A stretch of DNA of 64,000 bases, taken from positions 4,090 through 68,089 of the forward strand of contig JBMFWU010000005.1 in NCBI GenBank assembly GCA_049964955.1. The letters are read 5' to 3'. This DNA comes from Syntrophobacteraceae bacterium. GTDB lineage: Bacteria > Desulfobacterota > Syntrophobacteria > Syntrophobacterales > Syntrophobacteraceae. Positions 1 through 64,000 of this stretch are shown here, piece after piece. The notes under the pieces were generated by a model. It did not search any database. It saw nothing but the letters and a program-made list of their open reading frames with translations, and was not told where the DNA came from. How positions within the stretch are numbered: the first letter of the stretch is position 1; each line of letters opens with the position of its first letter. The position numbers and the translations under genes are program-made.

Positions 1-466
1 TGTTTCCCGCGGGGTGGTGGAACCCTTTTTGCCACCCGGGGCCCTGACCGCGATTGTGTCGCTCATAAAAGCTCCGGTTGTAGCGCTGGCCTTCGCGATG
101 TGTACGCCAGTAGGGATAGTGCCCCAGAAAACTCTGCCAGTAAGTGGGATGACCATGGTACCAGGTCGACCATCTGGGAGAATACCAGTCTCCAGGTCTG
201 ATTATATTGGTGTAGGGATAAGCATAATAGGGCGCCCATCCGTATCCGGGGCCGAAATAATAGTAGAGGACTCCGTCCAGAAACCAGTCCCCGTTGTAAT
301 ACACCCAGGGTGTGTCGGGCCCTACCCACGGTTGTGCATAGATGTCCGCGGGCGGGGGTGGGTAGTCGTAACCGTAATCCTGGGCAAAAGACGGCGAAGA
401 TGCCGCCGTGATCATGCCCCCAGCCAATACGACGACTGCCACAAGGGCAAAGGCGAATTTTTTCAT
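1..466 (-). CDS. secreted Tyr/Trp/Pro/Gly-rich protein, partial (C-terminal part lies beyond the left edge)
   Basis: ATG at 466-464 with GGAGG about 6 nt upstream. The frame stays open to base 2. N-terminus MKKFAFALVAVVVLAGGMITAASSPSFAQ looks like a Sec signal peptide. Mature part is aromatic/Pro-rich (YGYDYPPPP, WVYYNGDWF, GYGWAPYYAYPY). Not in the supplied ORF track because there is no stop in the window. Confidence 0.6.
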   Translation of the reverse strand, partial: MKKFAFALVAVVVLAGGMITAASSPSFAQDYGYDYPPPPADIYAQPWVGPDTPWVYYNGDWFLDGVLYYYFGPGYGWAPYYAYPYTNIIRPGDWYSPRWSTWYHGHPTYWQSFLGHYPYWRTHREGQRYNRSFYERHNRGQGPGWQKGFHHPAGN

Positions 467-620
467 ACCTGCCTCCAGAGAAGTTTTGGGAGATTTCCTG
501 CGCGTATCTACCTGCCTGTGTCATGTTAGGAGTCAAGCATCTCTTGAACAAGGGGTTTTTTCATGTTTTTTAATCTTCCTCTTCCTCCGCCCATGTCGCT
601 CCGCCCGCCCGCGAAGCAGG

Positions 621-667
621 CGGGCGACCCGGCAGCGGCGCCAGCCGCCGGGCGACCCGGCAGCGGC
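621..667. repeat. two 19-bp direct repeats CGGGCGACCCGGCAGCGGC (621-639, 649-667)
   Basis: Exact duplication read directly, period 28 bp, in the divergent intergenic region between the secreted-protein gene and the 892 ORF. Confidence 0.7.
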
Positions 668-891
668 AGCCGTCGCCAGACGTAGCAATCGGTTGAAAAG
701 TATGATATGGTAGCGGATAAATTTCGTCTGTCGATTTATGGTAGTGAGGCGCACTCGCGATTCGAGGAATTTTTTGTGCGAAGGCGCTGAAGAGGGCAGG
801 ATTTATTCCGGTTTTTCGAAGTATTGCGAAAGAGGCGTGAAAAGCTGTTGCCCTTTTCGCAGAACGCTAATATAAGGATAAGCGGCGCATT

Positions 892-1635
892 ATGGTGGCT
901 ACAACGATGAGCGAAAGCAAAAAGGTCCTACATTTCCCGACTGTTTCCCATCCCAGCATCGACGAGGTGCTGACGCTTTTTCTAAAGGACCAGCAAAAGC
1001 GGCTGAAATCCCGGACTTTCAACAGGTACGAGGAGGTCGTCGACCTTCTGCGCCATTGTCTGAACGGACACGGCTATCATGAACTCGACAGTTCTTCGGA
1101 GGTAGCGCTCTACGAAAAGCTCTATTTTCAAAAGAACCTGGAGTTCTGTTTTATTTTCGGTCCCGAAAAAATCGTTTCCTCCCTGCCCAATTTCTTGAAT
1201 TATTTCATGATTCGCAAGGTCATGGCTTCCGAGGCGCTCCTGCAGTCCGCAGGGGTGGTGGCGAAAAAATTGGCCAAGTGGCTGGAGGAAAACGGGTATA
1301 TCGGCAGGGAGGCGGCCAACCGGGTCATCAGCATGGCGGCCGAGGCGGCGAGAGAGCTTCCCGCTGCGGAACGGCTGGCGAGGCTGATCTACGAATATGC
1401 GCAGAGCCATGCGCCCAGGTACTGGACCGCCGAGTTGGACGACTACTTCGTCATCGACCAGATCCACCCCGGAATCCTGATCCTGTCGGGCATGGCGACC
1501 TCGGGGATCGTCGAGGTGCGCGTTCCCAAGGAGATAACCGACCATTGCCGCAAGGGCTGGCAGGTCAACCTGCTCCTTGGAAAGACCAAAAACGGGTGGT
1601 GCATCCTGGAAACAGGCAACGTTTATCCCAATTGA
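892..1635 (+). CDS. hypothetical protein
   Basis: 247-codon ORF with no competing better ORF. It ends just before a bidirectional hairpin. No family recognised. Confidence 0.5.
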   Translation: MVATTMSESKKVLHFPTVSHPSIDEVLTLFLKDQQKRLKSRTFNRYEEVVDLLRHCLNGHGYHELDSSSEVALYEKLYFQKNLEFCFIFGPEKIVSSLPNFLNYFMIRKVMASEALLQSAGVVAKKLAKWLEENGYIGREAANRVISMAAEAARELPAAERLARLIYEYAQSHAPRYWTAELDDYFVIDQIHPGILILSGMATSGIVEVRVPKEITDHCRKGWQVNLLLGKTKNGWCILETGNVYPN

Positions 1636-1658
1636 GTTTGCCGAAAAAAGTCAATTGT

Positions 1659-1686
1659 CAAAGGCGGGCGGTTCTGCCCGCCTTTG
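1659..1686. terminator. bidirectional intrinsic terminator hairpin
   Basis: CAAAGGCGGGC-ggttct-GCCCGCCTTTG perfect stem with A/T runs on both sides, between the convergent 892..1635 ORF and sodB. Confidence 0.7.
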
Positions 1687-1689
1687 GCT

Positions 1690-2283
1690 CTACGCAAGAC
1701 GCGAGTTCACAAAATCCCAGTCGATCAGATTATCGATAACGGCTTGTAAAAAATCGGGTCTTCTGTTCTGGTAGTCGAGGTAATAGGCATGCTCCCATAT
1801 GTCGATGGTCAGGAGGGGCTTGATGCCGTGGGCGATCGGCGTATCCGCGTTTGCGGTTTTCATCACCTCGAGTTTGCCCTCTTTTAGCACGAGCCAGGCC
1901 CAGCCGCTCCCAAACTGCGTGATGCCCGCATTCTTGAGGCTTTCGGCAAATTTTTCATAAGACCCTAAATCGGATTCGATCTTTTTCGCTACCTGTCCCG
2001 TAGGGCGGCCTCCCCCCCCGGGTTTGAGACAAGTCCAGAAAAACGAGTGGTTCCATGCCTGGGCGACGTTATTGAAAATTCCGATCCGGGAGGCATCCCC
2101 TGCAACTTCCTTGATTATCTTCTCCGAGTCCTCCTTTTCCAGGCCGGTCCCCTCGAGCAGTTTGTTCGCGTTGTCCACATACGCTTTGTGGTGCTTGCCG
2201 TGGTGGAACTCAAGGGTCTTCGCGCTGATATGAGGCTGGAGAGCATTTTTCGCATAGGGCAGGTCGGGTAATTTCAGGGCCAT
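1690..2283 (-). CDS. sodB: Fe-type superoxide dismutase (Fe/Mn SOD family)
   Basis: 197 aa. Motifs FHHGKHHKAYVDN, FNNVAQAWNHSFFW and DIWEHAYYLDYQNRRPDF are classic Fe/Mn-SOD signatures. Confidence 0.95.
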   Translation of the reverse strand: MALKLPDLPYAKNALQPHISAKTLEFHHGKHHKAYVDNANKLLEGTGLEKEDSEKIIKEVAGDASRIGIFNNVAQAWNHSFFWTCLKPGGGGRPTGQVAKKIESDLGSYEKFAESLKNAGITQFGSGWAWLVLKEGKLEVMKTANADTPIAHGIKPLLTIDIWEHAYYLDYQNRRPDFLQAVIDNLIDWDFVNSRLA

Positions 2284-2426
2284 GATGTTCTCCTTGTTTG
2301 GTTTTGCGGAAAAGCGGGGCGGAAGTCAAACTGCGTGAAAAATAAGCACCCGGCAGGGGATGCTCAAGGGAGGCGAAAAAGGCCGGTAAAATCGGTGAAT
2401 GGGTGGTGAATTTGATTGTGGGTTAC

Positions 2427-2454
2427 GCAACTAACAACTAACAACCAGCAACTA
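2427..2454 (-). repeat. heptanucleotide array, family B (4 units; TAGTTGY/TGGTTGT in minus-strand sense)
   Basis: GCAACTA ACAACTA ACAACCA GCAACTA on the plus strand. It begins 3 nt after the TGA stop (2457-2459) of the radical SAM gene, in that gene's sense. Confidence 0.85.
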
Positions 2455-2456
2455 TT

Positions 2457-3740
2457 TCATTCCAGCGGCGGGTTGAAGTAGCCGAGCCTGATGTTTGGAA
2501 ATTCCTCGCGGATCATCGCGATGAGACGGCTTACACCCAGCTTCTTTTCGTGCAGATCGGGTTTTAGGATCTCCAGATACCACTCCGGGTCAATGTTGAG
2601 GTTGCGCATCTGGATCAAATCGAGGCCCGTCTCCGAGATGAGTTTCTTTAAGGCGAGCCATTCGCTTTTCTGGTCGGTAACCCCCGGGAGGACAAAATAG
2701 TTGATCGATGCGAATCCTCCGTTGGCCTTCACCACGGAAAGGGAGCGGTGTGCCTGCTCGAAGCTGAATCCTTTGGGGCGAAAGTACTTCTCATACAATT
2801 CGGGGCGTGCGCTGTTCATGCTCACGCGGATGCTCTGAAGACCCGCGCGGCAAAGTCTTTCGACGGCTTGCGGAAGGCTCCCGTTGGTGTTGAGGTTGAT
2901 TGTGCCTCTGCCGGTAGCTCTACGGATCATCCGGATGGAGGCTTCCAGTACATCGGCCTGGAGCAGCGGTTCGCCTTCACAGCCCTGTCCGAAGCTCACC
3001 ACCGCCCGAGGCGCTTTTTGCAGGTGAGGCACGGCGACCCCGCTTATCTCTTCGGGAGAAGGAACGAAGGTGATGCGCTCCTGGGTTGCGCTCAATCCCG
3101 TTCCCTCCTGGCGGCTGATGCACCCCAGGCAGCGTGCGTTGCACTCCGGCGAAGAGGGAAGCGGCGCTTCCCAGCGGTTCATGAACAGGTTTTTGGCCGC
3201 AGGGCACCCGTAGGTGAGAGCACACTTGCCCAAGTGCTGCACCAGCCGGTTTTCCCGCTCCGTCTTCATGCGCTTGCGGGCGTTGCGTTCGATGAGTTTT
3301 CGGTCGAAATTACAGAAATCCTGCCGCCGGTCCCTGTCGATTCTTACCGCCGGGACCACAAATTCTCCGTTCAGCCAGCCCACCGCGGTGTAGGCGAAAA
3401 GAGGCAGGAGGGGCGCGCCGGCTTTGGTCCTGTAGGCCGGAGAAAAGAGATGGGTATAGGCCGGGGAAATGAAAGCGGCCACCGCGCGCACGGGTTTTGC
3501 CGTGTCGAAGGGATCGGCCGCGAGGGGTTCAAACCGGCGAAGCGTCGGGTTAAAACCCACCGGCACCCGCTCGGGCAAAAGAAACAGTTCGCTTCCTTCC
3601 GGCAGCGGAATCAGTTCGGACGCACGGGGGCATTTCCATTCGCCGGCGCTTGCGCCGGCCATTTCCAGGCCCGGCCAGTCGAGAACGTTGCCGTCGGCAT
3701 CGGCATAAACCAAAGCCGCTCTATTTTTCATTTCACTCAC
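2457..3740 (-). CDS. radical SAM protein with about 190-aa N-terminal domain of unknown function
   Basis: 427 aa. CNARCLGC (CxxxCxxC) cluster motif, followed by GQGCEGEPLL and a TIM-barrel-like region. Confidence 0.75.
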   Translation of the reverse strand: MSEMKNRAALVYADADGNVLDWPGLEMAGASAGEWKCPRASELIPLPEGSELFLLPERVPVGFNPTLRRFEPLAADPFDTAKPVRAVAAFISPAYTHLFSPAYRTKAGAPLLPLFAYTAVGWLNGEFVVPAVRIDRDRRQDFCNFDRKLIERNARKRMKTERENRLVQHLGKCALTYGCPAAKNLFMNRWEAPLPSSPECNARCLGCISRQEGTGLSATQERITFVPSPEEISGVAVPHLQKAPRAVVSFGQGCEGEPLLQADVLEASIRMIRRATGRGTINLNTNGSLPQAVERLCRAGLQSIRVSMNSARPELYEKYFRPKGFSFEQAHRSLSVVKANGGFASINYFVLPGVTDQKSEWLALKKLISETGLDLIQMRNLNIDPEWYLEILKPDLHEKKLGVSRLIAMIREEFPNIRLGYFNPPLE

Positions 3741-3861
3741 CCATTCCTTTGTTTACCCGCTCTTATAGCATATTCGGGTTTACACGGCATCAGCTTAAGG
3801 GGTATGGGTAAATGGAACTGCTGCCGGCAGCAGTGTACTTGACAGAAAACGGGGATATGTA

Positions 3862-5052
3862 ATGAGTAACGCCGCTAAGACCACGAGCGGGGCTTTGGGC
3901 CGCCGCATCAAAACCAATATCACGGGGCCGGAGCACCGGTTTGCGATTACTACGCCTGCCGAACTCGCCCCCCTGTGCCTAGACGAAGCGAATTCGCTTG
4001 ATATTCCCGCCCCGGAACTGAGCGAGGCGGGAGTCGAATTTACCGGACGGCTAAAAGACGCCTACACCGCCAATCTGTGGCTGAGAACGGCCGGTCGGGT
4101 GCTCTGTCGGCTTGAGTCCTTCCGTGCGGGCGTTGCCGAAGAGCTCTTCTACAAGGCTTCGCGGATCCCGTGGGAGCTTTGGCTCAGCCGGAAGATACCA
4201 ATCGACGTCGAAGCCGGCGTGCACTATTCCCGGATAAACAGCGAGGGCAGGGTGGCCGAGGTTATCCAGCAGGCTATCGAAAAATGCATCGGGCATCCGG
4301 GGATACCTCAGGGCGCCGGGGCGGAGTTCCGGCAAAAGATTCTCGTTCGCCTCGTCGACAACCACTGCCTTATCAGCCTGGACATGTCGGGAGCCCATCT
4401 CTATCAGAGAGGCTATCGCCTGCGCCATTCAGGGGCGCCTCTACGCGAGACCCTTGCCGCCGCAATTATACTCAAGGCGGGCTGGACGGGCGAGGAGCCC
4501 CTCGTGGACGGCATGTGCGGCTCGGGCGTATTCCCGATCGAGGCGGCCCTTATGGCGCGGCGGATTGCCCCGGGGCTTGCCCGCGAGTTTTTGTTTCAGA
4601 AGTGGCCTTCCTTTCAGGAAAAGACCTGGGAATTTCTGCGGCGAAAGGCCGTGGAGACAGTCTTGCCCAAAGCTCCTCAACCGATCGTTGGAATCGATAT
4701 CGATCCGGAGGCGATCGGGATAGCCGGTGAAAATTCGGGGCGCGCCGGGACCGGTGGTGATATCAGCTGGAAAAACGGGGATTTTTTCGACTTTTTCCCG
4801 GATAAAGAGGGACTGCGGAAAGGCCTTGTGGTTTTGAACCCGCCTTATGGAGTACGCATGGCCGCCGGCGGAACGGGTCTTTACGAAAGAATTGGCGCCC
4901 ACCTGAGACTCAATTTCAAGGGCTGGAGATATGCCGTTCTGGCCAAATCCCGGCTCGAAGCCGCCGCCCTGGGCGCCGGCCGGATGCGGTTGTGGAACAT
5001 CCGGCACGGAGGGTTGAATATCGTTGTGGCAATTGGAGGGAGTGAGCAGTGA
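3862..5052 (+). CDS. THUMP-type class I SAM-dependent RNA methyltransferase (RlmL/Trm14-like)
   Basis: 396 aa. DGMCGSG (SAM motif I) and VLNPPYG (motif IV). The N-terminal half resembles THUMP-containing RNA methylases. The last codons ...GGSEQ* are encoded by the heptamer array. Confidence 0.75.
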   Translation: MSNAAKTTSGALGRRIKTNITGPEHRFAITTPAELAPLCLDEANSLDIPAPELSEAGVEFTGRLKDAYTANLWLRTAGRVLCRLESFRAGVAEELFYKASRIPWELWLSRKIPIDVEAGVHYSRINSEGRVAEVIQQAIEKCIGHPGIPQGAGAEFRQKILVRLVDNHCLISLDMSGAHLYQRGYRLRHSGAPLRETLAAAIILKAGWTGEEPLVDGMCGSGVFPIEAALMARRIAPGLAREFLFQKWPSFQEKTWEFLRRKAVETVLPKAPQPIVGIDIDPEAIGIAGENSGRAGTGGDISWKNGDFFDFFPDKEGLRKGLVVLNPPYGVRMAAGGTGLYERIGAHLRLNFKGWRYAVLAKSRLEAAALGAGRMRLWNIRHGGLNIVVAIGGSEQ

Positions 5053-5106
5053 TCAGTGATAAGTGATCAGAGAAAGCTTCTGCTCCTCACTGCTCACTGC
5101 TCACTA
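5039..5106. repeat. heptanucleotide array, family A, two opposed arms
   Basis: Plus arm AGTGAGC AGTGATC AGTGATA AGTGATC (5041-5068), then spacer, then mirror arm CTCACTGCTCACTGCTCACTA (5086-5106). Each arm is in the sense of the gene it follows and contains that gene's stop codon. Confidence 0.85.
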
Positions 5107-5694
5107 TTTTTCCCTATACAGCCTCATGACTTCCTCGCAGGTGACCAGGGCTTTGAACATCAGGACTTCCTGTTCTATATTTTCCCTTCCGTTCATTTCC
5201 TGGCGGTCGACCAGGGCGAGGGCCCCGAGGATTTCAAAGCCTGCTTCCCGGCAGGCCGAAATGGCCTGGAGAGTGGAAGCGCCGGTTGTAACCACATCGT
5301 CGAGCACGACGACACGGTCTCCGCGTTTTACCTTGCCCTCGATGGAGGCAACGATCCCATGGTCCTTTTGGGCTTTTCTGACGATAAACGACTGGATCGG
5401 CCTGCCTCGCAGCCAGGAGGTGTAGGCGGCGGCATTGGCAAGCGCATCGGCTCCCAGGGTGAGACCTCCCACACCGTCCACCCGCAGGTCGCTCAATGCT
5501 TCGAACACCAGGTTTCCTATGAGGTACTGGCCCTCGGGGTCCAGAGTCACTTTCTTGCAGTTGAAGTAAAAGGGGCTCGTTCCGCCGTGGGCGAGTTTAA
5601 AGCCGGAGGTCTCGGAGTACTGGAAAGAGTAGTCGAAAACAAGCTTTACGAGGCGTTCACGCATTTTGTCGATATTGGGAACTTCACAATTCAT
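5104..5694 (-). CDS. pyrE: orotate phosphoribosyltransferase
   Basis: PRPP-binding motif VVVLDDVVTTGAST. Start set at ATG 5694 (MNCEVPNIDKMRERL; alternative ATG 5664), because the longer track ORF overlaps the upstream gene. Confidence 0.85.
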   Translation of the reverse strand: MNCEVPNIDKMRERLVKLVFDYSFQYSETSGFKLAHGGTSPFYFNCKKVTLDPEGQYLIGNLVFEALSDLRVDGVGGLTLGADALANAAAYTSWLRGRPIQSFIVRKAQKDHGIVASIEGKVKRGDRVVVLDDVVTTGASTLQAISACREAGFEILGALALVDRQEMNGRENIEQEVLMFKALVTCEEVMRLYREK

Positions 5695-6625
5695 CTGAAT
5701 TTTTCTCCTGTCGAAAGGGCCGGTTTTTGCCCTCATATAGCCCGTTTTCCTGCATATAGGTTCGAACGGCGTCAAGATTTCGCTGTTTCTCAAGTGCCCA
5801 CGCGGGGGCCACGAGTTCATCGGGATGCGGGTCTCCGGTGAGTCTCTGGACGATCACGTCCGGGGACAGAAGCGCAAGAAATTCTCCCGCCGCCGCCGCA
5901 TAATTTTCTCGTGTCATGCACGAATAGGCGCCGCTTATGAACATTTCATGGAGCGCGGTCCCCGCAATGACATAGAGCAGGTGTATTTTTACAGCCTGAA
6001 TGTCCTGAAGTGCAAGAAATCTCGCCGTATCGAGCATATTTTCGGTAGTTTCGCCGGGAAGGCCCAGGATGACGTGGGCGCAAACCGGGAGATTTCTCGC
6101 GCGGGCGCGCCGTACCGCATCAGCGAAAGCCTCGGCGCGGTGCCCTCTTCGGATACGCGCGAGGGTGGCATCATTTGCCGACTGGAGGCCTAACTCGAGC
6201 CAGATGAGACGGGTTTTGGCAAGCTCGGCCAGGTAGTCCAGGGTTTGGTCGGCTACGCAATCCGGGCGCGTGCCGATGCTGAGCCCCACGACGTCAGGGT
6301 CTTCGAGCGCCTCGTCGTAAAGTGCCCGGAGCCCGGGAAGCGGTGCATAGGTATTCGAAAACGACTGAAAATAGCCAATGAATTTTTTGGCCTTGTACTT
6401 CCGGGCAAGCCTCTCTTTTCCGGTTCGGATCTGTTCGGAAATGGATGCAAAAGAAGCTGCCCCGGTGCCCGAGCCCTTCTCGTTGCAGTATATGCAGCCC
6501 GAGCGCCCCAGGGTGCCGTCACGGTTCGGGCACGAAAGGCCTGCATCCAGAGATATCTTCTGCACCCGGCATCCGAAGGTCTCCCGCAGGTAGGAATTAT
6601 AGTCTCGGTAGAGTCTTTCGGCCAT
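5684..6625 (-). CDS. radical SAM protein, TIGR01212/YhcC-like
   Basis: ISLDAGLSCPNRDGTLGRSGCIYCNEKGSGTG and downstream motifs are typical of this family. Start set at ATG 6625 (MAERLYRDYNSYL). The 442-codon track ORF would overlap the divergent OmpA-like gene. Confidence 0.8.
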   Translation of the reverse strand: MAERLYRDYNSYLRETFGCRVQKISLDAGLSCPNRDGTLGRSGCIYCNEKGSGTGAASFASISEQIRTGKERLARKYKAKKFIGYFQSFSNTYAPLPGLRALYDEALEDPDVVGLSIGTRPDCVADQTLDYLAELAKTRLIWLELGLQSANDATLARIRRGHRAEAFADAVRRARARNLPVCAHVILGLPGETTENMLDTARFLALQDIQAVKIHLLYVIAGTALHEMFISGAYSCMTRENYAAAAGEFLALLSPDVIVQRLTGDPHPDELVAPAWALEKQRNLDAVRTYMQENGLYEGKNRPFRQEKNSDEL

Positions 6626-6821
6626 GTTCTCTCGATCTGAAATGATGAAAGAGAGGGGACGCTTTTCTTCCCGCTTCCCGCTCCTGTCTTTGCGATTATA
6701 CCTTTGCTCTCTTTGAATGTCAGCTTTGCATTCTCGCCCGATGAGGACTTGCATTGGCCGGCGGGGTCTGATATTGGGGAGTTGGGCGAAGATCGAAAAA
6801 TCTATCCACACGAGGGACGGT

Positions 6822-7361
6822 ATGAGAAAGGCATGGCCCCTTTGGGCGCTTATCTGCTTTCTGCCCCTGGGCGGCTGCGGCACTGTGGGCACCAGCTCCG
6901 GAACCAGCCCGATCACCTGCGGGGTCAACGGGTCGCAAGGGACGAAATGCGATTTGTCGACAGACCTCGTGCGCCTTCTCGGAGCGCAGGTCACAAAACA
7001 AAAGGGCAGCATCTACGTAACCATACCCTCCGATTCGTTGTTCCAACCGGATGGCGACAAGATGAAGATTTCCGACATGGCCGATATGGACGCTTTGGCC
7101 AATGCCGGGAAAAAATACCCGCACATGAACATAAAAGTGAAAGTCTACACGGATTGTGCTCATTCGGAGACTCGGGACCTTATTTTGACCGAGCTGGAGG
7201 CGTGGCTGATAAAGCGTGCCCTTGTGGACCGCGGGATACCGGCCGGCCGGATCTCGGCGCAGGGTTGGGGCGAAGCGAGGCCGGTCGCATCGAACGCCAC
7301 TGCAAATGGCAGAAAGGCAAACCGGCGTGTGCTGATAATCTTCGAGCCGGGGGCATCCTGA
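6822..7361 (+). CDS. OmpA-family lipoprotein (peptidoglycan-associated)
   Basis: MRKAWPLWALICFLPLGGC lipobox after a GAGGGA RBS. C-terminal OmpA-like motif (...YTDCAHSETRDLILTELEAWLIKRAL...GRKANRRVLIIF). Confidence 0.75.
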   Translation: MRKAWPLWALICFLPLGGCGTVGTSSGTSPITCGVNGSQGTKCDLSTDLVRLLGAQVTKQKGSIYVTIPSDSLFQPDGDKMKISDMADMDALANAGKKYPHMNIKVKVYTDCAHSETRDLILTELEAWLIKRALVDRGIPAGRISAQGWGEARPVASNATANGRKANRRVLIIFEPGAS

Positions 7362-7383
7362 TGGGCGGTCAAGGAGTCAATAC

Positions 7384-7848
7384 ATGAGCCTGCAATCGGT
7401 CCGCGCATTTCTCTTTGAACATGCGCCGGACCTTGAAATAATAGAAAAACCATCGAGTACGGCAACAGTTGCAGAAGCCGCTCAGGCGCACGGAGTTGCG
7501 CCCGGACAGATTGCCAAAACGCTCACGCTGTGGCTGAAGGGTGAAGTCATCCTGCTGATTCTGGGTGGCGACGCCAAGATCGACAACCGAAAGTTCAAGG
7601 ATCGGTTCAACGGCAAAGCTAGGATGCTCAGTGGGGACGAGGTCGTCGAGTGGACCGGTCACCCTGTGGGGGGCGTGTGCCCGTTCGGCTTGCCGCAGCA
7701 ATTGAAGGTCTTCGCCGATGTGACATTGAAAAAATTCGATGTCGTCCTTCCCGCGGCAGGCGCCACAAATGCTGCGCTACGGATAACCCCCGATCGCCTG
7801 ATTGAGCTCGTCGGCGCCGAGTGGGTCGATGTGGCGACTGATTACTGA
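7384..7848 (+). CDS. YbaK/EbsC-family aminoacyl-tRNA deacylase
   Basis: 154 aa. HPVGGVCPFGL and overall pattern are typical of YbaK/ProX trans-editing domains. Confidence 0.75.
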   Translation: MSLQSVRAFLFEHAPDLEIIEKPSSTATVAEAAQAHGVAPGQIAKTLTLWLKGEVILLILGGDAKIDNRKFKDRFNGKARMLSGDEVVEWTGHPVGGVCPFGLPQQLKVFADVTLKKFDVVLPAAGATNAALRITPDRLIELVGAEWVDVATDY

Positions 7849-7879
7849 CCACCGTTCACCGTTCACTGCTCACTGCTCA
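7845..7879 (-). repeat. heptanucleotide array, family A, single arm
   Basis: Minus-strand sense reads TGAGCAG TGAGCAG TGAACGG TGAACGG TGGTCAG TAA. The first TGA is the stop of the rsmG-fusion gene. The far end overlaps the ybaK stop on the other strand. Confidence 0.85.
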
Positions 7880-9334
7880 CCGATTTATTGCCTCCCCCCA
7901 CTTGAACAGGGCGATTGCGGTCGCCACCACTCCATTTAGCGACTCCACCCCGGCCGAGATGGAAATGGAGACCGCAGCCTTTCTAAACTTCTCCGGCAGC
8001 CCCGGTCCTTCGATTCCGGGGAGCAGGCCGAAGGTTTCCGGAAATCTGAAATCCGAAATGTTTTTCCCTTCTTTGGAAAGGGGCACGAGCGGCAGTTCTT
8101 CGGGGAGTTCGCCGATCGAGGGGCCCTGCAGCAGGCGGGCGCCAAAGACCGTTGCCCCGGAAGCCCTCACCGACTTGGGATGGTAGGGGTTGGCGGCTTC
8201 GGCGAGCAGGATGATCGCGGAGACGCCGAAAGCCACCGCCGACCGAATGACGGCCCCGACATTTTCGGGGTCCTGGAACGGCACGAAGAGAGTGCATCCT
8301 TCCGGAAGGCCCTCGGAGGGCGACCACTGTTCCATCGGTTTCACTTTTACGAGCAAGAGCGGACAGGAAGTCCCGAAAATATCCAGGGCCTCGAAAAGAG
8401 GAGGTGCCAGCCGATACCACATCAAATGCGAGGGGGCCTCTTCGGGCGGCGGGGCGGTGTCGCCCCGACTCAACCAGGCGAGGCAGTCTTCGGGAATTCG
8501 GGCAAGCGTTTCCGTCACCTGCTTTTGGCCGAAGACGAGCGCCTGCAACTGTTTGCGTATCCCCCGGGGGGTGAGCAGTTTTTTCAACTCCCGGAAAGTG
8601 TCATTATTTTCGCTTTCGATGGTTTTCACCAGGTTTTGCCTTTCGAATTCGGTCCTTCTGAGCCGGGGGGGAGCATCGAGCCTTTCGAAAACAACCAGCC
8701 TGCGCTCATCGCGGGAATCGGGTAATTGGTAATGATGGTCGCCCACGAGCCGGTAGCGGCCGGTGTAGCGTTCCCGGGCCTCTTCTATTTCCTGGTCGCA
8801 TCCCGGGCCCTTCATGAATATCGCCAGGCCCCCCCTGGATAGAGAGCCCGAAATCCTTTCCAAGGTAGCGGGGATGGCCTCCAGTGCCCGGGTTATTATG
8901 CCGTTAACCTCCGTTTCAGTCGAGGGACCGACACCGTGCCCAAGGACGTCGATCCCCCCCAACGAAAGCTCCTGGACCACCCTATGGAGAAATTCGTTGC
9001 GGTTTCGCCTGCTTTCGGCGAGGATGACTTCGAGCTGCGGATAGGCGATCTTTAGAGGGACTCCCGGCATGCCGGGGCCGCTGCCGATATCCATGAGGGG
9101 CGAGGGCAGCTCGATGATTTTGCCGGGCAGGATCGAGTCCACATAAAGTTTGCGGACCATGTTTGCGAAGTTGTGAATCCGGGTGAGATTGAGTTCGGTG
9201 TTGCATTGTCTCAGCAGCAGGTGATATTTCCACAGGCGCTCCACGTCGCTACGCGGCAGGGATATGCCGGATGCGACCAGCAGCTTTGAAAGGTGCGCCG
9301 CATCGGGTTCCGCGCCCTGTTTGTTTGGGGGCAT
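7877..9334 (-). CDS. fusion of an RsmG (GidB)-like 16S rRNA methyltransferase and a SpoU/TrmH-family RNA 2'-O-methyltransferase
   Basis: N-terminal half: NLTRIHNFANMVRKLYVDSI...LMDIGSGPGMPGVPLKIAYPQLEVILAES (RsmG pattern). C-terminal half: FQDPENVGAVIRSAVAFG...LLPGIEGPGLP...ISISAGVESLNGVVATAIALF (SPOUT/TrmH motifs). Start set at ATG 9334 (MPPNKQ). Confidence 0.8.
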   Translation of the reverse strand: MPPNKQGAEPDAAHLSKLLVASGISLPRSDVERLWKYHLLLRQCNTELNLTRIHNFANMVRKLYVDSILPGKIIELPSPLMDIGSGPGMPGVPLKIAYPQLEVILAESRRNRNEFLHRVVQELSLGGIDVLGHGVGPSTETEVNGIITRALEAIPATLERISGSLSRGGLAIFMKGPGCDQEIEEARERYTGRYRLVGDHHYQLPDSRDERRLVVFERLDAPPRLRRTEFERQNLVKTIESENNDTFRELKKLLTPRGIRKQLQALVFGQKQVTETLARIPEDCLAWLSRGDTAPPPEEAPSHLMWYRLAPPLFEALDIFGTSCPLLLVKVKPMEQWSPSEGLPEGCTLFVPFQDPENVGAVIRSAVAFGVSAIILLAEAANPYHPKSVRASGATVFGARLLQGPSIGELPEELPLVPLSKEGKNISDFRFPETFGLLPGIEGPGLPEKFRKAAVSISISAGVESLNGVVATAIALFKWGEAINR

Positions 9335-9373
9335 GAAATCAGTTCCTTTTGGGGTACGCCCGCGGGAAGCTCT

Positions 9374-10120
9374 ATGAACGGGGACTATTTTTTTCATCGA
9401 TCGTGGCCTATATTCTACCGAGACAACCACCTGCTGGTTCTCTACAAGCCTGCCGGCCTCCTGGCTCAAGGCGATGAGACCGGGGAAACGTCGCTGCTCG
9501 AACTGGGTAAGCTCTGGCTAAAGGATGTTTATAACAAACCCGGCCGGGTTTTTCTCGGCCTTGTCCATCGCCTGGACCGGCCGGTCGCCGGGGTCATGCT
9601 CTTTTGCCGAACCTCCAAGGCCGCCGCAAGAATAAGCGAACAGTTCCGCGGGGGCAAAGCGGAAAAATATTATCTAGCGGTATTGGAGGGAAAACTGAAG
9701 GAAAAATCGGGCAGTCTCGTCAATTTGATCGAAAAGGGCGAGAATCGGTCGAGCAGGGTCGTTTCGGGAAAAACTCCCGAAGCTCGTGAGGCGAGGCTAT
9801 CTTTCACGGTTCTGGATACGGCACAGGGGCGCAGCCTGGTTCGCATCAGACTCGAAACCGGGCGCAGGCACCAGATACGGCTTCAGTTCGCCCACATCGG
9901 TCATCCGGTTGTCGGGGACCTTCGGTATGGGGCCCCCGCAGCGCTTCCCGAAAAACAAATCGCCCTTTTTGCCAAAGAGCTTTTCGTGGACCATCCCGTT
10001 CGGGGAGAAAGACTCCGATTCGAGTCGCCCCTTCCTCGCGGCTGGCCCTGGCAAGACCAAACCGACGGCCCTCCGTGGGATTGGAGAGAGCTCGAAGGGC
10101 AATTAGGATTGAATTTATGA
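9374..10120 (+). CDS. RluA-family pseudouridine synthase
   Basis: Motifs LLVLYKPAGLL, GLVHRLDRPVAGVMLF (catalytic HRLD) and RRHQIRLQFAHIGHPVVGD. Start set at ATG 9374. Confidence 0.8.
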   Translation: MNGDYFFHRSWPIFYRDNHLLVLYKPAGLLAQGDETGETSLLELGKLWLKDVYNKPGRVFLGLVHRLDRPVAGVMLFCRTSKAAARISEQFRGGKAEKYYLAVLEGKLKEKSGSLVNLIEKGENRSSRVVSGKTPEAREARLSFTVLDTAQGRSLVRIRLETGRRHQIRLQFAHIGHPVVGDLRYGAPAALPEKQIALFAKELFVDHPVRGERLRFESPLPRGWPWQDQTDGPPWDWRELEGQLGLNL

Positions 10121-10875
10121 AGCTTCTTTTGACCAACGACGACGGGATTTTTTCCAAGGGTATAGAGGCCCTTTTCCACGCTTTGTCGGCTGAGCACGAG
10201 GTGATTGTTGTCGCTCCGGAAACCGAACAGAGCGCGATCGGGCATGCGATCACCATACTCGAGCCCTTGCGTGTGAACGAGGTAAAGCGCAACGGCCGGT
10301 TTTTCGGCTACGCCCTCAAGGGCACCCCCGCCGACTGCGTGAAAATTGCGGTAAGCGAACTGATGGACCAGCCGCCCGACATGGTGGTTTCAGGCATCAA
10401 CCTCGGGGCCAACGTAGGGGTGGATGTAATCTATTCGGGCACGGTTTCGGCCGCAACGGAGGCTGCGGTTCTCGGCCTCCCGTCCATAGCCATTTCGATC
10501 GATTCCTTTACCTCTGCGGACTTTAGCGCCGCAACCGAATTTATCCCCAAACTGGTCGCACTCGCAGGAAAAGAGGGGCTGCCGCCCGGGGTGAGCCTCA
10601 ATGTCAATGTCCCTAACCTGCCGGCCGATAAAATCAGCGGCGTGCGCATAACCAGGCAAGGGACCCAGAGATATGTGGAAAAATATGACCGGCGAATCGA
10701 TCCGCGAAACCACGTCTACTATTGGCTGACAAATGAATCCGTGGTCCGGGATGACGACCCGGAGGCGGACTCGTGCGCCCTTGCCTCGGGCTATATTTCC
10801 GTCACCCCGATTCATCACGATCTGACCAGCTATGCGACGCTCGAAACGCTCAGAGGATGGGGAGTGTCTATTTAA
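10117..10875 (+). CDS. surE: 5'/3'-nucleotidase SurE
   Basis: MKLLLTNDDGIFSKGIEAL and SGINLGANVG signatures. ATGA start/stop overlap with the preceding gene. Confidence 0.9.
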   Translation: MKLLLTNDDGIFSKGIEALFHALSAEHEVIVVAPETEQSAIGHAITILEPLRVNEVKRNGRFFGYALKGTPADCVKIAVSELMDQPPDMVVSGINLGANVGVDVIYSGTVSAATEAAVLGLPSIAISIDSFTSADFSAATEFIPKLVALAGKEGLPPGVSLNVNVPNLPADKISGVRITRQGTQRYVEKYDRRIDPRNHVYYWLTNESVVRDDDPEADSCALASGYISVTPIHHDLTSYATLETLRGWGVSI

Positions 10876-10947
10876 ATGTCCATCCGGAAACCCCGGACCA
10901 TGAGGGTGGTGGGCGCGATGGACGGCTTCATCGGGGACCGGGGTTAT

Positions 10948-10979
10948 GTTGGGGTTCCCTTTCGGTCACCCCAACCTAC
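10948..10979 (-). repeat. solitary REP hairpin (same family as the RAYT-flanking REPs)
   Basis: GTTGGGGTTCCCTTTCGGTCACCCCAACCTAC is the exact reverse complement of GTAGGTTGGGGTGACCGAAAGGGAACCCCAAC found three times at 27769-27937. Confidence 0.85.
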
Positions 10980-11070
10980 GACCGGTGCGGATTGAGGTAG
11001 GACGAAGACGTTGTCCACCAAGAAGTTCCCGCATGGAGACTGTTTAGATACCCATCGTTTTTGCGCGCCT

Positions 11071-12216
11071 TTAGTACCTGAAAATGGCCGCGGCATCCTT
11101 GCCGGGCATCTCGGGCGAACTCAGTCCATAGACAGTTGCGCCGCTAAGATAGGCGTTGGCAAAGGCCAGATCGAGCAGGTCCTCGTCTCCGGTTTGCCGC
11201 TCCGAATGGACTTCCACGTTGCCCGAGGCCGGGTCGTATTTGCCCCATTGCTGCGCGTCAGTGTCTACAAAGAGCGTATCGACTCTTCCCGAATCGGCGC
11301 CGGGCAAAATGTCTGCGATGCTCTCGGATGCGAGCGGGCCTCCGAGCAGTTCGCTGCACCGGTCGATTGCCTGTTCCTTTTCCCTGTTGAAATAGGCAGA
11401 TATGAGCCGCAGCCCTTTTTTGTGAAGTTCGAGCGAATCGAGTTCATCGGGGTTGCCCTCAATGAATTCGCCCGGGATGTTTCTGTAGATTTCCGCCTGC
11501 TTGAACATCGGAAAAAGATATTCCACGCCGGCAAAGACAAGAGGAATCTTCTCCTGTCTGAAGACTGGGTGCAGGCTGTCTTTCAAGATTTGAAACCACC
11601 GCCGGAGGCGATCTTTTTCCGATTCGGCGGCGCCGCCGTGCCCGTGGACCATTTGGGCCGTACCGGGATTGGAAGCCTGAGAACTCATCCGGAAAAGCGG
11701 AATCGATTCCTCTTCGGTGCCCAGCGCTTCCCGCATGCTCCTCGGCACGCCTTGGAGTTCGATTTCATTGGCGCCGAATTCCGTGCATTCGAAGAGTCGT
11801 AGCGATTTTTGACTGACGGCCAGGATAAAGAATTTCTTGTCGCCATGCAGCAGGGGGGCGAGCGGTTTCAAATAGAACTGCCGCCCGATGTGCAGTCGTT
11901 CGTAGAAACGGAGCGGGAGCTTGAAATATTTGAAAAAGTTTCTGGAGATGAACATGCTAAGGCCGTCGGTAAGACGGCGAGTGGTAGTGGCTTCCTTCAA
12001 AAAGTCCTGCGCGGGTTGAAGAAGCTCTCTGGCCTCGGAGGCGCGCACTCCTCCTGCCACGAGTTCTTTTTCGGCGCCTCTCAGAAGGTTATCCAGCCGA
12101 ATCGGGTCCTGCAGCGTGTCGCGTCCGGTCTTGTGCGTGGGCAGATAGAGTGACACGCAGGAGTCGCTCCTCTTGCGCATCAGTTCCCTGATTTCATCCT
12201 GCAAGATAAGATCCAT
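11071..12216 (-). CDS. hypothetical protein, possibly baeRF (bacterial eRF1-like) family
   Basis: 381 aa from ATG 12216 (GGAGG RBS). N-terminal VSLYLPTHKTGRDTLQDPIRLDNLLRGAEKEL and central HGHGG loop recall baeRF-type proteins. Assigned from memory only. Confidence 0.4.
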   Translation of the reverse strand: MDLILQDEIRELMRKRSDSCVSLYLPTHKTGRDTLQDPIRLDNLLRGAEKELVAGGVRASEARELLQPAQDFLKEATTTRRLTDGLSMFISRNFFKYFKLPLRFYERLHIGRQFYLKPLAPLLHGDKKFFILAVSQKSLRLFECTEFGANEIELQGVPRSMREALGTEEESIPLFRMSSQASNPGTAQMVHGHGGAAESEKDRLRRWFQILKDSLHPVFRQEKIPLVFAGVEYLFPMFKQAEIYRNIPGEFIEGNPDELDSLELHKKGLRLISAYFNREKEQAIDRCSELLGGPLASESIADILPGADSGRVDTLFVDTDAQQWGKYDPASGNVEVHSERQTGDEDLLDLAFANAYLSGATVYGLSSPEMPGKDAAAIFRY

Positions 12217-12322
12217 AGATTCCAGCCTCCTTGCATAAGGTATAGAGCCCCTGCTTACAAGATAAGCACTGGAAATCATCAGTCGATCAAACAGGAAATA
12301 TGGCCGGATCTGGGGAGGGTAT

Positions 12323-13372
12323 TTACCTTCCCTGGTTCATTCCGATCTCCGGGTCATGCTCCATTTCATGTTTCAGATCGCGTTCGAGCAGTTCGGAGAC
12401 GACGAGCAGCGGGTCCTTTTCTTCATAGAGCACCCGGTAGACCTGCTCGCAAATGGGCATTTCGACTTCCATTTTTCGGGCAAGCATGTGGATGGATTTG
12501 GCGGTGACGACCCCTTCGGCCACCTGGCGCATCTGGCCGAGAATGTCTTTGAGCTTCCTGCCTTTGGCCAGTTGCATTCCGACCGTGCGGTTCCGGCTGA
12601 GATCCCCGGTGCAGGTGAGAAGCAGATCTCCTATGCCGGCAAGTCCCGAGAAGGTGAGGGGGTGTGCGCCCATCTTGACGCCGAGCCGGGAGATTTCGGC
12701 CAGGCCCCGGGTAATGAGGGCTGCCCGCGCGTTGTAGCCGAAGGAAAGGCCGTCGCTGGCGCCTGCGGCAAGGGCTATGACGTTTTTCGAGGCGCCGGCG
12801 ACCTCGACTCCGGTAACATCGAGGCTCGTGTAGATACGAAACCTTGGCGCGGAGAGGGTCTTCTGGACCTCTTGAGTGATTTCCATGTCGGGCCCGGCCA
12901 GAGTCACCGCAGTGGGAATTCCCCGCATCACTTCATGGGCGAAGGAAGGCCCGGAGAGGCAAAGAATCTTTACGCCACTCCCCTCGGGGAGCAGTTCTTT
13001 CCAGATACCCGACATGGTAAGGAGCGTATCGTTTTCAATGCCCTTGGTCGCATTGACGATGACGGCGTCCCGCTGCAGACGGGGCAGGAGACTACGGGCC
13101 ACACCGCGATAGACGTGCGAAGGAACGACCATGACCAGCAGGCGGCAGGCCTGTGCTATGTCCTCGACCGCACTGCTTGCGTGCACGTTTTCATGCAGCG
13201 TGAAGCCTGGAAGATATACGGTATTTTCCCGAGTCTTGCGAATGGTCTCGCACAGGTCTTTTTCAAAGACCCAGAGATGTACCTGCAAACCGTTTGCGGC
13301 GAGCATGTGGGCGATGGTGGTGCCCCAGGCCCCGGCCCCGATCACACCGACCGGTCCCAAATTGTCGATCAA
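12323..13372 (-). CDS. gpsA: NAD(P)H-dependent glycerol-3-phosphate dehydrogenase
   Basis: VIGAGAWGTTIAHMLA Rossmann motif. GPSFAHEV and GDLLLTCTGDLSRNR signatures. Confidence 0.9.
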   Translation of the reverse strand: MIDNLGPVGVIGAGAWGTTIAHMLAANGLQVHLWVFEKDLCETIRKTRENTVYLPGFTLHENVHASSAVEDIAQACRLLVMVVPSHVYRGVARSLLPRLQRDAVIVNATKGIENDTLLTMSGIWKELLPEGSGVKILCLSGPSFAHEVMRGIPTAVTLAGPDMEITQEVQKTLSAPRFRIYTSLDVTGVEVAGASKNVIALAAGASDGLSFGYNARAALITRGLAEISRLGVKMGAHPLTFSGLAGIGDLLLTCTGDLSRNRTVGMQLAKGRKLKDILGQMRQVAEGVVTAKSIHMLARKMEVEMPICEQVYRVLYEEKDPLLVVSELLERDLKHEMEHDPEIGMNQGR

Positions 13373-13374
13373 TG

Positions 13375-15822
13375 CTATTCTTCCTCTCTTGTCTCTTCTT
13401 TTGTATCTTCTTTGGGAGTTTCCGCTTCGTCGAGAACGGTAAGATCGACGACTTTCTCTCCTTCGTCAAGACCGATGAGCTTTACTCCCTGAGTTACCCT
13501 GCCAATTTTGCTGATTTGCGAAACAGACATTCGTATGAGCCGCCCCTTGTCCGTGATCAGCATGATCCCGTTTTCTTCGGCGACCTGGCGGAAGCCGACC
13601 ACGGAGCCGTTGCGTTCGGTTACCCGGATATTGAGAACTCCCTGCCCGCCCCGGCCCTGGCAGCGGTAGTCTTCCTCAGGGGTGCGTTTGCCGAACCCTC
13701 TTTCCGTTACCACCAGGATGCACTTGTGCGGATCGATGACGTCCATTCCGACCAGGCTCCCGTCTTTTATGTTCATTCCCCGGATGCCCCGGCTGACGCG
13801 CCCGAGCGGCCGGAATTCTCCTTCACTTATCCGGATGCATTTGCCCTCGCGGCTCATGAGGAAAATGTCGCGCTCCCCGTCGGTGATCACAACCGAAATG
13901 AGTTCGTCGTTTTCGTCCAGATTGATCGCTCGTATGCCGGTCGACCTGGGGTTGGCGTAGGCGGAGAGCTCGGTCTTCTTGATGATCCCGTTTCTGGTGG
14001 CCATCACGGCGTAAAGGCCCGGTGAGAACTCACGGACCGGCAGAATGGTCTGGATCTTTTCTCCCGACTGAAGCGGAAGAAGGTTTACGGCGGCCTTCCC
14101 CAGCGCCGTTGGGCCCACTTCGGGTATTTCGTAGACTTTTAGCCGGAACACCTGCCCCCGGTTGGTGAAAAGCAGCAGGTAGTCGAGGGTGAGGGCCGTA
14201 AAGAGGCTTGTAACCACGTCTTCTTCGCGCGTACTCATGCCGGTGCGGCCTTTGCCGCCCCGGTTCTGGTTGCGATAGACCGACAGCGGGGTCCTCTTGA
14301 GATACCCTGCCCGAGACATCGTCACCACCATCTCTTCGCTGGCGATGAGGTCTTCGAGGCAAATATCCCCGGCATCGGGAATGATCTCGGTCCTGCGTGC
14401 TTCGCCGAACTCGTCGATCAGTTCCTGGATTTCGTTCCGTACGACCTGGTCGACCAGGGCGGCGGAGGCGAGGATGCTTTTCAGCCGCTCGATCTCCTTC
14501 ATGATGTCGAGGTAGTCCTGAATGATTTTTTCCCGTTCGAGTCCGGTCAGGCGCTGGAGGCGCATATTGAGGATTTCCTGCGCCTGGATCTCACTGAAGT
14601 CGAACCGTTCGATGAGGCCCCGCTTGGCTTCGGGCGGATTTTGCGCCGAGCGTATGAGAGCGATCACCGCGTCGAGATTGTCGAGGGCTTTCTTCAATCC
14701 TTCGAGGATATGAGCCCGTTTTTCGGCTTGCCTGAGTTCGTAGCGGGTGCGTTTGACGACGACCTCGCGGCGAAAGTCGAGAAAATGCTGCAGGATGTCC
14801 CTGAGGTTCATCACCTCGGGCCTGTTATCCACTACGGCGAGCATGATGATCCCGAAGGTGGTCTCGATCGCCGTGTTTTTGTAGAGCTGATTTTCGACCA
14901 CCTTGGGGTCTTCGCCCTGGCGCAGGGTGAGCACGACGCGCATTCCCTGGCGGTCGGATTCATCGCGGATGTCCTGGATGCCCTCGATCCGTTTCGCCTT
15001 CACCAGTTCGGCGATACGTTCGAGCAGCCTCGCCTTGTTCACCTGGTAGGGAAGCTCGGTGACAATCAGGTGCTGCTTTCTTCCCGAGTCTTCGACCTCG
15101 ACCCGCCCGCGTATCTTGATGACCCCTTTGCCGGTTTCATAGGCTTCAGTGATCCCATCGCAGCCGCAGAGATAACCGGCGGTGGGAAAATCGGGCCCCT
15201 GGATGTAGCGCATGAGGCCTTTAACGGTCAAAGTCGGATCGTCGAGCAGGGCGATGAGGCCCGAGCAGAGTTCGCGCAGGTTGTGCGGGGGAATGTTTGT
15301 CGCCATTCCGACCGCGATCCCCGAAGAGCCGTTCAAAAGCAGGTTGGGTACCCGCGTCGGCAGCACCGTCGGCTCAAGGAGCGTATTGTCATAGTTGGGC
15401 TGGAAGGGGACCGTTTCCTTCTCGATGTCCCGCATGAACTCCATGCCCAGCTTCGACATGCGGATTTCGGTGTAACGCATTGCCGCCGGAGGATCGCCAT
15501 CGACCGAGCCGAAGTTGCCCTGGCCGTCCACGAGCAGATGGCGCATGGAAAAGTCCTGGGCCATGCGGACGGTCGCATCATAGATGGCCGCATCCCCGTG
15601 CGGGTGATACTTACCCATGACGTCTCCGACGATGCGCGCCGACTTCTTGTAGGGCTTGTTGTAGTCGTTATTGACCTCGTGCATCGAAAAAAGGATGCGT
15701 CGGTGCACGGGTTTCAGGCCGTCACGCACGTCGGGAATCGCCCGCCCGATTATGACGCTCATCGCATAATCGAGATAGGACAGCTTTATTTCATCGGCAA
15801 TGTTTATGGTTTTAAGGTCCAT
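13375..15822 (-). CDS. gyrA: DNA gyrase subunit A
   Basis: 815 aa. [31 protein letters not shown] active-site Tyr region, C-terminal beta-pinwheel repeats. Confidence 0.97.
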
Positions 15823-15826
15823 TATC

Positions 15827-18316
<2,490 letters not shown>

Positions 18317-18453
18317 TTATTGGAACTTCGAGGAAAACAACTATTTATAACACTTTCCGGGGTCTATTTCAATGTAAATCGCCGGAGGGACGGATCGGCC
18401 GGGCGGGGAGAGAAAAAAGGCGAGAGGCAAACAGTCGGGACAGAGGGAAAAGA

Positions 18454-18480
18454 GCGGGGGCTTTCGCCCCCTGCACCCCC
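18454..18480. repeat. G/C hairpin repeat (GGGGGC-tetraloop-GCCCCC family), copy 1
   Basis: GCGGGGGCTTTCGCCCCCTGCACCCCC is the reverse complement of 50608-50634. It lies just 3' of the response-regulator gene. Confidence 0.75.
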
Positions 18481-18505
18481 TTGGTCGCTACGCGGCTGAG
18501 GATGA

Positions 18506-19141
18506 TTAGTTCAACCGCGTTGCTTGTATCGCCCTCCCCCGAACGGGCACGCCGGAGCGGCGGAATCGAGCCCGGCAAACCGCATGTCTCTCCATGGAGC
18601 GTAAACGGTTGCCGCAACGAAACCCGTTGATTTCCGGAGAATCGGGCACGCAGAAAATACCGAAATAGTGTTCGTGAAGATCGGCGAATATGTTGGCCAG
18701 TTCGTCAAAATCGCGGGGCTTTACGATGAAGGAATCTGCCCCGAGCCTTAGCCCCGACGCCTCATGAATCTGTTTGCGGCAGGTGGCCAGAAGCACAACG
18801 GGAATGTTTCGGAGTCTGCCGGTTCCCTTTATATGGCTGAGGATTTCCAGGCCGCCTTTGCCCGGCATAATAAGGTCCAGTAAAATCAGGTCCGGGCGCG
18901 GAGCGGAGCCGGGATACCGATAGTCACCTCTTTGAAACAGGTAGTCCAGAGCTTCCTCCCCGTCGCACACCCATCGCAGGTCCACACTGATCGGACTGGC
19001 TTCAAAAGTTTCTTTCATCAAAAGGTAGTCCTGCGCTTTATCATCTGCCAAAAGGACAACCCGGGCAGACCCTGAGCCTTTGTGCATTTCAGGAGCTTCT
19101 ACAGGTTGCCGCGTCGTCGAAAAAGATAACAAAGAAATCAT
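18506..19141 (-). CDS. stand-alone response regulator receiver protein
   Basis: CheY-like pattern: VVLLADD..., PDLILLDLIMPGKGG (phospho-acceptor Asp), PVVLLAT, ADSFIVKP. Start is uncertain (ATG 19141 or 19087). The C-terminal about 45 aa may be a non-conserved extension. Confidence 0.7.
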   Translation of the reverse strand: MISLLSFSTTRQPVEAPEMHKGSGSARVVLLADDKAQDYLLMKETFEASPISVDLRWVCDGEEALDYLFQRGDYRYPGSAPRPDLILLDLIMPGKGGLEILSHIKGTGRLRNIPVVLLATCRKQIHEASGLRLGADSFIVKPRDFDELANIFADLHEHYFGIFCVPDSPEINGFRCGNRLRSMERHAVCRARFRRSGVPVRGRAIQATRLN

Positions 19142-19414
19142 ACCGACTCTCCTTTACCGTGTAAGCGGGCTAATCAGTTGTGGTTTCGGAGGTTAGGTTA
19201 TTACCACGAAATGGAGGGTTCCACAGGTAGGGGAACAATGTAATCTTGTGGATTGAGGTAAGTAGAGGTGCGGCAGGTCCCCCTTTCGGGTTGCTTTGCG
19301 GGGGCCGGATAGAAGAGGCGGTGCCTCCCGAAAAATCTTTCGACCTCTACGATCCGGCACTCGCAGCATACGTTGTGTCTTCCCTGGTCGAGACTATGGT
19401 TTCATGACATGCGT

Positions 19415-19915
19415 TCATACGCATTCTTCTTCCATTCTACCGGTTATGTCCTCAACGTAGGGCGCCCGCCCGCCGTTGCCTTTCTCCACCTTTTTCCCGG
19501 AAGAAGAGGAAAGCCACCAGATGAGGACCCCGGTCGTCAGTGCGGCACCGATGGAAAGCACCGGTCTTTTGCGGGCAAAATCTTCGATCTCGCTGATCAC
19601 ATCCTGAATGTAATCGTCTCTGAAATTGTCGGCCAGGAGCCCTATTTCCCCGGAGACCGCCTCGAGCATGCCGGCGAGAGAATCGCTTTGCTTTTCGCGA
19701 AGTTTTCCGGCCGCGTCGTTCAAACTCGCGGCCAGGACGTCCAGGTTTTCGGAAATGGATTTCAATCGTTTAACGGCAAACGAGCGTGACTCCGATTCGA
19801 TATCCCGGGAAAGACCCCGAGTCACTTCCCGGGCATAGTTTTCCAACCCGCCAATCGAAAGTTCGGGTCCTCCAACCTTGGGTGTTACGGGTTCTGAGTA
19901 TTCCACGTTGTTCAT
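19415..19915 (-). CDS. hypothetical C-terminally anchored protein (DUF883/ElaB-like?)
   Basis: 166 aa. Helical N-terminal region, then RKRPVLSIGAALTTGVLIWWL, resembling the C-terminal anchor of ElaB/YqjD-type proteins. Weak assignment. Confidence 0.4.
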   Translation of the reverse strand: MNNVEYSEPVTPKVGGPELSIGGLENYAREVTRGLSRDIESESRSFAVKRLKSISENLDVLAASLNDAAGKLREKQSDSLAGMLEAVSGEIGLLADNFRDDYIQDVISEIEDFARKRPVLSIGAALTTGVLIWWLSSSSGKKVEKGNGGRAPYVEDITGRMEEECV

Positions 19916-20098
19916 TTTTGCTCCTTACTCTCTTTAGGATCGCGACCCGCTGAAGAGTGCGTAAATAGTTGATTGTAAATATATATTATCTAAGTGCGAT
20001 GGTCATTGGCGTCAAATACGCCTGTTTGCGGTTCGGATTTTCAAAAATGTATGTACGGTAGATGGGGGCGATTCGGTTTCATGTGAAATAGGAGGGTT

Positions 20099-20206
20099 TC
20101 AACTGGGATCAGGCCCTGTCGTCCAGCGTTGCCATGATAGTTCGAAGGGATCGGGCACAGTGAAAAAGACCTCGACTTCGGGAAGAAAACGCAAAGTTGA
20201 TGTCAT
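20099..20206 (-). pseudogene. 35-codon remnant of a RelE/ParE-type toxin
   Basis: ATG 20206-20204 overlaps the antitoxin TGA (ATGA). MTSTLRFLPEVEVFF... resembles the xRFxPEAExE start of ParE/RelE toxins but stops after 35 codons. Confidence 0.35.
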
Positions 20207-20424
20207 TTTCTGCTTTCTACTCTCTTCTGCAGTTCTTCCAGTGAGAGAAGAGTTTCCCGGTCAGATCTGTATTTGGCGAGTCTTTTGTCCAGTTCGGCAG
20301 TATGGCTCTCAGGGACGGGCACCTCCGATTCCTCCGAGGCAATGCTGTCCCAAAGGTCATCGACCAGCAGGATTTTTTCCGGCGTGCTCAAGCGCTTAAT
20401 CTCAGGGATATCATTGAAGTGCAT
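20203..20424 (-). CDS. putative addiction-module antitoxin (CHP02574-like component)
   Basis: 73 aa. LSTPEKILLVDDLWDSI...ESHTAELDKRLAKY matches the pattern of this small antitoxin family. Confidence 0.6.
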   Translation of the reverse strand: MHFNDIPEIKRLSTPEKILLVDDLWDSIASEESEVPVPESHTAELDKRLAKYRSDRETLLSLEELQKRVESRK

Positions 20425-20525
20425 AGACCCCCTCCTCGAACTTGATTATACGGTGGCCGGCTTGTGTCACCTAACCGAACTATAATCTTTTTTCCAGCTT
20501 GAAACTGCAATTAGTATCGTTTCAT

Positions 20526-20560
20526 CCCCGCGGGGGGGGGCGAAAGTCCCCGCTCTTTTG
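20526..20560. repeat. G/C hairpin repeat, copy 2 (degenerate)
   Basis: CCCCGCGGGGGGGGGCGAAAGTCCCCGCTCTTTT. Its reverse complement AAAAGAGCGGGGACTTTCGCCCCC aligns with AAAAGAGCGGGGGCTTTCGCCCCC at 18448-18471. It lies immediately 3' of the UbiD-like gene. Confidence 0.6.
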
Positions 20561-20576
20561 CTCTTCGCCTCTGCCT

Positions 20577-22418
20577 TTAGCGGCGCGGCAGGAATTCTTC
20601 GATACCGAGTTCCCGAGCGCGCGCTTCGATTCTTTGCGCTACTTCCGGGTCCATTTGGATGTCGGCCGGCCAGGGGCGGGTGTGGCCGTCTTCAGGACCC
20701 TTGATGGTGGCGTCGAGTACTATTCTCCCGCTTTTTCTATAGATGTCTCTTGCGGGATCGACGTTGTTTGCGATTTTCCAGAGCACGAGCGGGTAGTCGT
20801 TCAAGGCTATGGACGAATCGAGCAAAACGAAGATCGAAAAGGGCGCAAGGGCGGAGCTTTCAAGCAGGTTTGGGGCGAGCGCGCGGCCCGAAATCTTGCC
20901 GTCTTTTTCGAGATTTACGAGAAGTACGCGGTTTTTGGTGTCGAGAGGCGGAAGGTGAAAGTCTGCGAGTCGGGAGGATATCTCTCGGAGGCTTTTTTCG
21001 ATAGTTTCGGTTGTCGGGATCGGAAGGGTTTGGTGTGTGGGCCGTGGCCGTTCGCCCGCATGTCTTCGGGTGGCGTCGATACCGAGCTTGCTACCGAAAA
21101 GCGGATCGGGGGCGCTATGGTCGAGGACGTCGAGAATGCCCTCGGTGATGAAAAGATCGCTTTCGAGATCGATTTCATCGAGGATGGCGCGCAGGACGGC
21201 TGCGGGGTGGCGCAAACCGATATTGTCGTCAAGGAGTACCACGGCCTTGGTGAAGCTCATCTGCCCCTGTGCCCAGACCGCGCTCATGATCCTGCGGGCG
21301 TGGCCGGGATATTCTTTTTCGAGGCTCATGACCACGAGGTTGTGGAAGACTCCTTCCCAGGGCATCCAAAAATCGCGCACCTCCGGGTGAATCGAGCGGA
21401 GGAGAGGCAGAAAGAACCGTTCGGTCGCCTTGGCGAGCCAGCAGTCTTCCATGGGTGGGCGTCCCACAAGGGTTGCCGAATACACCGGGTTTTTGCGGTG
21501 GGTAAGGGCGGTCAGGTGGAAGACGGGATATTCGCCAACGAGCGAGTAATAGCCGGTGTGGTCTCCAAAGGGGCCTTCCAGGCGAAGCTCGTCAGGATCT
21601 ACATACCCTTCGAGCACGAATTCGGCTTCGGCGGGGACCTCCAGGTCTATGGAGACGCATCGGGTCATGGAGACCGGTTTTTTCCGGATGAAGCCGGCCA
21701 GGAGCATTTCGTCGATTCCCTGCGGAAGCGGGGCGGTAGCGGCCCAGGTGACTGCGGGGTCGGTGCCGATCGCGACGGCAACGGGCATGCGCCTGCCCGC
21801 CTTCCGGTACTCCTGGAAATAATGGGAGCCGTCCTTGTGAATGTGCCAGTGCATGCCGGTCGTATTGCGGTCGAAGACCTGGAGGCGGTACATGCCCGCG
21901 TTTCGACGGCCTGTCTCCAGGCTGCGGGTAAAGACGACCGGAAGTGTTACGAAAGGTCCTCCGTCTCCGGGCCAGCAGGTAAGAACGGGCAGCCTCGAAA
22001 GATCGATTTGTTCTCCCCGGAGCACGACTTCCTGGCATGGGGCCGTGGAGGTCTTGCGGGGAAGGGATTTGAGGATGTCGATTCCCATGGGAAGAAGCTC
22101 CGCCACATCGCGGAAAGACTTCGGGGGGCCGAGGCGCAGGAACCGTTCGATCCTCCGGGCGAGCGCGTCCAGCGAGTCCGTCCCCAGGGCCATGCAGATA
22201 CGGCGTTCAGACCCGAAGGCGTTGGTCAAGACGGGAAAGGGCGCCTTTTCGACTCGTTCGAAAAGAAGCGCTTTGCCTCCCCCGGGGGCCTTGGAGGCCA
22301 GGTCCGTGATGTGGGAGATTTCGAGCGCGCTGGAAACCGGTGCGCTTATGCGCAGCAACTCCCCCGCCTTTTCAAGCTCGGATATGAATTCCCCGAGATT
22401 TTTGAATGCGGTCTTCAT
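20577..22418 (-). CDS. UbiD-family (de)carboxylase, menaquinone/ubiquinone biosynthesis type
   Basis: 613 aa. N-terminal LGEFISELEKAGELLRISAPVS...ALLFERV and the central FGDHTGYYS region are typical of UbiD family. Directly downstream of a UbiA-type prenyltransferase. Confidence 0.85.
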   Translation of the reverse strand: MKTAFKNLGEFISELEKAGELLRISAPVSSALEISHITDLASKAPGGGKALLFERVEKAPFPVLTNAFGSERRICMALGTDSLDALARRIERFLRLGPPKSFRDVAELLPMGIDILKSLPRKTSTAPCQEVVLRGEQIDLSRLPVLTCWPGDGGPFVTLPVVFTRSLETGRRNAGMYRLQVFDRNTTGMHWHIHKDGSHYFQEYRKAGRRMPVAVAIGTDPAVTWAATAPLPQGIDEMLLAGFIRKKPVSMTRCVSIDLEVPAEAEFVLEGYVDPDELRLEGPFGDHTGYYSLVGEYPVFHLTALTHRKNPVYSATLVGRPPMEDCWLAKATERFFLPLLRSIHPEVRDFWMPWEGVFHNLVVMSLEKEYPGHARRIMSAVWAQGQMSFTKAVVLLDDNIGLRHPAAVLRAILDEIDLESDLFITEGILDVLDHSAPDPLFGSKLGIDATRRHAGERPRPTHQTLPIPTTETIEKSLREISSRLADFHLPPLDTKNRVLLVNLEKDGKISGRALAPNLLESSALAPFSIFVLLDSSIALNDYPLVLWKIANNVDPARDIYRKSGRIVLDATIKGPEDGHTRPWPADIQMDPEVAQRIEARARELGIEEFLPRR

Positions 22419-22431
22419 GTGGCTTAAACAA

Positions 22432-23286
22432 TCACCTTCCCGCCAGGACCCCCAAAAAGAGCAGGATCGATATCGCGCTGTTTACGTGGAAAAAAGCTAT
22501 GTTGACCTTGTCGAGGCAGTCGGGCCGCACGAGTTTGTGTTCGGCAAAAATAAGGATGCTTATCACCAGGAGGAAAAACAGGTACGCATGGCCGAGATCG
22601 AATGCGAAATAGACCAGGAAGAGAAAAAGCAGGGTAAAGAGATGGAGCACGGTCGAATAGAGGAGCGCGTTGGACACTCCCCGGCAGGCAGGCAGGGAAA
22701 ACAGGTTGTGTTCCCGGTCAAATTCGACGTCCTGGCACGCGTAGAGGATATCGAATCCCGCGATATAGGTCATGAGAGCAAAGGAAAGAAGCAGGATTTT
22801 CCAGTTGAGGCTCCCGCTTACCGCTACCCAGACCGCTGCGGGCGCAAGCCCGATGGCGAAACCGAGCGCCAGATGGCAAAGGGTCGTAAACCTCTTCGTA
22901 AACGAATACAAAAGAAGAATCGCCAGCACCGGCAGGGACAATATGAAACACAGATGCCCCAGCAAGGCGGCCACACCGACGAAAACCAGAGCGGAGACCA
23001 AAACGAAAAGCAAAACGGAAGGAAGGTCAACCTGCCCGGTCACATGCGGCCGGTTTGCCGTTCGGGGGTTCAGGCGGTCGTAGCGATAGTCGGCGAGGCG
23101 ATTGAAGCCCATGGCCGCAGACCTTGCGGAGGCCATGGCCGCAATGATCAGGGCGAAGGTCGCCAGGCTTACCGGGTGCTTGCTGTTTGCAAGCAGCAGG
23201 GCCGCCAGGGCGAACGGAAGGGCGAAAACCGTGTGGCTGAACTTTATCAGCCTTCCGTACGTACCGATCTTTGATGTCAGTGTCAT
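22432..23286 (-). CDS. UbiA-family aromatic prenyltransferase
   Basis: Polytopic membrane protein with GFNRLADYRYD Asp-rich motif. Start uncertain (ATG 23286 = MTLTSKIGTYG, or GTG 23322). Confidence 0.8.
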   Translation of the reverse strand: MTLTSKIGTYGRLIKFSHTVFALPFALAALLLANSKHPVSLATFALIIAAMASARSAAMGFNRLADYRYDRLNPRTANRPHVTGQVDLPSVLLFVLVSALVFVGVAALLGHLCFILSLPVLAILLLYSFTKRFTTLCHLALGFAIGLAPAAVWVAVSGSLNWKILLLSFALMTYIAGFDILYACQDVEFDREHNLFSLPACRGVSNALLYSTVLHLFTLLFLFLVYFAFDLGHAYLFFLLVISILIFAEHKLVRPDCLDKVNIAFFHVNSAISILLFLGVLAGR

Positions 23287-23396
23287 TTCCGGGCTCAGGT
23301 TGGGTTGATGTATGTTTCTCACTCAAAGCGACAAATATACTATTTCCCAAGAATTTTTTCCAGAGCCGCACCGGCAAAATTCACGGGGAAAAGGTA

Positions 23397-23431
23397 AGGC
23401 CCGGACGTGCGTCAAAAGCATCACGCCGGGC
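23397..23431 (-). terminator. hairpin downstream of flgM
   Basis: GGCCCGG(a)CGTG...CACGCCGGGCC stem. On the minus strand it is followed by TTACCTTTTCCCC, a weak U-tract. Confidence 0.45.
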
Positions 23432-23461
23432 CTTCACAAATGGTGTCAAGAAAATGTCCGC

Positions 23462-23749
23462 TTACATGATCTCGTTGAGCATGTTTCCCGCTATGGCTCC
23501 AGGATTTATCTGGTAGCTTCCGCTGTCGATCTGGCCCTTTACCTGCTCAACCTTATCGGTTCGGATCTCCTGGGGCCCCGAAATCGACTTCTGCGCATTG
23601 GCGAGATTCATGTAATTTTGGGAAAGCTGCACCCGGTCGGAGGCGACCCCGGTCGTAGCGGTCTTTCCCGGCGCGTTCGTTTTCCCGTCCGTCGGCGCCG
23701 CGCTCTCAGCGCCATTCGTCTGATATGGCGGGATTTTCATGATATTCAT
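23462..23749 (-). CDS. flgM: anti-sigma-28 factor FlgM
   Basis: 95 aa. C-terminal IRTDKVEQVKGQIDSGSYQINPGAIAGNMLNE matches the FlgM signature. Confidence 0.8.
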   Translation of the reverse strand: MNIMKIPPYQTNGAESAAPTDGKTNAPGKTATTGVASDRVQLSQNYMNLANAQKSISGPQEIRTDKVEQVKGQIDSGSYQINPGAIAGNMLNEIM

Positions 23750-24024
23750 CTATTTCCTTCCGCCACCGGCCCGTCGCTCATCGCGGATTCCCTTCCTGCC
23801 GAGCCGGCTTCATCATCCTGTTTGGGGCACATATTTTCTAAAATCCGGCTGGTCAAACGGTCCATTATCAGCTTGCGTTTTCCTTCGCCGGAGATCGATA
23901 CTTTCTCCTCGTCGTTCTCCGAATCGCCGGGATTGCCGCCCGCCTGCGATTTCAGCTTCGACTTCTTCAGCTGCTTCGTGTAGGTCCGCAGGACACTCTG
24001 GACTTGGTACCCTGTTATAACCAT
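23746..24024 (-). CDS. small hypothetical protein translationally coupled to flgM
   Basis: 92 aa. Its stop overlaps the flgM ATG by 4 nt. Charged and low-complexity. It may correspond to FlgM-associated small proteins known from Desulfovibrio (from memory, unverified). Confidence 0.5.
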   Translation of the reverse strand: MVITGYQVQSVLRTYTKQLKKSKLKSQAGGNPGDSENDEEKVSISGEGKRKLIMDRLTSRILENMCPKQDDEAGSAGRESAMSDGPVAEGNR

Positions 24025-24094
24025 GCCGCAATTCCTCCTGACAAGGAATCGGAATTCATCTGAGATTACTTAAAGAAAATGAGGGCGAAAAGCA

Positions 24095-24460
24095 ATGCAA
24101 ATCCTCTTTTTTTTGCCGTTCGCTTTTTGCGTCCTGTCTGGAACCGGTGAGGCGGGGTTGGCACAGAACTTGATAGCAATTCTCAGTGCGCTCATGATGG
24201 GCCAAAAGCAGGTGAGAAGCCGAGAACCAGGCAAAGATAAGGAGATTGGTGTGGCAAAGGTCGATTGCACGCGATGCGCCCACTATGTAATCACGTGGAT
24301 CACCGGAACGCCCTACGGCTGTGACGCCTGGGGCATCAAGTCGTCCAGGCGTCCGGACCAGGTAGTCTATGCTGCCTCCGGCGTTCAATGCCAGCTTTTC
24401 AGTCCGAAGTGCAAAAAGGCGGACAGTAAGCAGGAAGGCATAAAAGGGAGGGGATTTTAA
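24095..24460 (+). CDS. small Cys-rich hypothetical protein
   Basis: Conserved-looking core VDCTRCAHYVITWITGTPYGCDAWGIKSSRRPDQVVYAASGVQCQLFSPK. Start uncertain (ATG 24095, or ATG 24194/24197). It ends 2 nt before the diguanylate cyclase ATG. Confidence 0.45.
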   Translation: MQILFFLPFAFCVLSGTGEAGLAQNLIAILSALMMGQKQVRSREPGKDKEIGVAKVDCTRCAHYVITWITGTPYGCDAWGIKSSRRPDQVVYAASGVQCQLFSPKCKKADSKQEGIKGRGF

Positions 24461-24462
24461 CT

Positions 24463-25902
24463 ATGAGGCAGTTGGATGTCGGCCGGCAGGGAGAAACTAA
24501 GGGTGCCAAAGATGCGGTGACGCAAAAGGCCAACGGAAAGGGCTTCAAAGGCGCAGTTGAGGATCATGAAGAAGCGATGAAGATGCGCGACCTGCTCAAG
24601 CGCTCGATCGCCGCCATGTGCGCTCTGGCCAGGGATGAAAACACGGCGGTGAATGCCAGGCTTCTCGATTTCAAAAATACCGTGCAAAGAGAATCGGCCG
24701 TCGGAGAGTTGGAAGAAAGCCTCCAGGCATTAAAAAGAGCGATACTTGAAAGTGACGATGCGGAGGGCGCGACGCCCAAGGCAGAAACTGCCGACCCGGC
24801 AAAAAATTCCGCTCCTGCCGGGGGCACAAAGGCTGTTCTCGATCAACTCCGCTCCATATTTCTCCACCTGGCCGGGGAATTCGATCGTGACTTCGGAGAA
24901 GAATATTCCGGGCGAGTGGCCATGCTCCGCGGGAAAATTCAAAAATGTGCCCGCATCGAAGATGTCGTGAGTCTCAAGCCGGACATCGCCACGCTCATCG
25001 AACTCTACAACCAGTCGATAGACGAGGAACGCACCCAGGTCACCGAGTTCATCGCGGAGATGAGCGAAGGCCTGCTGGAACTCGAGCGGCTCTATATCGG
25101 CACGATGAGCCAGACGGGGCAGAGCGAGAAGGAAAATAAGAATTTCAACCAGATCGTCGAAAACCACATGGAAGACATGAAAAAATCGGCGCAGCTCAGT
25201 ACGACGCTCGCCGACTTCAGGGAACTCGTCCTGACCCGGCTGGCATCGATCCGCAGCGCTCTGGAGGCAAAGCGCCGCTCGGAGGCGCTGCGCCATGAGA
25301 GTCTCCGAGAGGAGATGGAATCGCTCAATCAAAACCTGAGCCGGATGAAAAAGGAAGTCGATCAGGTCCATGAGAAGCGCAAGGCCCTGGAAAAGGAGGT
25401 ACTCATCGACTCGCTCACCGGAGTGGCGAACCGGCGGGCATTGAAGGAACGCCTCAAAAACGAAATGTACCGCTTCCAGAGATATAACCAGATCTTTTCC
25501 CTCGTTGTCTTCGATATCGACCGCTTTAAGTCCATAAACGATCAGCACGGCCACTGGGCTGGCGACAGATGCCTCAAGGAGATCGTAAAACGCATCGGCC
25601 CCATCCTGCGGGAAACCGATCTTATCGGACGGTGGGGAGGGGACGAGTTTGTGTTGATTTTTGCGGCCACTTGCCTGGAAAGCGCGGCTACCGTGGCGGA
25701 AAGACTGCGGAAATTGATCCAGAACACCCGTCTGGTTTACCACAAGCAAGAAATCAGCCTGAGCATAAGCATCGGGGTGGCCCAGGCCCTCGAGGGCGAC
25801 CAGTCCATCGAAAAGCTCTTCAACCGGGCCGATAAGGCCATGTACAAGTCAAAGAAGGCGGGAGGAAATAGTGTCAGTGTCAGTGAAAACAGTGAACAGT
25901 GA
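24463..25902 (+). CDS. diguanylate cyclase (GGDEF domain) with long coiled-coil N-terminal region
   Basis: DSLTGVANRR, FDIDRFKSINDQHGH, RWGGDEFVLIF. The last codons ...SVSVSENSEQ* are encoded by heptamer repeats. Confidence 0.9.
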   Translation: MRQLDVGRQGETKGAKDAVTQKANGKGFKGAVEDHEEAMKMRDLLKRSIAAMCALARDENTAVNARLLDFKNTVQRESAVGELEESLQALKRAILESDDAEGATPKAETADPAKNSAPAGGTKAVLDQLRSIFLHLAGEFDRDFGEEYSGRVAMLRGKIQKCARIEDVVSLKPDIATLIELYNQSIDEERTQVTEFIAEMSEGLLELERLYIGTMSQTGQSEKENKNFNQIVENHMEDMKKSAQLSTTLADFRELVLTRLASIRSALEAKRRSEALRHESLREEMESLNQNLSRMKKEVDQVHEKRKALEKEVLIDSLTGVANRRALKERLKNEMYRFQRYNQIFSLVVFDIDRFKSINDQHGHWAGDRCLKEIVKRIGPILRETDLIGRWGGDEFVLIFAATCLESAATVAERLRKLIQNTRLVYHKQEISLSISIGVAQALEGDQSIEKLFNRADKAMYKSKKAGGNSVSVSENSEQ

Positions 25903-26022
25903 GCAGTGAACAGTGAAGGGTGAACAGTGAAGAGTGAAGAGTGAAGAGTGAACTGCTCAGTAGTTCTTACTGATCACCGTTCACCGATCACTGTTCACTG
26001 ATTAAATCACTGCTCACTGACC
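25870..26022. repeat. heptanucleotide array, family A, largest instance, two opposed arms
   Basis: Plus arm AGTGTC AGTGTC AGTGAAAAC AGTGAAC AGTGAGC AGTGAAC AGTGAAG GGTGAAC AGTGAAG x3 AGTGAAC (25870-25952). Mirror arm TCACCGT TCACCGA TCACTGT TCACTGA ... TCACTGC TCACTGA (25974-26020). Confidence 0.9.
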
Positions 26023-26480
26023 TTAATGGGATGCCTTTTTCCGTTGAGTTCGATGAAAAATCCATGCCCCGATTCGTCCTCGCGTATGAAGTCGGCGAGT
26101 TGATAATAGGCCGGGCGCGAAAATCTTGCCGGAAATCGGCCTTCGGCCGTCCTGCAATACATAACATTGTCTTTTGCGCTCATAAGCGTGTCGGGGTCGA
26201 GCGTTTCGGCGCGCGAAAGGTTTTTTAGGCCGATCCGGATCCGTTCCTTGCCCGCATCGTCCCGTTGCCTGTCCACCCGGGAGACCACGAAGGGCGTGTC
26301 GGCCACTTCGAGCAGGCAGCGTCCCTTCAAATCGCAGAGAATATACTCGCCCGTAGGTAAGAGTTCGAGCTTTTCATAGAAGGCCTCCAGAATTTCGGCC
26401 CGGAAGATCCTGCTTCCATTGTAGAACCAGTCTCCGTTTTCATCTACCCGGATGCCGCTGGGTTCGAGTTCTGCGATCAT
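26007..26480 (-). CDS. DUF1285-like protein
   Basis: 157 aa from ATG 26480 (MIAELEPSGIRVDENGDWFYNGSRIFRAEILEAFY). The upstream part of the 337-codon track ORF is out-of-frame overlap with queH. Ends ...KVSEQ* inside the heptamer array. Confidence 0.6.
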   Translation of the reverse strand: MIAELEPSGIRVDENGDWFYNGSRIFRAEILEAFYEKLELLPTGEYILCDLKGRCLLEVADTPFVVSRVDRQRDDAGKERIRIGLKNLSRAETLDPDTLMSAKDNVMYCRTAEGRFPARFSRPAYYQLADFIREDESGHGFFIELNGKRHPIKVSEQ

Positions 26481-27006
26481 TACAAAACCTTTCCATCTCT
26501 GAGTAAATACACCCGCAATATTGTTGCCTGTACAACCCTCGGGCCTCTGCCTCCCTTTGCCCCTCGCGCCACCCGACCCGGAAGTCCCGGTAGAGGAATG
26601 CGATCCCCTGTTTTCGCCCAGCCTCTTCGGCAATGGAGGCGATGAGTTCGTGCTTCTGGCGCCTGCTGTAGAGAAGCGTGGTGGAGAAGGCGTCGAAACC
26701 GCTCTTTTTGGCCAGGCGCGCCGTTGCTTCCAGCCGCAGCGAGTAGCAATACATGCAGCGGTTGGTTTCACGAAAGGCCACCTGTCGAAAGAAGGTCTCC
26801 GGGTCGTAGTCCTCCCGTACGATGAGGGGCAGGTCCCGGTCCTGAGCGCAGGAGCGCAGGGTTTCAAGCCTCTTTTCGAATTCCTGGTACGGCTGGATGT
26901 GAGGATTGTAGAAAAATCCGTGCACGACAAAGTCTTCGCCGCGCAGCGCCGAAACCGGGTAGAGCGAACAGGGGCCGCAACAAATATGAAGAAGGATTCG
27001 CGGCAT
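26440..27006 (-). CDS. queH: epoxyqueuosine reductase QueH (DUF208)
   Basis: MPRILLHICCGPCS N-terminus, CMYCYSLRL and YCGCIYSE Cys motifs. Start set at ATG 27006. Confidence 0.8.
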   Translation of the reverse strand: MPRILLHICCGPCSLYPVSALRGEDFVVHGFFYNPHIQPYQEFEKRLETLRSCAQDRDLPLIVREDYDPETFFRQVAFRETNRCMYCYSLRLEATARLAKKSGFDAFSTTLLYSRRQKHELIASIAEEAGRKQGIAFLYRDFRVGWREGQREAEARGLYRQQYCGCIYSEMERFCNDRRTRTQRHPGR

Positions 27007-27035
27007 GGCCAACACTCCATGTAGACTAAGAGCTA

Positions 27036-27455
27036 TTACGCACTCGGGTGCGCGATGAATGGATTTCGTATGAGAAGCCGGCTTTCGATCACCAGTCCGT
27101 CGCACATATCCTCGGAATACAGGGTTTTGCAGTTTCCGAGCAGGGCGGCGGCCACTATCATTGCATCGTAGAGGTTCAATCCGTACCGTTTCGCTACGGC
27201 GATTCCCCTGGCATGCGTTTCGACCGTCAAAGAAACGACCCGGCACATCGACCGGATGAGCGTCAATACTTCGTCTGTTTCCTGCCACGTCATGGCCAGC
27301 TTCCGACGCGCCACGCTCGCCATTTCATTTAATACCTGGACGCTGATCAGTCCTCCCGCCCGCAAGATATTTTCGGCCCGGTCGGCCTTGTCGTTATCCA
27401 GCGACAGCAGATAGAGAAGGACGTTGGTGTCGATGAACGCTTCAGGACCGGGCAT
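27036..27455 (-). CDS. vapC: PIN-domain toxin VapC
   Basis: AFIDTNVLLYLL (first acidic residue), LYDAMIVAAALLGNCKTLYSEDM. Start ATG 27455 overlaps the antitoxin end by 14 nt. Confidence 0.85.
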   Translation of the reverse strand: MPGPEAFIDTNVLLYLLSLDNDKADRAENILRAGGLISVQVLNEMASVARRKLAMTWQETDEVLTLIRSMCRVVSLTVETHARGIAVAKRYGLNLYDAMIVAAALLGNCKTLYSEDMCDGLVIESRLLIRNPFIAHPSA

Positions 27456-27675
27456 TGACGTCGTCCCGATCGAACCGGAAGTCGGCAGGCAGTTTTCCCC
27501 GGAACCTGCGCAACCGTTCGAGGGCCGCATCTTTCCCGGAATCTTTCCTTATGCGAAAAACACGTTCCTCCGCAACCAACACCTCGATATCGTCGCCTTC
27601 CTTAAGCCCCAGGGCCTCGACGACCGAGGCCGGCAACCGAACGGCCAGACTGTTGCCCCATTTGGAAACTCGCAT
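27442..27675 (-). CDS. vapB: AbrB/MazE/SpoVT-family antitoxin VapB
   Basis: MRVSKWGNSLAVRLPASVVEALGLKEGDDIEV is the swapped-hairpin AbrB-like motif. Start ATG 27675. Confidence 0.85.
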   Translation of the reverse strand: MRVSKWGNSLAVRLPASVVEALGLKEGDDIEVLVAEERVFRIRKDSGKDAALERLRRFRGKLPADFRFDRDDVNARS

Positions 27676-27765
27676 GACAGACTCCTGTGTGGATATACAT
27701 GTGAAATGTATATCGTCCCCCATGCTCAAGTCAAGCAGAGAGGCAGGGAACAGTCGATCCGACCG

Positions 27766-27941
27766 GGCGTAGGTTGGGGTGACCGAAAGGGAACCCCAAC
27801 AAACCCTCCGGATTACCGATAAACCATCCGGTCAGGCGTAGGTTGGGGTGACCGAAAGGGAACCCCAACAAACCCTCCGGATTACCGATAAACCATCCGG
27901 TCAGGCGTAGGTTGGGGTGACCGAAAGGGAACCCCAACAAA
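27766..27941 (+). repeat. tandem array of 69-bp units, each containing a REP hairpin (2 full units plus 1 partial)
   Basis: Unit GGCGTAGGTTGGGGTGACCGAAAGGGAACCCCAACAAACCCTCCGGATTACCGATAAACCATCCGGTCA starts at 27766, 27835 and 27904. Hairpin is GTTGGGGT/ACCCCAAC with 5' GTAG. Confidence 0.9.
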
Positions 27942-27966
27942 ACACCGACAGGATAAAGCTGGTGCT

Positions 27967-28500
27967 TCAAGTTTCTCCGAAATCATCCTCTTGCTCAATT
28001 TCTAATTTCCCCGCCCACCCTCGATCGAGTTTGCCGCCGGCAATGTAGCGATGGATGCTCGAGTACGGCCAATCGCAAGCATGATCGACATAGCCGTGTT
28101 TAACCGGATTAAAGTGGATGTAATCTACATGACGACAGTAGTCCCGTTCGTCCCGGATCAGGTGCTCCCAGTAGCGCCTCTGCCAAATACCTCGCTCGCC
28201 CCTGGATATGCGGCTCAGATTGCAAAATTCACCCAGTGGGACCCGCCTGGAGAACCCCGCTTTGATCAAGCCCCATCGTATGGGGTAATCACAATCGCCG
28301 GCAGGCAATGTCCATAGAGCATGAAGATGATCGGGAAGGATTACCGCGGCATCAATGGAAAAGGGATGTCTCGCCATAACGTCACGTATGACGGATCGAA
28401 GCGAATCCACGTAGTCCACCAGAAATGTTCGATTTCGCTCGGCCAGGTTGACCGTGAAGAAATAAGTCCCCCCTGGTCTTTTGACTCGTCGGTATCGCAT
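27967..28500 (-). CDS. REP-associated tyrosine transposase (IS200/IS605-like Y1 HUH family)
   Basis: 177 aa. YFFTVNL, ILPDHLHALW (HUH motif), WQRRYWEHLIRDE, VDYIHFNPVKHGYV (catalytic Tyr region). Confidence 0.85.
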   Translation of the reverse strand: MRYRRVKRPGGTYFFTVNLAERNRTFLVDYVDSLRSVIRDVMARHPFSIDAAVILPDHLHALWTLPAGDCDYPIRWGLIKAGFSRRVPLGEFCNLSRISRGERGIWQRRYWEHLIRDERDYCRHVDYIHFNPVKHGYVDHACDWPYSSIHRYIAGGKLDRGWAGKLEIEQEDDFGET

Positions 28501-28520
28501 TGGGCTACTCCGTAGGGAAT

Positions 28521-28584
28521 GTTGGGGTTCGCGGGGCTCACCCCAACCTACGGTTTATGTTGGGGTTCGCGGGCCCACCCCAAC
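28521..28584 (-). repeat. two REP hairpins in minus orientation
   Basis: GTTGGGGTTCGCGGGGCTCACCCCAACCTAC (28521-28551) and GTTGGGGTTCGCGGGCCCACCCCAAC (28559-28584). The reverse complement of the first starts with GTAG. Confidence 0.85.
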
Positions 28585-30000
28585 GGATTTTTGCAGTTGC
28601 GCGGCCAGTTTCCGGGGTAGACCGTCGAAGCTCCCGTTGCTCATGCAGACGATGAGATCTCCGGAGCGGGAGAAATCTACCAGGAAGTCGAGCAGTTCAT
28701 CGGTGCCAGGGAAGAATCGGGCGTCTTTCCCGTGATTCTTAATGTCTTCGACGAGGCGGGCTGCGTCAAGCCTTTCCTCCCCCGGGATCGAGTCCATGGC
28801 GGGGGGCTGTTTTATGCAGACGAGGTCGGCTGCGGAAAAGGCCCCCGCATAAAGCTGCTGGAAAACATTTCGCCTGCTGGAGTTGCTCCTCGGCTCGAAG
28901 GCGGCAATGAGGCGCCGCGTGGGGTGGAAGAGTTTGAGCGCGAGAAGCGTTTCCCGCACCGCCGTCGGGTGATGCGCGAAGTCGTCCATTATCAGAACGC
29001 CTCCGAATTCTCCCACTACGTCCTGTCGCCTCTTTACTCCGCCAAAGGTGAGCACCGCCTCCTGAATGGATTTGAGGCTCATTCCCGCAAGGGTCGCAGC
29101 TGCAATGACCGCTGCGAGGTTCCAGGCGTTGTGCCTGCCGGGCAGCTTCGAACGAAACGTTTCCTCCTTGAGCGTCACGGGGTTTCGCAGTTGGAAAGAC
29201 ACCTCCCCGGGGTGAAACTGTACCTTTGAGATTCTCCAGTCGGCCCGGTGCGATTCGCCGAAGGTGATGACGGTTCCCTTGCACTCGGAGGCGAGGGGGA
29301 CGCAGTTGGGGTCGTCTGCATTGAGGATGAGGAAGCCGTCTTTCGGGATGAGGCGAACGAAGTCGCGGAACGCCTTGAGCACGGCTTCGAGGTCTTTAAA
29401 AATATCGGCATGGTCGAATTCGATGCTTCCCACTATTCCGATGTGGGGCTGGTAATGGAGAAATTTCGGCCCCTTGTCGAAAAAGGCCGTATCGTATTCA
29501 TCGCCTTCCACCACCATGTATTCGCCCGTCCCCAACCGGTAGCTTGCGCCCCAATCCTTTAGGAAAGCCCCGATGAAGGCGCGCGGGTCCTTGCCGCCCT
29601 GCTCAAGGACCCATGCCAGAAGGGACGACGTCGTGCTCTTGCCGTGAGTTCCGGCAGCGACGATGCTCTTGCGCCCGTCCAGAAAGAACCTCGAAATCGC
29701 CTGGGGCATCGAAAGGCAGGGTTTGCCTTGCGCCATGACAAACTGCGCCTCCGGATTTTCCCGCCGTATGACGTTGCCCATGACGAAAAGATCAGGGGCG
29801 AACCTGCCGGGGTTTTCCGCCGAGAAGCCCTCGAAAAGCGGAATCCCCAGGTTTTGAAGATGCGTGCTCATCGGGGGATAGAGGTTCTGGTCGGACCCCG
29901 CCACCTCGAACCCGCTCTCCTTGAGCATTGTCGCCAGGGTGCCCATCGCGATCCCACCGATCCCCACGAGGTATATTTTCTGTACACCTTTAGTTTCCAT
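28555..30000 (-). CDS. mpl: UDP-N-acetylmuramate:L-Ala-gamma-D-Glu-meso-DAP ligase (murein peptide ligase)
   Basis: 481 aa. KIYLVGIGGIAMGTLATMLKESGFEVAGSDQNLYPPMS, GTHGKSTT. The last about 9 codons (VGVGPRTPT*) lie inside a REP element. Confidence 0.85.
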   Translation of the reverse strand: METKGVQKIYLVGIGGIAMGTLATMLKESGFEVAGSDQNLYPPMSTHLQNLGIPLFEGFSAENPGRFAPDLFVMGNVIRRENPEAQFVMAQGKPCLSMPQAISRFFLDGRKSIVAAGTHGKSTTSSLLAWVLEQGGKDPRAFIGAFLKDWGASYRLGTGEYMVVEGDEYDTAFFDKGPKFLHYQPHIGIVGSIEFDHADIFKDLEAVLKAFRDFVRLIPKDGFLILNADDPNCVPLASECKGTVITFGESHRADWRISKVQFHPGEVSFQLRNPVTLKEETFRSKLPGRHNAWNLAAVIAAATLAGMSLKSIQEAVLTFGGVKRRQDVVGEFGGVLIMDDFAHHPTAVRETLLALKLFHPTRRLIAAFEPRSNSSRRNVFQQLYAGAFSAADLVCIKQPPAMDSIPGEERLDAARLVEDIKNHGKDARFFPGTDELLDFLVDFSRSGDLIVCMSNGSFDGLPRKLAAQLQKSVGVGPRTPT

Positions 30001-31219
30001 GCAGAAGCTCTTTCATGACGAGATCGTGCAAGACGGGCCTGAATTGCCGGATTTCGTCGTTTTGGCGTGTCGGGTGGACACGGTTGGTAAGAAGAATGAT
30101 CAGGATACGCTTTTCGAGATCGAGCCAGAAAGAGACGCCGGTAAAGCCGAGGTGGCCGACCGCGTTTTGTGTAAAAAACCGTCCCGTACTCGAATACCCC
30201 TTGCGGCTCGGCGTGTCAAAACCAAGGCACCAGTCGCTTTCTCCGGACCGGATCCAGAACGTTCGCAGAGTTCGTGCTTTGATGGCGGGAGCAAAAGAGG
30301 AGGGGGGCGCATCCCCTTCGTAGAGACCCCACAGGAAGGAGAGAAATTGGAAGACCCCCCTGGCCGTTCCGAAAAGACCGGCATGGCCTGCGACCCCACC
30401 CAGCGCCCAACCGTTTTCATCATCGACTTCGCCCGAAAGCAGCCTCTTTCGCCACGGACAAAACTGCGTAGCGGCGGCTGCGGCTGGCGCCGCTGCCGGG
30501 ATGCCCGCTTGCAAAATAGCCGCGGGCGAGGGGGGGGCCGGCGCCGCTGTGGAAGGGGGCGCGTCGGCTTCGAGCGGGCGGAAATGGAGCTCTTCGATGC
30601 CCAGCGGAGAAAAGAGAAGGTCGCGGGCGAGAGAATCGAGGCTTGCGCCAAAAATCCGCTCAAGGATCAGCCCGAGCAGCATGAATCCAAGATCGGAGTA
30701 GTTTGCGGCTATGCCCGGCGGGGTATCGAGAGGGATGTTGAGGATCATCGCGGCGAGCGCCTCTTTCCTCTCGGGGGAAGGCAGCTTCACCAGTTCCAGG
30801 TAGAAAGGCGCCCAAGCGGGAAGCCCGGAGGAGTGGGAAAGAAGACTCCGTACGGTGATTGTTTTTTTATCCTCCGGGACGCGACCGGGAAAAAACCTCG
30901 AGAGGGGACCTTCCAGGTCCAGAAGGCCTTTTTCGATGGCCGTCATGCAGAGGGGGGCCGTGACCATGGGCTTGGTGAGCGAGGCGAGATCGAATCTCAC
31001 GGTTGAGGTGACCGGGGCGCCCCCCGTTTGTACCGTCCCCCACGTACGTTCGAACAGCCGTTCGCGGTTTTGCGCAACGAGCAGGGATGCCCCTGAAAAA
31101 ACCCCTCTTGCGAGGGCTGCCGCAAATTCGGCATCGAGGCGGGAGCGCCACTCAGCGGATAAACGGGGATTCGAGTATGGCGAGCACACGTTCGTTCGTA
31201 TCCAGTAAAAAGGGCGCAC
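29990..31219 (-). CDS. serine hydrolase, beta-lactamase/AmpH-like family
   Basis: FDLASLTKPM (SxxK), YSDLGF (YxN-like), GGVAGHAGLF. Start uncertain (ATG 31219 or GTG 31189; both overlap the ldcA end). Contains an Ala/Pro low-complexity insert. Confidence 0.75.
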   Translation of the reverse strand: MRPFYWIRTNVCSPYSNPRLSAEWRSRLDAEFAAALARGVFSGASLLVAQNRERLFERTWGTVQTGGAPVTSTVRFDLASLTKPMVTAPLCMTAIEKGLLDLEGPLSRFFPGRVPEDKKTITVRSLLSHSSGLPAWAPFYLELVKLPSPERKEALAAMILNIPLDTPPGIAANYSDLGFMLLGLILERIFGASLDSLARDLLFSPLGIEELHFRPLEADAPPSTAAPAPPSPAAILQAGIPAAAPAAAAATQFCPWRKRLLSGEVDDENGWALGGVAGHAGLFGTARGVFQFLSFLWGLYEGDAPPSSFAPAIKARTLRTFWIRSGESDWCLGFDTPSRKGYSSTGRFFTQNAVGHLGFTGVSFWLDLEKRILIILLTNRVHPTRQNDEIRQFRPVLHDLVMKELLHGN

Positions 31220-32057
31220 CCAGCGGGATCACGTCATTTCTTTCGCCGTGGCCGAAAGGAAAGCCGCAAACGACCGGGAATCCGCAATCGCTTACGTGCT
31301 CCAGGATCATCGCGTATATGTCCTCTTCCCGACCGCACCGATCGAAGTTTCCGAGAACGATAGCGCCAAGTTTTTGCAACACCGAGGCCAGTCGTAAATG
31401 GTTCATCATCCGGTCGAGCCGATAGAGGGCTTCCCCGCAGTCTTCGATGAGAAGGAGCGCCCCTGTGGTGTCGGGCATGTACGGGGTCCCAAGGAGGCGG
31501 GTAAGGCAGCTCAGGTTTCCCCCTAAAACCGGGCCCTCGACCCTGCCGGGTTTTAGGACCTGTTCGGGACCAAACGTCCAGTGGAAGGAAGATTGCCCGC
31601 AGAGAAGATCGAGGACGGTTTGCGTCTTGTTCTCCCCTGTGCTCATTCCGATAAGGTTTGGGCCGTGGAAGGTGGTCCAGCCGGCCCTGGCCGCGAGGCC
31701 AAGGTGGAGAAAAGTGATGTCGCTGTGGCCGAGGAAGATTTTCGGGGCCGCGCGTAAGTTTTGGAAAGCGATCAGGGGAAGCAGTCGCCCGCTGCCGTAG
31801 CCGCCGCGAATGCACATAACGGCCTCGATCGTCTGGTTCGTGAGCGCTTCGGTCAAGTCCTCCAGGCGCTCGCGGTCCGTTCCGGCAAGATACCCCCGCC
31901 TTTTGAAGGCGCGTTTACCGGGGACTACGGTGAATCCCGCTGCGCGCAGGATGCGCATTCCCTCTTCGCACTGCTCCGTATCAAAAGTGCTTGCGGGTGC
32001 TACCAGGGCAACACCGCTTCCCGGACCAAGTTTTTGGAATCCTGCTTTGCACTTCAT
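31152..32057 (-). CDS. ldcA: LD-carboxypeptidase (muramoyltetrapeptide carboxypeptidase)
   Basis: 301 aa. VALVAPAS, GYLAGTDRERLEDL, IRGGYGS, FLGHSDITFLH are peptidase S66 signatures. Confidence 0.85.
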   Translation of the reverse strand: MKCKAGFQKLGPGSGVALVAPASTFDTEQCEEGMRILRAAGFTVVPGKRAFKRRGYLAGTDRERLEDLTEALTNQTIEAVMCIRGGYGSGRLLPLIAFQNLRAAPKIFLGHSDITFLHLGLAARAGWTTFHGPNLIGMSTGENKTQTVLDLLCGQSSFHWTFGPEQVLKPGRVEGPVLGGNLSCLTRLLGTPYMPDTTGALLLIEDCGEALYRLDRMMNHLRLASVLQKLGAIVLGNFDRCGREEDIYAMILEHVSDCGFPVVCGFPFGHGERNDVIPLGAPFLLDTNERVLAILESPFIR

Positions 32058-32839
32058 CAGGAAACACGCCGGACCTTGTTGCGCTCGAAAATGATTCTCA
32101 GGCCGTTCAAAATAAGATACTCGTCCACCTCATCGATCAGCGGGCACTCGCTTGCGATCAGCGCGGCCAGCCCTCCGGTTGCGATCACGTACATGGGGCG
32201 GTCCACCTCTTTTTTTATCCTGGTGATGATGCCTTCGACCAGGCCCGCATAGCCGAAAACAATCCCTGCGTTCATCGACGAAATGGTGTTTTTGGCCAGA
32301 ATGGAGGGGGGACGCGCGAATATCTCCACCCGCGGCAGCTTGGAGGCCTTCTGGAAAAGGGCCTCGCACGAAATCATGATGCCGGGGCTTATCACCCCCC
32401 CCATGTATTCGCCGCGCTCGGAAACAAAGTCGAAGGTCGTCGCCGTTCCGAAATCGACGACAATGACCGCATCTTTTCGCCTCTCAAAGGCCGCAATGGC
32501 GCTTACGATCCTGTCGGCGCCCACTTCCCTGGGATTGTCGTAGAGGATGGGCATGCCGGTTTTGATGCCGGGGCCGACCAGAAGCGGTTCGATTCCGAAA
32601 TATTTTCGGCAGAATCGCTCGGCGGAGTTTAATACCGGTGGGACAACGCACGAGATGATGACGTCGGTTATCCTGTCGAGTTCGATCCCATGTGCGGCAA
32701 AGAGGCTGCGAACCGTTATGGCGTACTCGTCGATGGTCATGTTGACCTCGGTTCGAATGCGCCAGTCGTGCACGAGAACTTCGTCTTCGAATAAACCCAG
32801 TACGGTGTTGGTGTTTCCTATATCTAAAGCGAGAAGCAT
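32057..32839 (-). CDS. coaX: type III pantothenate kinase
   Basis: MLLALDIGNTNTVLGLF, VVDFGTATTFD, GGLA motifs. Confidence 0.9.
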   Translation of the reverse strand: MLLALDIGNTNTVLGLFEDEVLVHDWRIRTEVNMTIDEYAITVRSLFAAHGIELDRITDVIISCVVPPVLNSAERFCRKYFGIEPLLVGPGIKTGMPILYDNPREVGADRIVSAIAAFERRKDAVIVVDFGTATTFDFVSERGEYMGGVISPGIMISCEALFQKASKLPRVEIFARPPSILAKNTISSMNAGIVFGYAGLVEGIITRIKKEVDRPMYVIATGGLAALIASECPLIDEVDEYLILNGLRIIFERNKVRRVS

Positions 32840-32852
32840 CGACGCATCCTGT

Positions 32853-34214
32853 TCAGTGTTCGCCGTTCATGTGCCGCTGAATGCACGAGGCCATTGAGGA
32901 GGCGACCTCATCGATGAGCGCGGAATCGGCCCCTTCGACCATCACGCGGATGAGCGGTTCGGTTCCCGAGGGCCGAATCACGATTCGTCCCCTGCTCCCC
33001 AGCCGCTCTTCCATGCTGCGCTGGAGTACACCGATTTCCGGGACTTCGTCGATGGGCTTTTTGACCCCCACAGGGACGTTTACAAGCTTTTGCGGATAGT
33101 GTTCCATGATTTTTTTGAGTTCGGAGAGCGGGCGGCCTTCCCGAAGCATCACGGCCAGAACCTGGAGCGCCGAAAGAATGCCGTCGCCGGTTGTGGAATG
33201 ATCGAGAAAAATCATGTGGCCCGACTGTTCGCCCCCGAGATTGAAGTTGTTTTTGCGCATGTGTTCGACGACGTACCTGTCGCCCACCGGGGTCCTCACC
33301 AGATTGCCGCCCCGGGCGCGCAGCGCCACTTCAAATCCGAGATTGCTCATAATGGTCGCAACCACGGTATTCTCCCGGAGCGTGCCGCGTTCGAGGAAAT
33401 GGTTGGCGCAAATGGCCATGATCTGGTCGCCGTCGAGCACCTCGCCGTGTTCGTCGGCAAGAATCACCCGGTCTGCGTCGCCGTCGAGGGCGAAACCTGC
33501 GTTGGCGCCGCTGTCGCGGACAAGTGCCGCCATATTTCCGGGGTATAGGGCCCCGCACTCTTTGTTGATGTTCTTTCCGTTGGGCCGGTCGCCGGTCAGC
33601 ACGACTTCGGCGCCCAGTTCCTCCAAAACTGCCGGAGCGACCCTGTAGGCGGCCCCGTTGGCGCAGTCAATGACGATTTTCAGCCCTTCCAGGGTCAGGT
33701 CCCGGGGGAAGGTATTTTTCAGATAGACGATATAGCGGCCCTGGGCGTCGTCGATTCGCCGCGCACGCCCAATGCCTGAGGCCGGAGGCTTGGGAAGCTT
33801 GTCTATCTCGCCGCTCAAAACCAGTTCTTCGATGTAGTTTTCAGTTTCATCGGGAAGCTTGAACCCGTCGCTTCCGAATATTTTGATTCCGTTATATTCG
33901 TACGCATTGTGGGAAGCCGAAATGACTATTCCCGCATCGGCGCGCATGCTGCTTGTGAGATAGGCGATGCCGGGCGTAGGCAGAGGACCGACCAGCAAAA
34001 CATCCACCCCCATCGAGCTGATCCCCGATGTGATGGCGTTTTCGATCATGTAGCCGGAGATGCGCGTGTCTTTTCCGATGATGATCTTGGGACGCCGGTG
34101 CTTGTTTTTAAAGATATAAGCGGCGCTCGCCCCCACTTTCATGGCCAGTTCGGTGGTCATGGGGTAAACGTTTGCCACACCCCGAATTCCGTCGGTTCCG
34201 AAAAGCTTTCCCAT
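32853..34214 (-). CDS. glmM: phosphoglucosamine mutase
   Basis: [28 protein letters not shown] (phospho-Ser loop), DGDADR, GGEQSGH. Confidence 0.95.
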
Positions 34215-34276
34215 AGTGTCTCCATAGAAGAGGAAGAAAAGAGCCTCTCAGCAATCGGCAAAAGCCTGGCAGCCGC

Positions 34277-35146
34277 TCAGGCCGAAAAGCACCCGTCCCG
34301 CACCGCTTCCGCAACCCGAATCGCCTCCCGATGAAAAGCGACGTCGTGAACTCGCAAAATATGGGCGCCGCCGGCAACGCCAAAGGCATTGACGATGGCG
34401 GTCCCCAGTTCTCTTTCCATCTCCGGGCGCCCGAGGATCGCGCCAAGAAACCTCTTGCGAGAAGCCGCGAGCAGAAGGGGGCGGTCCATGCAGGAAAAGG
34501 TGTCGAGATCTCGTATGATTGTGAGATTGTGCGTGACGGTCTTGCCGAAACCTATCCCCGGGTCCACGATGATCTGGCTGCGCTCCACGCCGTTTGCTAG
34601 GGCGTACCGCATGCGTTCCTCCAGAAATGCGATGATTTCAGAGAGGACGCTCTGGTAGAAGGGGTCGACCTGCATGGTTTTCGGGATGCCCAGCATGTGC
34701 ATCAGGATGAGCGGCGCGCCGGAGCGGGCCGCGATTCCCACCATGTCCGGATCGAACTGAAGCGAGCTTACGTCATTTATGATGTCGGCCCCGGCCTCGA
34801 GCGCTTTGCGCGCCACTTCGGCCTTCGTCGTATCGATCGAGATGGGGATGTCGCTTTTTTTGCGCACCTCCCGGATGATCGGGATCACGCGTTCGAGTTC
34901 GAGCTCGACAGGCGCCGGTGCCGATCCGGGCCGTGTCGATTCTCCCCCTATGTCGAGGATATCCGCGCCGGCAGAAATCATCTCGAAGGCGTGGGCGAGC
35001 GCCCGGTCGTAGTCGTCGAAACGGCCTCCATCGGAAAACGAGTCCGGGGTTATATTAAGAATGCCCATAATGAGCGTTCGCTCCCCCAGTTCGAGGACCC
35101 GGTCCCGGAGCTTTATCCGATAGCGCTTGCGAATGGATACGGCCAC
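34277..35146 (-). CDS. folP: dihydropteroate synthase
   Basis: IMGILNITPDSFSDGG, DIGGESTRPG, SIDT. Start inferred at GTG 35146 (AGGA about 9 nt upstream, 26 nt after the upstream stop). The track ORF start at 35245 would overlap the upstream gene. Confidence 0.85.
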   Translation of the reverse strand: MAVSIRKRYRIKLRDRVLELGERTLIMGILNITPDSFSDGGRFDDYDRALAHAFEMISAGADILDIGGESTRPGSAPAPVELELERVIPIIREVRKKSDIPISIDTTKAEVARKALEAGADIINDVSSLQFDPDMVGIAARSGAPLILMHMLGIPKTMQVDPFYQSVLSEIIAFLEERMRYALANGVERSQIIVDPGIGFGKTVTHNLTIIRDLDTFSCMDRPLLLAASRKRFLGAILGRPEMERELGTAIVNAFGVAGGAHILRVHDVAFHREAIRVAEAVRDGCFSA

Positions 35147-35171
35147 GCTTGGCGTTCCTTTCTCATGGAAA

Positions 35172-35615
35172 TCATCTGGCGGAGACGATGGAAAACTGCC
35201 GAAAGTAGAGAGAACTGCCCAGCACAAGGGCCAGCCCCATCGCAAAATAGACTATAGCGGCAAGGTCCTTGGGGATCGACGAGTGGCGTATCGCATACCC
35301 CATCCCCATCATAAGAGGGATGAGAAAATAGACCCGTTTGGCCTGAAAGGCGAAAAGGCAAACCACCTCCGGTTTGCAGCCGATCCTTTGAAGGTTCCTG
35401 CTGACAAGACGCGAGAGGGCAAAAAAATACATCCCCATTCCCATGGCGACGCTCAGAGCGGCAATGCCGATTCTCAAGGGCCACGTGGAATAGTAGAGCC
35501 AATAGCACGCAACCGTCATCAGCCCCACGCCCACGGCGGACCATTCGATTCCGGCTGCGAAAAACAGCCAGCGCCGACGCACCGCCGGCTTGTATTGTTC
35601 AAAGGTCATCTTCAT
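35172..35615 (-). CDS. hypothetical integral membrane protein (about 4 TM)
   Basis: Start ATG 35615 (MKMTFEQYK) with GAAGGA RBS. Four hydrophobic segments. No family recognised. Confidence 0.55.
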   Translation of the reverse strand: MKMTFEQYKPAVRRRWLFFAAGIEWSAVGVGLMTVACYWLYYSTWPLRIGIAALSVAMGMGMYFFALSRLVSRNLQRIGCKPEVVCLFAFQAKRVYFLIPLMMGMGYAIRHSSIPKDLAAIVYFAMGLALVLGSSLYFRQFSIVSAR

Positions 35616-35627
35616 ATTTTCCTTCGG

Positions 35628-35676
35628 GCAACCAGCAACTAACAACTAACAACCAGCAACTAGCAACCAGCAACTA
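35628..35676 (-). repeat. heptanucleotide array, family B (7 units)
   Basis: Plus strand GCAACCA GCAACTA ACAACTA ACAACCA GCAACTA GCAACCA GCAACTA. In minus sense this is TAGTTGC TGGTTGC TAGTTGC TGGTTGT TAGTTGT TAGTTGC TGGTTGC. The first TAG is the hypC stop. The array ends 12 nt before the next gene's ATG. Confidence 0.9.
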
Positions 35677-35904
35677 ATCATGATTGGCGAACGCGGCCAT
35701 CTCGCGGAGGAGGCGAAGCGATTCTTCGGCTTCCGCGGGGTCTACCACATGAAGCGCAAAACCCGCATGCATTATGACAAAATCCCCGAGCTGCGGCTCT
35801 TGCGACAAAAGCAGAAGGGAGGCCTTTCTTAACGAGTCTCCAATCCGCACGGTCGCAACCCCGTCTTCGATCTGCACCACCTCACCCGGAATGGCCAGGC
35901 ACAT
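35674..35904 (-). CDS. hypC: hydrogenase maturation chaperone HypC/HupF family
   Basis: 76 aa starting MCLAIPGEVV, the invariant HypC N-terminus. Confidence 0.9.
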   Translation of the reverse strand: MCLAIPGEVVQIEDGVATVRIGDSLRKASLLLLSQEPQLGDFVIMHAGFALHVVDPAEAEESLRLLREMAAFANHD

Positions 35905-35966
35905 TGCGTATCCTTTTCTAAATAGTGTCCATCCGCAAACCCGATCTCACGTGCGGACCGGACCGG

Positions 35967-36063
35967 ATTTCCCCCCTTTATCAAAAGGGGGGGGGATTTG
36001 ACGGAAGTTCCAGCTGATTTCCTGAGAAAATCCCCCTAAATCCCCCTTTTTCAAAGGGGGACT
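35967..36063. repeat. two C-run/G-run hairpins
   Basis: CCCCCCTTT-atc-AAAAGGGGGG (35971-35995) and CCCCCTTT-ttc-AAAGGGGG (36042-36060), plus the half-copy AAAATCCCCCTAAATCCCCC. They lie between the hydrogenase protease stop and the hypC start. Confidence 0.7.
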
Positions 36064-36097
36064 TGGGCCAGCTCTGCGCATGTCTCCGCGGTTGACT

Positions 36098-36613
36098 TTA
36101 AAGCGCCCGGGCGGTCCTGGCGGGCTGTTCCGCTCTTTTCCAGGAGCCTCCCGCCTTTTCGATTTCTTTCAAGACCGCCGAGACGATATCCTCCAGACGG
36201 TTTCGCACGGGGTCGCTCAAGTGGGTGTTGACCGAAGTCCACTCTGCGGGCTCGATTCCGATCACCACCGTTTCGGGCTTGCCTCCCAGTTCTTCGGCAA
36301 AAATCAGGGTCTCCAGGACATTCAGCTCATGGAGCGAGGATTTGTAAGGGATTTTTTTGAAAAAATCCTTCTCCTCGATTCGGTAGATCGTCCCGGGCTC
36401 CCCGCCAATGCGCACGATATCGACAACTATGGCGGCCCCTGCCCGGGCAAACGGTTCGAGGAGCCGCAACCCCAGGGTCCCCCCGTCGTAGAGTTCGACG
36501 TTCGGGGAAAAAACGTATTCGTCTTCGAGCTTTTCGATGACCCGAACCCCCGTGCCTTCGTCTCCCAGCAGCAGGTTCCCCACCCCGAGCACCAGTATAT
36601 GTTTTTCAGACAT
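36098..36613 (-). CDS. [NiFe] hydrogenase maturation endopeptidase (HyaD/HybD/HynC-like)
   Basis: 171 aa. ILVLGVGNLLLGDEGTGVRVIEKL and the downstream HE..L motif. Confidence 0.9.
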   Translation of the reverse strand: MSEKHILVLGVGNLLLGDEGTGVRVIEKLEDEYVFSPNVELYDGGTLGLRLLEPFARAGAAIVVDIVRIGGEPGTIYRIEEKDFFKKIPYKSSLHELNVLETLIFAEELGGKPETVVIGIEPAEWTSVNTHLSDPVRNRLEDIVSAVLKEIEKAGGSWKRAEQPARTARAL

Positions 36614-36726
36614 CTGGAGAGTGCCTCATCTGTAACGGGCAACAAAAAAGGGAATCCGGCCGACTCACCCCGGGAAGTGGCGCAAGCGCGGTCCGAATCC
36701 CCTAATAGATACTCAAAAAGCCGGTC

Positions 36727-38379
36727 TTAGACAACTTCAAACTTGTAGATTTCGTCGTTCTCCGCGTCGATCAGGTGCACCGCGCAGGCGATGCAGGGAT
36801 CGAAGGAGTGAACGGTGCGAAGTACTTCCACGGGTCTTTTGGGATCGGCTACCGGGGTGCCCAGAAGCGCCTCCTCAACAGGGCCCATCTTATCGGCCGC
36901 ATCGCGCGGGCCGAGGTTCCACGTGGAAGGAACAACCATCTGGTAGCTCGCGATCTTTTTGTCCTTGACCGTGATCCAGTGGCCGAGCGCGCCGCGGGGC
37001 ACATCGTTTAAGCCAACGCCGGTGCCGTCTGCCGGCATCTTTTCCCATGGCGTGGCATCGCAGATGTTGAGATCGCCCTTCTTGATGTTGTCGACCAGCT
37101 GGCCGAGCAACGTTCCCACCGCGTCTCCCACGACCTTGGTCTCGATGCCTCTGGCCGCGGTCCTGCCCAGGGTGGAGAAAAGAGCCTCCTTGGGCACCGC
37201 AAGCTTTTTCAACACCATATCGACCGTTTCCTTAACCGCCGGGACTCCCTTGCCGTAGGCGATCAAAACGCGGGCGAGCGGCCCCACTTCCATGGGCTCG
37301 TTCTTGTAGCGCGGCGCCTTGATCCAGCTGTAGCGTTCCTTCAGATCGAGTTCGGTGAACTCGGGCTTGGTTTCGCCGTGCGCAGGATTCAACCCCTTGG
37401 GGTCGCCTGCATACCAGCTGTGTTTGATCTGCTCGGTGATCAGCTCGATATCGACCGGTTCGACTTTGGCCAGGTTGCGGTTGAAGATGACGCCGCGAGG
37501 CATGAGGAAATCATCGGGTTCCTTCGGCCCCATGGGGAAGTCGCCGTAGGAAAGAAAATTCTTTGTGCCCCCGATCTTGCCCCAGTCCTTGTAGAAGGCG
37601 GCAACCGTCAAGAGATCCGGGATGTAGACGTTGTTGACAAAGTCCATGGTCTCTTGCCACAGATACTTGAATTCGGCGATCCTGTCGGGGGAAAGGTCCT
37701 GCGCGCAGGTCACCCCGCCCAGGGTCATGCTCTGGGTGTGCGGGTTTTTGCCCCCGAAGATGGCCATGAGCCGCGCGGTGCGGGTCTGCTGGCGAAGCGC
37801 CGCGAGATAATGGGCAACGGCAAGCAGGTTGGCTTCCGGCGGAAGCTTGTAGGCCGGATGCCCCCAGTAGCCATTGGCGAAGGGGCCGAGTTGGCCGCTT
37901 TCGACGAATTTTTTGAGCCGTTTTTGCACTTCAAAAAAATCGTTTACGCCGTCTCCGTGCGCGTTGGGGCTTATCTTGACGGCAAGTGCTTCGGTCTTTT
38001 TCGGATCGGCCTTCAGCGCGCTCACGATGTCCACCCAGTCGAGCGCATGGAGGTGATAGAAATGGACAAGATGGTCGTGGAGATATTGGGAGCCGTGGAG
38101 CAGGGTGCGGATGATGCGCCCGTTATCGGCCAGTTTGGCCCCCATGGCGTTATCGACCGCGCGGCTGGAAGCCAGGCTGTGCACGTAGGTGCAAACGCCG
38201 CAGGCGCGCTGCGTGATGAGGTTGGCGTCCCGCGGGTCCCTGCCCTGGAGGATGATCTCGATGCCGCGGAAAAGGGTCCCGCTGCTCCAGGCGTTTTTCA
38301 CCTTTTTATTTTCCACCTCCACTTCGATCCTGAGATGGCCCTCGATCCTGGTGATCGGGTCTATTACCACTCGTGCCAT
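36727..38379 (-). CDS. [NiFe] hydrogenase large subunit (group 1, periplasmic uptake type)
   Basis: 550 aa. DPITRIEGHLRIEV, RACGVCTYVHSLAS (N-terminal CxxC) and SFDPCIACAVH (C-terminal CxxC followed by the His cleavage site). Cys, not a TGA/Sec codon, at the Ni ligand. Confidence 0.95.
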   Translation of the reverse strand: MARVVIDPITRIEGHLRIEVEVENKKVKNAWSSGTLFRGIEIILQGRDPRDANLITQRACGVCTYVHSLASSRAVDNAMGAKLADNGRIIRTLLHGSQYLHDHLVHFYHLHALDWVDIVSALKADPKKTEALAVKISPNAHGDGVNDFFEVQKRLKKFVESGQLGPFANGYWGHPAYKLPPEANLLAVAHYLAALRQQTRTARLMAIFGGKNPHTQSMTLGGVTCAQDLSPDRIAEFKYLWQETMDFVNNVYIPDLLTVAAFYKDWGKIGGTKNFLSYGDFPMGPKEPDDFLMPRGVIFNRNLAKVEPVDIELITEQIKHSWYAGDPKGLNPAHGETKPEFTELDLKERYSWIKAPRYKNEPMEVGPLARVLIAYGKGVPAVKETVDMVLKKLAVPKEALFSTLGRTAARGIETKVVGDAVGTLLGQLVDNIKKGDLNICDATPWEKMPADGTGVGLNDVPRGALGHWITVKDKKIASYQMVVPSTWNLGPRDAADKMGPVEEALLGTPVADPKRPVEVLRTVHSFDPCIACAVHLIDAENDEIYKFEVV

Positions 38380-38425
38380 GATTGCTTCTCCTTATATGAT
38401 AAACAGATCGCTCAAAATTCGGCTC

Positions 38426-39367
38426 TTACCCGAGGGATTTGAAAAAGGGCGCGGATTTGTCCCAGAAACCGGGTTCGCTGCACCCTATGCAGGGATGTCC
38501 GGCCCCTACCGGCCAGTTGGTCCCCTCGTTGTACAGGACCTTGGGACAGTTGTTGTAGGTCTTGGGGCCCTTGCACCCCATCTGGTAGAGGCAGAAACCC
38601 TTCCGAGCTTCCTCGGAGTTAAAGCTTGTGACGAATTCGCCCGCATCGAAGTGAGACCTTCTGGGGCACTGATCATGGACAAGCTGGCCGTAGGCGAAAA
38701 GGGGGCGGCCCTGGGCGTCGAGCGCCGGCAGTTTGCCAAAGAGCAGATAATTGACGACGGTTCCCACGATATTGATCGGATTGGGGGGGCAGCCCGGGAT
38801 GTTTACGGTCTTTAGACCCGTCACTTCGGTGACACTCTTGGCCTGGGTGGGATTGGGAGAAGCCGCGGGCAATCCTCCGTAGGCCGAGCACGTACCGACT
38901 GCCAGGACGGCCAATGCCTTGGGTCCTATATCCTTTATCAACTCGACCATGGTCTTGCCGCCCACTTTCCCGAAATTTCCGTTATCGACGGTCGGAATCG
39001 CGCCGTCAACAATAAGCAGGAATTTCCCGGGATTTTTGGCGACCGCATCATGAAGGGACTTTTCTGCCGCTGTGCCGGAGGGCGCCATGATCGTGTCGGA
39101 ATAATCGAGCGAAATGATGTCGAGCAGCAACGTGTCGATCCATGGATAGGTTGTTCGCAGAGTCGCTTCCGCGCAGCCCGTGCATTCGGCCATCGCCAGC
39201 CACACTACGGGGGGCCGGTGAGGGCTTGTAAGGGCGGCGGCCACTTTGGGAGCGTATGCTGAGGACAGTCCCAACGTTGCGGTAAGGGCGCCGCAGTACT
39301 TCATGAAATCTCTTCGCGAGAGCCCCTTGCGCTCCAATCTATCCAAAAGATCTTTTTCTTGGCTCAT
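38426..39367 (-). CDS. [NiFe] hydrogenase small subunit with Tat signal
   Basis: Start ATG 39367 after [27 protein letters not shown] twin-arginine signal. [15 protein letters not shown] and CPPNP cluster motifs. Confidence 0.95.
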
Positions 39368-39665
39368 GAGTACCTCCTCCAGGCCATCAGACGATAAAAA
39401 AAACGGCAATTCTCTTCCAACACACCAATACGACTGCAAAAAAAAGCTTTTAGAATATGTGGGGGGGGAATGCAATACATTTTACGGGCCAAAATTTTTA
39501 TTCGCCACCCGGGAGTTTTTGCTTTCCCTTTTGCAGGAGCCGGATTAAATACCCGATGCAAATTATACGCAGTGAGAGCGGAGAGATGGAAGAGGGCCGG
39601 GCGCCGAATTTTTGACCGCTCTAAGCTACTTAATTGTAAGAAGTTTTGCAAGAAAGAAATTATCT

Positions 39666-41414
39666 ATGTTAAAGAAGGTCCTTAAATATCTTTGGCCCTA
39701 TCGGTTCCCTTTTCTTCTGGCGCTGCTCGAAGTGTTCATCATGAGCGGCTGCGAACTGTTAAAGCCCTGGCCGTTAAAGATCATAATCGACAACGTGCTG
39801 AGCGCAAAACCGGCCACCTGGAGTTTGCTCAAGGGATATTCTGCTACAGGCCTCCTGGTTCTTGCGACCGGCGGTCTTGTGGTCATATACATCGTTTTGG
39901 GCAGTGTCACGCTGTTAAACAACTACACTACCATCAAGATCGGTCAGAAGATGGTAAATGACATGCGCCGGGACCTCTACGCCCAACTGCAGCGGCTCTC
40001 CCTGGCCTTCCACAACCGCCGCCAGGTGGGAGACCTGCTCTACCGGGTCACCGCCGATACCTATGCCATCCAGAGCCTCACGATGAACGGGGTCTTCCCC
40101 ATCGTGACCGCCCTGGTCCTTTTGAGCGGCATGTTTGCCGTGATGATACGCATCGACTGGGAATTGACCCTTCTTTCCCTGAGTGTTATCCCGGCCCTTT
40201 TTGCCTCCATCTCCGTCATGAGCCGCAGGATCACTTCGGCCTCCATTCTGGCGCGCCAGCAGGAAAGCGAAGTCTATTCGGTCGTGCAGCGGGCGATGTC
40301 GGCCATACGCATCATCCAGGCCTTTACGAAAGAGGAAGAAGAGCACCGCAAGTTCATGAACGCAAGTGATCTGAGCCTGGAAGCGAGCCTCAAGCTCTAC
40401 ACCCTCCAGACCTTTTACTCGGGCATCGTAAACGTCGTGATGGCCGCCGGGACAGCGCTGGTTGTCTGGGTGGGGGCCAGGCACGTCCAAAGCGGGCAGC
40501 TCACGATCGGGGGGATAATCGTCTTTACGACCTACCTGGCTTCGCTCTACGGGCCCATAAATACGATCTGCCAGACCTGGGGCATGGTGCAGGGCGCCAA
40601 GGTGGGGGTGGACCGCGTCTTTGAGATCCTCGAGATCGAACGCGACATAAAGGAAGGTCCCCGCGCTTTTCCGAAATCGGGAACCAGGGGAAAGGTCGTC
40701 CTGGAAAACGTGAGCTTTCACTATTCGGCGCAGCAGTCGGTGCTAAAGGGCATAAACCTGAGCGTCAATCCGGGGGAGAAAATCGCTTTCGTGGGGCCGA
40801 CCGGCGTTGGAAAATCGACCCTGGTAAGCCTCATCCCGCGATTCTACGACCCGCAGGAAGGTCGAGTCCTTATCGATGATGTGGACATTTGCGAATACCA
40901 GCTCAAATCGCTTCGAGGCCAGATATCCATGGTCCTCCAGCCTCCGCTCGTCTTTCCGATTTCCGTCCGGGAAAACATCGCCTACGGAAGACCGGGGGCC
41001 TCGATCGAAGAGGTCGTAAACGCAGCCAAACTGGCCAGAATACACGATTCGATCGAAAGACTGCCCGAAAAATATGACACCGTCGTGGGAGAGCAGGGCG
41101 CCACACTTTCGGAAGGGGAGCGGCAGCGGATCACCATTGCCCGCGCCATTCTTCGCGATTCCCCGATTCTGATTCTCGACGAGCCGACTTCTTCGGTGGA
41201 TGCCGAAACCGAAGCGCTCATCATGGAGGGGCTCGAAGAGCTCTCCATGGGCCGAACCACCTTCATTATCGCCCACAGGCTTTCCACCGTCCGTAAAGCC
41301 GACCGGATCATCGTGCTTGGCAAAGGCGAGATCATCGAGCAGGGAAGTTTCAGCGAACTGATACGGGGGGAGGGGCCTTTTGCCGCGCTCTATCAATATC
41401 AATTCAGTGAATAG
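39666..41414 (+). CDS. ABC exporter, fused permease/ATPase (ABCB/MsbA-like)
   Basis: Six-TM N-terminal domain. GPTGVGKST (Walker A), LSEGERQRITIARAIL (signature), ILILDEPTS (Walker B). Start set at ATG 39666. Confidence 0.9.
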   Translation: MLKKVLKYLWPYRFPFLLALLEVFIMSGCELLKPWPLKIIIDNVLSAKPATWSLLKGYSATGLLVLATGGLVVIYIVLGSVTLLNNYTTIKIGQKMVNDMRRDLYAQLQRLSLAFHNRRQVGDLLYRVTADTYAIQSLTMNGVFPIVTALVLLSGMFAVMIRIDWELTLLSLSVIPALFASISVMSRRITSASILARQQESEVYSVVQRAMSAIRIIQAFTKEEEEHRKFMNASDLSLEASLKLYTLQTFYSGIVNVVMAAGTALVVWVGARHVQSGQLTIGGIIVFTTYLASLYGPINTICQTWGMVQGAKVGVDRVFEILEIERDIKEGPRAFPKSGTRGKVVLENVSFHYSAQQSVLKGINLSVNPGEKIAFVGPTGVGKSTLVSLIPRFYDPQEGRVLIDDVDICEYQLKSLRGQISMVLQPPLVFPISVRENIAYGRPGASIEEVVNAAKLARIHDSIERLPEKYDTVVGEQGATLSEGERQRITIARAILRDSPILILDEPTSSVDAETEALIMEGLEELSMGRTTFIIAHRLSTVRKADRIIVLGKGEIIEQGSFSELIRGEGPFAALYQYQFSE

Positions 41415-41453
41415 TTGTTAGTTGCTAGTTGTTAGTTGTTAGTTGTTGGTTGT
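41412..41453 (+). repeat. heptanucleotide array, family B (6 units)
   Basis: TAGTTGT TAGTTGC TAGTTGT TAGTTGT TAGTTGT TGGTTGT. The first TAG (41412-41414) is the stop codon of the ABC exporter gene. Confidence 0.9.
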
Positions 41454-41483
41454 TGGGCGTCAGATACTAAACATTGAGGGGCT

Positions 41484-43457
41484 TTGCTTTTGCGGCGCAG
41501 GGGTACGCTTTTTTTTCTTGTCATGGTTTTACTCGCCAGGGCGGCTTTTGCCGGTCCGTTGCATACGCACCGGACTGGAGCACAGCTCAAAGGATGGAGC
41601 ACGGCGGATATAAACGGGGTCGAATGGCTGATCGATCCGCAGGGAAAGCCTTTTTATTCGAAGGGCGTCGATATCGTCTCCGCCGGAATCAAAAGCGAAA
41701 AGAGCCTGGCCGGCCACGCATTTTTCTGGGCCAACTTCTACCCGACGCTCAATCGATGGCGCGCCGAAGTCGGAGAAAGACTCCGGAAATGGGGGTTCAA
41801 TACTCTCGGGGGCTGGTCGGACAGTTCCCCCAAAATCGGGCTGCCCCTCATGGTGGATCTGGAGCTGGGCCGCAACTCCCACTACCACTGGTTCGATCCC
41901 TTCGATCCGGAGATGGGAAAAATTACCATGGAGAAGGCCCGGGAACTCACCGCCCCGTATCGAAACCTGCCCCAACTCATAGGATACTTTAGCGACAATG
42001 AAGTCGGGTGGTGGAACTCGGCCCTTTTCATCTGGTATCTGAAGGCCCCGTGGGAAAACTACACCAAGCGGTTCTTGTGGCAAATGATCTACAATACCTA
42101 TGGAGGCGACTGGAAGGCCCTTCTTGCCGACTGGTCCCCGCAGAATGGGGCGAAGAGTTTCGAGGACCTTAAAAAGACCGGGGCCGCAATGAAATTGAGG
42201 CCGGGTGGAAACGGCATCCGGCTGGTCGACCGGTTTATGAGCGCGGTCGCCGGCCGCTACTACAAGCTGATGTACCGGGCGATCAAGGCTGCGGACCCAC
42301 GGGCGCTCGTGCTGGGAGACCGGCTGCCGCTCTATTATCACCAGGATGTCATACGGGCGATGGGAAACAATGTCGACGTGATTTCGACCAACTATAACGT
42401 CGATTCTCCCGACGGATGGGTTGCGCCCTACTACTTCGACGGGCTGCGAAAACTCAGCAAAAAGCCCGTTTTGATAAGCGAGTTCTTCTTTTCCTCCACG
42501 GAAAACCGGAGCGGCAATCTCAACGAGGATTTCGGCAGCCTCCATCCGAACCCTGGCCACCTCATGACCGTCCCCACCCAGGCAGAGCGGGTGTGGGGAG
42601 CGGGCCGGGCGGTGCTAAACTTTGCCCGGTTCCCGAACGTCGTTGGCGCCCAGTGGTTTCAATACTGCGACGAACCGCTCGGGGGACGCGACGACGGCGA
42701 AGACTACGACATGGGGCTTATCGACACATCCAACAGGCCCTACCGGAGGCTGACCGAACAGTTCCGCAAAATCAACCCGGTTCTTGATAAGACGCACGAA
42801 GAGAGCCGGGAGTTTACCGGGAAGCGCTCCGGAAAGCCCGGGCCGGTTGCTGTGCCTCAGGCCCATTACCGGATCAATGTCCAGGACCAATCGCTTGTCG
42901 AATGGGACAAGGAAAAAACGCTTCTTGCGGGCTTTACGGCCCCGTCGCCCCATGTGCCCTTTGCCGAGGTCCACCTTACCTGGAGGCCCGAGGGGTTCTA
43001 TCTTTTCAGCCTCTCCAATGTCTACGTAAACCCCGATTTCCTTGCCTACAGCGGACAATTTCCCAGGTCCGAAGCCTTTCAGCTCCATTTCACCGTGGAA
43101 CATGAGGGTGTGCGAAAGCACCTGGCCATATATCTCGTACCCCACAACAATCCTTCGGCCCCCGACGGGTTTGGGATCGCCCCGCAGCTTTTCCGGCTCG
43201 AAAACGCCGTCTGCGTGCAGAAGCTCGCAAACGCCGGCCACGTGCAAAGGATTGACGAATCCCTCCCCCACATCGCCATAGAGGCATTTTTTCCGGCCAA
43301 ATGGTTCGGGGTCGATGGATTGAAGGCCGGGATGCGTTTTCGGGTCAATATCGGAATGATCAGCTATTTTCGGGAGTTTACCATGTCGTGGGCCGGTATT
43401 CCCGAGGTGGGGGCGATCACCTCGCCCGCGGATTTCAGGGAGATCGTTTTGAAATAA
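41484..43457 (+). CDS. secreted protein, putative clan GH-A-like glycoside hydrolase
   Basis: TTG start gives the signal peptide MLLRRRGTLFFLVMVLLARAAFA. FNTLGGWSD, YFSDNEVGWW (NE acid/base-like) and LISEFFFS (nucleophile-like) suggest a TIM-barrel glycosidase. The C-terminal about 200 aa are unassigned. Confidence 0.45.
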   Translation: MLLRRRGTLFFLVMVLLARAAFAGPLHTHRTGAQLKGWSTADINGVEWLIDPQGKPFYSKGVDIVSAGIKSEKSLAGHAFFWANFYPTLNRWRAEVGERLRKWGFNTLGGWSDSSPKIGLPLMVDLELGRNSHYHWFDPFDPEMGKITMEKARELTAPYRNLPQLIGYFSDNEVGWWNSALFIWYLKAPWENYTKRFLWQMIYNTYGGDWKALLADWSPQNGAKSFEDLKKTGAAMKLRPGGNGIRLVDRFMSAVAGRYYKLMYRAIKAADPRALVLGDRLPLYYHQDVIRAMGNNVDVISTNYNVDSPDGWVAPYYFDGLRKLSKKPVLISEFFFSSTENRSGNLNEDFGSLHPNPGHLMTVPTQAERVWGAGRAVLNFARFPNVVGAQWFQYCDEPLGGRDDGEDYDMGLIDTSNRPYRRLTEQFRKINPVLDKTHEESREFTGKRSGKPGPVAVPQAHYRINVQDQSLVEWDKEKTLLAGFTAPSPHVPFAEVHLTWRPEGFYLFSLSNVYVNPDFLAYSGQFPRSEAFQLHFTVEHEGVRKHLAIYLVPHNNPSAPDGFGIAPQLFRLENAVCVQKLANAGHVQRIDESLPHIAIEAFFPAKWFGVDGLKAGMRFRVNIGMISYFREFTMSWAGIPEVGAITSPADFREIVLK

Positions 43458-43518
43458 GATGCTATACTGGGAACTGAGGGATATGGTTTCTGAAGTGTGA
43501 AGCGGAGAGGTAAAAGAT

Positions 43519-44874
43519 ATGTTCGACACCCTGTCGGGAAAGTTGGAAAAGGTCTTCAAGAATTTGCGCGGCCTGGGGAAGCTCTCCGAGTCCAATATCA
43601 AGGAGGCTTTGCGGGAAGTCCGAATGGCGCTGCTCGAAGCCGATGTCCACTACAAGGTGGCCAAGGATTTCGTTGCGGGTATCGGTGAGCGGGCTGTGGG
43701 GCAGGAGGTGATGCAGAGTCTTACCCCCGGCCAGCAGGTCATAAAGATCGTCCACGAGGAGCTATCGGCCCTCATGGGGGGGAGCGCCGAGCCGCTCAAA
43801 CTCTCCGGGCGGCCTCCGGTCGCCGTCATGATGGTCGGGCTTCAAGGCTCCGGGAAAACGACCACTACCGGAAAGCTCGCCCGCAAACTCGCAAGCGACG
43901 GCAGAAGACCCTGTCTTGTCCCGGCAGATGTGTATCGACCCGCCGCCATCGAGCAGCTCATCACCCTTGCCGGGCAATTGAAGCTCCCGGTCTATGCGTC
44001 CAAATCCAGCCAAAAGCCGGAGCGAATTGCCGAAGAGGCGCTCAATTTCGCCCGCCAGGAAAATTGCGACACCCTCCTGGTCGATACGGCCGGGCGGTTG
44101 CATATCGACTCCGAACTCATGGAGGAGCTCTCGCGGTTAAAGACCATTCTGTCTCCCGCAGAAGTGCTCCTGGTGGCCGATTCGATGACCGGCCAGGACG
44201 CGGTGCAGATTGCCGGGGCCTTTAACGAAAAGCTGGGCCTTACCGGGGTCATCCTCACCAAGCTCGACGGCGATGCGCGCGGCGGGGCGGCCCTTTCCAT
44301 CCGCTCGGTCACCAAGTGCCCGATAAAATTTGTGGGTGTGGGCGAAAAAATGGACGCCCTCGAAGTGTTTTACCCCGACAGGATGAGTTCGCGAATTCTT
44401 GGCATGGGAGATGTTCTCACCATGATCGAAAAGGCCCAGGAGGCCTTTGACGAAAAAGAGGCCGAGGAGATCGCGCGAAAATTCCGCCAGGATGCCTTCA
44501 CCTTGGAGGATTTTCTCTCTCAGCTCCAGCAGGTGAGAAAAATGGGCTCGTTTGAACAGATCATGAGCATGCTCCCCGGTATGGGGGCGCTAAAAGAGCT
44601 CAAAAAACTCAAGGTCGATGAAAAAGAATTCGTGCGCATGGAAGCCATCATCCACTCGATGACCCGGGAGGAGCGTAGAAACGTCGATGTATTGAACGCG
44701 AGCCGCAGGCGGAGGATCGCCACCGGGAGCGGGACGAGCGTTCAGGACGTCAACCGGCTTCTCAAGGGCTACGAGGATTCGCGCAGGATGATGCGGCAGA
44801 TGATGGGCGGAGGCGCCGGGGCGAAGAAAAAGAAGGGGAAGGCGCGGCGGAAGGGTTCATTTTTCCCTTTTTAA
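43519..44874 (+). CDS. ffh: signal recognition particle protein
   Basis: 451 aa. GLQGSGKTTT, DTAGR, TKLDGDARGG, Met-rich M domain. Confidence 0.97.
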   Translation: MFDTLSGKLEKVFKNLRGLGKLSESNIKEALREVRMALLEADVHYKVAKDFVAGIGERAVGQEVMQSLTPGQQVIKIVHEELSALMGGSAEPLKLSGRPPVAVMMVGLQGSGKTTTTGKLARKLASDGRRPCLVPADVYRPAAIEQLITLAGQLKLPVYASKSSQKPERIAEEALNFARQENCDTLLVDTAGRLHIDSELMEELSRLKTILSPAEVLLVADSMTGQDAVQIAGAFNEKLGLTGVILTKLDGDARGGAALSIRSVTKCPIKFVGVGEKMDALEVFYPDRMSSRILGMGDVLTMIEKAQEAFDEKEAEEIARKFRQDAFTLEDFLSQLQQVRKMGSFEQIMSMLPGMGALKELKKLKVDEKEFVRMEAIIHSMTREERRNVDVLNASRRRRIATGSGTSVQDVNRLLKGYEDSRRMMRQMMGGGAGAKKKKGKARRKGSFFPF

Positions 44875-45047
44875 TCTTGCGATTATGCATTATATAGGTG
44901 AATTTTACCGTGCCGGTAAATGGCGAGTCGTGCGTCGTGAGTCCGCACACTCTCGGCATGGTGGTGATTTCCCGGACAAATGGCGCCCCTCAGGGCGCAG
45001 CAGTTCCCGCACCCGGCGTGTGGAGGAAAACAGGAGGTCTAGAGTTA

Positions 45048-45293
45048 ATGCCGGTTAAAATTCGTTTGGCACGTGGTGGCAGGAAAAAAAGGCCGTTTTA
45101 CAGGATCGTTGTCGCTTCCTCGGAGGCGCCGCGCGACGGCAGGTTCATAGAAAACATCGGGACCTACGACCCTCTTCCGATGGAGACGAAAGTGCATATC
45201 GACAGCGAGAGGCTCCAGTACTGGTTGGGGCAGGGCGCACAACCGACCGATACCGTTCGCAGCCTGATCGGAAAACATGCGAAACTGAGCTAG
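45048..45293 (+). CDS. rpsP: 30S ribosomal protein S16
   Basis: [25 protein letters not shown]. Start ATG 45048 after AGGAGG. Confidence 0.95.
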
Positions 45294-45333
45294 ATTTCCA
45301 ATTGGACCCAGCGCATTCACCCCGGAGGAAGTC

Positions 45334-45567
45334 ATGTTGAAGGAACTGATCGAGTTTATGGCGCGTGCCTTGGTGGATAACCCGGAAAAGGTGAAGGTTT
45401 CGGAGATAGAAGGCGAACAGACCTCCGTTATCGAACTGCGGGTATCCAAAGAGGACCTCGGCAAAGTTATCGGCAAGCAGGGGCGCACCGCCCGCGCCAT
45501 GAGAACGATCCTCAGCGCCGCATCGACGAAGATCCGCAAAAGGGCCGTTTTGGAGATAATCGAATAG
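45334..45567 (+). CDS. KH-domain RNA-binding protein (UPF0109/YlqC)
   Basis: 77 aa. [10 protein letters not shown]...[20 protein letters not shown] (GxxG KH motif). Conserved position between rpsP and rimM. Confidence 0.9.
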
Positions 45568-45572
45568 AACCG

Positions 45573-46085
45573 ATGAAAGAGTCCCTTCTGGTTCCCATAG
45601 GGAAGGTGACGAGGCCCCACGGGATCCGGGGCGCCCTCAAGGTATTTGCCTACGGCGAAACCCTTGACCGGATGCGTGTCGGCGAGAGACTGTTTGCGAA
45701 GGAAAGCGGAGCACGACGTCAGTTGACCCTGGCAAGTCTTCGCGCACAGAATCGGGTGTGGATCGTCGAGTTCGAGGAAATAGAAAGCCGGGACCAGGCC
45801 GAATCTCTAACGGGCCGGGAGATTTTTATCGAAAGCGAGCGGCTGCCGGACTTGCCCGAGGGGGAGTTCTACCAGTTTCAACTCATCGGGCTTTCGGTGG
45901 AGACCCGGGAGGGAAGGTCCCTGGGGACCGTGAGCGCTATTCTGGAAACCGGAAGCAACGATGTCTACGTGGTGGAAGGCGGCGGCAGGGAAGTGCTCGT
46001 CCCGGCTATCGAAGAGGTCGTACGCGAGGTCGATCTGAAAAACGGCAAAATTGTGGTGGAGCTGCCCGAGGGCCTCGAGTCATGA
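45573..46085 (+). CDS. rimM: ribosome maturation factor RimM
   Basis: 170 aa. [31 protein letters not shown]-barrel C-terminus. Confidence 0.9.
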
Positions 46086-46807
46086 TCTTTGACATTCTTA
46101 CGATTTTCCCTTCCATGTTTACTTCTCCCCTGGAAGAAAGCATGGTGGGTAAGGCTCGCGAGCGCGGTCTCATCGAGGTTCGTGTGCATAATATCCGCGA
46201 TTTCGCATCCGGAAGACACCTGATGACCGACGACCGACCCTTCGGGGGCGGCGAGGGAATGGTGATGAAACCCGAGCCGATCGTGGGGGCCCTGCGCGCG
46301 ATCGGCGCAAACGGTCCGAGCGCTGCGACCATATTGATGACTCCCCAGGGACGGCTGTTCAACCAGGAGACGGCCCGCCGGTTGAGCCGGCTGCCTCGCC
46401 TGATCCTCATCTGCGGCCGGTACGAGGGAGTTGACGAACGGGTGGCGGACTACTTTACCGACGACCAGATATCGATCGGCGACTATGTGCTGACAGGCGG
46501 AGAGCTTGCGGCCATGGTGGTTGTGGACGCGGTCGCCCGCTTGCTCCCCGGGGTTTTGGGTAACGAGGGCTCGGCTCTGGAGGATTCTTTCAGTGAGGCG
46601 GTCCTGGAGTATCCCCACTACACGCGGCCAAGGGATTTCGAAGGGCTGAGCGTGCCGCCGGTGCTTCTTTGCGGCAACCATGAAACCATTCGCCGCTGGC
46701 GTCGCACCCAGGCTTTGCTCAGAACCAAAATGCGCCGCCCGGATCTTTTCGAGCGGCTGGAACTCAGCCCCGAGGACCGGGAACTGCTGGAAGAGGGTAA
46801 AAACTAA
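46082..46807 (+). CDS. trmD: tRNA (guanine37-N1)-methyltransferase
   Basis: [13 protein letters not shown]..., [45 protein letters not shown] overlap with rimM. Confidence 0.95.
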
Positions 46808-46810
46808 ACT

Positions 46811-47374
46811 GTGGGTCGGCTTTATTTGGCTCTTGCGCATTATCCCGTCCTCAACAGGATGGGCGATACAATCGCCTCGGCGATTACCAACCTCGATCTT
46901 CACGATCTTGCGCGTGCGAGCCGCACCTACGGCGTGGGGGCCTGTTTTATCGTTACGCCTCTGAAGGACCAGCAGGATCTGGCAGGAAGGCTCACGAGGC
47001 ACTGGATCGAAGGGGTGGGGGGGCAAATCCTGCCTGAGAGGCGCGAGGCGTTGCTGCTTCTCAAGGTGGTGGAGACCATTTCTTCGGCAATAGAGGACCT
47101 GGAGCGAAGGGATGGAAAACCTCCCCGCATCTGGGCCACCTCGGCAAAAAACAGAGGCGACTGTCTGGCTCACAGCCGCGCCCGGCAGCTGCTCGAACAG
47201 GAAGACCGTTCTTTTCTGCTTATCCTCGGGACAGGCTGGGGCCTTGCACCCGAGATTTTCGCCATCGCAGACGAGGTCCTCGAACCCATTGCGGGCGTAA
47301 ACGGCTACAATCACCTTCCCGTGCGCTCCGCCGCATCGATCCTGATGGACCGGCTTTTGGGAAGACCGACTTAA
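46811..47374 (+). CDS. predicted SPOUT-type RNA methyltransferase (Methyltrn_RNA_4/DUF2168-like)
   Basis: 187 aa, GTG start. [36 protein letters not shown] and LILGTGWGL...[16 protein letters not shown] match my memory of this family, which often sits next to trmD. Confidence 0.5.
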
Positions 47375-47387
47375 TGGAGGAATCAAA

Positions 47388-47750
47388 ATGGCAATGAGTA
47401 TGCTTCAGTTGATCGAAATCGATCACATGCGCTTCGATATCCCCGCCTACAGGATCGGGGACACGGTCAAGGTGCACGTGAAAATCCGTGAAGGGGATAA
47501 AGAGCGCATCCAGGTGTTCGAGGGGATCGTGATTCGCACCCACAGGGCAAAGATGGGCGCAACGATCACCGTGCGCAAGGTGTCCTACGGGGTGGGTGTC
47601 GAGCGTATCTTCCCCATTCATTCCCCCCAGGTGGAAAAAATCGAGATTTTGCGCAGAGGTCGTGTGCGAAGGTCCCGGCTCTACTATCTGCGGAAAAGAG
47701 TCGGCAAGGCTGCCAGGATCCGCGAAAGGCGCGAACCGGTCAAAGGGTAA
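47388..47750 (+). CDS. rplS: 50S ribosomal protein L19
   Basis: [44 protein letters not shown]. Confidence 0.95.
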
Positions 47751-47782
47751 GGCTTCCCCCGCGAGGCGAGAGCAGCCAATGC

Positions 47783-47826
47783 GGCGGGCCGGTGCTCCGG
47801 CCCGCCCGCCCGGCCCCTTCTTTTTC
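47783..47826 (+). terminator. hairpin plus T-run after rplS
   Basis: GGCGGGCCGG-tgct-CCGGCCCGCC perfect 10-bp stem (47783-47806). A CTTCTTTTT run follows about 12 nt later, so the spacing is not ideal. Confidence 0.5.
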
Positions 47827-48122
47827 GTGCTTCCCCCCCACGAGTGATGCCTGTTCCACGACCTATAGCGCCTCCGTCGGCGTAGAAACCCCTCTTAGCG
47901 GCGCTTTCCCCCTCCACCCCCTGTTGTTCCGGCCCTTTTCCCCACACCCTTGCAGGAAAATTGCGGGGCGATGCCCTCGTGCCTCTTTTTGCGAACGGAT
48001 AATGATTACTATCTTGTTATTGGCCCTCTGAATACCTAAATAAGTGCTCCGTCAGTCGTACCGGGGAAATATATATATTACGACTCGTGAAAAAAGAGCA
48101 ATTCAGGTGAGAAAGGATACGC

Positions 48123-50561
48123 ATGGATACGGAAATCAGGGCGACTTCCGACTACAAAGGCCTCTCGATCGAGGAGACTTTCGCCGCTCTTGGCGCGGGC
48201 GAAAAGGGCCTCTCCGATTCCGAGGTGGAGCAACGGGTCGCCGTCTATGGCAGAAATGAGATAACGGAAAAGAAAACGAACCCCGTTCTGGTGTTTCTTC
48301 GCTTTTATTGGGGGCCGATGCCTTGGCTGCTCGAACTTGCCATGGCGCTTTCCTTCGCGCTCGATCGCGCGGTCGAAGGGGTGATGATAATTGCGCTGCT
48401 GACAGTGAACGCGATTATCGGGTTCGTGCACACCCGCGGTTCGATGAAAGCGGTGGAGTTGCTGAAGCAGAGGCTCGCAATCAAGGCGAAGGTGCTCCGG
48501 GACGGAAACTGGAAGACAATATCCCCCGGTGAGCTCGTACCGGGAGACATCCTGGATGTGAAGCTCGGCGATATCGTCCCGGCGGATGCCAAGATCGTGG
48601 AAGGAGATGTGTCGATCGATGCCTCGGCGCTTACCGGCGAATCTCTTCCCGAGGAAAAGGAGCGCGAGGCCGTCGTCTATTCGGGCTCCGTAGTGAGGAG
48701 AGGAGAGGCTAAGTGTGTGGTGGTCAACACGGGGGCCAACACTTATTTCGGCAAGACCGCCGAACTGGTAAAAATTGCCAAGCCGAAGTCGCACCAGGAA
48801 GAGATCATGCTGGCCATCGTGAAGTACATGATGTACCTCGGGATTGCCGCCTCGCTGGTGGTTGCGGTCTATGCCATGGTGATGCACATGACCGTACTGG
48901 TCATCATGACCTTCGTGGTGGTTTTTCTGATGGGGGCTGTGCCGGTGGCTCTGCCGGCAGTGATGACGATTGTCCAGGCCGCTACGGGGATGCAGCTAGC
49001 CGAGGAAGGGGTCCTTGTGACCAGGCTCGATTCGATCGAAGATGCCGCTTCGATCTCCGTGTTGTGTCTCGATAAGACCGGAACGATCACGGAGAACAGG
49101 CTTTCGGTAAACAGCAGCCTTCCCTTCAACGGGCACAGCGAGCAGGATGTGATACGGGCGGCGGCTTTGGCCTCACGCTCCGAGGGCATGGATTTGATAG
49201 ACCTTGCCATCCTGGACTATGCAAAGAGCAGTAACCTGGACTTTGAACGCGACAGGCAGATTTCCTACACCCCGTTCAACCCGGCGATCAAGAGAACCGA
49301 AGCCGTCGTGGAGAGTGGCGGATGCTCGCGCCGTGTGGTCAAGGGGGCGGCACAGGTGATCGTGTCGATGTGCAAAGGAATGGACCGAAAGACTTTGGAG
49401 GAGGTGGACCGGGCGGTAGAGGAGTTTTCCCGCAAGGGCTACCGCACGCTTGCGGTGGCCGAATCGCAGGACATGGAGCATCCCGACGAGCTTACACTCA
49501 CCGGACTCGTTCCCCTTGCGGACCCTCCCCGACCCGATTCGAAGAAAATGATCGAGCAGATCAGAGAACTCGGCGTAAAGCCGCTGATGCTTACCGGCGA
49601 CAGCCTGGCGATTGCCCGCGAGATCGCAGGGCAGGTGGGAATCGGCTCCAATATCCTCAGGCTCTCCGATCTGGAAGGGTTGAGCGAGCACGAACAGGCG
49701 CTCAAGGCATCCTCCTGCGACGGGTTTGCCGAAATCTACCCCGAAGACAAGTACAAGATCGTCAAGCTCCTCCAGTCCCACGGGCAAATGGTGGGGATGA
49801 CCGGTGACGGGGTAAACGACGCGCCTGCCTTGAAGCAGGCGGAGATGGGGGTTGCGGTCAGCAATTCGGCCGATGTGGCCAAGGCTTCGGCCAGCGTCGT
49901 GCTCACGCAGCCGGGGGTAAGCGTTATCGTCAAGGCTATCCAGCGCAGCCGTGAGACCTATCAGCGGATGCTCACCTGGATTATCAACAAAGTGACCAAG
50001 GTGATCCAGGTCGTCTTCCTGCTCATGATCGGATTTTTCCTCCTGCACGGGATGGTGCTCTCGCTTCTCGGCATGGCCCTTCTCGTGTTTGCAAACGACT
50101 TTGTGACCATGTCTCTTGCAACGGACAATGTCAAGTTTACCGCCGCCCCCAACAACTGGAACATACGGGACATAACGCTCGCCTCCTTCGTGGTGGGAGC
50201 TTTGCTGGTTGTAGAAGGCGTCCTCGCGATGGTTGGAGGCAGGGACTTGTTCCAGCTGAGCTTTCCCCGGCTGCAAACCTTCATAATGTTGATGCTCGTT
50301 TTTACGAGCCAGTTCAGGGTGCTCATCGTGCGGGAAAGGAGATTTTTCTGGAATTCGATGCCCGGAAAAGCCCTCATCGCCTCCACAATCTGCGCTATTC
50401 TCGCGTTTGTGCTGCTGGGGATCTTCGGTGTCATCGTGCCGGCCTTAACGCCCGAGGAGGTGCTGGCCGTGCTCGCTTTTTCCGCCGTCTTTACCCTGGC
50501 GATCGATGTGCCCAAGTACTTCGCGTTCAAGCAGTTCGGCCTGGCGGCCGAACGCCGGTAG
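48123..50561 (+). CDS. P-type ATPase, P3A (plasma-membrane H+-ATPase-like) subfamily
   Basis: 812 aa. CLDKTGTITENRL, MLTGDS, MTGDGVNDAPALKQAEMGVAV. N-terminal GLSDSEVEQRVAVYGRNEITEKKTNPVLVFLRFYWGPMPWLLE resembles P3A proton pumps. Confidence 0.85.
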   Translation: MDTEIRATSDYKGLSIEETFAALGAGEKGLSDSEVEQRVAVYGRNEITEKKTNPVLVFLRFYWGPMPWLLELAMALSFALDRAVEGVMIIALLTVNAIIGFVHTRGSMKAVELLKQRLAIKAKVLRDGNWKTISPGELVPGDILDVKLGDIVPADAKIVEGDVSIDASALTGESLPEEKEREAVVYSGSVVRRGEAKCVVVNTGANTYFGKTAELVKIAKPKSHQEEIMLAIVKYMMYLGIAASLVVAVYAMVMHMTVLVIMTFVVVFLMGAVPVALPAVMTIVQAATGMQLAEEGVLVTRLDSIEDAASISVLCLDKTGTITENRLSVNSSLPFNGHSEQDVIRAAALASRSEGMDLIDLAILDYAKSSNLDFERDRQISYTPFNPAIKRTEAVVESGGCSRRVVKGAAQVIVSMCKGMDRKTLEEVDRAVEEFSRKGYRTLAVAESQDMEHPDELTLTGLVPLADPPRPDSKKMIEQIRELGVKPLMLTGDSLAIAREIAGQVGIGSNILRLSDLEGLSEHEQALKASSCDGFAEIYPEDKYKIVKLLQSHGQMVGMTGDGVNDAPALKQAEMGVAVSNSADVAKASASVVLTQPGVSVIVKAIQRSRETYQRMLTWIINKVTKVIQVVFLLMIGFFLLHGMVLSLLGMALLVFANDFVTMSLATDNVKFTAAPNNWNIRDITLASFVVGALLVVEGVLAMVGGRDLFQLSFPRLQTFIMLMLVFTSQFRVLIVRERRFFWNSMPGKALIASTICAILAFVLLGIFGVIVPALTPEEVLAVLAFSAVFTLAIDVPKYFAFKQFGLAAERR

Positions 50562-50607
50562 CCTTTGCGGGGGGGGGCGCAGCCCCGGATGAGCCGCGCA
50601 GCGGCGT

Positions 50608-50634
50608 GGGGGTGCAGGGGGCGAAAGCCCCCGC
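50608..50634. repeat. G/C hairpin repeat, copy 3
   Basis: GGGGGTGCAGGGGGCGAAAGCCCCCGC (stem GGGGGC/GCCCCC with GAAA loop), between the convergent ATPase and MFS genes. Confidence 0.75.
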
Positions 50635-50657
50635 GCCTTTCCCTGATCTGGGGTCGG

Positions 50658-51833
50658 TCAATGCTCGCAAGCAGCAGGGCGCCAGGATTTTTCGGGCAGC
50701 ATCAAGGCCAGGGGAAGCCCGAGCAGAGACAACCCGGCGATGCACCACATCGCTGCATCGATACCATACGAGTTAGCGACGAAGCCGAGGACAAAAATCG
50801 CCACCGCGCCGAGGGTGTTGCCGGCGCCAAGCGTTATGCCCGATGCCATCGAATGGCTCTTGGGGAAAAGGTCCTGCCCGATAAGCATCGTAACGGGTGC
50901 GGTGGCAAAGGTGGCGATCCCCAGGAACGCGAGACTTACCCACAGCCAGATCCCGTTCGAGAACAGGAAAAGCGCAAGAAGCACTGAAGAGAGTATACTT
51001 GAGGAGATGATCACGGGGCGGCGTCCCACATGATCGGCGAGTACCCCCCCGGAGAAATTTCCCAGAATACCGACTACGAGCATGACGCTTATGAGCGAGG
51101 CCCCGGCAACCAGGGAACCGCCCCGAGCGTGCCAGAGCAGGGGAACGAAGGTAACCACGCCGTAGGTAACCATTCCGCGAAGTCCCACGAAACCGACAAG
51201 GGCAAGGATGCGTCCCCGGTTGCGTTGCCAGGAGTCCCGGGCAAGACGAGAGGGGACAGGCGCCAAATGCGGCACCGACCGCAGAAGGAGCAGCATGGTA
51301 AGGACCCCGGGAATCGCAAAGAGCCAAAGGCTGCGCAGTCCGAGCGACATTACCAGAAATCCGGCCACAACCGGCCATACGCCGCGGCCCAGTTCGCCTC
51401 CGATCAAGAAAAAAGACATTCCCGTCCCTGCCCGTGCTCCGGTAATCGACCGGGCGGCTGCCAGCGCCTGCGGATGAAAGGCCGCATTGCCCAGCCCGGA
51501 TACGACCAGAAGAGCAATCAAAGGCCAGTAGCCCGGCGCCAGACCGATCAGGCTCGTCCCCAAAGCGCTCAGAACGAGTCCCACCAGCACGAAACTCCGC
51601 CCTCCCGTCCGGTCCGCTCTCCAGCCGAGAAAGGGTTGGAGGAGCGACCCGATTCCAATCAGCGCAAGGATCAGGCTTCCGACCAAAGCGATCCGCATGT
51701 GGAACTTCGTAAGCAGCACGGGAAGTACTGCCGGCAAATAATTTATATAGCCGTCATTTAGAAAGTGCGCCCAGGTCAGAGCCGCAAGTCCCAGTCGTGA
51801 AGAGGGTGCGGCGAGTTTTTCGCTCTTGCTCAT
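50658..51833 (-). CDS. MFS transporter (Fsr-like)
   Basis: About 12 TM segments. Start set at ATG 51833 (MSKSEKLAAPSSRLGLAALTWAHFLNDGYINYLPAVLPVLL). Confidence 0.8.
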   Translation of the reverse strand: MSKSEKLAAPSSRLGLAALTWAHFLNDGYINYLPAVLPVLLTKFHMRIALVGSLILALIGIGSLLQPFLGWRADRTGGRSFVLVGLVLSALGTSLIGLAPGYWPLIALLVVSGLGNAAFHPQALAAARSITGARAGTGMSFFLIGGELGRGVWPVVAGFLVMSLGLRSLWLFAIPGVLTMLLLLRSVPHLAPVPSRLARDSWQRNRGRILALVGFVGLRGMVTYGVVTFVPLLWHARGGSLVAGASLISVMLVVGILGNFSGGVLADHVGRRPVIISSSILSSVLLALFLFSNGIWLWVSLAFLGIATFATAPVTMLIGQDLFPKSHSMASGITLGAGNTLGAVAIFVLGFVANSYGIDAAMWCIAGLSLLGLPLALMLPEKSWRPAACEH

Positions 51834-52028
51834 TTGCGTATGTTTCCCGCTTCCCGGCCCGCGCCGGAGTAATCGAGTATCGGACATCAGGGTTGGAGGA
51901 ACAGGCGTTTTCCTGTTCCGCAACCTGCCGGAGGCGAAACTTATAGTCTGAGGTTGCCTTCCTTGTCCATACAAAACCCCGACGAGGACAATACCTCCGG
52001 GAGACCCGGATTTGGCTTGATCGCTTTT

Positions 52029-52042
52029 GTAGTACGTACTAC
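52029..52042. promoter_or_regulatory. perfect 14-bp palindrome, candidate TA operator
   Basis: GTAGTACGTACTAC lies 47 nt upstream of the antitoxin GTG start. It is absent upstream of the second TA copy. Confidence 0.4.
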
Positions 52043-52088
52043 AATTATTCATAGATGATGAAAAACTGCCGAAGAGAGGTTTTTTTCA

Positions 52089-52337
52089 GTGAAAGAACTC
52101 ATAAGCATCCGGGAAGCAAACCAGCATATTTCGCGCTATATCGATGCAATCCAGGATGGGGGCGAGATCGTCATCACCCGTCGCGGAAAGCCGGTTGCAA
52201 AACTGATCGGCATAAAGGAAGCGGATGGATTGAGCGAGGCTCAGAAGGGAGCGCGCAACAGGACCCTGGTTCGAATGCAAAAGGGGTACTCCCTGGGAGG
52301 GCATGTAGTTCAGAGGGATGTTTTGCATGAGAGGTAG
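52089..52337 (+). CDS. Phd/YefM-family antitoxin
   Basis: 82 aa, GTG start. KELISIREANQHISRYIDAIQDGGEIVITRRGKPVAKLI is the typical Phd/YefM N-terminal fold. Confidence 0.8.
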   Translation: MKELISIREANQHISRYIDAIQDGGEIVITRRGKPVAKLIGIKEADGLSEAQKGARNRTLVRMQKGYSLGGHVVQRDVLHER

Positions 52338-52788
52338 ACGGTTGAGTCTGGACACCAATATTTTGGTGTACGCAATGGACCGGGATGCGGGCAAACGTGA
52401 CGATCTCGCCTTGCAAATCGTCGACAGGGCCGTCGACTCGGACTGCGTTTTGACGTTGCAATCACTTTGTGAATTTTATGCTGCCGTGACCGGAAAAGGA
52501 AAAATGCCCCAAAAAGAAGCAGCAGCACAGATACACGACTGGCTGGAGTTATTTCCTGTGGCGTCTGCAACCCCCAAATCGTTTACGAAGGCGCTGAAGG
52601 CGGTGAAAGAACACGGCCTCTCTTTCTGGGACGCCATGATATGGGCGGTCGCGGCGGAAGCCGGGGTCGCGCTTCTGCTCTCCGAGGATTTCCAGCACAC
52701 CCGGGTGCTGGAAGGAGTTGAGTTCTACAATCCCTTTGGAATGGACGATCCCTTAGCCCGCGTATTCAATTCCCTGTTGCGTCCTTAG
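52327..52788 (+). CDS. vapC: PIN-domain toxin VapC
   Basis: LSLDTNILVYAMD, SFWDAMIWAVAAEAGVALLLSEDFQH. Start ATG 52327 (or 52318) overlaps the antitoxin end. Confidence 0.8.
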   Translation: MRGRRLSLDTNILVYAMDRDAGKRDDLALQIVDRAVDSDCVLTLQSLCEFYAAVTGKGKMPQKEAAAQIHDWLELFPVASATPKSFTKALKAVKEHGLSFWDAMIWAVAAEAGVALLLSEDFQHTRVLEGVEFYNPFGMDDPLARVFNSLLRP

Positions 52789-53016
52789 ATGCACTGCAGC
52801 AGTCAAGTTTTGCCATTGCGACGCTGACCTTCGAGGTATTGCAGCCTGGGGATGCCTCTTTTTCGCTGGCCAGGGGGAGGGCTTCCTTACCGGTTATGCT
52901 GGATCATTCCTCGTTGTGCCGCCGAATCTCCGAGATACTCCATTCGGCGGCAAGTTCGGTTGCGGGTTTGTTTGTGTTGCGAGTCGGCAAGCCGCCCCGG
53001 TTTTATCCCTGCTGCT

Positions 53017-54456
53017 TTATTTCGCGCATGCGAAGTCCTTTTTCCTCCAAATGGATTTGCCCCGTTTGCTTCCGCTTTCATATTCTGCCAGAGGCGCAGC
53101 CGTAGCAGGTAAGGTTCGGGTCAACCAGCCTGATCGCGCGGCGCTCATCAAACCCCAGAAAGAAATCCATGACAGGGCGAAAACCGAAAAGAACGAGTAG
53201 GGAATGGCCCAGCGCCAGCCAAACCAGGAGCGGTAGCGGAGCTGATAGACTGCTCCCGGTACAATCGAGCCGATCAGGCAGCCGCCCCCCAGAGCCAGCA
53301 GGGTGGGCGCCGGATTCATAACCAGCTGAGCCAACAGACCCACTTTGAGCGCCTCCCCCACAGTTAGCCGGAACAGTTGCATTCCGCTTATAAATCGAAT
53401 CCATCCGCCCCCGCTGTCTCCCTTCCGGAAACGTTTAAACACGAAGCATGCCATGACCAGACTCTCACGGACATTGCTCCTGGCCCAGCGCAGCATCATT
53501 TTGCGCAGCCCCTGAAAAGCAACGGGAATCTTGGTAAGCACAACCGCTTCCCTCTGGTAGACGACCCGGTAGCCGGTTTTGAGCACAAGATTGGTCAAGG
53601 CCCGGTCTTCCCCTATCGTTGCAGGCGTTCCAAGGAAGGCCTGTTTTACCCAGCCCGTTAAATGCTCCCTTATTATCGATACCCTGTAGGCGGACAGCGC
53701 GCCGGGGGTGCAGAATACACCCCCGTATACGGACTGGCCCGCACGAATGAAATCGAAGCCGGACGTAAAGAACACTTCCATCATCTTGGGAATGGGCCCC
53801 TCTTCGCGGTTTAGAACGCGTACGTTTCCTGCCACGGCCCCCACTTTGGGATTTACGGCAAAGGGGCTTACGAGGTGAAGCAGGGTGTCCGGCAACACCT
53901 CTGAATCCGAGTCGATGGTCACCCACACTTCGCTGCGGGCGTGTTGAAACCCGGCCATGAGGGCTTGACGTTTGCCCGAGTTTTTAGGCTGGCGGACCAG
54001 TTTGAGCCGTGCCGGATACTCCTGCCGGGCCTTGAGCATCCACTGCCAGGTGTCATCGTTCGAGCCGTCGTCAACGGAGATAACCTGCATCTTCTCGGCG
54101 GGATAATTGCTGTTCATGACCGAGCGCACCGTGGGCAGAATCTGCCGGCCCTCGTTATAGGCCGGAATCACGATCGTTACCGTGGGAAGCTCGTTTTCGG
54201 CCACCGGAGCGCAGGCCTTGTAACGGTATGCCATCCAGATTCTCCAGGCGAGTACGCCAAGGGCGAAGATAGCCAGCGCAGAGCCGGGCCTGATGCCAAA
54301 CAGGAGGGGGTGAGGGTGCTTTAGCACCTGAAGAAAGTGGACCTTGCCCGACAACCTCGAACAAAGGAGTGTAGCTGCGAGCAGCAGGTCGACCAGTAGA
54401 ATCCATAGGTACAGGTGGTCAATTTTATTTTTGAGGATGAACAATCTCTTTTTCAT
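53017..54456 (-). CDS. membrane-embedded family-2 glycosyltransferase (processive synthase type, PgaC/NodC/HasA-like)
   Basis: 479 aa. N- and C-terminal TM segments. TIVIPAYNEG, SVDDGSNDDT, TIDSDSEV (DxD), GEDRALTN, LRKMMLRWARSN (QxxRW-like). GAGG RBS before ATG 54456. Confidence 0.8.
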   Translation of the reverse strand: MKKRLFILKNKIDHLYLWILLVDLLLAATLLCSRLSGKVHFLQVLKHPHPLLFGIRPGSALAIFALGVLAWRIWMAYRYKACAPVAENELPTVTIVIPAYNEGRQILPTVRSVMNSNYPAEKMQVISVDDGSNDDTWQWMLKARQEYPARLKLVRQPKNSGKRQALMAGFQHARSEVWVTIDSDSEVLPDTLLHLVSPFAVNPKVGAVAGNVRVLNREEGPIPKMMEVFFTSGFDFIRAGQSVYGGVFCTPGALSAYRVSIIREHLTGWVKQAFLGTPATIGEDRALTNLVLKTGYRVVYQREAVVLTKIPVAFQGLRKMMLRWARSNVRESLVMACFVFKRFRKGDSGGGWIRFISGMQLFRLTVGEALKVGLLAQLVMNPAPTLLALGGGCLIGSIVPGAVYQLRYRSWFGWRWAIPYSFFSVFALSWISFWGLMSAARSGWLTRTLPATAAPLAEYESGSKRGKSIWRKKDFACAK

Positions 54457-54567
54457 GGAATTACCTCATCAAGGCCTTAATCGGTGCGGTGCAGTCTGCC
54501 AAAAGTTCACTCTCCCCTCTTTGTCATGCTTCGGGGGGACCAGACCCAGTCCTTGGACTAGCCCATA

Positions 54568-54583
54568 AGCAAGTGTCGTTCCA
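54568..54583 (-). promoter_or_regulatory. candidate sigma-54 promoter for the GT2 gene
   Basis: Minus strand reads TGGAAC-GACAC-TTGCT. GG and GC are at the canonical -24/-12 spacing, with one mismatch to TGGCAC-N5-TTGCW. About 110 nt upstream of ATG 54456. Confidence 0.5.
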
Positions 54584-54657
54584 TGCGCAAATGGAATCTC
54601 TTCGGTCCTCCCGGCCCTTCAATCCAACCCCGAAATGAGTTTTAGCCTGGCCGGCAG

Positions 54658-54773
54658 CGACAAGAAATGTCGAACGCTCACGCGGAGAGCTTTAAAATTT
54701 CCTCGTGATTACGGCACAATACGCATTCGACAGATTTTCCCGCCCCTCCCGGCATCCTCGACATTTCTGTCGA
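54658..54773. promoter_or_regulatory. TCGACA/TGTCGA inverted repeats, candidate enhancer (UAS) sites
   Basis: CGACA-agaaa-TGTCG (54658-54672), half-site TCGACA (54727-54732) and TCGACA-tttc-TGTCGA (54758-54773). They lie 75-190 bp upstream of the sigma-54-like promoter. Confidence 0.4.
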
Positions 54774-54973
54774 AAAGAGGTAGGAATGAGTTGGGTTTGT
54801 ACGAGCTATGCTCCTGAATGAACCGGATGCATCTACTGATGCCGATATAATCCATCTGGTATGAACATTGCTGCTGAAACGGCCAGTGGAAAAAGGACTC
54901 GGTGAATGGTTGTATGCTTTTGTGAGGCTCAGGCATCGATGCAACCCTGCTCTGCGAGGTGGAGTGGGAAGCC

Positions 54974-56722
54974 ATGACGAGTACAATGAACCGTTTTCTG
55001 CGAAACTTCAAAGGGGAAAGTCGCCACCACTTCATACAACCTTTGGCGGTCGCGCTGGTCTTTCTGCTTTTTGCCCTGCTTTTTTTCGGCATGGCCATGA
55101 TTGACCTCGGGCGGTTCGAGGATCTGCTCGCGAGCGCCCTGAGGGATAAGGCCCTCTATATCGCAGAAGTCATCGAGAAAGCTTCCCAGGTCAAATACAG
55201 CCGCCTCATGGGGGACACAAGGAAGTATGGGGAACTGTCGGCAACCACGGCTGTTGACGATCAATCCTTTTACCTCCAGCAATCCCTGGTCGAGGCACTG
55301 ATCGACGTGGCCCGGCATGTCGATCTGGATGCAGAACATGGGGAGGGGGCCGAGAGTAAAGCTCAGGAACTGGTCTCCTCAGAGCACCTCCATGCCATCG
55401 GTTTTTTCGACGAGCATGGCGGACTCGTATTTCGGAGTGCTCCGTTTCCGCCTTCTATAAGTAAACGAATGAAAGGCATGATGAAAAGCAAGGAGGAAAC
55501 GGCGGTCCACGTATTTCGTAAAACAAAGGAGCAGGGCTTGCCGAGCTTTATCGCGGTTCGCGAACAGAGTGGGAAGGGCGCTGTCGTCCTGGTCCTCAAC
55601 CGGCAGGACTTGAAATACTGGGGACGCAGGATTGCGACGCAGGCGGTCATGGAAGAGATGCAATGGGGCACGGGGGTCGCATACATATCCGTGGAGGATG
55701 AAGCAGGCAAGATTATCGCCAGGTTCGGACATATCCCGCGTGAGAAAATCCAGGGTTACCAGATTGCGGCAGATGCAACCGGGGAACCGGAAGACCTCTA
55801 CGGGCTGCTTGTAAAGATGGGAAAGACGAAGTCCCTGGAACTTTCCTTTCTCTTACGGTGGGACCAAAAGGCCATAGGGACTGTCCATGTCGGGCTGAAA
55901 ACCGACCAGACAAACCAGCTTCTGATGGAGAACCGAAAGCGCATCTTCCTCTGGACGGGCCTGATGATGCTCATCGGCCTTTTCGCAATGGGGGCGCTCT
56001 ACCGGACCCAAAACCGGCATATCGCCAGAATCCAGGCAATGCAGGAGCGATTACACCAGGCCGAGCGGCTCTCCTCTCTCGGGCAACTCGGGGCGGGAGT
56101 GGCCCACGAGATCCGAAACCCTCTGAACGCCATCAGCATGGCGGCCCAGAGGCTTCAGTCCGGGTGCACAAAGGAGAAGTTGGAGCGAATTTCCCATATC
56201 ATTCGAGACGAGATAAAGCGACTCAACCAGATCGTAGAGGATTTCCTGAGCCTTTCGAGAACCAACCGCTTCGAGTTCCGGACAATATCCATCACTGGCC
56301 TGCTGGATAGGATTTTTTTTCTTCTAAGTGAAGAAGCCGGGCCAAAAGGCATCCATGTCGCGAAGGAGTGGACGAACCGATCGGTTCGGGTCCTCATGGA
56401 TACGGGAAAAATGGAGCAGGCCCTCCTCAATATTATCCGCAACGCCATGGAATCCATTTCCGGTGAGGGGCGCATCACGATATCGTGCGACACTCCAGGA
56501 AAGAACCGGGTCAGCATCAAGATCAAAGATACCGGCAAGGGTATTCCCGCAGGGGAGGAGAAACGGATTTTCGACCCGTTCTATACGAGCAAGGAAAATG
56601 GCGTTGGCCTGGGCCTTGCCATCGCTCATGAGATTGTTTTGGCCCATGGTGGAGAAATCCGCGTGGAGAGTGAAGTCGGGAAGGGATCAACCTTCGAGGT
56701 CCTGCTTCCCCTGGAGCTGTGA
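54974..56722 (+). CDS. sensor histidine kinase (two TM, about 270-aa periplasmic domain; NtrB/AtoS-like transmitter)
   Basis: GAGVAHEIRNPLNAI (H box), NIIRNAMES (N), IKDTGKGIP (G1), GVGLGLAIAHEIV (G2). Start set at ATG 54974; the track starts at GTG 54959. Confidence 0.85.
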   Translation: MTSTMNRFLRNFKGESRHHFIQPLAVALVFLLFALLFFGMAMIDLGRFEDLLASALRDKALYIAEVIEKASQVKYSRLMGDTRKYGELSATTAVDDQSFYLQQSLVEALIDVARHVDLDAEHGEGAESKAQELVSSEHLHAIGFFDEHGGLVFRSAPFPPSISKRMKGMMKSKEETAVHVFRKTKEQGLPSFIAVREQSGKGAVVLVLNRQDLKYWGRRIATQAVMEEMQWGTGVAYISVEDEAGKIIARFGHIPREKIQGYQIAADATGEPEDLYGLLVKMGKTKSLELSFLLRWDQKAIGTVHVGLKTDQTNQLLMENRKRIFLWTGLMMLIGLFAMGALYRTQNRHIARIQAMQERLHQAERLSSLGQLGAGVAHEIRNPLNAISMAAQRLQSGCTKEKLERISHIIRDEIKRLNQIVEDFLSLSRTNRFEFRTISITGLLDRIFFLLSEEAGPKGIHVAKEWTNRSVRVLMDTGKMEQALLNIIRNAMESISGEGRITISCDTPGKNRVSIKIKDTGKGIPAGEEKRIFDPFYTSKENGVGLGLAIAHEIVLAHGGEIRVESEVGKGSTFEVLLPLEL

Positions 56723-56756
56723 GGCGGATTCGTGAGAAAAGGAAAAGCGCAGAGTC

Positions 56757-58127
56757 ATGCAAGAGCTCGATATCCTGATCGCCGAAGATGAACCGTTTCA
56801 GAGGGAAATGCTTTGCGATTTCCTCATCGAGGAGGGGCACCGGGTGGCGGGAGCCGGGAATGGCGAAGATGCGCTGAGGCTTCTCGAAGGCAGCTATTTT
56901 GACCTGTTGCTGCTTGATTTCAAGATGCCGGGGCTTACCGGCCTCGAATTACTGAAGGAAGCCAAACGACTCAATCCCTCAATCGATGCCGTAATCGTAA
57001 CGGCTTTCGGCACCATTGAAACCGCCGTCGAGGCAATGAAGGCGGGAGCAAGCGATTATATCGCAAAGCCCATCGATTTAAATCAACTCTCGATCCTGAT
57101 CAACCGTATTGCGCAACACCGAACGCTGCTTCGAGAAAACGAGATCCTCAAACAAGAGCTTAGGGAAAAAGGCGTATCCTCGGCGACCATCCACCACGAG
57201 AGTCCCAAGATGGCCGAACTGATAAACCTTGCCGGAAGGATAGCGCCAAGCCAGGCAACCGTTTTGATCCAGGGGGAGACCGGAGTCGGCAAGGAACTTT
57301 TCGCCAGGCTGATCCATCATCTAAGCCCCCGAGCCGAGCGGCCGCTGATTACGGTCAACTGTGCCGCCATCCCCGAAACACTGCTTGAAAGCGAACTGTT
57401 CGGGCACGAAAAAGGGGCCTTCACGGGCGCCACACAGCGACGAATCGGTCGATTCGAACAGGCCGCCGGAGGCACGCTCTTCCTCGACGAGATAGGCGAA
57501 CTCACCCTGCCCGTTCAGGTGAAGCTGCTCCGTTTCGCTCAGGAGCGGGAGTTTCAAAGGATCGGCGGGGAGAGGACCATCAAAGCCGATGTGCGGATCA
57601 TCAGCGCCACCCACCAGGACCTTGAATCCAAGGTGAAGGATGGCACGTTTCGCGAGGATCTTTTCTACCGTGTAAACGTCGTTACCATGAAAATCCCGCC
57701 GCTCAGGGAGCGCCGTGAGGATATCCCCGTTCTGATCGATCACTTCGTGAACCATTTCGCCAGAGAAAACCGTAAGGAAATCAAAGGAGTGAGCAGGGAA
57801 GCGCGTGACCTGCTAATCAAGTACCATTATCCGGGAAATGTGAGAGAATTGGAAAACATCATCGAGAGGGCCATAGTGATCGCTCGCGGTGCTGTCTTGT
57901 CCGTCGAAGATTTGCCGTTTCAGGAAGCCTTGGCTTCAAACGCCATGTGTTCCAATGACGCCCGGGCTCCGGAAGGAACCCTTCAGCACACGCTCGAATC
58001 GACGGAACTCCAGATGATAAAGGATGCGATGGAAAGGGCCTCCGGTAACCAGAGTCAGGCTGCCAAACTGCTGGGATTGAACGAGAGGATGCTCCGATAT
58101 AAACTGAAAAAATATGGATTGAAGTGA
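56757..58127 (+). CDS. sigma-54-dependent response regulator (NtrC family enhancer-binding protein)
   Basis: Receiver ([12 protein letters not shown]). AAA+ domain with [14 protein letters not shown] (HEKGAFTGA) and ESELFGHE. C-terminal Fis-type HTH ([24 protein letters not shown]). Confidence 0.92.
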
Positions 58128-58167
58128 ATATCGCCCCGTGCTCCCTCTGGAAGAGAGGTTTTTCCCA

Positions 58168-58389
58168 GTGAAAGAACTCATAAGCATTCGGGAAGCAAAC
58201 CAGTACATCTCGCGCTATATCGATGCAATCCAGGATGGAGGCGAGATCGTCATCACCTGTCGCGGAAAACCTGTCGCAAAATTGATCGTAAAGGAAGCGA
58301 GTGGATTGACCAAGGCTCAGAAGGGCGCGCGCAACAGGACCTTGGTTCGAATGCAAAAGGGGTATTCACTGGGAGGGCATGAGAGATAG
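58168..58389 (+). CDS. Phd/YefM-family antitoxin, second copy
   Basis: Aligns with 52089..52337 (KELISIREANQYISRYIDAIQDGGEIVITCRGKPVAKLI). It lacks 8 codons (VVQRDVLH) present near the C-terminus of copy 1. It begins 41 nt after the regulator stop. Confidence 0.7.
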   Translation: MKELISIREANQYISRYIDAIQDGGEIVITCRGKPVAKLIVKEASGLTKAQKGARNRTLVRMQKGYSLGGHER

Positions 58390-58649
58390 ACGTTTGAATC
58401 TGGACACCCCAAAAGGAAGCTGAAGCACAGATAAACGACTGGCTGGAGTTATTTCCTGTGGCGTCTGCAACTCCCAAATCGTTGGCGAAGGCGCTTAAGG
58501 CGGTAAGAGAACACGGCCTTTCGTTCTGGGGCGCCCTTCTGCTCTCCGAGGATTTCCAGCACACCCGGGTGCTGGAAGGAGAGTTCTGCAACCCCTTTGA
58601 GATGGATGATCCCTTGGATCGCGTATTCAAGGCCCTGAGCGAAGACTGA
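58379..58649 (+). pseudogene. decayed PIN/VapC toxin (second copy)
   Basis: ATG 58379 gives MRDRRLNLDTPKGS*. Relative to copy 1, about 150 nt are missing after CTGGACACC (including the DTNIL catalytic region) and 36 nt are missing (DAMIWAVAAEAG...). The remaining blocks align with 52509-52770. Confidence 0.75.
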
Positions 58650-58789
58650 TCTTTCCGGTCTCACCCGGCCAGGAAGTGTCACCACGATGGGACGGGTGTC
58701 CCCCAAATATGACATCTCGCTTCCGATCGGATTTCATTTCATCCCCTGCCGAACTTCATTTTTCGCCATATTTGTCACAATTTATTCTC

Positions 58790-58805
58790 AGGCACATATC
58801 TTGCT
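58790..58805 (+). promoter_or_regulatory. candidate sigma-54 promoter for the secreted-protein/PEP-CTERM operon
   Basis: AGGCAC-ATATC-TTGCT, with GG/GC at canonical spacing and one mismatch at the first base only. About 240 nt upstream of ATG 59044. Confidence 0.55.
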
Positions 58806-59043
58806 GAGTATCAAGATACCTGAAAATACAGATGCGATTCTCGGGTTAACCTCCGTAAGCCATTGCACCATCGGCAAAAAGCAGGGAATCGGCGAACTCT
58901 TTATCTCAAATCACCCTTTCCGGTTGCGATACTTCCAACGGCTGCAAACGATAACATCAAGACCGATCCCTTCTCATTGATAATGCCGGAGTTCGAGCAC
59001 CAAATCCAATCAACCTTTTTGTGGCTCATCAAGGAGGACGATT

Positions 59044-61002
59044 ATGAGAGTGGTCAACTTTGGAATATTCATTTCGGCACTGGGCGCGACGCTCCTGGCA
59101 GCGGTCCCGACCCTGGCGACCACTGCTCCGCCGCCTGTGATCAAGGGGTGGCAAGTGGTAATAGACAACGGCTATAACATTCCAACCGATGCATGCAATC
59201 CGGAAAATCTAGCCGCCTGCCGGAAATTCAACAGCTACAACCCGCCTTCGGTCAATGCAGGCAAATTGGTGGTAATCCGCGCCAGAAGCAAGGGCGCGGA
59301 AGGCGGGGGCCAACAACCGGTCCACGGGATATACACTCGCGACATGGCCGTGGCGGAAAGTCCTGTCGTAAGGATCCTGGATCGCTCCAGTCCGGTGCCG
59401 CAGCCAAACAATCTCGACGCCACCTTCATCGAACCACCGGCTTTTCCACGCATTGACATGTACTCCGGTACCATTGCCACCCGCGGAAACCATCAGCCTG
59501 TGTGGGTTGAAAATGGTGACAGGTTCGGTACTACGGGCATTTATGCCAATCCGGTTGGTACACTGATCACCGGAGCAAGCAAGCTTGGTATAGTCCAATC
59601 TTTTTCTTTTTTTCAAGTTCCAGATGCCATTCCTCTTACGCCTTTCGACGTGTTTCCGGGAGCGCCCGCGGTAACGAAGGGGACGACTATAGTGTTCAAG
59701 GGAAATTACACGGAGAATTCGATCGCCAAGACCGGGGTATACTACAGAAACCTCTCTAATGCCTCCGCCGGCGGGGCCGCCCCTGTCGAACTGATTGCAA
59801 ACACCAATAACTTGATCCCCGGCACGACGAAAATTAAGTTTGGCTCCCTCGCGCCTCCCAGCGCAGCGGGCGACAAGGCGGTGTTTGTCGGCCTTGACAA
59901 CGAAGACAACCCCCAACACGGCGGGATTTACCTGGTCACGTTATCTCCCGAACCACAGCTCAAGACAGTCATAACGATAGGTTCCAATGTCCCCGGTGAA
60001 AGCGGCGCCACATTTAACAAGTTTGGCGAGGGGCTCTCCTTTGATGGTCGTTTTGTGGCCTTTTGGGGCGCATGGGGAAACGAGACCAGGTCCTTGAATC
60101 TGCAATGCCCGGCGGAAGGAAACAAAGACCGCGTAGCGTACTGCAAGAAACTCTGTGCTGCTGATTCGGCCAATTGTATTCGTACGGTCCCGGTACATCA
60201 GGGCATCTTCGTCCACGACCTGGTGACCGGGATCACTTACCCGGTCGCAAAGACGGGTGAGGAGTTTGGGGATTTCAGCGACTTTTTGTACTGGAACTTT
60301 TCCGGCCATGTCCCGGGGAGCACCATGGAGGATGACGGCGAACCGGCCAGATGGCGGTCTTCGGCGTTTGTAGCCGTTTCGGGGCTGGTAGACGGCAGCC
60401 TGGCGGACAAAAACTTCCATGCAGCTTTCAAGGCCAGGAAAGTCCAAGCGGTTGAAGGTGCCCCGGTCGACGGCATCTATCTCAGTGAAGGGCCGGTGCA
60501 GTCGCCTCTCCTTACCTTGGCCGAGACAGGCATGGATGGATCGCTCCTTGATCCTGCCCTGAATGGACAGAATTTGCCGGTCACGGAGATGGGCATCGAG
60601 CGCGACGGCTTTCGCGGCAATGCGCTGGCGATAAATGTGACCATGGGCAGCGAAGAAACCGGTTGGGGCGGGGTTTATCTGACAGAAGTCTGGATTAACC
60701 TCTCATCCCAGATCAGTTCAAGAAGCACAGGCTTTCTATATAGCCGTGTGTCCAGGCAGTTTACGGGTAGACTCACGATCACCAACAACGGCGCTGATAT
60801 CAACGGCAAGGTCGTCGTGGTCCTAAACGGCCTTACCGAAGGCGTCACGCTGGTCAATGCGACCGGCCAGTACAACGGCTCGCCCCTGATCACGGTATCG
60901 ACAAGCGGGCTAGCCGCAGGAGCGTCGATCACCGTTCCGCTGCAGTTCACTGATCCAGCCAACGCCAAAATTAACTTCACGACACTGGTACTCCAACCAT
61001 AG
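59044..61002 (+). CDS. secreted repeat protein of unknown function
   Basis: 652 aa. AGGAGG RBS. Signal peptide MRVVNFGIFISALGATLLAAVPTLATTA. Recurring strand motif G-x-x-[IV]-[AV]-F-x-G (KGTTIVFKG, GDKAVFVG, DGRFVAFWG), suggestive of a beta-propeller-like repeat. Ig-like C-terminal tail (TGRLTITNNGADINGKVVVVLNGL). Confidence 0.7.
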   Translation: MRVVNFGIFISALGATLLAAVPTLATTAPPPVIKGWQVVIDNGYNIPTDACNPENLAACRKFNSYNPPSVNAGKLVVIRARSKGAEGGGQQPVHGIYTRDMAVAESPVVRILDRSSPVPQPNNLDATFIEPPAFPRIDMYSGTIATRGNHQPVWVENGDRFGTTGIYANPVGTLITGASKLGIVQSFSFFQVPDAIPLTPFDVFPGAPAVTKGTTIVFKGNYTENSIAKTGVYYRNLSNASAGGAAPVELIANTNNLIPGTTKIKFGSLAPPSAAGDKAVFVGLDNEDNPQHGGIYLVTLSPEPQLKTVITIGSNVPGESGATFNKFGEGLSFDGRFVAFWGAWGNETRSLNLQCPAEGNKDRVAYCKKLCAADSANCIRTVPVHQGIFVHDLVTGITYPVAKTGEEFGDFSDFLYWNFSGHVPGSTMEDDGEPARWRSSAFVAVSGLVDGSLADKNFHAAFKARKVQAVEGAPVDGIYLSEGPVQSPLLTLAETGMDGSLLDPALNGQNLPVTEMGIERDGFRGNALAINVTMGSEETGWGGVYLTEVWINLSSQISSRSTGFLYSRVSRQFTGRLTITNNGADINGKVVVVLNGLTEGVTLVNATGQYNGSPLITVSTSGLAAGASITVPLQFTDPANAKINFTTLVLQP

Positions 61003-61012
61003 GAGGAGGAAA

Positions 61013-61642
61013 ATGAAATTCATAAAAGTGAAGCTTTTTGTTATAGCTTTTGTCTTGCTGGTCGCTGGTTCGGCATTCGCGTCGTCCATCTATGACATAT
61101 CGGTGAACACCCACTCCCTTTTTGGTCAGACCGGATATCTCTACCTACAGTACGTCCCCGTTAACGCTGCAAGTTCCATCGTGACGGTTTCAGGGTTCAC
61201 AACGGATGGATCGTTGGCTATTACAAACGATACTGCTTACGTTGTTGATGGCAGCGCTGTCACCGGTACTTTGCCAAACCCTGTCACTTTCGAAAACACC
61301 AATTTCATCAACGATTACAATCACAAAATCACCTTCGGTAACTATTTCGCTTTCCAACTTTCATTTAGTAACCTCGCCTCCGGGGGGGAAAGCGCTGGAA
61401 GCAGCACTTTTTCCCTCGGATTGTTCGCCAACGCAGAGGGTTCCCTTCCTTCGCTTCGTGATACCGTAGATACAGGTGGAACGCTGGCTTGGATTGACCT
61501 GGGGAACGACGGGACTACAGATACCCGGGTCCTGGTGCCCGAAGTTACAGTATCAGCGGTCCCCGAACCCTGCACGGTTTTGCTGCTCAGTTTGGCATTG
61601 GTCGGCATAGCCGTGTTTAGAAAGTGGCAAATCGGGGTTTGA
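61013..61642 (+). CDS. PEP-CTERM-anchored protein of unknown function
   Basis: 209 aa. Signal peptide MKFIKVKLFVIAFVLLVAGSAFA. C-terminus VPEP-CTVLLLSLALVGIAVF-RK, i.e. PEP motif plus TM helix plus basic residues. Starts 10 nt after the upstream stop, with a GGAGGAGG RBS. Confidence 0.75.
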   Translation: MKFIKVKLFVIAFVLLVAGSAFASSIYDISVNTHSLFGQTGYLYLQYVPVNAASSIVTVSGFTTDGSLAITNDTAYVVDGSAVTGTLPNPVTFENTNFINDYNHKITFGNYFAFQLSFSNLASGGESAGSSTFSLGLFANAEGSLPSLRDTVDTGGTLAWIDLGNDGTTDTRVLVPEVTVSAVPEPCTVLLLSLALVGIAVFRKWQIGV

Positions 61643-61653
61643 AGTGAATGTTC

Positions 61654-61678
61654 GTCCTCCCGGCTTCGCCGGGAGGAC
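61654..61678 (+). terminator. strong hairpin after the PEP-CTERM gene
   Basis: GTCCTCCCGG-cttcg-CCGGGAGGAC, a perfect 10-bp stem. No clear U-tract follows. Confidence 0.5.
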
Positions 61679-61753
61679 CCCCGCGTTTGCCGGTGCGCGG
61701 GATGTCACGTAGTTTTCCGGCACAGTTCAAGAGTTCCACGCTTTTCCGAATTG

Positions 61754-61893
61754 CCGGATGGGAGCGGCGCAGCATTCCCTACGGGGTGACGATCGGGAAA
61801 TTGTTGTCCGGAGAGTCCAGGAGCGAGAAAAGAGCGGCGTGCTTCCGGGGGCTACCTTCGATGGAAAAGTCTTCGGAGCAGACCGGTTCGTTC
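61754..61893 (-). repeat. duplicated copy of the alkyl-sulfatase 3' end (about 140 bp)
   Basis: Aligns with 62627-62764. The minus-strand translation ...EDFSIEGSPRKHAALFSLLDSPDNNFPIVTP* mirrors the sulfatase C-terminus ...EDFSIEGDPRKLAALFSLFDAPDNNFPIVTP*. Confidence 0.85.
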
Positions 61894-61896
61894 GAC

Positions 61897-62295
61897 TCAG
61901 GCTTCCCAGTGCACTGTTTCCAAGTCCGTCTGAGAAAAGTCGCCGCCCTTGAAAAGAAGGGGCTCGCCGGCACATTTCGCAAGAGAATAGGAACAGCAGT
62001 CGCCAATATTGAGCCCTGCGGGGTGTCGGCCTTTACCGTATTTTCTCCAGGCGGCCCTTGCAAGTTCCATGTGTTCAACCGTTAGGGGAACGATTTCGAT
62101 TTTCGCCCGGTCTAAGAGAATGTCGAGTTCACCGCCCCCCAAGTTGCCTTTCTTTGCTTCTATCACAATAGCTGTCTCTAATGCAGTGAAGGCACTGACG
62201 ATCCTTCTGGGATCCCGGGCTATTGCCAGAGCAAAAAGTTCAGCTTCAGGCTCCCCAAGAAGAATTGCGATCAGGGCGGAACTATCAATAATCAT
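61897..62295 (-). CDS. vapC: PIN-domain toxin VapC (FitB-like)
   Basis: 132 aa. MIIDSSALIAILLGEPEA, ALETAIV, NIGDCCSYSLAKCAGEPLLFKGGDFSQTDL. Confidence 0.9.
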   Translation of the reverse strand: MIIDSSALIAILLGEPEAELFALAIARDPRRIVSAFTALETAIVIEAKKGNLGGGELDILLDRAKIEIVPLTVEHMELARAAWRKYGKGRHPAGLNIGDCCSYSLAKCAGEPLLFKGGDFSQTDLETVHWEA

Positions 62296-62549
62296 TCCTT
62301 CGGGACCCCCGTATCATCGTAGCCAAGGATCTCGTCCGCCCCTCGCCGGTCTATTTCCGGCAAAGACCTGCACCGAATGGATATCTTCATTATCTCATCG
62401 GCAATTTCTGTGGTCGAGCGCCGTCCCTTAAGGCGGATGAGTTGCTCCTCCAATGCCTGTATGATCGCTTCGGTGATGTTTACCCCACTTTCGGCAGCAA
62501 CCTCGCGGGCAAGTTTTTCCGCTTTCGGATTCCTGATACTGAGCGCCAT
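62292..62549 (-). CDS. vapB: VapB-type antitoxin (Rv0623/PSK-like transcription factor family)
   Basis: 85 aa. MALSIRNPKAEKLAREVAAESGVNITEAIIQALEEQL. 4-nt overlap with vapC. Confidence 0.85.
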   Translation of the reverse strand: MALSIRNPKAEKLAREVAAESGVNITEAIIQALEEQLIRLKGRRSTTEIADEIMKISIRCRSLPEIDRRGADEILGYDDTGVPKE

Positions 62550-62626
62550 GCAACCCTCCCGTGCCCGTATAGAAAATCTGGCTAAGTATATACGGATAAG
62601 GTTAAAATCTCAAGCTGAAGTTGTTT

Positions 62627-62764
62627 CCGGATGGGCGTCGGCGCCGTCCCTACGGGGTGACGATCGGGAAATTGTTGTCCGGGGCGTCGAAGAGCGAGAA
62701 AAGAGCGGCGAGCTTCCGGGGGTCTCCTTCTATGGAAAAATCTTCGGGGCCGGCCGGTTCGTTC
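62627..62764 (-). repeat. original copy of the duplicated segment (sulfatase last about 38 codons plus 23 nt of 3' flank)
   Basis: Direct repeat of 61754-61893 flanking the vapBC cassette. Confidence 0.85.
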
Positions 62765-64000
62765 AGCGACACCTGCCCGGTAAGGAGCCTTATCCAGAAG
62801 GCGCGCGTAAGTGTTACGGTTGCGTCGGCATCGCGGGCGCGGGGGGCTTCCTTGTGGTGGAGTACCGAGTTTTCGAGACGCACGACGATTATGGCGCCAA
62901 GGTCTTTAAACACGAAGTTTACCGTAAGTTTCGCGCCGTTTGCCCGCGGGCCGTTCAACCGGGTCGCCATGGCCGTGAAAAACTGGCTGAGCGGGACGTT
63001 TTCAAGGATGTCCCGCGCGCCCGCAAGGGGAGGTTGGGGCAGCACGCCGCGGCGCAGTTCGCAGGCCCCCGTAAGATAGATATCGCGCCAGGGTCCCGAC
63101 TCCGCCTGGTAGCCCAGCTGGTCATAGACGCAGGCTAGAAGAGCCTTCGCCTCATCGTGCCCAGGAGCGGCAAAGACCGCGTGATCGAGCAGAGTCGCCG
63201 CCCAGCGGTAGTCGCCCGTATCGTAGGCCGCGCGCGCTCGGGCCAGAACCGCATCGATTCCGCCCATGGCCTCGACATAGCGTCTCGCCTCCTCTTCGGG
63301 CGGAAGGGGGTCGAGGTTTGCCGGGTTTCCGTCAAACCAGCCGAAGTAGAACTGGTAGACGGCCCGCGCGTTGTGCCTGGCCGTGCCGTAGTAGCCGCGG
63401 TTGGGAAAAGAGGATCGCAGGCTCTCGGGAAGAGTCATCTCCTCGGCGATCTCGCGCGGCGTCATGCCGCAAGAGGCCATTCGCAGCGTTTGGTCGTGGA
63501 GATACCGGTAGGTGTCGCGCTGTTTTTTCAGGTAGTCGGTAATGCGCTCCTGCCCCCAGACGGGCCAGTGGTGGCAGTTGAAAACGACCTCGGTTTTGTC
63601 TCCGAAAAGATCTATCGCCTCATCTATATACCCGCTCCACAGGAGAGCGTCGCGCACCTTCGCTCCCCGGAGGGTGTAGAGATTGTGCATGGTTTGCGAC
63701 ACGATCTCAGCACCGCAGAATGCTTTCAGTTGCGGCAGGAAAAAAGTGAGTTCCGCGGGGGCCTCGGAGTGCGGCGCATACTGAAAGATGAATTCGATGC
63801 CGTCGATTGTCATCTGCCGGCCGGTGCGATCGATACTGTCGGTTGGTGTGAGAATCGACACGGAGCCGAGAGCAGCACCTTTCCCCAGGCCGGTATCCAC
63901 GTGGCCCCGGGGGGTGCGGCCAAGGCCCTCCCCGTACATGTAGTGAGCGCGGCGCCCCATCACGACCCCTGCGATCACGTTCTCACTGACCGCTTCGGCC
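62650..64000 (-). CDS. alkyl/aryl-sulfatase (metallo-beta-lactamase fold, SdsA1/Bds1/YjcS-like), N-terminus beyond the right edge
   Basis: MHNLYTLRGAKVRDALLWSGYIDEAI, CHHWPVWG, YYGTARHNARAVYQFYFGWFDGNPANL and an SCP2-like C-terminal domain. The frame is open through base 64000. Confidence 0.8.
   Translation of the reverse strand, partial: AEAVSENVIAGVVMGRRAHYMYGEGLGRTPRGHVDTGLGKGAALGSVSILTPTDSIDRTGRQMTIDGIEFIFQYAPHSEAPAELTFFLPQLKAFCGAEIVSQTMHNLYTLRGAKVRDALLWSGYIDEAIDLFGDKTEVVFNCHHWPVWGQERITDYLKKQRDTYRYLHDQTLRMASCGMTPREIAEEMTLPESLRSSFPNRGYYGTARHNARAVYQFYFGWFDGNPANLDPLPPEEEARRYVEAMGGIDAVLARARAAYDTGDYRWAATLLDHAVFAAPGHDEAKALLACVYDQLGYQAESGPWRDIYLTGACELRRGVLPQPPLAGARDILENVPLSQFFTAMATRLNGPRANGAKLTVNFVFKDLGAIIVVRLENSVLHHKEAPRARDADATVTLTRAFWIRLLTGQVSLNEPAGPEDFSIEGDPRKLAALFSLFDAPDNNFPIVTP

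What the first reader, a model, noticed from the sequence alone, without database searches (positions are those of the whole stretch)
25870..26022. Family A: TGA-bearing heptanucleotide arrays (CAGTGAN)n placed exactly on gene 3' ends
About 12 tandem 7-nt units (AGTGAAC/AGTGAGC/AGTGAAG...) start inside the last codons of the diguanylate cyclase gene and continue about 50 nt past its TGA. A mirror set then follows. In the sense of the convergent DUF1285 gene it is again (CAGTGAN)n, beginning in that gene's final codons. The same motif occurs at 5039-5106 and 7845-7879. Because the period is 7, successive TGAs fall in frames 0, +1 and +2, so any three units close all three reading frames. Opposed arms are complementary (CAGTGAACAGTGA at 25890-25902 versus TCACTGTTCACTG at 25988-26000). 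They could fold into long slippery hairpins and act as bidirectional terminators, but the 7845-7879 array has only one arm. I do not recognise this as a described repeat class. Possible roles are frame-independent translational stops, terminators, protein or sRNA-binding platforms, or slippage-prone microsatellites.
Basis: seen in the sequence. Interest (0 to 1): 0.65.

Follow-up and report, generated by a model that had tools for sequence, protein, structure and literature searches.

The report
Heptamer repeat arrays at gene ends
Runs of a 7-base repeat that contains a stop codon sit directly on the ends of genes here and pair into a long hairpin where two genes face each other; this is another example of a bacterial repeat class that has been described before and whose function is still unknown.

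Summary
(GTGANNN)n arrays occur at 5038-5106, 7849-7884 and 25870-26020: 14 three-unit matches against 0.01 expected. A second family, (TAGTTGY)n, occurs at 2427-2455, 35625-35677 and 41410-41461.

All 8 arms lie in the stop-bearing sense of the gene whose 3' end they touch. Six of those genes take their stop codon from the array.

The polarity also holds elsewhere. In 120 loci from at least 15 phyla, 42 AGTGANN arrays abut a gene end in sense and 4 in antisense.

Arm pairs fold strongly (-68.5 kcal/mol, z -9). Single arms are unstructured, and no U tract follows any hairpin.

Close relatives in metagenomes differ from the window by indels only inside the arrays. More distant orthologues lack the arrays and stop at the conserved C terminus.

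The class is not new. Heptamer arrays within 50 bp of stop codons on the sense strand, including inverted pairs, were described in Xanthomonas and Nostoc (Rehm 2015). The stops-in-all-frames property was described for TAACTGA repeats (MacGregor 2015).

Verdict: a new member of a known, unexplained class. It is slippage-driven and polar. The hairpin follows from two facing sense arrays. The all-frame stop is a consequence of the unit, not a shown function.

The parts
25870..25957 (+). Family A array in the sense of the GGDEF gene: AGTGTC x2, one 9-mer, then nine heptamers ([AG]GTGA[AG][ACG]). It supplies the last ~10 codons (SVSVSENSEQ) and the stop TGA at 25900-25902. It forms the 5' arm of the hairpin.
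25958..25971 (.). Spacer and hairpin tip between the two arms (CTCAGTAGTTCTTACTG contains a 5-bp mini-palindrome).
25972..26020 (-). Family A array in the sense of the minus-strand DUF1285-like gene (about 7 units, more degenerate, with GGTGATC/GGTGAAC variants). It supplies codons KVSEQ and the stop TGA at 26009-26007. It forms the other arm of the hairpin.
24463..25902 (+). Diguanylate cyclase (GGDEF) gene. The domain ends at residue 469 of 479, and the tail is encoded by the array.
26007..27020 (-). ORF whose C-terminal ~190 aa is a DUF1285-like protein. Orthologues end ...ELNG(K/N)R(F/Y)PI, and the window adds KVSEQ* from the array.
5038..5074 (+). Family A array in the sense of the RlmL-like methyltransferase gene (3862..5052). 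The stop TGA 5050-5052 lies in unit 2, giving the tail GSEQ*.
5086..5106 (-). Family A array (AGTGAGC x3) in the sense of the phosphoribosyltransferase-like gene 5104..5820(-). Its TAG overlaps the first unit. It pairs with 5038-5074 (-34.5 kcal/mol).
7849..7884 (-). Single family A array in the sense of the GidB/SpoU methyltransferase gene 7877..9469(-). The stop TGA 7879-7877 lies in unit 1. The array fills the whole 28-nt spacer to the convergent gene 7384..7848 and is unstructured.
2427..2455 (-). Family B array (TAGTTGY/TGGTTGY), starting 3 nt after the TGA of the radical-SAM gene 2457..3740(-) and in its sense. Unstructured.
35625..35677 (-). Family B array in the sense of hypC (35674..35904, -). 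The stop TAG 35676-35674 lies in unit 1. The array ends about 10 nt before the RBS and start of the next minus-strand gene.
41410..41461 (+). Family B array (TAGTTGT x7) in the sense of the ABC-transporter gene 39612..41414. The stop TAG 41412-41414 lies in unit 1. The next co-directional ORF starts at 41484.

Best explanation
These are heptanucleotide simple-sequence-repeat arrays of the class known as STRR or long-SSR heptamers. The closest described examples are the Xanthomonas GGGAATC and Nostoc GGGGAYT arrays and the Beggiatoaceae TAACTGA repeats.

Shown:
- They are tandem 7-nt units, dispersed at several gene ends.
- Each array is anchored with its 5' end on an ORF boundary. The G-richer, stop-bearing strand is the mRNA strand of the gene that ends there.
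- Indels between close relatives lie only inside the arrays, as replication slippage would produce.
- The arrays are gained and lost over longer evolutionary distances.

Consequence of the sequence, not a demonstrated function: the unit carries TGA (or TAG), and 7 is not a multiple of 3. Any reading frame is therefore closed within three units. This lets an array overrun a native stop harmlessly and donate a short tail and a new stop. Six of 8 genes here use an array stop, with tails such as SEQ*.

Geometric necessity: where two genes converge, each carries its own sense array. The two arrays are therefore complementary and form a long hairpin or cruciform.

Inferred: the arrays are transcribed as the first part of the 3' UTR. 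The paired form probably acts like a REP-type stem-loop, marking or stabilising transcript ends, rather than as a canonical intrinsic terminator. Single arms probably have little or no function of their own.
For: Tandem period-7 arrays far beyond chance.

Placement in the window: 8 of 8 arms are sense to the abutting gene, and all flanking ORFs are real genes.

Placement elsewhere:
- In 120 loci from many phyla, 42 AGTGANN arrays have a gene 3' end within -40..+30 nt in sense and 4 in antisense. Stops fall at -5, -12 and -19, the TGA of units 1-3.
- Counting only arrays that do not overlap the ORF gives 21 against 4.
- 16 of 20 randomly chosen upstream ORFs have Pfam domains.

Arm pairs: 21 of 23 lie within 110 nt, all with the AGTGA arm first and none with the TCACT arm first.

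Folding: pairs give -68.5 kcal/mol (z -9.0) and -34.5 kcal/mol (z -4 to -5). Single arms give z of -0.1 or higher.

Relatives:
- A ~92%-identical relative (7077-nt contig in X3) differs by deletions of 7+4+18 nt in the plus arm and 2 nt in the minus arm. A second relative (X2) differs by 8+2 nt. Neither has indels in the flanks.
- Orthologues at 64-69% identity end at the conserved C terminus with no array (L122, L123). One carries a different 3-unit array plus an inverted arm (L121).

Transcription: RNA-seq of Methylotuvimicrobium buryatense shows heptamer arrays after a stop are transcribed. Coverage falls gradually, from about 100 to 55 to 15, and a residual 10-19 reads through.

Literature: the same placement rule, inverted pairs and transcription are reported in PMC4692102. 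The stop-in-all-frames argument is in PMC4679880.
Against: - No function is shown for any array. The REP-like role of the hairpins rests on analogy alone.
- The strict orientation is not explained by slippage plus tolerance alone. This applies to the array 5' end facing the ORF, and to arm pairs being AGTGA-first 21 to 0.
- The same 7-mer variant recurs at unrelated loci of one genome: CAGTGAR here, AGTGACC at four Scytonema loci, AGTGATG in two Pyrinomonadaceae contigs. This hints at a dispersal process or a sequence-specific reader that the explanation does not include.
- The unit-number differences come from short-read metagenome contigs, where repeats can be collapsed by the assembler.
- My gene calls in the 120 loci are from a crude longest-ORF caller.
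Confidence: 0.6

Rival explanations
1. The primary, selected function is a bidirectional transcription terminator. The arrays would exist to build long hairpins that stop convergent transcription.
For: Both paired loci lie between convergent genes and fold very strongly. The hairpin spans exactly from one stop codon to the other. In Xanthomonas, transcripts start or stop at such repeats more often than at control repeats. In M. buryatense, coverage falls about 85% across the post-stop arrays.
Against: - Four of the six loci in the window are single arms with no structure (z of -0.1 or higher).
- No U tract follows any hairpin, and the terminator scan found nothing at these sites.
- Of the 42 sense arrays elsewhere, 29 are followed by a gene running the same way, often 30-110 nt away, and 11 by a convergent gene. 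That matches the background.
- A need for a hairpin does not explain why the AGTGA arm always comes first (21 to 0).
- The arms are unequal in length (73 vs 49 nt) and change length independently in relatives.
- The RNA-seq shows a gradual decline with read-through, not a sharp end.
Confidence: 0.12
2. The arrays are multivalent binding platforms for a sequence-specific single-strand binder with a footprint of about 7 nt. Candidates are a cold-shock or S1-type OB-fold protein, an sRNA, or the 16S rRNA 3' tail. The binder would act on the mRNA just behind the stop codon.
For: - The period is fixed at 7 and the GTGA core is invariant.
- Single arms are notably unstructured.
- The unit variant is specific to each genome.
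- Polarity relative to the ORF is strict.
- Some units (GGTGATC at 25972-26002, minus sense) match the extended Shine-Dalgarno sequence that pairs with the 16S 3' end (this comparison is from my own knowledge).
- MacGregor 2015 proposed S1, Csp or CsrA binders for TAACTGA.
Against: - No candidate binder has been identified.
- Units are heterogeneous within an array.
- Arrays are present or absent among orthologues and vary in unit number, as expected for weak or no selection.
- Family B (TAGTTGY) shares nothing with family A except the period and the polarity.
Confidence: 0.12
3. The arrays are selected as frame-independent, fail-safe translational stops. They would terminate read-through or frameshifted ribosomes in any frame.
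For: - Every unit of both families carries a stop in the sense strand, and three units close all frames (direct from the sequence).
- Arrays begin at stop codons.
- Among 86 other heptamer arrays in the fetched loci, 76% carry a stop on at least one strand, against roughly 49% by my rough estimate for random heptamers.
- Oriented by the stop-bearing strand, 11 abut a gene end in sense and 4 in antisense.
Against: - Xanthomonas GGGAATC arrays follow the same stop-codon-proximal, sense-strand rule and have no stop on either strand (checked by reading the unit).
- Orientation by G>C predicts polarity at least as well (22 vs 6).
- Arrays run to 9-29 units where three would do.
- The second arm of a pair faces gene starts as often as gene ends, where stops have no translational meaning.
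- A published survey reports no selection for additional in-frame stops in bacteria (PMC6764699; title and abstract only).
Confidence: 0.06
4. The arrays are a mobile, REP- or MITE-like element family spread by a transposase. One candidate is the RAYT encoded at 27967-28500.
For: The motif is multi-copy and dispersed at gene ends. Metagenome contigs pile up on the array alone, with depth up to about 970 against 9.65 in the flanks.
Against: - There are no conserved flanks or termini around the arrays.
- The units are direct repeats, not palindromes with a GTAG head.
- The RAYT's own repeats are an unrelated GTTGGGGT...ACCCCAAC hairpin.
- Array length varies in steps close to whole units.
Confidence: 0.04
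5. The arrays are phase-variation (contingency) loci that switch the flanking genes on and off by changes in unit number.
For: Unit number differs between close relatives, and 7 is not a multiple of 3.
Against: The arrays lie behind the functional domains and at or after the stop, so slippage only changes a few tail residues. The genes are housekeeping types: rRNA methyltransferases, hypC, an ABC transporter. None lies in a promoter or 5' coding region.
Confidence: 0.02

Closest known systems
G-rich heptameric repeats GGGAATC (Xanthomonas campestris/axonopodis) and GGGGA(C/T)T (Nostoc PCC 7120), Rehm et al. 2015, PLoS One, PMC4692102
   Same: - Tandem 7-nt units, typically about 4 or more copies, dispersed over the genome.
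- Mostly intergenic.
[quoted passage not shown]
- Frequent convergent inverted pairs able to form stem-loops.
- Transcribed; function unknown.
   Different: - The units here ([AG]GTGANN and TAGTTGY) have no G tracts, so the G-quadruplex idea proposed there cannot apply.
- The units here carry a stop codon, so they can supply the gene's stop.
- The host is a different, unidentified soil or sediment bacterium with 57% GC.
TAACTGA direct repeats of marine Beggiatoaceae, some Cyanobacteria and Bacteroidetes, MacGregor 2015, Front Microbiol, PMC4679880
   Same: - Intergenic heptamer direct repeats whose forward strand has stops in all three frames, so they can overlap a coding end by at most about 18 nt.
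- No predicted RNA structure for single arrays.
- Scattered phylogenetic distribution.
   Different: - The unit sequence is different.
- TAACTGA repeats lie mostly a few nucleotides upstream of start codons, and a role in translation initiation was proposed.
- Here the arrays are anchored on stop codons, and inverted pairs are common. Only one indirect repeat was reported in BOGUAY.
STRR (short tandemly repeated repetitive) heptamers of heterocystous cyanobacteria (Mazel et al. 1990) and long SSRs of Mrazek et al. 2007 (the STRR unit sequences are from my own memory; the Mrazek summary is as given in PMC4679880)
   Same: - Tandem heptanucleotides in non-coding DNA.
- Heptamers are the commonest 5-11-nt long SSRs in many genomes, and slippage is proposed as their origin.
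- The Scytonema loci found here carry (AGTGACC)n, one base from the reverse of STRR2. The window's AACAGTG is one base from a rotation of STRR3 (CAACAGT).
   Different: The lineage is different. Placement and polarity relative to stop codons were not part of the STRR or LSSR descriptions, as far as I could read.
REP/BIME extragenic palindromes of enterobacteria and pseudomonads (functional analogue only)
   Same: Dispersed stem-loops at gene 3' ends and between genes, lacking a U tract, transcribed into the mRNA 3' end. REPs are known to protect upstream mRNA from 3' exonucleases (own knowledge).
   Different: REPs are single imperfect palindromes with a GTAG head that are mobilised by RAYT transposases. 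Here the arms are tandem heptamers, single arms exist, and the neighbouring RAYT has unrelated repeats.

Membership tests
Stop-codon-proximal heptamer SSR arrays (Rehm 2015 class; STRR/LSSR heptamers) | Tandem head-to-tail units of exactly 7 nt, three to four or more copies | tested here: met
   TRF finds period 7, 9.4 copies at 25888-25953, plus the other arrays. 14 three-unit matches against 0.01 expected. Family B has 11 matches against 0 expected.
Stop-codon-proximal heptamer SSR arrays (Rehm 2015 class; STRR/LSSR heptamers) | Located within about 50 bp of, or overlapping, a stop codon with the G-richer strand on the coding strand | tested here: met
   8 of 8 arms in the window, with the stop inside the array for 6 genes. 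42 sense against 4 antisense in 120 other loci.
Stop-codon-proximal heptamer SSR arrays (Rehm 2015 class; STRR/LSSR heptamers) | Convergent inverted pairs able to form stem-loops | tested here: met
   25870-26020 gives -68.5 kcal/mol (z -9) and 5038-5106 gives -34.5 kcal/mol. 21 of 23 pairs elsewhere have the same geometry within 110 nt.
Stop-codon-proximal heptamer SSR arrays (Rehm 2015 class; STRR/LSSR heptamers) | Many dispersed copies of the same unit across the genome | tested here: inconclusive
   Three family A loci and three family B loci lie in 64 kb. Metagenome contigs with unrelated flanks pile up on the array.
Stop-codon-proximal heptamer SSR arrays (Rehm 2015 class; STRR/LSSR heptamers) | G tracts giving G-quadruplex potential (specific to the Rehm sub-type) | tested here: not met
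   No GGG run occurs in either unit family. This element belongs to the broader class, not to the G4 sub-type.
Slippage-prone microsatellite | Length polymorphism, in steps close to whole units, confined to the array | tested here: met
   The X3 relative lacks 7+4+18 nt in the plus arm and 2 nt in the minus arm. The X2 relative lacks 8+2 nt. Neither has an indel in about 1 kb of flanks. Caveat: these are short-read contigs.
TAACTGA repeats (MacGregor 2015) | Unit TAACTGA | tested here: not met
   The units are [AG]GTGANN and TAGTTGY.
TAACTGA repeats (MacGregor 2015) | Placement within a few nucleotides upstream of a start codon | tested here: not met
   The arrays are anchored on stops. Family A loci lie between convergent genes. 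Family B arrays end 10-170 nt before the next start.
Rho-independent (intrinsic) terminator | GC-rich stem-loop followed directly by a U tract | tested here: not met
   Stems are present at the two paired loci, but no T run follows. The consensus scan finds no terminator at the site. Single arms have no stem.
REP/BIME elements mobilised by RAYT | Imperfect palindrome of about 20-40 nt with a conserved GTAG head, associated with a RAYT gene | tested here: not met
   The arms are direct heptamer repeats without a GTAG head. The RAYT-like gene at 27967-28500 is flanked by a different hairpin repeat (69-bp units at 27766-27941).
Phase-variable contingency SSR | Repeat tract in a promoter or 5' coding region, so that unit changes switch expression | tested here: not met
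   All tracts lie at or behind the stop codon of housekeeping-type genes.
Known structured RNA families (Rfam 15) | Match to a curated covariance model | tested here: not met
   No match at gathering threshold anywhere in the window.

The most novel reading that the evidence does not exclude
The arrays are cis-sites of an undiscovered system found across many phyla. It would read single-stranded nucleic acid in 7-nt register, starting at the ORF boundary. Two forms are conceivable. One is an OB-fold or ribosome-associated factor that loads on the mRNA where translation ends. The other is a transcription- or translation-coupled process that creates and extends the repeats at exactly that point. 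Either would explain three things that slippage plus tolerance does not: the strict 5'-anchored polarity (42 to 4), the AGTGA-arm-first geometry of pairs (21 to 0), and the genome-specific unit variant.
Probability: 0.12. Interest if true: 0.75.

Novelty: new member of a known kind. Interest (0 to 1): 0.3.

Why it matters
Heptamer arrays are among the commonest non-coding repeats in many bacterial phyla. After 35 years they still have no accepted function or origin.

This locus adds three things:
- It is a clean non-G4, stop-bearing example. It shows that quadruplex formation cannot be the common denominator of the class.
- It documents that such arrays overwrite native stop codons and give unrelated proteins the same short tail.
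- It shows, in a broad sample, a roughly 10-to-1 polarity for the AGTGANN family.

The practical consequence concerns annotation. C-terminal residues and stop positions next to such arrays are repeat-derived and unstable. Hairpins at convergent genes can arise simply from two sense arrays meeting.

If a reader or generator of the 7-nt register exists, it would be a widespread and unknown part of bacterial gene-end biology.

Tried and rejected
I used a pattern scan of genome contigs instead.
Only its flanks were laid.

Searches that found nothing:
- Exact-protein look-ups for the GGDEF protein, SOD and HypC found no record.
- blastn of the window against the 120 loci gave no hit. tblastn gave only distant homologues.
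- The metagenome scan with the RlmL-like protein returned one locus, a 69% orthologue without an array.
- Rfam found nothing.
- Literature searches for the unit sequences themselves found no bacterial paper.

Ideas considered and dropped:
- A HutP-like (NAG-N4)n reading: trivial for any AG-containing heptamer, and the protein is restricted to one lineage.
- A Rho rut site: the sense strand is C-poor.
- Hfq (ARN)n: the register does not fit.
- An R-loop origin in the ribosome-free zone: the arrays start at or before the stop, and family B is not purine-rich.
- Origin by duplication of each gene's own stop heptamer: the in-frame stop is often in unit 2 or 3, and unrelated genes share one unit.
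- Arms enclosing a small four-helix-bundle gene cassette (a lead from earlier notes): not present in this window. In the 120 loci, pairs are separated by no more than 110 nt in 21 of 23 cases.
Full report
**1. What is in the sequence**

The plus arm:
- After two in-frame hexamers (AGTGTC x2) and one 9-mer, nine heptamers ([AG]GTGA[AG][ACG]) run from 25891 to 25953.
- Tandem Repeats Finder reports period 7, 9.4 copies, 86% matches.
- The upstream ORF 24463..25902 is a genuine diguanylate cyclase (Pfam GGDEF, E=1e-47, domain ending at residue 469 of 479).
- Its last ten codons (SVSVSENSEQ) and its TGA (25900-25902) are array sequence. The array continues 51 nt beyond the stop.

The minus arm:
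- After a 14-nt spacer, a second and more degenerate array (25972-26020) reads the same motif on the minus strand.
- It supplies the last five codons (KVSEQ) and the TGA (26009-26007) of the convergent ORF 26007..27020.
- The DUF1285 assignment of that ORF is weak (E=2.6e-4). Its homologues cover only the C-terminal half.

Other sites and significance:
- The same family occurs at 5038-5074(+) paired with 5086-5106(-), and as a single arm at 7849-7884(-).
- GTGANNNGTGANNNGTGA has 14 matches in the window against 0.01 expected from shuffles.
- A second heptamer family, (TAGTTGY)n, lies at 2427-2455(-), 35625-35677(-) and 41410-41461(+). It has 11 matches against 0 expected.

**2. Placement in the window**

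All flanking ORFs are real genes by Pfam or by unmistakable sequence. They are an RlmL-like methyltransferase, a phosphoribosyltransferase-like protein, a tRNA-editing-domain protein, a GidB/SpoU methyltransferase, a radical-SAM protein, Fe/Mn SOD, HypC and an ABC transporter.

Every one of the eight arms lies in the stop-bearing sense of the gene whose 3' end it touches:
- Six genes use a stop codon that belongs to an array unit (unit 1 or 2).
- One gene has its TAG overlapping the first unit.
- One gene stops 2 nt before the array.
- The only antisense contact is trivial. The array at 7849-7884 fills the whole 28-nt spacer, so it also touches the TGA of the convergent gene 7384..7848.

Arrays of the same family lie on both strands within 3 kb, each following its own gene. 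The orientation therefore follows gene direction, not replication direction.

**3. Structure**

- The paired loci fold into very stable hairpins on either strand. 25880-26025 gives -68.5/-68.7 kcal/mol (z about -9). 5036-5110 gives -34.5/-33.9 kcal/mol (z -4.1/-5.3).
- The four single arrays are at or below the structure of shuffled sequence (z between -0.1 and +1.4).
- No T run follows either hairpin. The consensus terminator scan finds nothing there, and Rfam has no match in the whole window.
- The arms are unequal (73 and 49 nt) and are not exact mirror copies.
- The simplest reading: each convergent gene carries its own sense array, and two sense arrays facing each other are necessarily complementary.

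**4. The same thing elsewhere**

Instead I scanned 185,579 species genomes for (AGTGANN)x3-AGTGA.

Distribution:
- The hits come from at least 15 phyla. They include many Pyrinomonadaceae and Blastocatellia and other Acidobacteriota, Saprospiraceae and Prevotella, Planctomycetota, Gemmatimonadota, Chloroflexota, Cyanobacteria (Scytonema), Campylobacterota, Desulfobacterota, Nitrospirota, Bacillota and several Proteobacteria.
- Loci from one genome share the same unit variant: AGTGACC at four Scytonema loci, AGTGATG in two contigs each of a Pyrinomonadaceae and a Planctomycetales MAG, and AGTGAAA in a Saprospiraceae MAG.

Polarity, using a crude longest-ORF gene caller:
- 42 of 113 non-edge arrays have a gene 3' end within -40..+30 nt of their 5' end in sense. 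Only 4 have one at their other end in antisense (binomial p about 1e-9).
- The stop positions cluster at -5, -12 and -19, the TGA of units 1, 2 and 3.
- Counting only arrays that do not overlap the ORF gives 21 against 4 (p about 1e-3).
- Of 20 randomly chosen upstream ORFs, 16 have confident Pfam domains reaching their C termini. The result is therefore not an artefact of spurious ORFs being closed by the array.

Arm pairs:
- Inverted pairs are common, especially in Acidobacteriota.
- All 21 short-range pairs (loops of 17-110 nt) have the AGTGA arm first on either strand. None has the opposite geometry.

Context and other heptamers:
- Of the 42 sense arrays, 29 are followed by a co-directional gene, often 30-110 nt away, and 11 by a convergent gene. 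This is close to the background of gene-pair types.
- The other heptamer arrays in these loci (86, many different units) show the same tendency. Oriented by the G>C strand, 22 are sense and 6 antisense. Oriented by the stop-bearing strand, 11 are sense and 4 antisense. 76% carry a stop on at least one strand.

**5. Dynamics**

- Metagenome contigs from mine drainage, rhizosphere, soil and peat pile up on the array alone. Depth reaches about 970 against 9.65 in the flanks, and the loose ends are unrelated. The motif is therefore dispersed in those communities.
- Two contigs span the whole locus. A 7077-nt contig in X3, about 92% identical, differs from the window by deletions of 7, 4 and 18 nt inside the plus arm and 2 nt in the minus arm. 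A 727-nt contig in X2 differs by 5+2+1 nt in the plus arm and 1+1 nt in the minus arm. All 31 and all 10 gap letters lie inside the arrays, and none lies in about 1 kb of flank.
- This is the pattern expected from replication slippage. The caveat is that short-read assemblers can collapse repeats.
- At greater distance the arrays come and go. An orthologue of the DUF1285-like protein at 64% identity ends ...ELNGNRYPI-TGA with no array (L122). One at 67% ends ...ELNGKRFPI+AVKSDG* in a different three-unit GTGANNN array followed by an inverted arm (L121). The window has ...ELNGKRHPI+KVSEQ*.
- A 69% orthologue of the RlmL-like gene has no array either.
- Arrays are thus lineage-specific acquisitions that overwrite the native stop and add a short repeat-encoded tail.

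**6. Transcription test in a cultured carrier**

- One hit lies in Methylotuvimicrobium buryatense 5G (L096). A 180-nt spacer between two minus-strand genes holds, in sense and directly after the stop, (GGTGAAG)4(AGAGGAA)5. It then holds (AGTGAAT)11 in antisense.
The flanks could be laid with stranded raw RNA-seq reads.
- Coverage on the gene's strand is about 100 at the gene's end, about 55 just past the sense arrays, and about 15 before the antisense array. It is 10-19 on the far side, then rises again in the next gene.
- No sharp pile-up of ends was reported.
- The arrays are therefore transcribed as 3' UTR, and most transcripts fade out across them with some read-through. This is compatible with a transcript-end zone. 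It is not the signature of an efficient discrete terminator.
- This is a different organism and unit, so it is only indirect evidence for the window.

**7. What is known**

- Rehm et al. 2015 (PMC4692102) described GGGAATC arrays in Xanthomonas and GGGGA(C/T)T arrays in Nostoc. The arrays are dispersed and have a preference for four units. They lie mostly between co-directional ORFs. [quoted passage not shown]
- The same study found arrays lying closer to the ORF on their 5' side, whatever that ORF's orientation. It counted 70-75 convergent inverted pairs per Xanthomonas genome. Most arrays are transcribed, and the function is unknown.
- That is the rule I measured for AGTGANN. GGGAATC has no stop codon on either strand, so the polarity does not depend on the TGA.
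- MacGregor 2015 (PMC4679880) described TAACTGA arrays. That paper states explicitly that the forward strand stops all three frames, so the repeats can overlap a coding end by at most 18 nt. It also summarises Mrazek's finding that heptamers are the commonest 5-11-nt long SSRs, with slippage proposed as the cause.
- Cyanobacterial STRR heptamers (Mazel 1990; unit sequences from my own memory) are one base away from the units seen here.
- I found no bacterial paper containing the AGTGANN or TAGTTGT arrays themselves.
- Earlier agents of this scan reached the same class assignment for Geobacter-family, Blastocatellia and Gemmatimonadales windows. I verified the Rehm rule by reading the paper and by my own counts.

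**8. Interpretation**

The class assignment is secure. The mechanism I commit to is as follows:
- The arrays are slippage-driven SSRs that live at ORF boundaries with a fixed polarity.
- The stop in the unit is what allows them to invade the last codons and to donate the stop. This is a consequence of the sequence, not a selected fail-safe.
- The hairpin at convergent genes is the geometric result of two sense arrays meeting. It may act like a REP-type stem-loop on transcript ends (inferred).

Three things remain unexplained, here and in the literature: why the array's 5' end always faces the ORF, why pairs are always AGTGA-arm-first, and why one genome uses one unit variant. These leave room (about 0.12) for an unknown reader or generator of the 7-nt register.

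The finding is a new member of a known, unexplained kind, so I score its interest at 0.3.

Noticed in passing
window 27766-27941 and 27967-28500: A 69-bp unit is repeated 2.6 times at 100% identity, each unit with a GTTGGGGT...ACCCCAAC hairpin. This repeat system is separate from the heptamers.
   Followed up: no
window 25870-25890: Inside the coding tail of the GGDEF gene the repeat unit is a hexamer (AGTGTC x2, read as SVSV) and then a 9-mer. It becomes a heptamer only just before the stop, at 25891. The in-frame part of the array looks adapted to stay open.
   Followed up: no
window 26007-27020: Homologues of this 337-aa ORF are about 190 aa long and match only its C-terminal half. The closest one (P0001, 355 aa) carries a QueH domain in front. 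The N-terminal half of the window ORF may be a mis-extended start or a separate or fused gene.
   Followed up: partly
window 5041-5052, 25891-25902, 26018-26007: Three unrelated proteins end in the same array-encoded tripeptide SEQ* (AGT GAG CAG TGA). Array-derived tails such as VTSDE*, VNSEK* and VTSDK* also appear in other genomes' proteins.
   Followed up: partly
L096 3655-3830 (Methylotuvimicrobium buryatense 5G, NZ_KB455575.1): Three different heptamer arrays share one 180-nt spacer: (GGTGAAG)4 and (AGAGGAA)5 in sense after a stop, then (AGTGAAT)11 in antisense. RNA reads with loose ends show that the AGAGGAA array recurs at another transcribed locus.
   Followed up: partly
L071 (Thermomicrobiales MAG), L117 and L072 (Saprospiraceae and Bacteroidota MAGs): Single 8-kb stretches hold 5-12 heptamer arrays of several unrelated units, for example GTAGCCG, AAGTGGC and TAAATCG. 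Some genomes are saturated with this repeat class.
   Followed up: no
window 35940-36060: G- and C-run inverted repeats (CCCCCTTT...AAAGGGGGGGG, twice) lie upstream of the hypC / hydrogenase-maturation-protease region. They may be a separate hairpin or regulatory element.
   Followed up: no
window 25881-25954, in runs X1-X4: In four unrelated environmental metagenomes, summed contig depth on the array is about 10 to 100 times that of the flanks. CAGTGAA-type arrays are therefore common in soil, peat and mine-drainage communities.
   Followed up: partly

Follow-up and report, generated by a model that had tools for sequence, protein, structure and literature searches.

The 64,000-nt stretch of Syntrophobacteraceae DNA analysed here (the window) carries, at 53017-61678, a polysaccharide synthase gene read leftward, a kinase-regulator operon read rightward and, further downstream, two genes for secreted proteins. 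This raises the question of whether the five genes form one sigma-54 regulon, as the first-pass annotation proposed, and of what the two secreted proteins do at such a locus. All five ORFs were recovered in an ORF check of the window, and the sequence features that had been ascribed to them were borne out by direct reading of the translations. The arrangement favoured here is one of two adjacent, separable units, termed A (a sigma-54-switched GT2 synthase) and B (a propeller/PEP-CTERM display pair); for both units taken jointly, this reading is given a little better than an even chance of being correct. The elements of unit A are as follows.

53017..54456, minus strand: membrane-integrated GT2 synthase of 479 residues, hyaluronan-synthase/NodC/chitin-synthase-like (Glycos_transf_2, 108 bits; Chitin_synth_2, 61.9 bits against a Pfam cutoff of 27)
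54568..54583, minus strand: sigma-54 -24/-12 promoter of the GT2 gene, TGGAACGACACTTGCT, with one consensus mismatch, ~100 nt 5' of the ATG
54658..54672, unstranded: UAS1 palindrome CGACAAGAAATGTCG, a probable activator-binding site in a near-invariant alignment block, also found in L087 and L089
54758..54773, unstranded: UAS2 palindrome TCGACATTTCTGTCGA, a probable activator-binding site in a conserved alignment block
54857..54872, plus strand: sigma-54 -24/-12 promoter of the kinase-regulator operon, TGGTATGAACATTGCT, a near-consensus match
54959..56722, plus strand: sensor histidine kinase, HK (HisKA, 60.3 bits; HATPase_c, 94.2 bits; weak sCache_3_2)
56757..58127, plus strand: NtrC-type sigma-54 enhancer-binding response regulator, EBP (Response_reg, 96.8 bits; Sigma54_activat, 242.5 bits; HTH_8, 52.8 bits; AAA_lid_14)

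The synthase belongs to the GT2 superfamily, and its DDGS, DSDS, GEDR and LRW motifs, on which its original description was based, can be seen in its translation. Hyaluronan synthases head the list of PDB sequence matches (E 1.6e-28). As a single-polypeptide membrane GT2 with DDGS/DSDS/GEDR/xRW motifs it resembles class I hyaluronan synthase (HasA, with HasB), NodC and PgaC, but identification as one of these enzymes was rejected. The NCBIfam scores fall far under the equivalog cutoffs for NodC (152 against 550) and PgaC (140 against 422), and in place of the Q(Q/R)xRW motif the window protein displays RKMMLRW, in keeping with the R[RK]M[LM]LRW found in 120 of 120 GT2 relatives. A UDP-glucose dehydrogenase gene adjoins the GT2 relatives in L081 and L084, recalling hasAB, whereas none is present among the 30 other ORFs of the window scanned with Pfam. 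Judging from these relatives, the polymer made by the synthase probably contains glucuronic acid.

The kinase was originally described as a two-TM protein, and two hydrophobic segments do flank a periplasmic loop of ~275 residues in its translation; its probable start is ATG 54974, which is conserved in the intergenic alignment. Likewise, the regulator carries the GAFTGA motif attributed to it and combines the receiver, AAA+ and Fis-type HTH domains of the NtrC type. The pair shares its domain architecture with AtoS/AtoC and ZraS/ZraR, which are also the top-scoring NCBIfam models and by which the kinase is AtoS/ZraS-like, and the activator gene similarly adjoins its presumed target, with palindromes upstream. 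In contrast to those systems, HK and EBP remain under the equivalog cutoffs (239 against 646 for HK; 513 against 714 for EBP with the AtoC model), they have another sensor domain and another binding motif, and their presumed target is a synthase of polysaccharide. Comparison with PrsK/PrsR, the pair usually associated with PEP-CTERM loci, gave a negative result: the kinase scores 98.3 bits against 300 for TIGR02916, with the catalytic core alone aligning, and the regulator scores 407.8 against 502.6 bits for TIGR02915, with the AtoC, ZraR and NtrC models all scoring better.

Sigma-54 promoters of the form TGGCAC-N5-TTGCW, conserved and with GG and GC 10 nt apart, precede both GT2 and HK. In an alignment of the intergenic region from the window and only four close relatives, with a mean column identity of 78%, the HK site is identical in 5/5 sequences; the GT2 site is conserved in L001 (a sister contig), L087, L089 and L090. 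In L081, a 78%-identical GT2 that adjoins neither kinase nor regulator is preceded, at 91 nt, by a comparable site, TGGAACAACATTTGCT. Of the two palindromes, UAS1 lies ~107 nt from the start inferred for GT2 and ~218 nt from the one inferred for HK, and UAS2 ~207 nt and ~117 nt, respectively; a conserved half-site, TCGACA, occupies 54727-54732 between them. Palindromes of the form CGACA-N3-7-TGTCG number three in the 64-kb window, and two of the three fall inside the 500-nt GT2/HK intergenic region. The divergent trio of synthase, kinase and regulator is kept in L001, L087 and L089 despite differing flanks (GT2 85-97% and EBP 92-97% identical). Retention of the trio, together with the conserved -24/-12 sites and palindromes, supports the proposal that GT2 is under sigma-54 control via the neighbouring two-component pair, as the first-pass annotation had it. 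In the mechanism envisaged, an envelope signal would lead the kinase to phosphorylate the activator, which would then bind both palindromes and open both divergent promoters, so that the synthase would be switched on and the activator's own operon amplified.

Between the EBP gene and the 652-residue secreted protein gene lies a gap of 916 nt, which contains a decayed toxin-antitoxin copy overlooked in the earlier description. This copy, its intact counterpart left of the synthase and other elements flanking the two units are listed below.

52089..52788, plus strand: intact Phd antitoxin (52089-52337; PhdYeFM_antitox, 54.3 bits) and PIN toxin (52318-52788; PIN, 45.2 bits), both by Pfam
52776..52862, plus strand: relic of a cohesin-like PEP-CTERM gene, translation VASLDALQQSSFAIATLTFEVLQPGDASF, with 85% nucleotide identity to L001 12211-12297
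58138..58640, plus strand: decayed Phd/PIN copy at the unit A/B junction, a direct repeat ~90% identical to 52071-52776
58790..58805, plus strand: candidate sigma-54 site AGGCACATATCTTGCT, with one mismatch, 238 nt 5' of the gene for the 652-residue protein

In the decayed copy the PIN gene has an internal deletion and the Phd remnant scores 34.2 bits. The intact copy is a flanking element outside units A and B and has no counterpart at that position in L001, where Phd/PIN is instead intact at the position of the EBP-propeller junction. The L001 segment matched by the relic falls within the ORF of a cohesin-like PEP-CTERM protein. A weak terminator-like hairpin follows EBP at 58144-58158; hairpins of this kind are as frequent there as chance predicts.

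The candidate site at 58790-58805 bears on how unit B is transcribed. Sites of the -24/-12 type had been reported before both outward units, and they are indeed present, but the near-consensus sites number three and not two. By weighted score, three of the five best sites in the window lie, correctly oriented, in the GT2/HK and EBP/652-residue-gene intergenic regions. The candidate is non-coding and has the joint best score in the window, and its invariant GG and GC are retained in the L001 counterpart, CGGTACATATCTTGCT, in a region that is closely related anyway. With so high-scoring a site in front of unit B, the neighbouring activator may act there through an unrecognised site. Against this stands the possibility, judged somewhat short of even, that the match arose by chance and that unit B is read from another type of promoter or by read-through. 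Across the window, -24/-12 matches of this stringency occur at chance frequency (21 found against 24.5 expected); nothing of the site is conserved in L002, and sigma-54 sites are enriched neither 5' of propeller homologues nor 5' of other NF038129 cassettes. In Proteobacteria, PEP-CTERM genes are frequently sigma-54 dependent (PMC1569441), and most PEP-CTERM genes form single-gene operons. In the PrsK/PrsR system a motif 1 of 17 nt, ending in TTTACA, precedes the -24/-12 element by ~63 nt, and the largest promoter distance reported for PEP-CTERM genes is 221 nt (PMC1569441), which the 238 nt measured here exceed. No TTTACA was seen on reading 58640-58790, upstream of the candidate.

Unit B itself consists of two genes, whose products divide as follows.

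59044..61002, plus strand: gene for the 652-residue secreted protein, with a Sec signal peptide in the translation
59044..60693, plus strand: signal peptide and beta-propeller, residues 1-550 (AF2 model and family homology)
60694..60999, plus strand: C-terminal domain (CTD), a beta-sandwich of ~100 residues, 551-652, homologous to metallophosphoesterase C-termini
61013..61642, plus strand: NF038129-family PEP-CTERM protein of 209 residues, with a Sec signal peptide, a beta-sandwich of ~155 residues and a VPEP-TM-RK tail at ~61556-61639

The division of the 652-residue protein (AF2 pLDDT 88.4) into a propeller and a distinct C-terminal domain had previously been overlooked. The propeller is a widespread, strongly conserved exported family, with >2000 homologues in many phyla; across phyla, the homologues listed or aligned share ~50-66% identity with the query, except for two closer ones at 73-87%. 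None of the propeller-family matches listed carries a functional name, no sequence relative was found in the PDB, and structural comparison of the model with the PDB returned generic propeller matches alone (TM <=0.40). An assignment to the DUF7453/NxxGxxAF choice-of-anchor repeats was set aside, the window protein matching neither PF24251 nor TIGR05002. One homologue, P0026, scores 27.4 against 26.2 for PF24251 over 54 residues and 17.3 against 50 for TIGR05002, and the relationship, as far as sequence goes, is at best a distant resemblance of the repeat strands.

Metallophosphoesterases whose genes lie just 5' of NF038129 genes end in a domain that is 45-57% identical to the CTD. The CTD was found in 1395 representative clusters, at the extreme C-terminus in about 140 of 150 among the matches listed, and its cargo spans 73 Pfam families. 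No NCBIfam model matches it. Interpretation as a DUF11/CARDB-like Ig domain was rejected, PF01345 scoring 22.9 against 24.6 bits on the isolated CTD and DUF11 being matched at E <=1e-4 by only 3 of 78 CTD-bearing proteins.

The 209-residue protein (AF2 pLDDT 86.8) passes NF038129 with 99.8 bits against 65 over residues 11-203, and an identical NCBI protein is so named. Its assignment as a PEP-CTERM protein held when the model was run (TIGR02595, 19.6 against 16), the tail VPEPCTVLLLSLALVGIAVFRK being readable in the translation; with Pfam PF07589 it falls narrowly under threshold (19.1 against 20.7). The tight spacing noted at the outset is likewise borne out: 10 nt separate the two genes, and the Shine-Dalgarno sequence GGAGGAGG overlaps the stop codon of the 652-residue gene, an arrangement by which the second gene is translationally coupled to the first. 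The locus shares with the described PEP-CTERM/exosortase systems that have PrsK/PrsR (PMC1569441) a bona fide PEP-CTERM tail, here on a named family, as well as a sigma-54 pair and polysaccharide synthase nearby and a -24/-12-like site before the cassette. It differs from them in that HK and EBP fail the PrsK and PrsR models, motif 1 is missing upstream, the PEP-CTERM gene is second in a translationally coupled pair and the 64-kb window lacks an exosortase gene. The last point agrees with the earlier statement that export genes are absent, since neither exosortase, Wzx/Wzy nor an export gene appeared in the Pfam scan of the 30 other ORFs.

Many genomes show genetic coupling of the CTD to NF038129. 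Of 27 testable NF038129 loci, about 24 have a CTD-ending ORF directly 5' of the NF038129 gene, on the same strand and mostly 9-15 nt away; the cargo in these is a metallophosphoesterase and in none a propeller. From the propeller side, the CTD-bearing homologues in L013, L120 and L121 have an NF038129 gene 9-13 nt downstream (82.2, 83.6 and 66.1 bits against 65), and in L007 the downstream NF038129 gene is frameshifted. Every CTD-bearing propeller checked precedes an NF038129 gene, while propellers lacking the CTD do not; of the 76 testable loci that the genome scan yielded, L001 and L013 alone have a credible PEP-CTERM ORF behind the propeller gene. In L113, a single NF038129 gene is flanked by two CTD-bearing cargo genes. 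Similarity of the CTD to that of the window correlates with similarity of NF038129 over 21 cassettes (Spearman 0.85), a correlation that shared ancestry of neighbouring genes also predicts. In the samples taken, the NF038129 family is far smaller than that of the CTD, so that many CTD proteins may have no such partner.

The sister contig L001 presents a different pair in the corresponding slot. Its propeller is 87% identical to that of the window and ends in a Dockerin_1 domain (Pfam, 24.2 against 22.9), and the next gene encodes a cohesin-like protein that is marginally under the Pfam threshold (22.9 against 24.1, E 1e-4) and whose tail passes TIGR02595. Homology between window and L001 stops at 60689, exactly where propeller and CTD meet, and is found again in the PEP-CTERM tail. 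The window pair is not itself cohesin-dockerin: neither its 652- nor its 209-residue protein has a Dockerin or Cohesin match in Pfam, and the NF038129 model has no PDB fold match with E below 0.01, solved cohesins included. Cellulosome-type cohesin-dockerin is a purely tethering device, and the window shares its logic of a small C-terminal module on the cargo and a partner module on a separately encoded anchored protein. Differences are that the CTD, a beta-sandwich with sub-threshold similarity to DUF11, lacks EF-hand repeats, and that anchoring is predicted to use PEP-CTERM/exosortase and not SLH domains or sortase.

These sequence comparisons suggest that CTD/NF038129 pairs tether secreted enzymes to the cell surface. 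A functional coupling of another kind is thought unlikely, though it deserves some weight, and could take three forms: NF038129 could be dedicated to the export or maturation of CTD-tagged proteins, or could inhibit them; the CTD could act as a secretion signal, as type IX CTDs do; or CTD and NF038129 could each bind the same polysaccharide independently. Tight translational coupling would also make sense for a chaperone or a partner produced in fixed ratio, the NF038129 model lacks structural likeness to cohesin, and the CTD, as a beta-sandwich that ends cargo proteins of very diverse kinds, resembles known secretion-signal domains. In particular, type IX CTDs are beta-sandwiches, ~80-100 residues long, that form the extreme C-terminus of many secreted proteins otherwise unrelated to one another. 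The window-type CTD, however, has no sequence match to type IX families in Pfam scans with E up to 0.05, occurs in Desulfobacterota, Nitrospirota and Acidobacteriota and not in Bacteroidota, and is paired with a small PEP-CTERM protein. Two further observations argue for the tether: L001 swaps the pair for dockerin and a cohesin-like PEP-CTERM protein, and in the cassettes and CTD-bearing propellers examined the CTD ends the protein, with no PEP-CTERM tail behind it, the sorting or membrane tail always being on the partner.

With both units described, the single five-gene regulon originally proposed, in which the local activator would drive the synthase leftward and the secreted pair rightward, stands in part: the synthase under its adjacent sigma-54 pair is retained, and the secreted pair as co-members is not. 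As a whole it is improbable, because the features that favour it, namely the high-scoring site in front of unit B with its GG and GC kept in L001, the frequent sigma-54 dependence of proteobacterial PEP-CTERM genes and the five genes being neighbours in L001 too, are outweighed by an adjacency confined to the window and that one close relative (96% DNA identity from GT2 to EBP), a GT2 beside the propeller family in 0 of 79 other genomes and an NtrC-type EBP within 10 kb in only about 4 of these 79 loci, the trio without a propeller gene in L087 and L089, the absence of any CGACA-N-TGTCG palindrome 5' of the 652-residue gene, the lack of sigma-54 enrichment at homologous loci and the toxin-antitoxin remnant between the units.

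On the preferred reading of two units, a Sec-exported propeller would have acquired the ~100-residue CTD as a tag. Exosortase would anchor the NF038129 protein, whose beta-sandwich would bind the CTD non-covalently, as cohesin holds dockerin, and the bound propeller would be held at the cell surface or within the polysaccharide matrix. If true, the CTD/NF038129 tether would constitute a previously undescribed route of surface display.

The five open reading frames (ORFs) described in the first-pass annotation were all recovered by ORF translation, and domain scans returned the domain content assigned to them. They comprise:

53017-54456, minus strand: GT2, a Glycos_transf_2/Chitin_synth_2 membrane synthase
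54959-56722, plus strand: histidine kinase (HK) with HisKA/HATPase_c domains and a loop of ~275 aa between two hydrophobic segments
56757-58127, plus strand: NtrC-type activator (enhancer-binding protein, EBP), GAFTGA present
59044-61002, plus strand: 652-aa protein with a signal peptide, without a family match
61013-61642, plus strand: 209-aa PEP-CTERM protein

The window is part of a Syntrophobacteraceae MAG. At NCBI, the 652-aa protein has a 100% identical entry, “hypothetical protein ACP5SH_02770”, and the 209-aa protein is identical to an entry named “NF038129 family PEP-CTERM protein”. The single sigma-54 regulon previously proposed for all five genes stands in part. Conservation and promoter comparisons uphold the grouping of the synthase with the kinase-activator pair (unit A) and argue against membership of the 652-aa and 209-aa genes (unit B). 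Pfam scanning of the 30 other ORFs of the window returned housekeeping genes and no UDP-glucose dehydrogenase, exosortase, Wzx/Wzy or export component, bearing out the earlier statement that exosortase, Wzx/Wzy and export genes are absent from the window. Three other ORFs, at 11071-12279 (minus), 24463-25902 (plus) and 41484-43457 (plus), include a bacterial archaeo-eukaryotic release-factor-like (baeRF) protein, with baeRF families 7 and 3, a GGDEF diguanylate cyclase and a 657-aa ORF, hydrophobic at the N-terminus and lacking any family match.

Three relatives share the layout in which GT2 diverges from HK-EBP, with the following identities to the window proteins:

L001, the sister contig: GT2 97%, HK 95%, EBP 97%
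L087: GT2 88%, HK 84%, EBP 96%
L089: GT2 85%, HK 77%, EBP 92%, the EBP gene being cut at the contig end

The outer flanks of the trio vary: in L087 it is bordered by an RND efflux system and by a LemA/Hint locus, in L089 by a P-type ATPase. The kinase and regulator resemble AtoS/AtoC, yet fall under every equivalog cutoff. The best solved-structure relatives of GT2 are hyaluronan synthases (E 1.6e-28), a name that JGI also gives to many GT2 homologues, and the protein lies under the equivalog cutoffs of both NodC and PgaC. Motifs DDGS, DSDS and GEDR are invariant in the subfamily, while the canonical processivity motif Q(Q/R)xRW (QxxRW) is replaced by R[RK]M[LM]LRW, present in 120/120 relatives examined. 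As in hasAB, UDP-glucose 6-dehydrogenase adjoins relatives of GT2, and by analogy we infer that the GT2 polymer may contain glucuronic acid.

The -24/-12 sites reported ahead of both outward units are present, as three sites across the two intergenic regions. Together with the palindromic elements located between GT2 and HK they are:

54568-54583, minus strand: -24/-12-like site
54658-54672: palindrome CGACA-N5-TGTCG, in a fully or nearly invariant block
54727: half-site, in a fully or nearly invariant block
54758-54773: palindrome TCGACA-N4-TGTCGA, in a fully or nearly invariant block
54857-54872, plus strand: -24/-12-like site
58790-58805, plus strand: -24/-12-like site

Matches to the -24/-12 pattern are not over-represented across the window (21 found versus 24.5 expected), and of the five sites with the highest scores in the 64 kb, three lie in these two intergenic regions in the right orientation. 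In an alignment of five GT2/HK intergenic sequences, both unit A -24/-12 elements occupy fully or nearly invariant blocks. CGACA-N-TGTCG palindromes occur three times in the whole window, two of them between GT2 and HK; measured from each inferred transcription start, these two lie ~110 and ~210 nt upstream, a spacing typical for enhancer-binding proteins of the NtrC family. At locus L081 of a further relative, a very similar site (TGGAACAACATTTGCT) is found 91 nt upstream of a 78%-identical GT2, the palindromes differ and the kinase and regulator are absent beside the synthase gene. Since this GT2 retains the site without neighbouring kinase or regulator, sigma-54 dependence of the synthase appears older than the present gene adjacency. 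The L081 locus further suggests that the same synthase family may be served there by a different activator. A different, GC-rich palindrome (CCGGACACC-GGGTGTCCGG) was noted at L081 7640-7760, upstream of GT2 and ~200 nt from the sigma-54-like site. Unit A is a member of an already known kind of system, with an ordinary switch, and its promoters and upstream activating sequences (UAS) are arranged cleanly and compactly enough to be of use in experimental work on syntrophic Desulfobacterota.

The region upstream of unit B presents a different picture. At the candidate site 58790, the GG and GC are kept in L001, in a region closely related overall, and nothing is conserved in locus L002. Upstream of the 652-aa gene there is no unit A palindrome, nor the PrsR box that Haft et al. 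described as a 17-mer with TTTACA at its end, ~63 nt upstream (PMC1569441). Ahead of 66 homologues of the 652-aa gene there is no enrichment of sigma-54-like sites, forward-strand scores being no different from those of the reverse strand, and no good site precedes any of 15 cargo genes of NF038129 cassettes. Sigma-54 control as a family trait of either group was rejected on these two sets. The kinase had been described as unlike PrsK and does fail the PrsK model (98 versus 300); the analogy with PrsK/PrsR lapses, as the regulator likewise fails the PrsR model (408 versus 502.6).

The predicted structure of the 652-aa protein (AF2 model, pLDDT 88.4) displays a β-propeller followed by a small β-sandwich. 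Seven-bladed integrin alpha propellers head the PDB fold matches, at a TM of only 0.37-0.40; matches relevant to function were only generic (integrin alpha, sialidases and lyases, TM ≤0.40), and a profile of 90 homologues revealed no solved relative in the PDB. The family is very large, with >2000 matches and relatives in 324 species genomes, and no functional name occurs among the matches listed. The 119 other listed matches are 49-71% identical, with one exception at 87%, and their contigs have been placed in Gamma-, Beta- and Deltaproteobacteria, Acidobacteriota, Planctomycetota, Verrucomicrobiota, Chloroflexota and others. A conserved five-gene neighbourhood was rejected: the gene order is kept only in relatives too close to inform, GT2 is found in none of 79 other propeller loci, only ~4 of the 79 encode an NtrC-type activator less than 10 kb from the propeller gene, and the neighbours are mostly unrelated. 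Judged by gene order, unit B is not part of any conserved five-gene module. In 19/80 loci (L001-L080; for example L067 8244-9749) the next gene upstream of the propeller, on its strand, encodes a secreted protein of ~500 aa, and smaller clusters of other secreted proteins take the same place. No Pfam family was found for these recurrent upstream partners, and in the Acidobacterial loci L120 and L121 the upstream gene bears the Solibacter C-terminal domain TIGR03437.

Most propeller homologues are ~570 aa long and lack the last ~100 residues of the window protein (551-652), here termed the C-terminal tag domain (CTD). Comparison with the sister contig locates this boundary precisely. The L001 propeller is 87% identical to that of the window up to residue 549 and then terminates in a Dockerin_1 domain (24.2 versus 22.9), and the next ORF is cohesin-like, marginally (22.9 versus 24.1, E 1e-4); its tail scores above the TIGR02595 cutoff and shares 78% identity with the window tail. 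DNA homology between the two contigs ends at 60689, the propeller/CTD junction, and restarts at 61562, within the PEP-CTERM tail. Because homology breaks and returns at these points, the comparison identifies one slot with two alternatives, dockerin plus cohesin-PEP-CTERM or CTD plus NF038129-PEP-CTERM. Cohesin and dockerin constitute a dedicated tethering pair. Directly after an intact PIN gene, the window retains at 52776-52862 an 87-nt relic of a cohesin-like PEP-CTERM gene, which translates to VASLDALQQSSFAIATLTFEVLQPGDASF and whose source gene is the one following the propeller gene in L001; since this relic is retained, the window lineage probably had the dockerin/cohesin version formerly. 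The propeller is, from these and other loci, joined to several kinds of C-terminal module. Six propellers (L043, L049, L058, L070, L072 and L073) carry other C-terminal extensions of 54-376 aa, which are neither CTD nor dockerin and have no PEP-CTERM gene downstream.

The 916-nt gap between the activator and the 652-aa gene, overlooked in the first-pass annotation, contains the decayed remains of a Phd/PIN toxin-antitoxin module (58138-58640), which repeat at ~90% identity the intact module at 52089-52788 on the opposite side of GT2, between an MFS gene and GT2. L001 has one copy, intact (8510-9353), between EBP and propeller gene; the left-hand position beside GT2 is empty there. The presence of two copies in the window and one in L001 implies that the module was recently duplicated or translocated in the window lineage. 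Downstream of unit B, a VapBC-type module with PIN and Rv0623-like antitoxin genes (61897-62549, minus strand) has the duplicated 3' end of an alkyl-sulfatase gene on both sides (61764-61829 and 62635-62700), and the ORF at 61779-62078 (minus strand) is a sulfatase C-terminus relic. The arrangement looks like an insertion with target duplication.

The CTD and NF038129 accompany each other well beyond the propeller. Every CTD-bearing propeller homologue examined is followed by an NF038129 gene at a gap of 9-13 nt (L013, 82.2 bits; L120, 83.6 bits; L121, 66.1 bits, versus a cutoff of 65; L007, a frameshifted copy with no score). A search for PEP-CTERM tails with tblastn and a loose pattern revealed, among 76 testable genome-scan loci, just two (L001 and L013) with a credible PEP-CTERM ORF after the propeller gene. 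NF038129 genes of Thermodesulfovibrionales, of an unassigned 6.2-Mb contig and of many metagenome contigs follow, at a distance of 9-15 nt, the gene of a secreted purple-acid-phosphatase-type metallophosphoesterase, whose C-terminal domain is 45-57% identical to the window CTD, the remainder of the protein being unrelated. A CTD-ending ORF is directly upstream on the same strand in ~24 of 27 testable NF038129 loci and a propeller in 0 of the 27. Across the loci sampled, pairing of NF038129 with this specific C-terminal domain of the preceding secreted protein is near-obligate. Acidobacterial CTD and NF038129 are both far from the window pair (27-32% and 23-32% identity), which is like those of phosphatase cassettes, and similarities to the window CTD and to the window NF038129 co-vary (Spearman 0.85, 21 cassettes). 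By these comparisons, tag and partner move as a pair, and their joining to the propeller has happened at least two times.

The CTD was found in 1395 representative clusters, at the extreme C-terminus in ~140 of 150 listed, and is, as sampled, a far larger family than NF038129. In 78 CTD proteins the N-terminal cargo comprised 73 Pfam families, with domains including Metallophos, NHL, FG-GAP, Kelch, lectin-like and pectate-lyase-like. Neither Pfam nor NCBIfam has a CTD model, DUF11 being sub-threshold (22.9 versus 24.6). The unit B genes are translationally coupled, with GGAGGAGG within the 10-nt gap, and in the cassettes examined the sorting tail is always on the NF038129 partner and absent from the cargo. 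At L113 3192-7427, two CTD-bearing metallophosphoesterase genes surround a single NF038129 gene (5001-5612), an arrangement suggesting that one anchor may serve several cargo proteins. One of the two metallophosphoesterases has a Tat-type signal. The NF038129 model has a pLDDT of 86.8, and identity with cohesin by fold was rejected, no PDB match having E < 0.01.

As its slot alternates with the cohesin-dockerin tethering pair, we infer that NF038129 may serve as an anchor, sorted by exosortase, on which the cargo is displayed through binding of its CTD, a model which the sorting tail on the partner only, the translational coupling and the L113 arrangement fit. A CTD-tagged enzyme would dock non-covalently on the exosortase-anchored NF038129 adaptor, and the pair would correspond in function to dockerin and cohesin. 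It is possible, if somewhat short of probable, that the CTD and small PEP-CTERM proteins of NF038129 type form an undescribed, widespread non-covalent surface-display system in exosortase-bearing Gram-negatives. In the one literature collection searched, no description of the CTD-NF038129 pairing was found, nor any paper on PEP-CTERM together with cohesin and dockerin or with the term NF038129; PEP-CTERM plus metallophosphoesterase returned a single paper, on Dehalococcoides viruses.

PEP-CTERM proteins feature in the gene sets of many environmental bacteria and, to our knowledge, almost none has an assigned function. The near-obligate pairing and the dockerin/cohesin replacement in the sister genome lead to the proposal that small PEP-CTERM proteins may anchor tagged enzymes, and unit B, a new variation on a known surface-anchoring logic, is the part worth following up. 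If the proposal is correct, many kinds of secreted enzymes, on >1000 CTD-carrying protein clusters, would be docked on the adaptor, and tag and anchor would pass together from one cargo gene to another. Small PEP-CTERM proteins of a class so far lacking a known role would acquire a concrete function, and an uncharacterised domain on >1000 representative protein clusters an annotation. This would explain how phosphatases and other enzymes stay at the surface or in the matrix, and would make a portable display module available for use in Gram-negatives.
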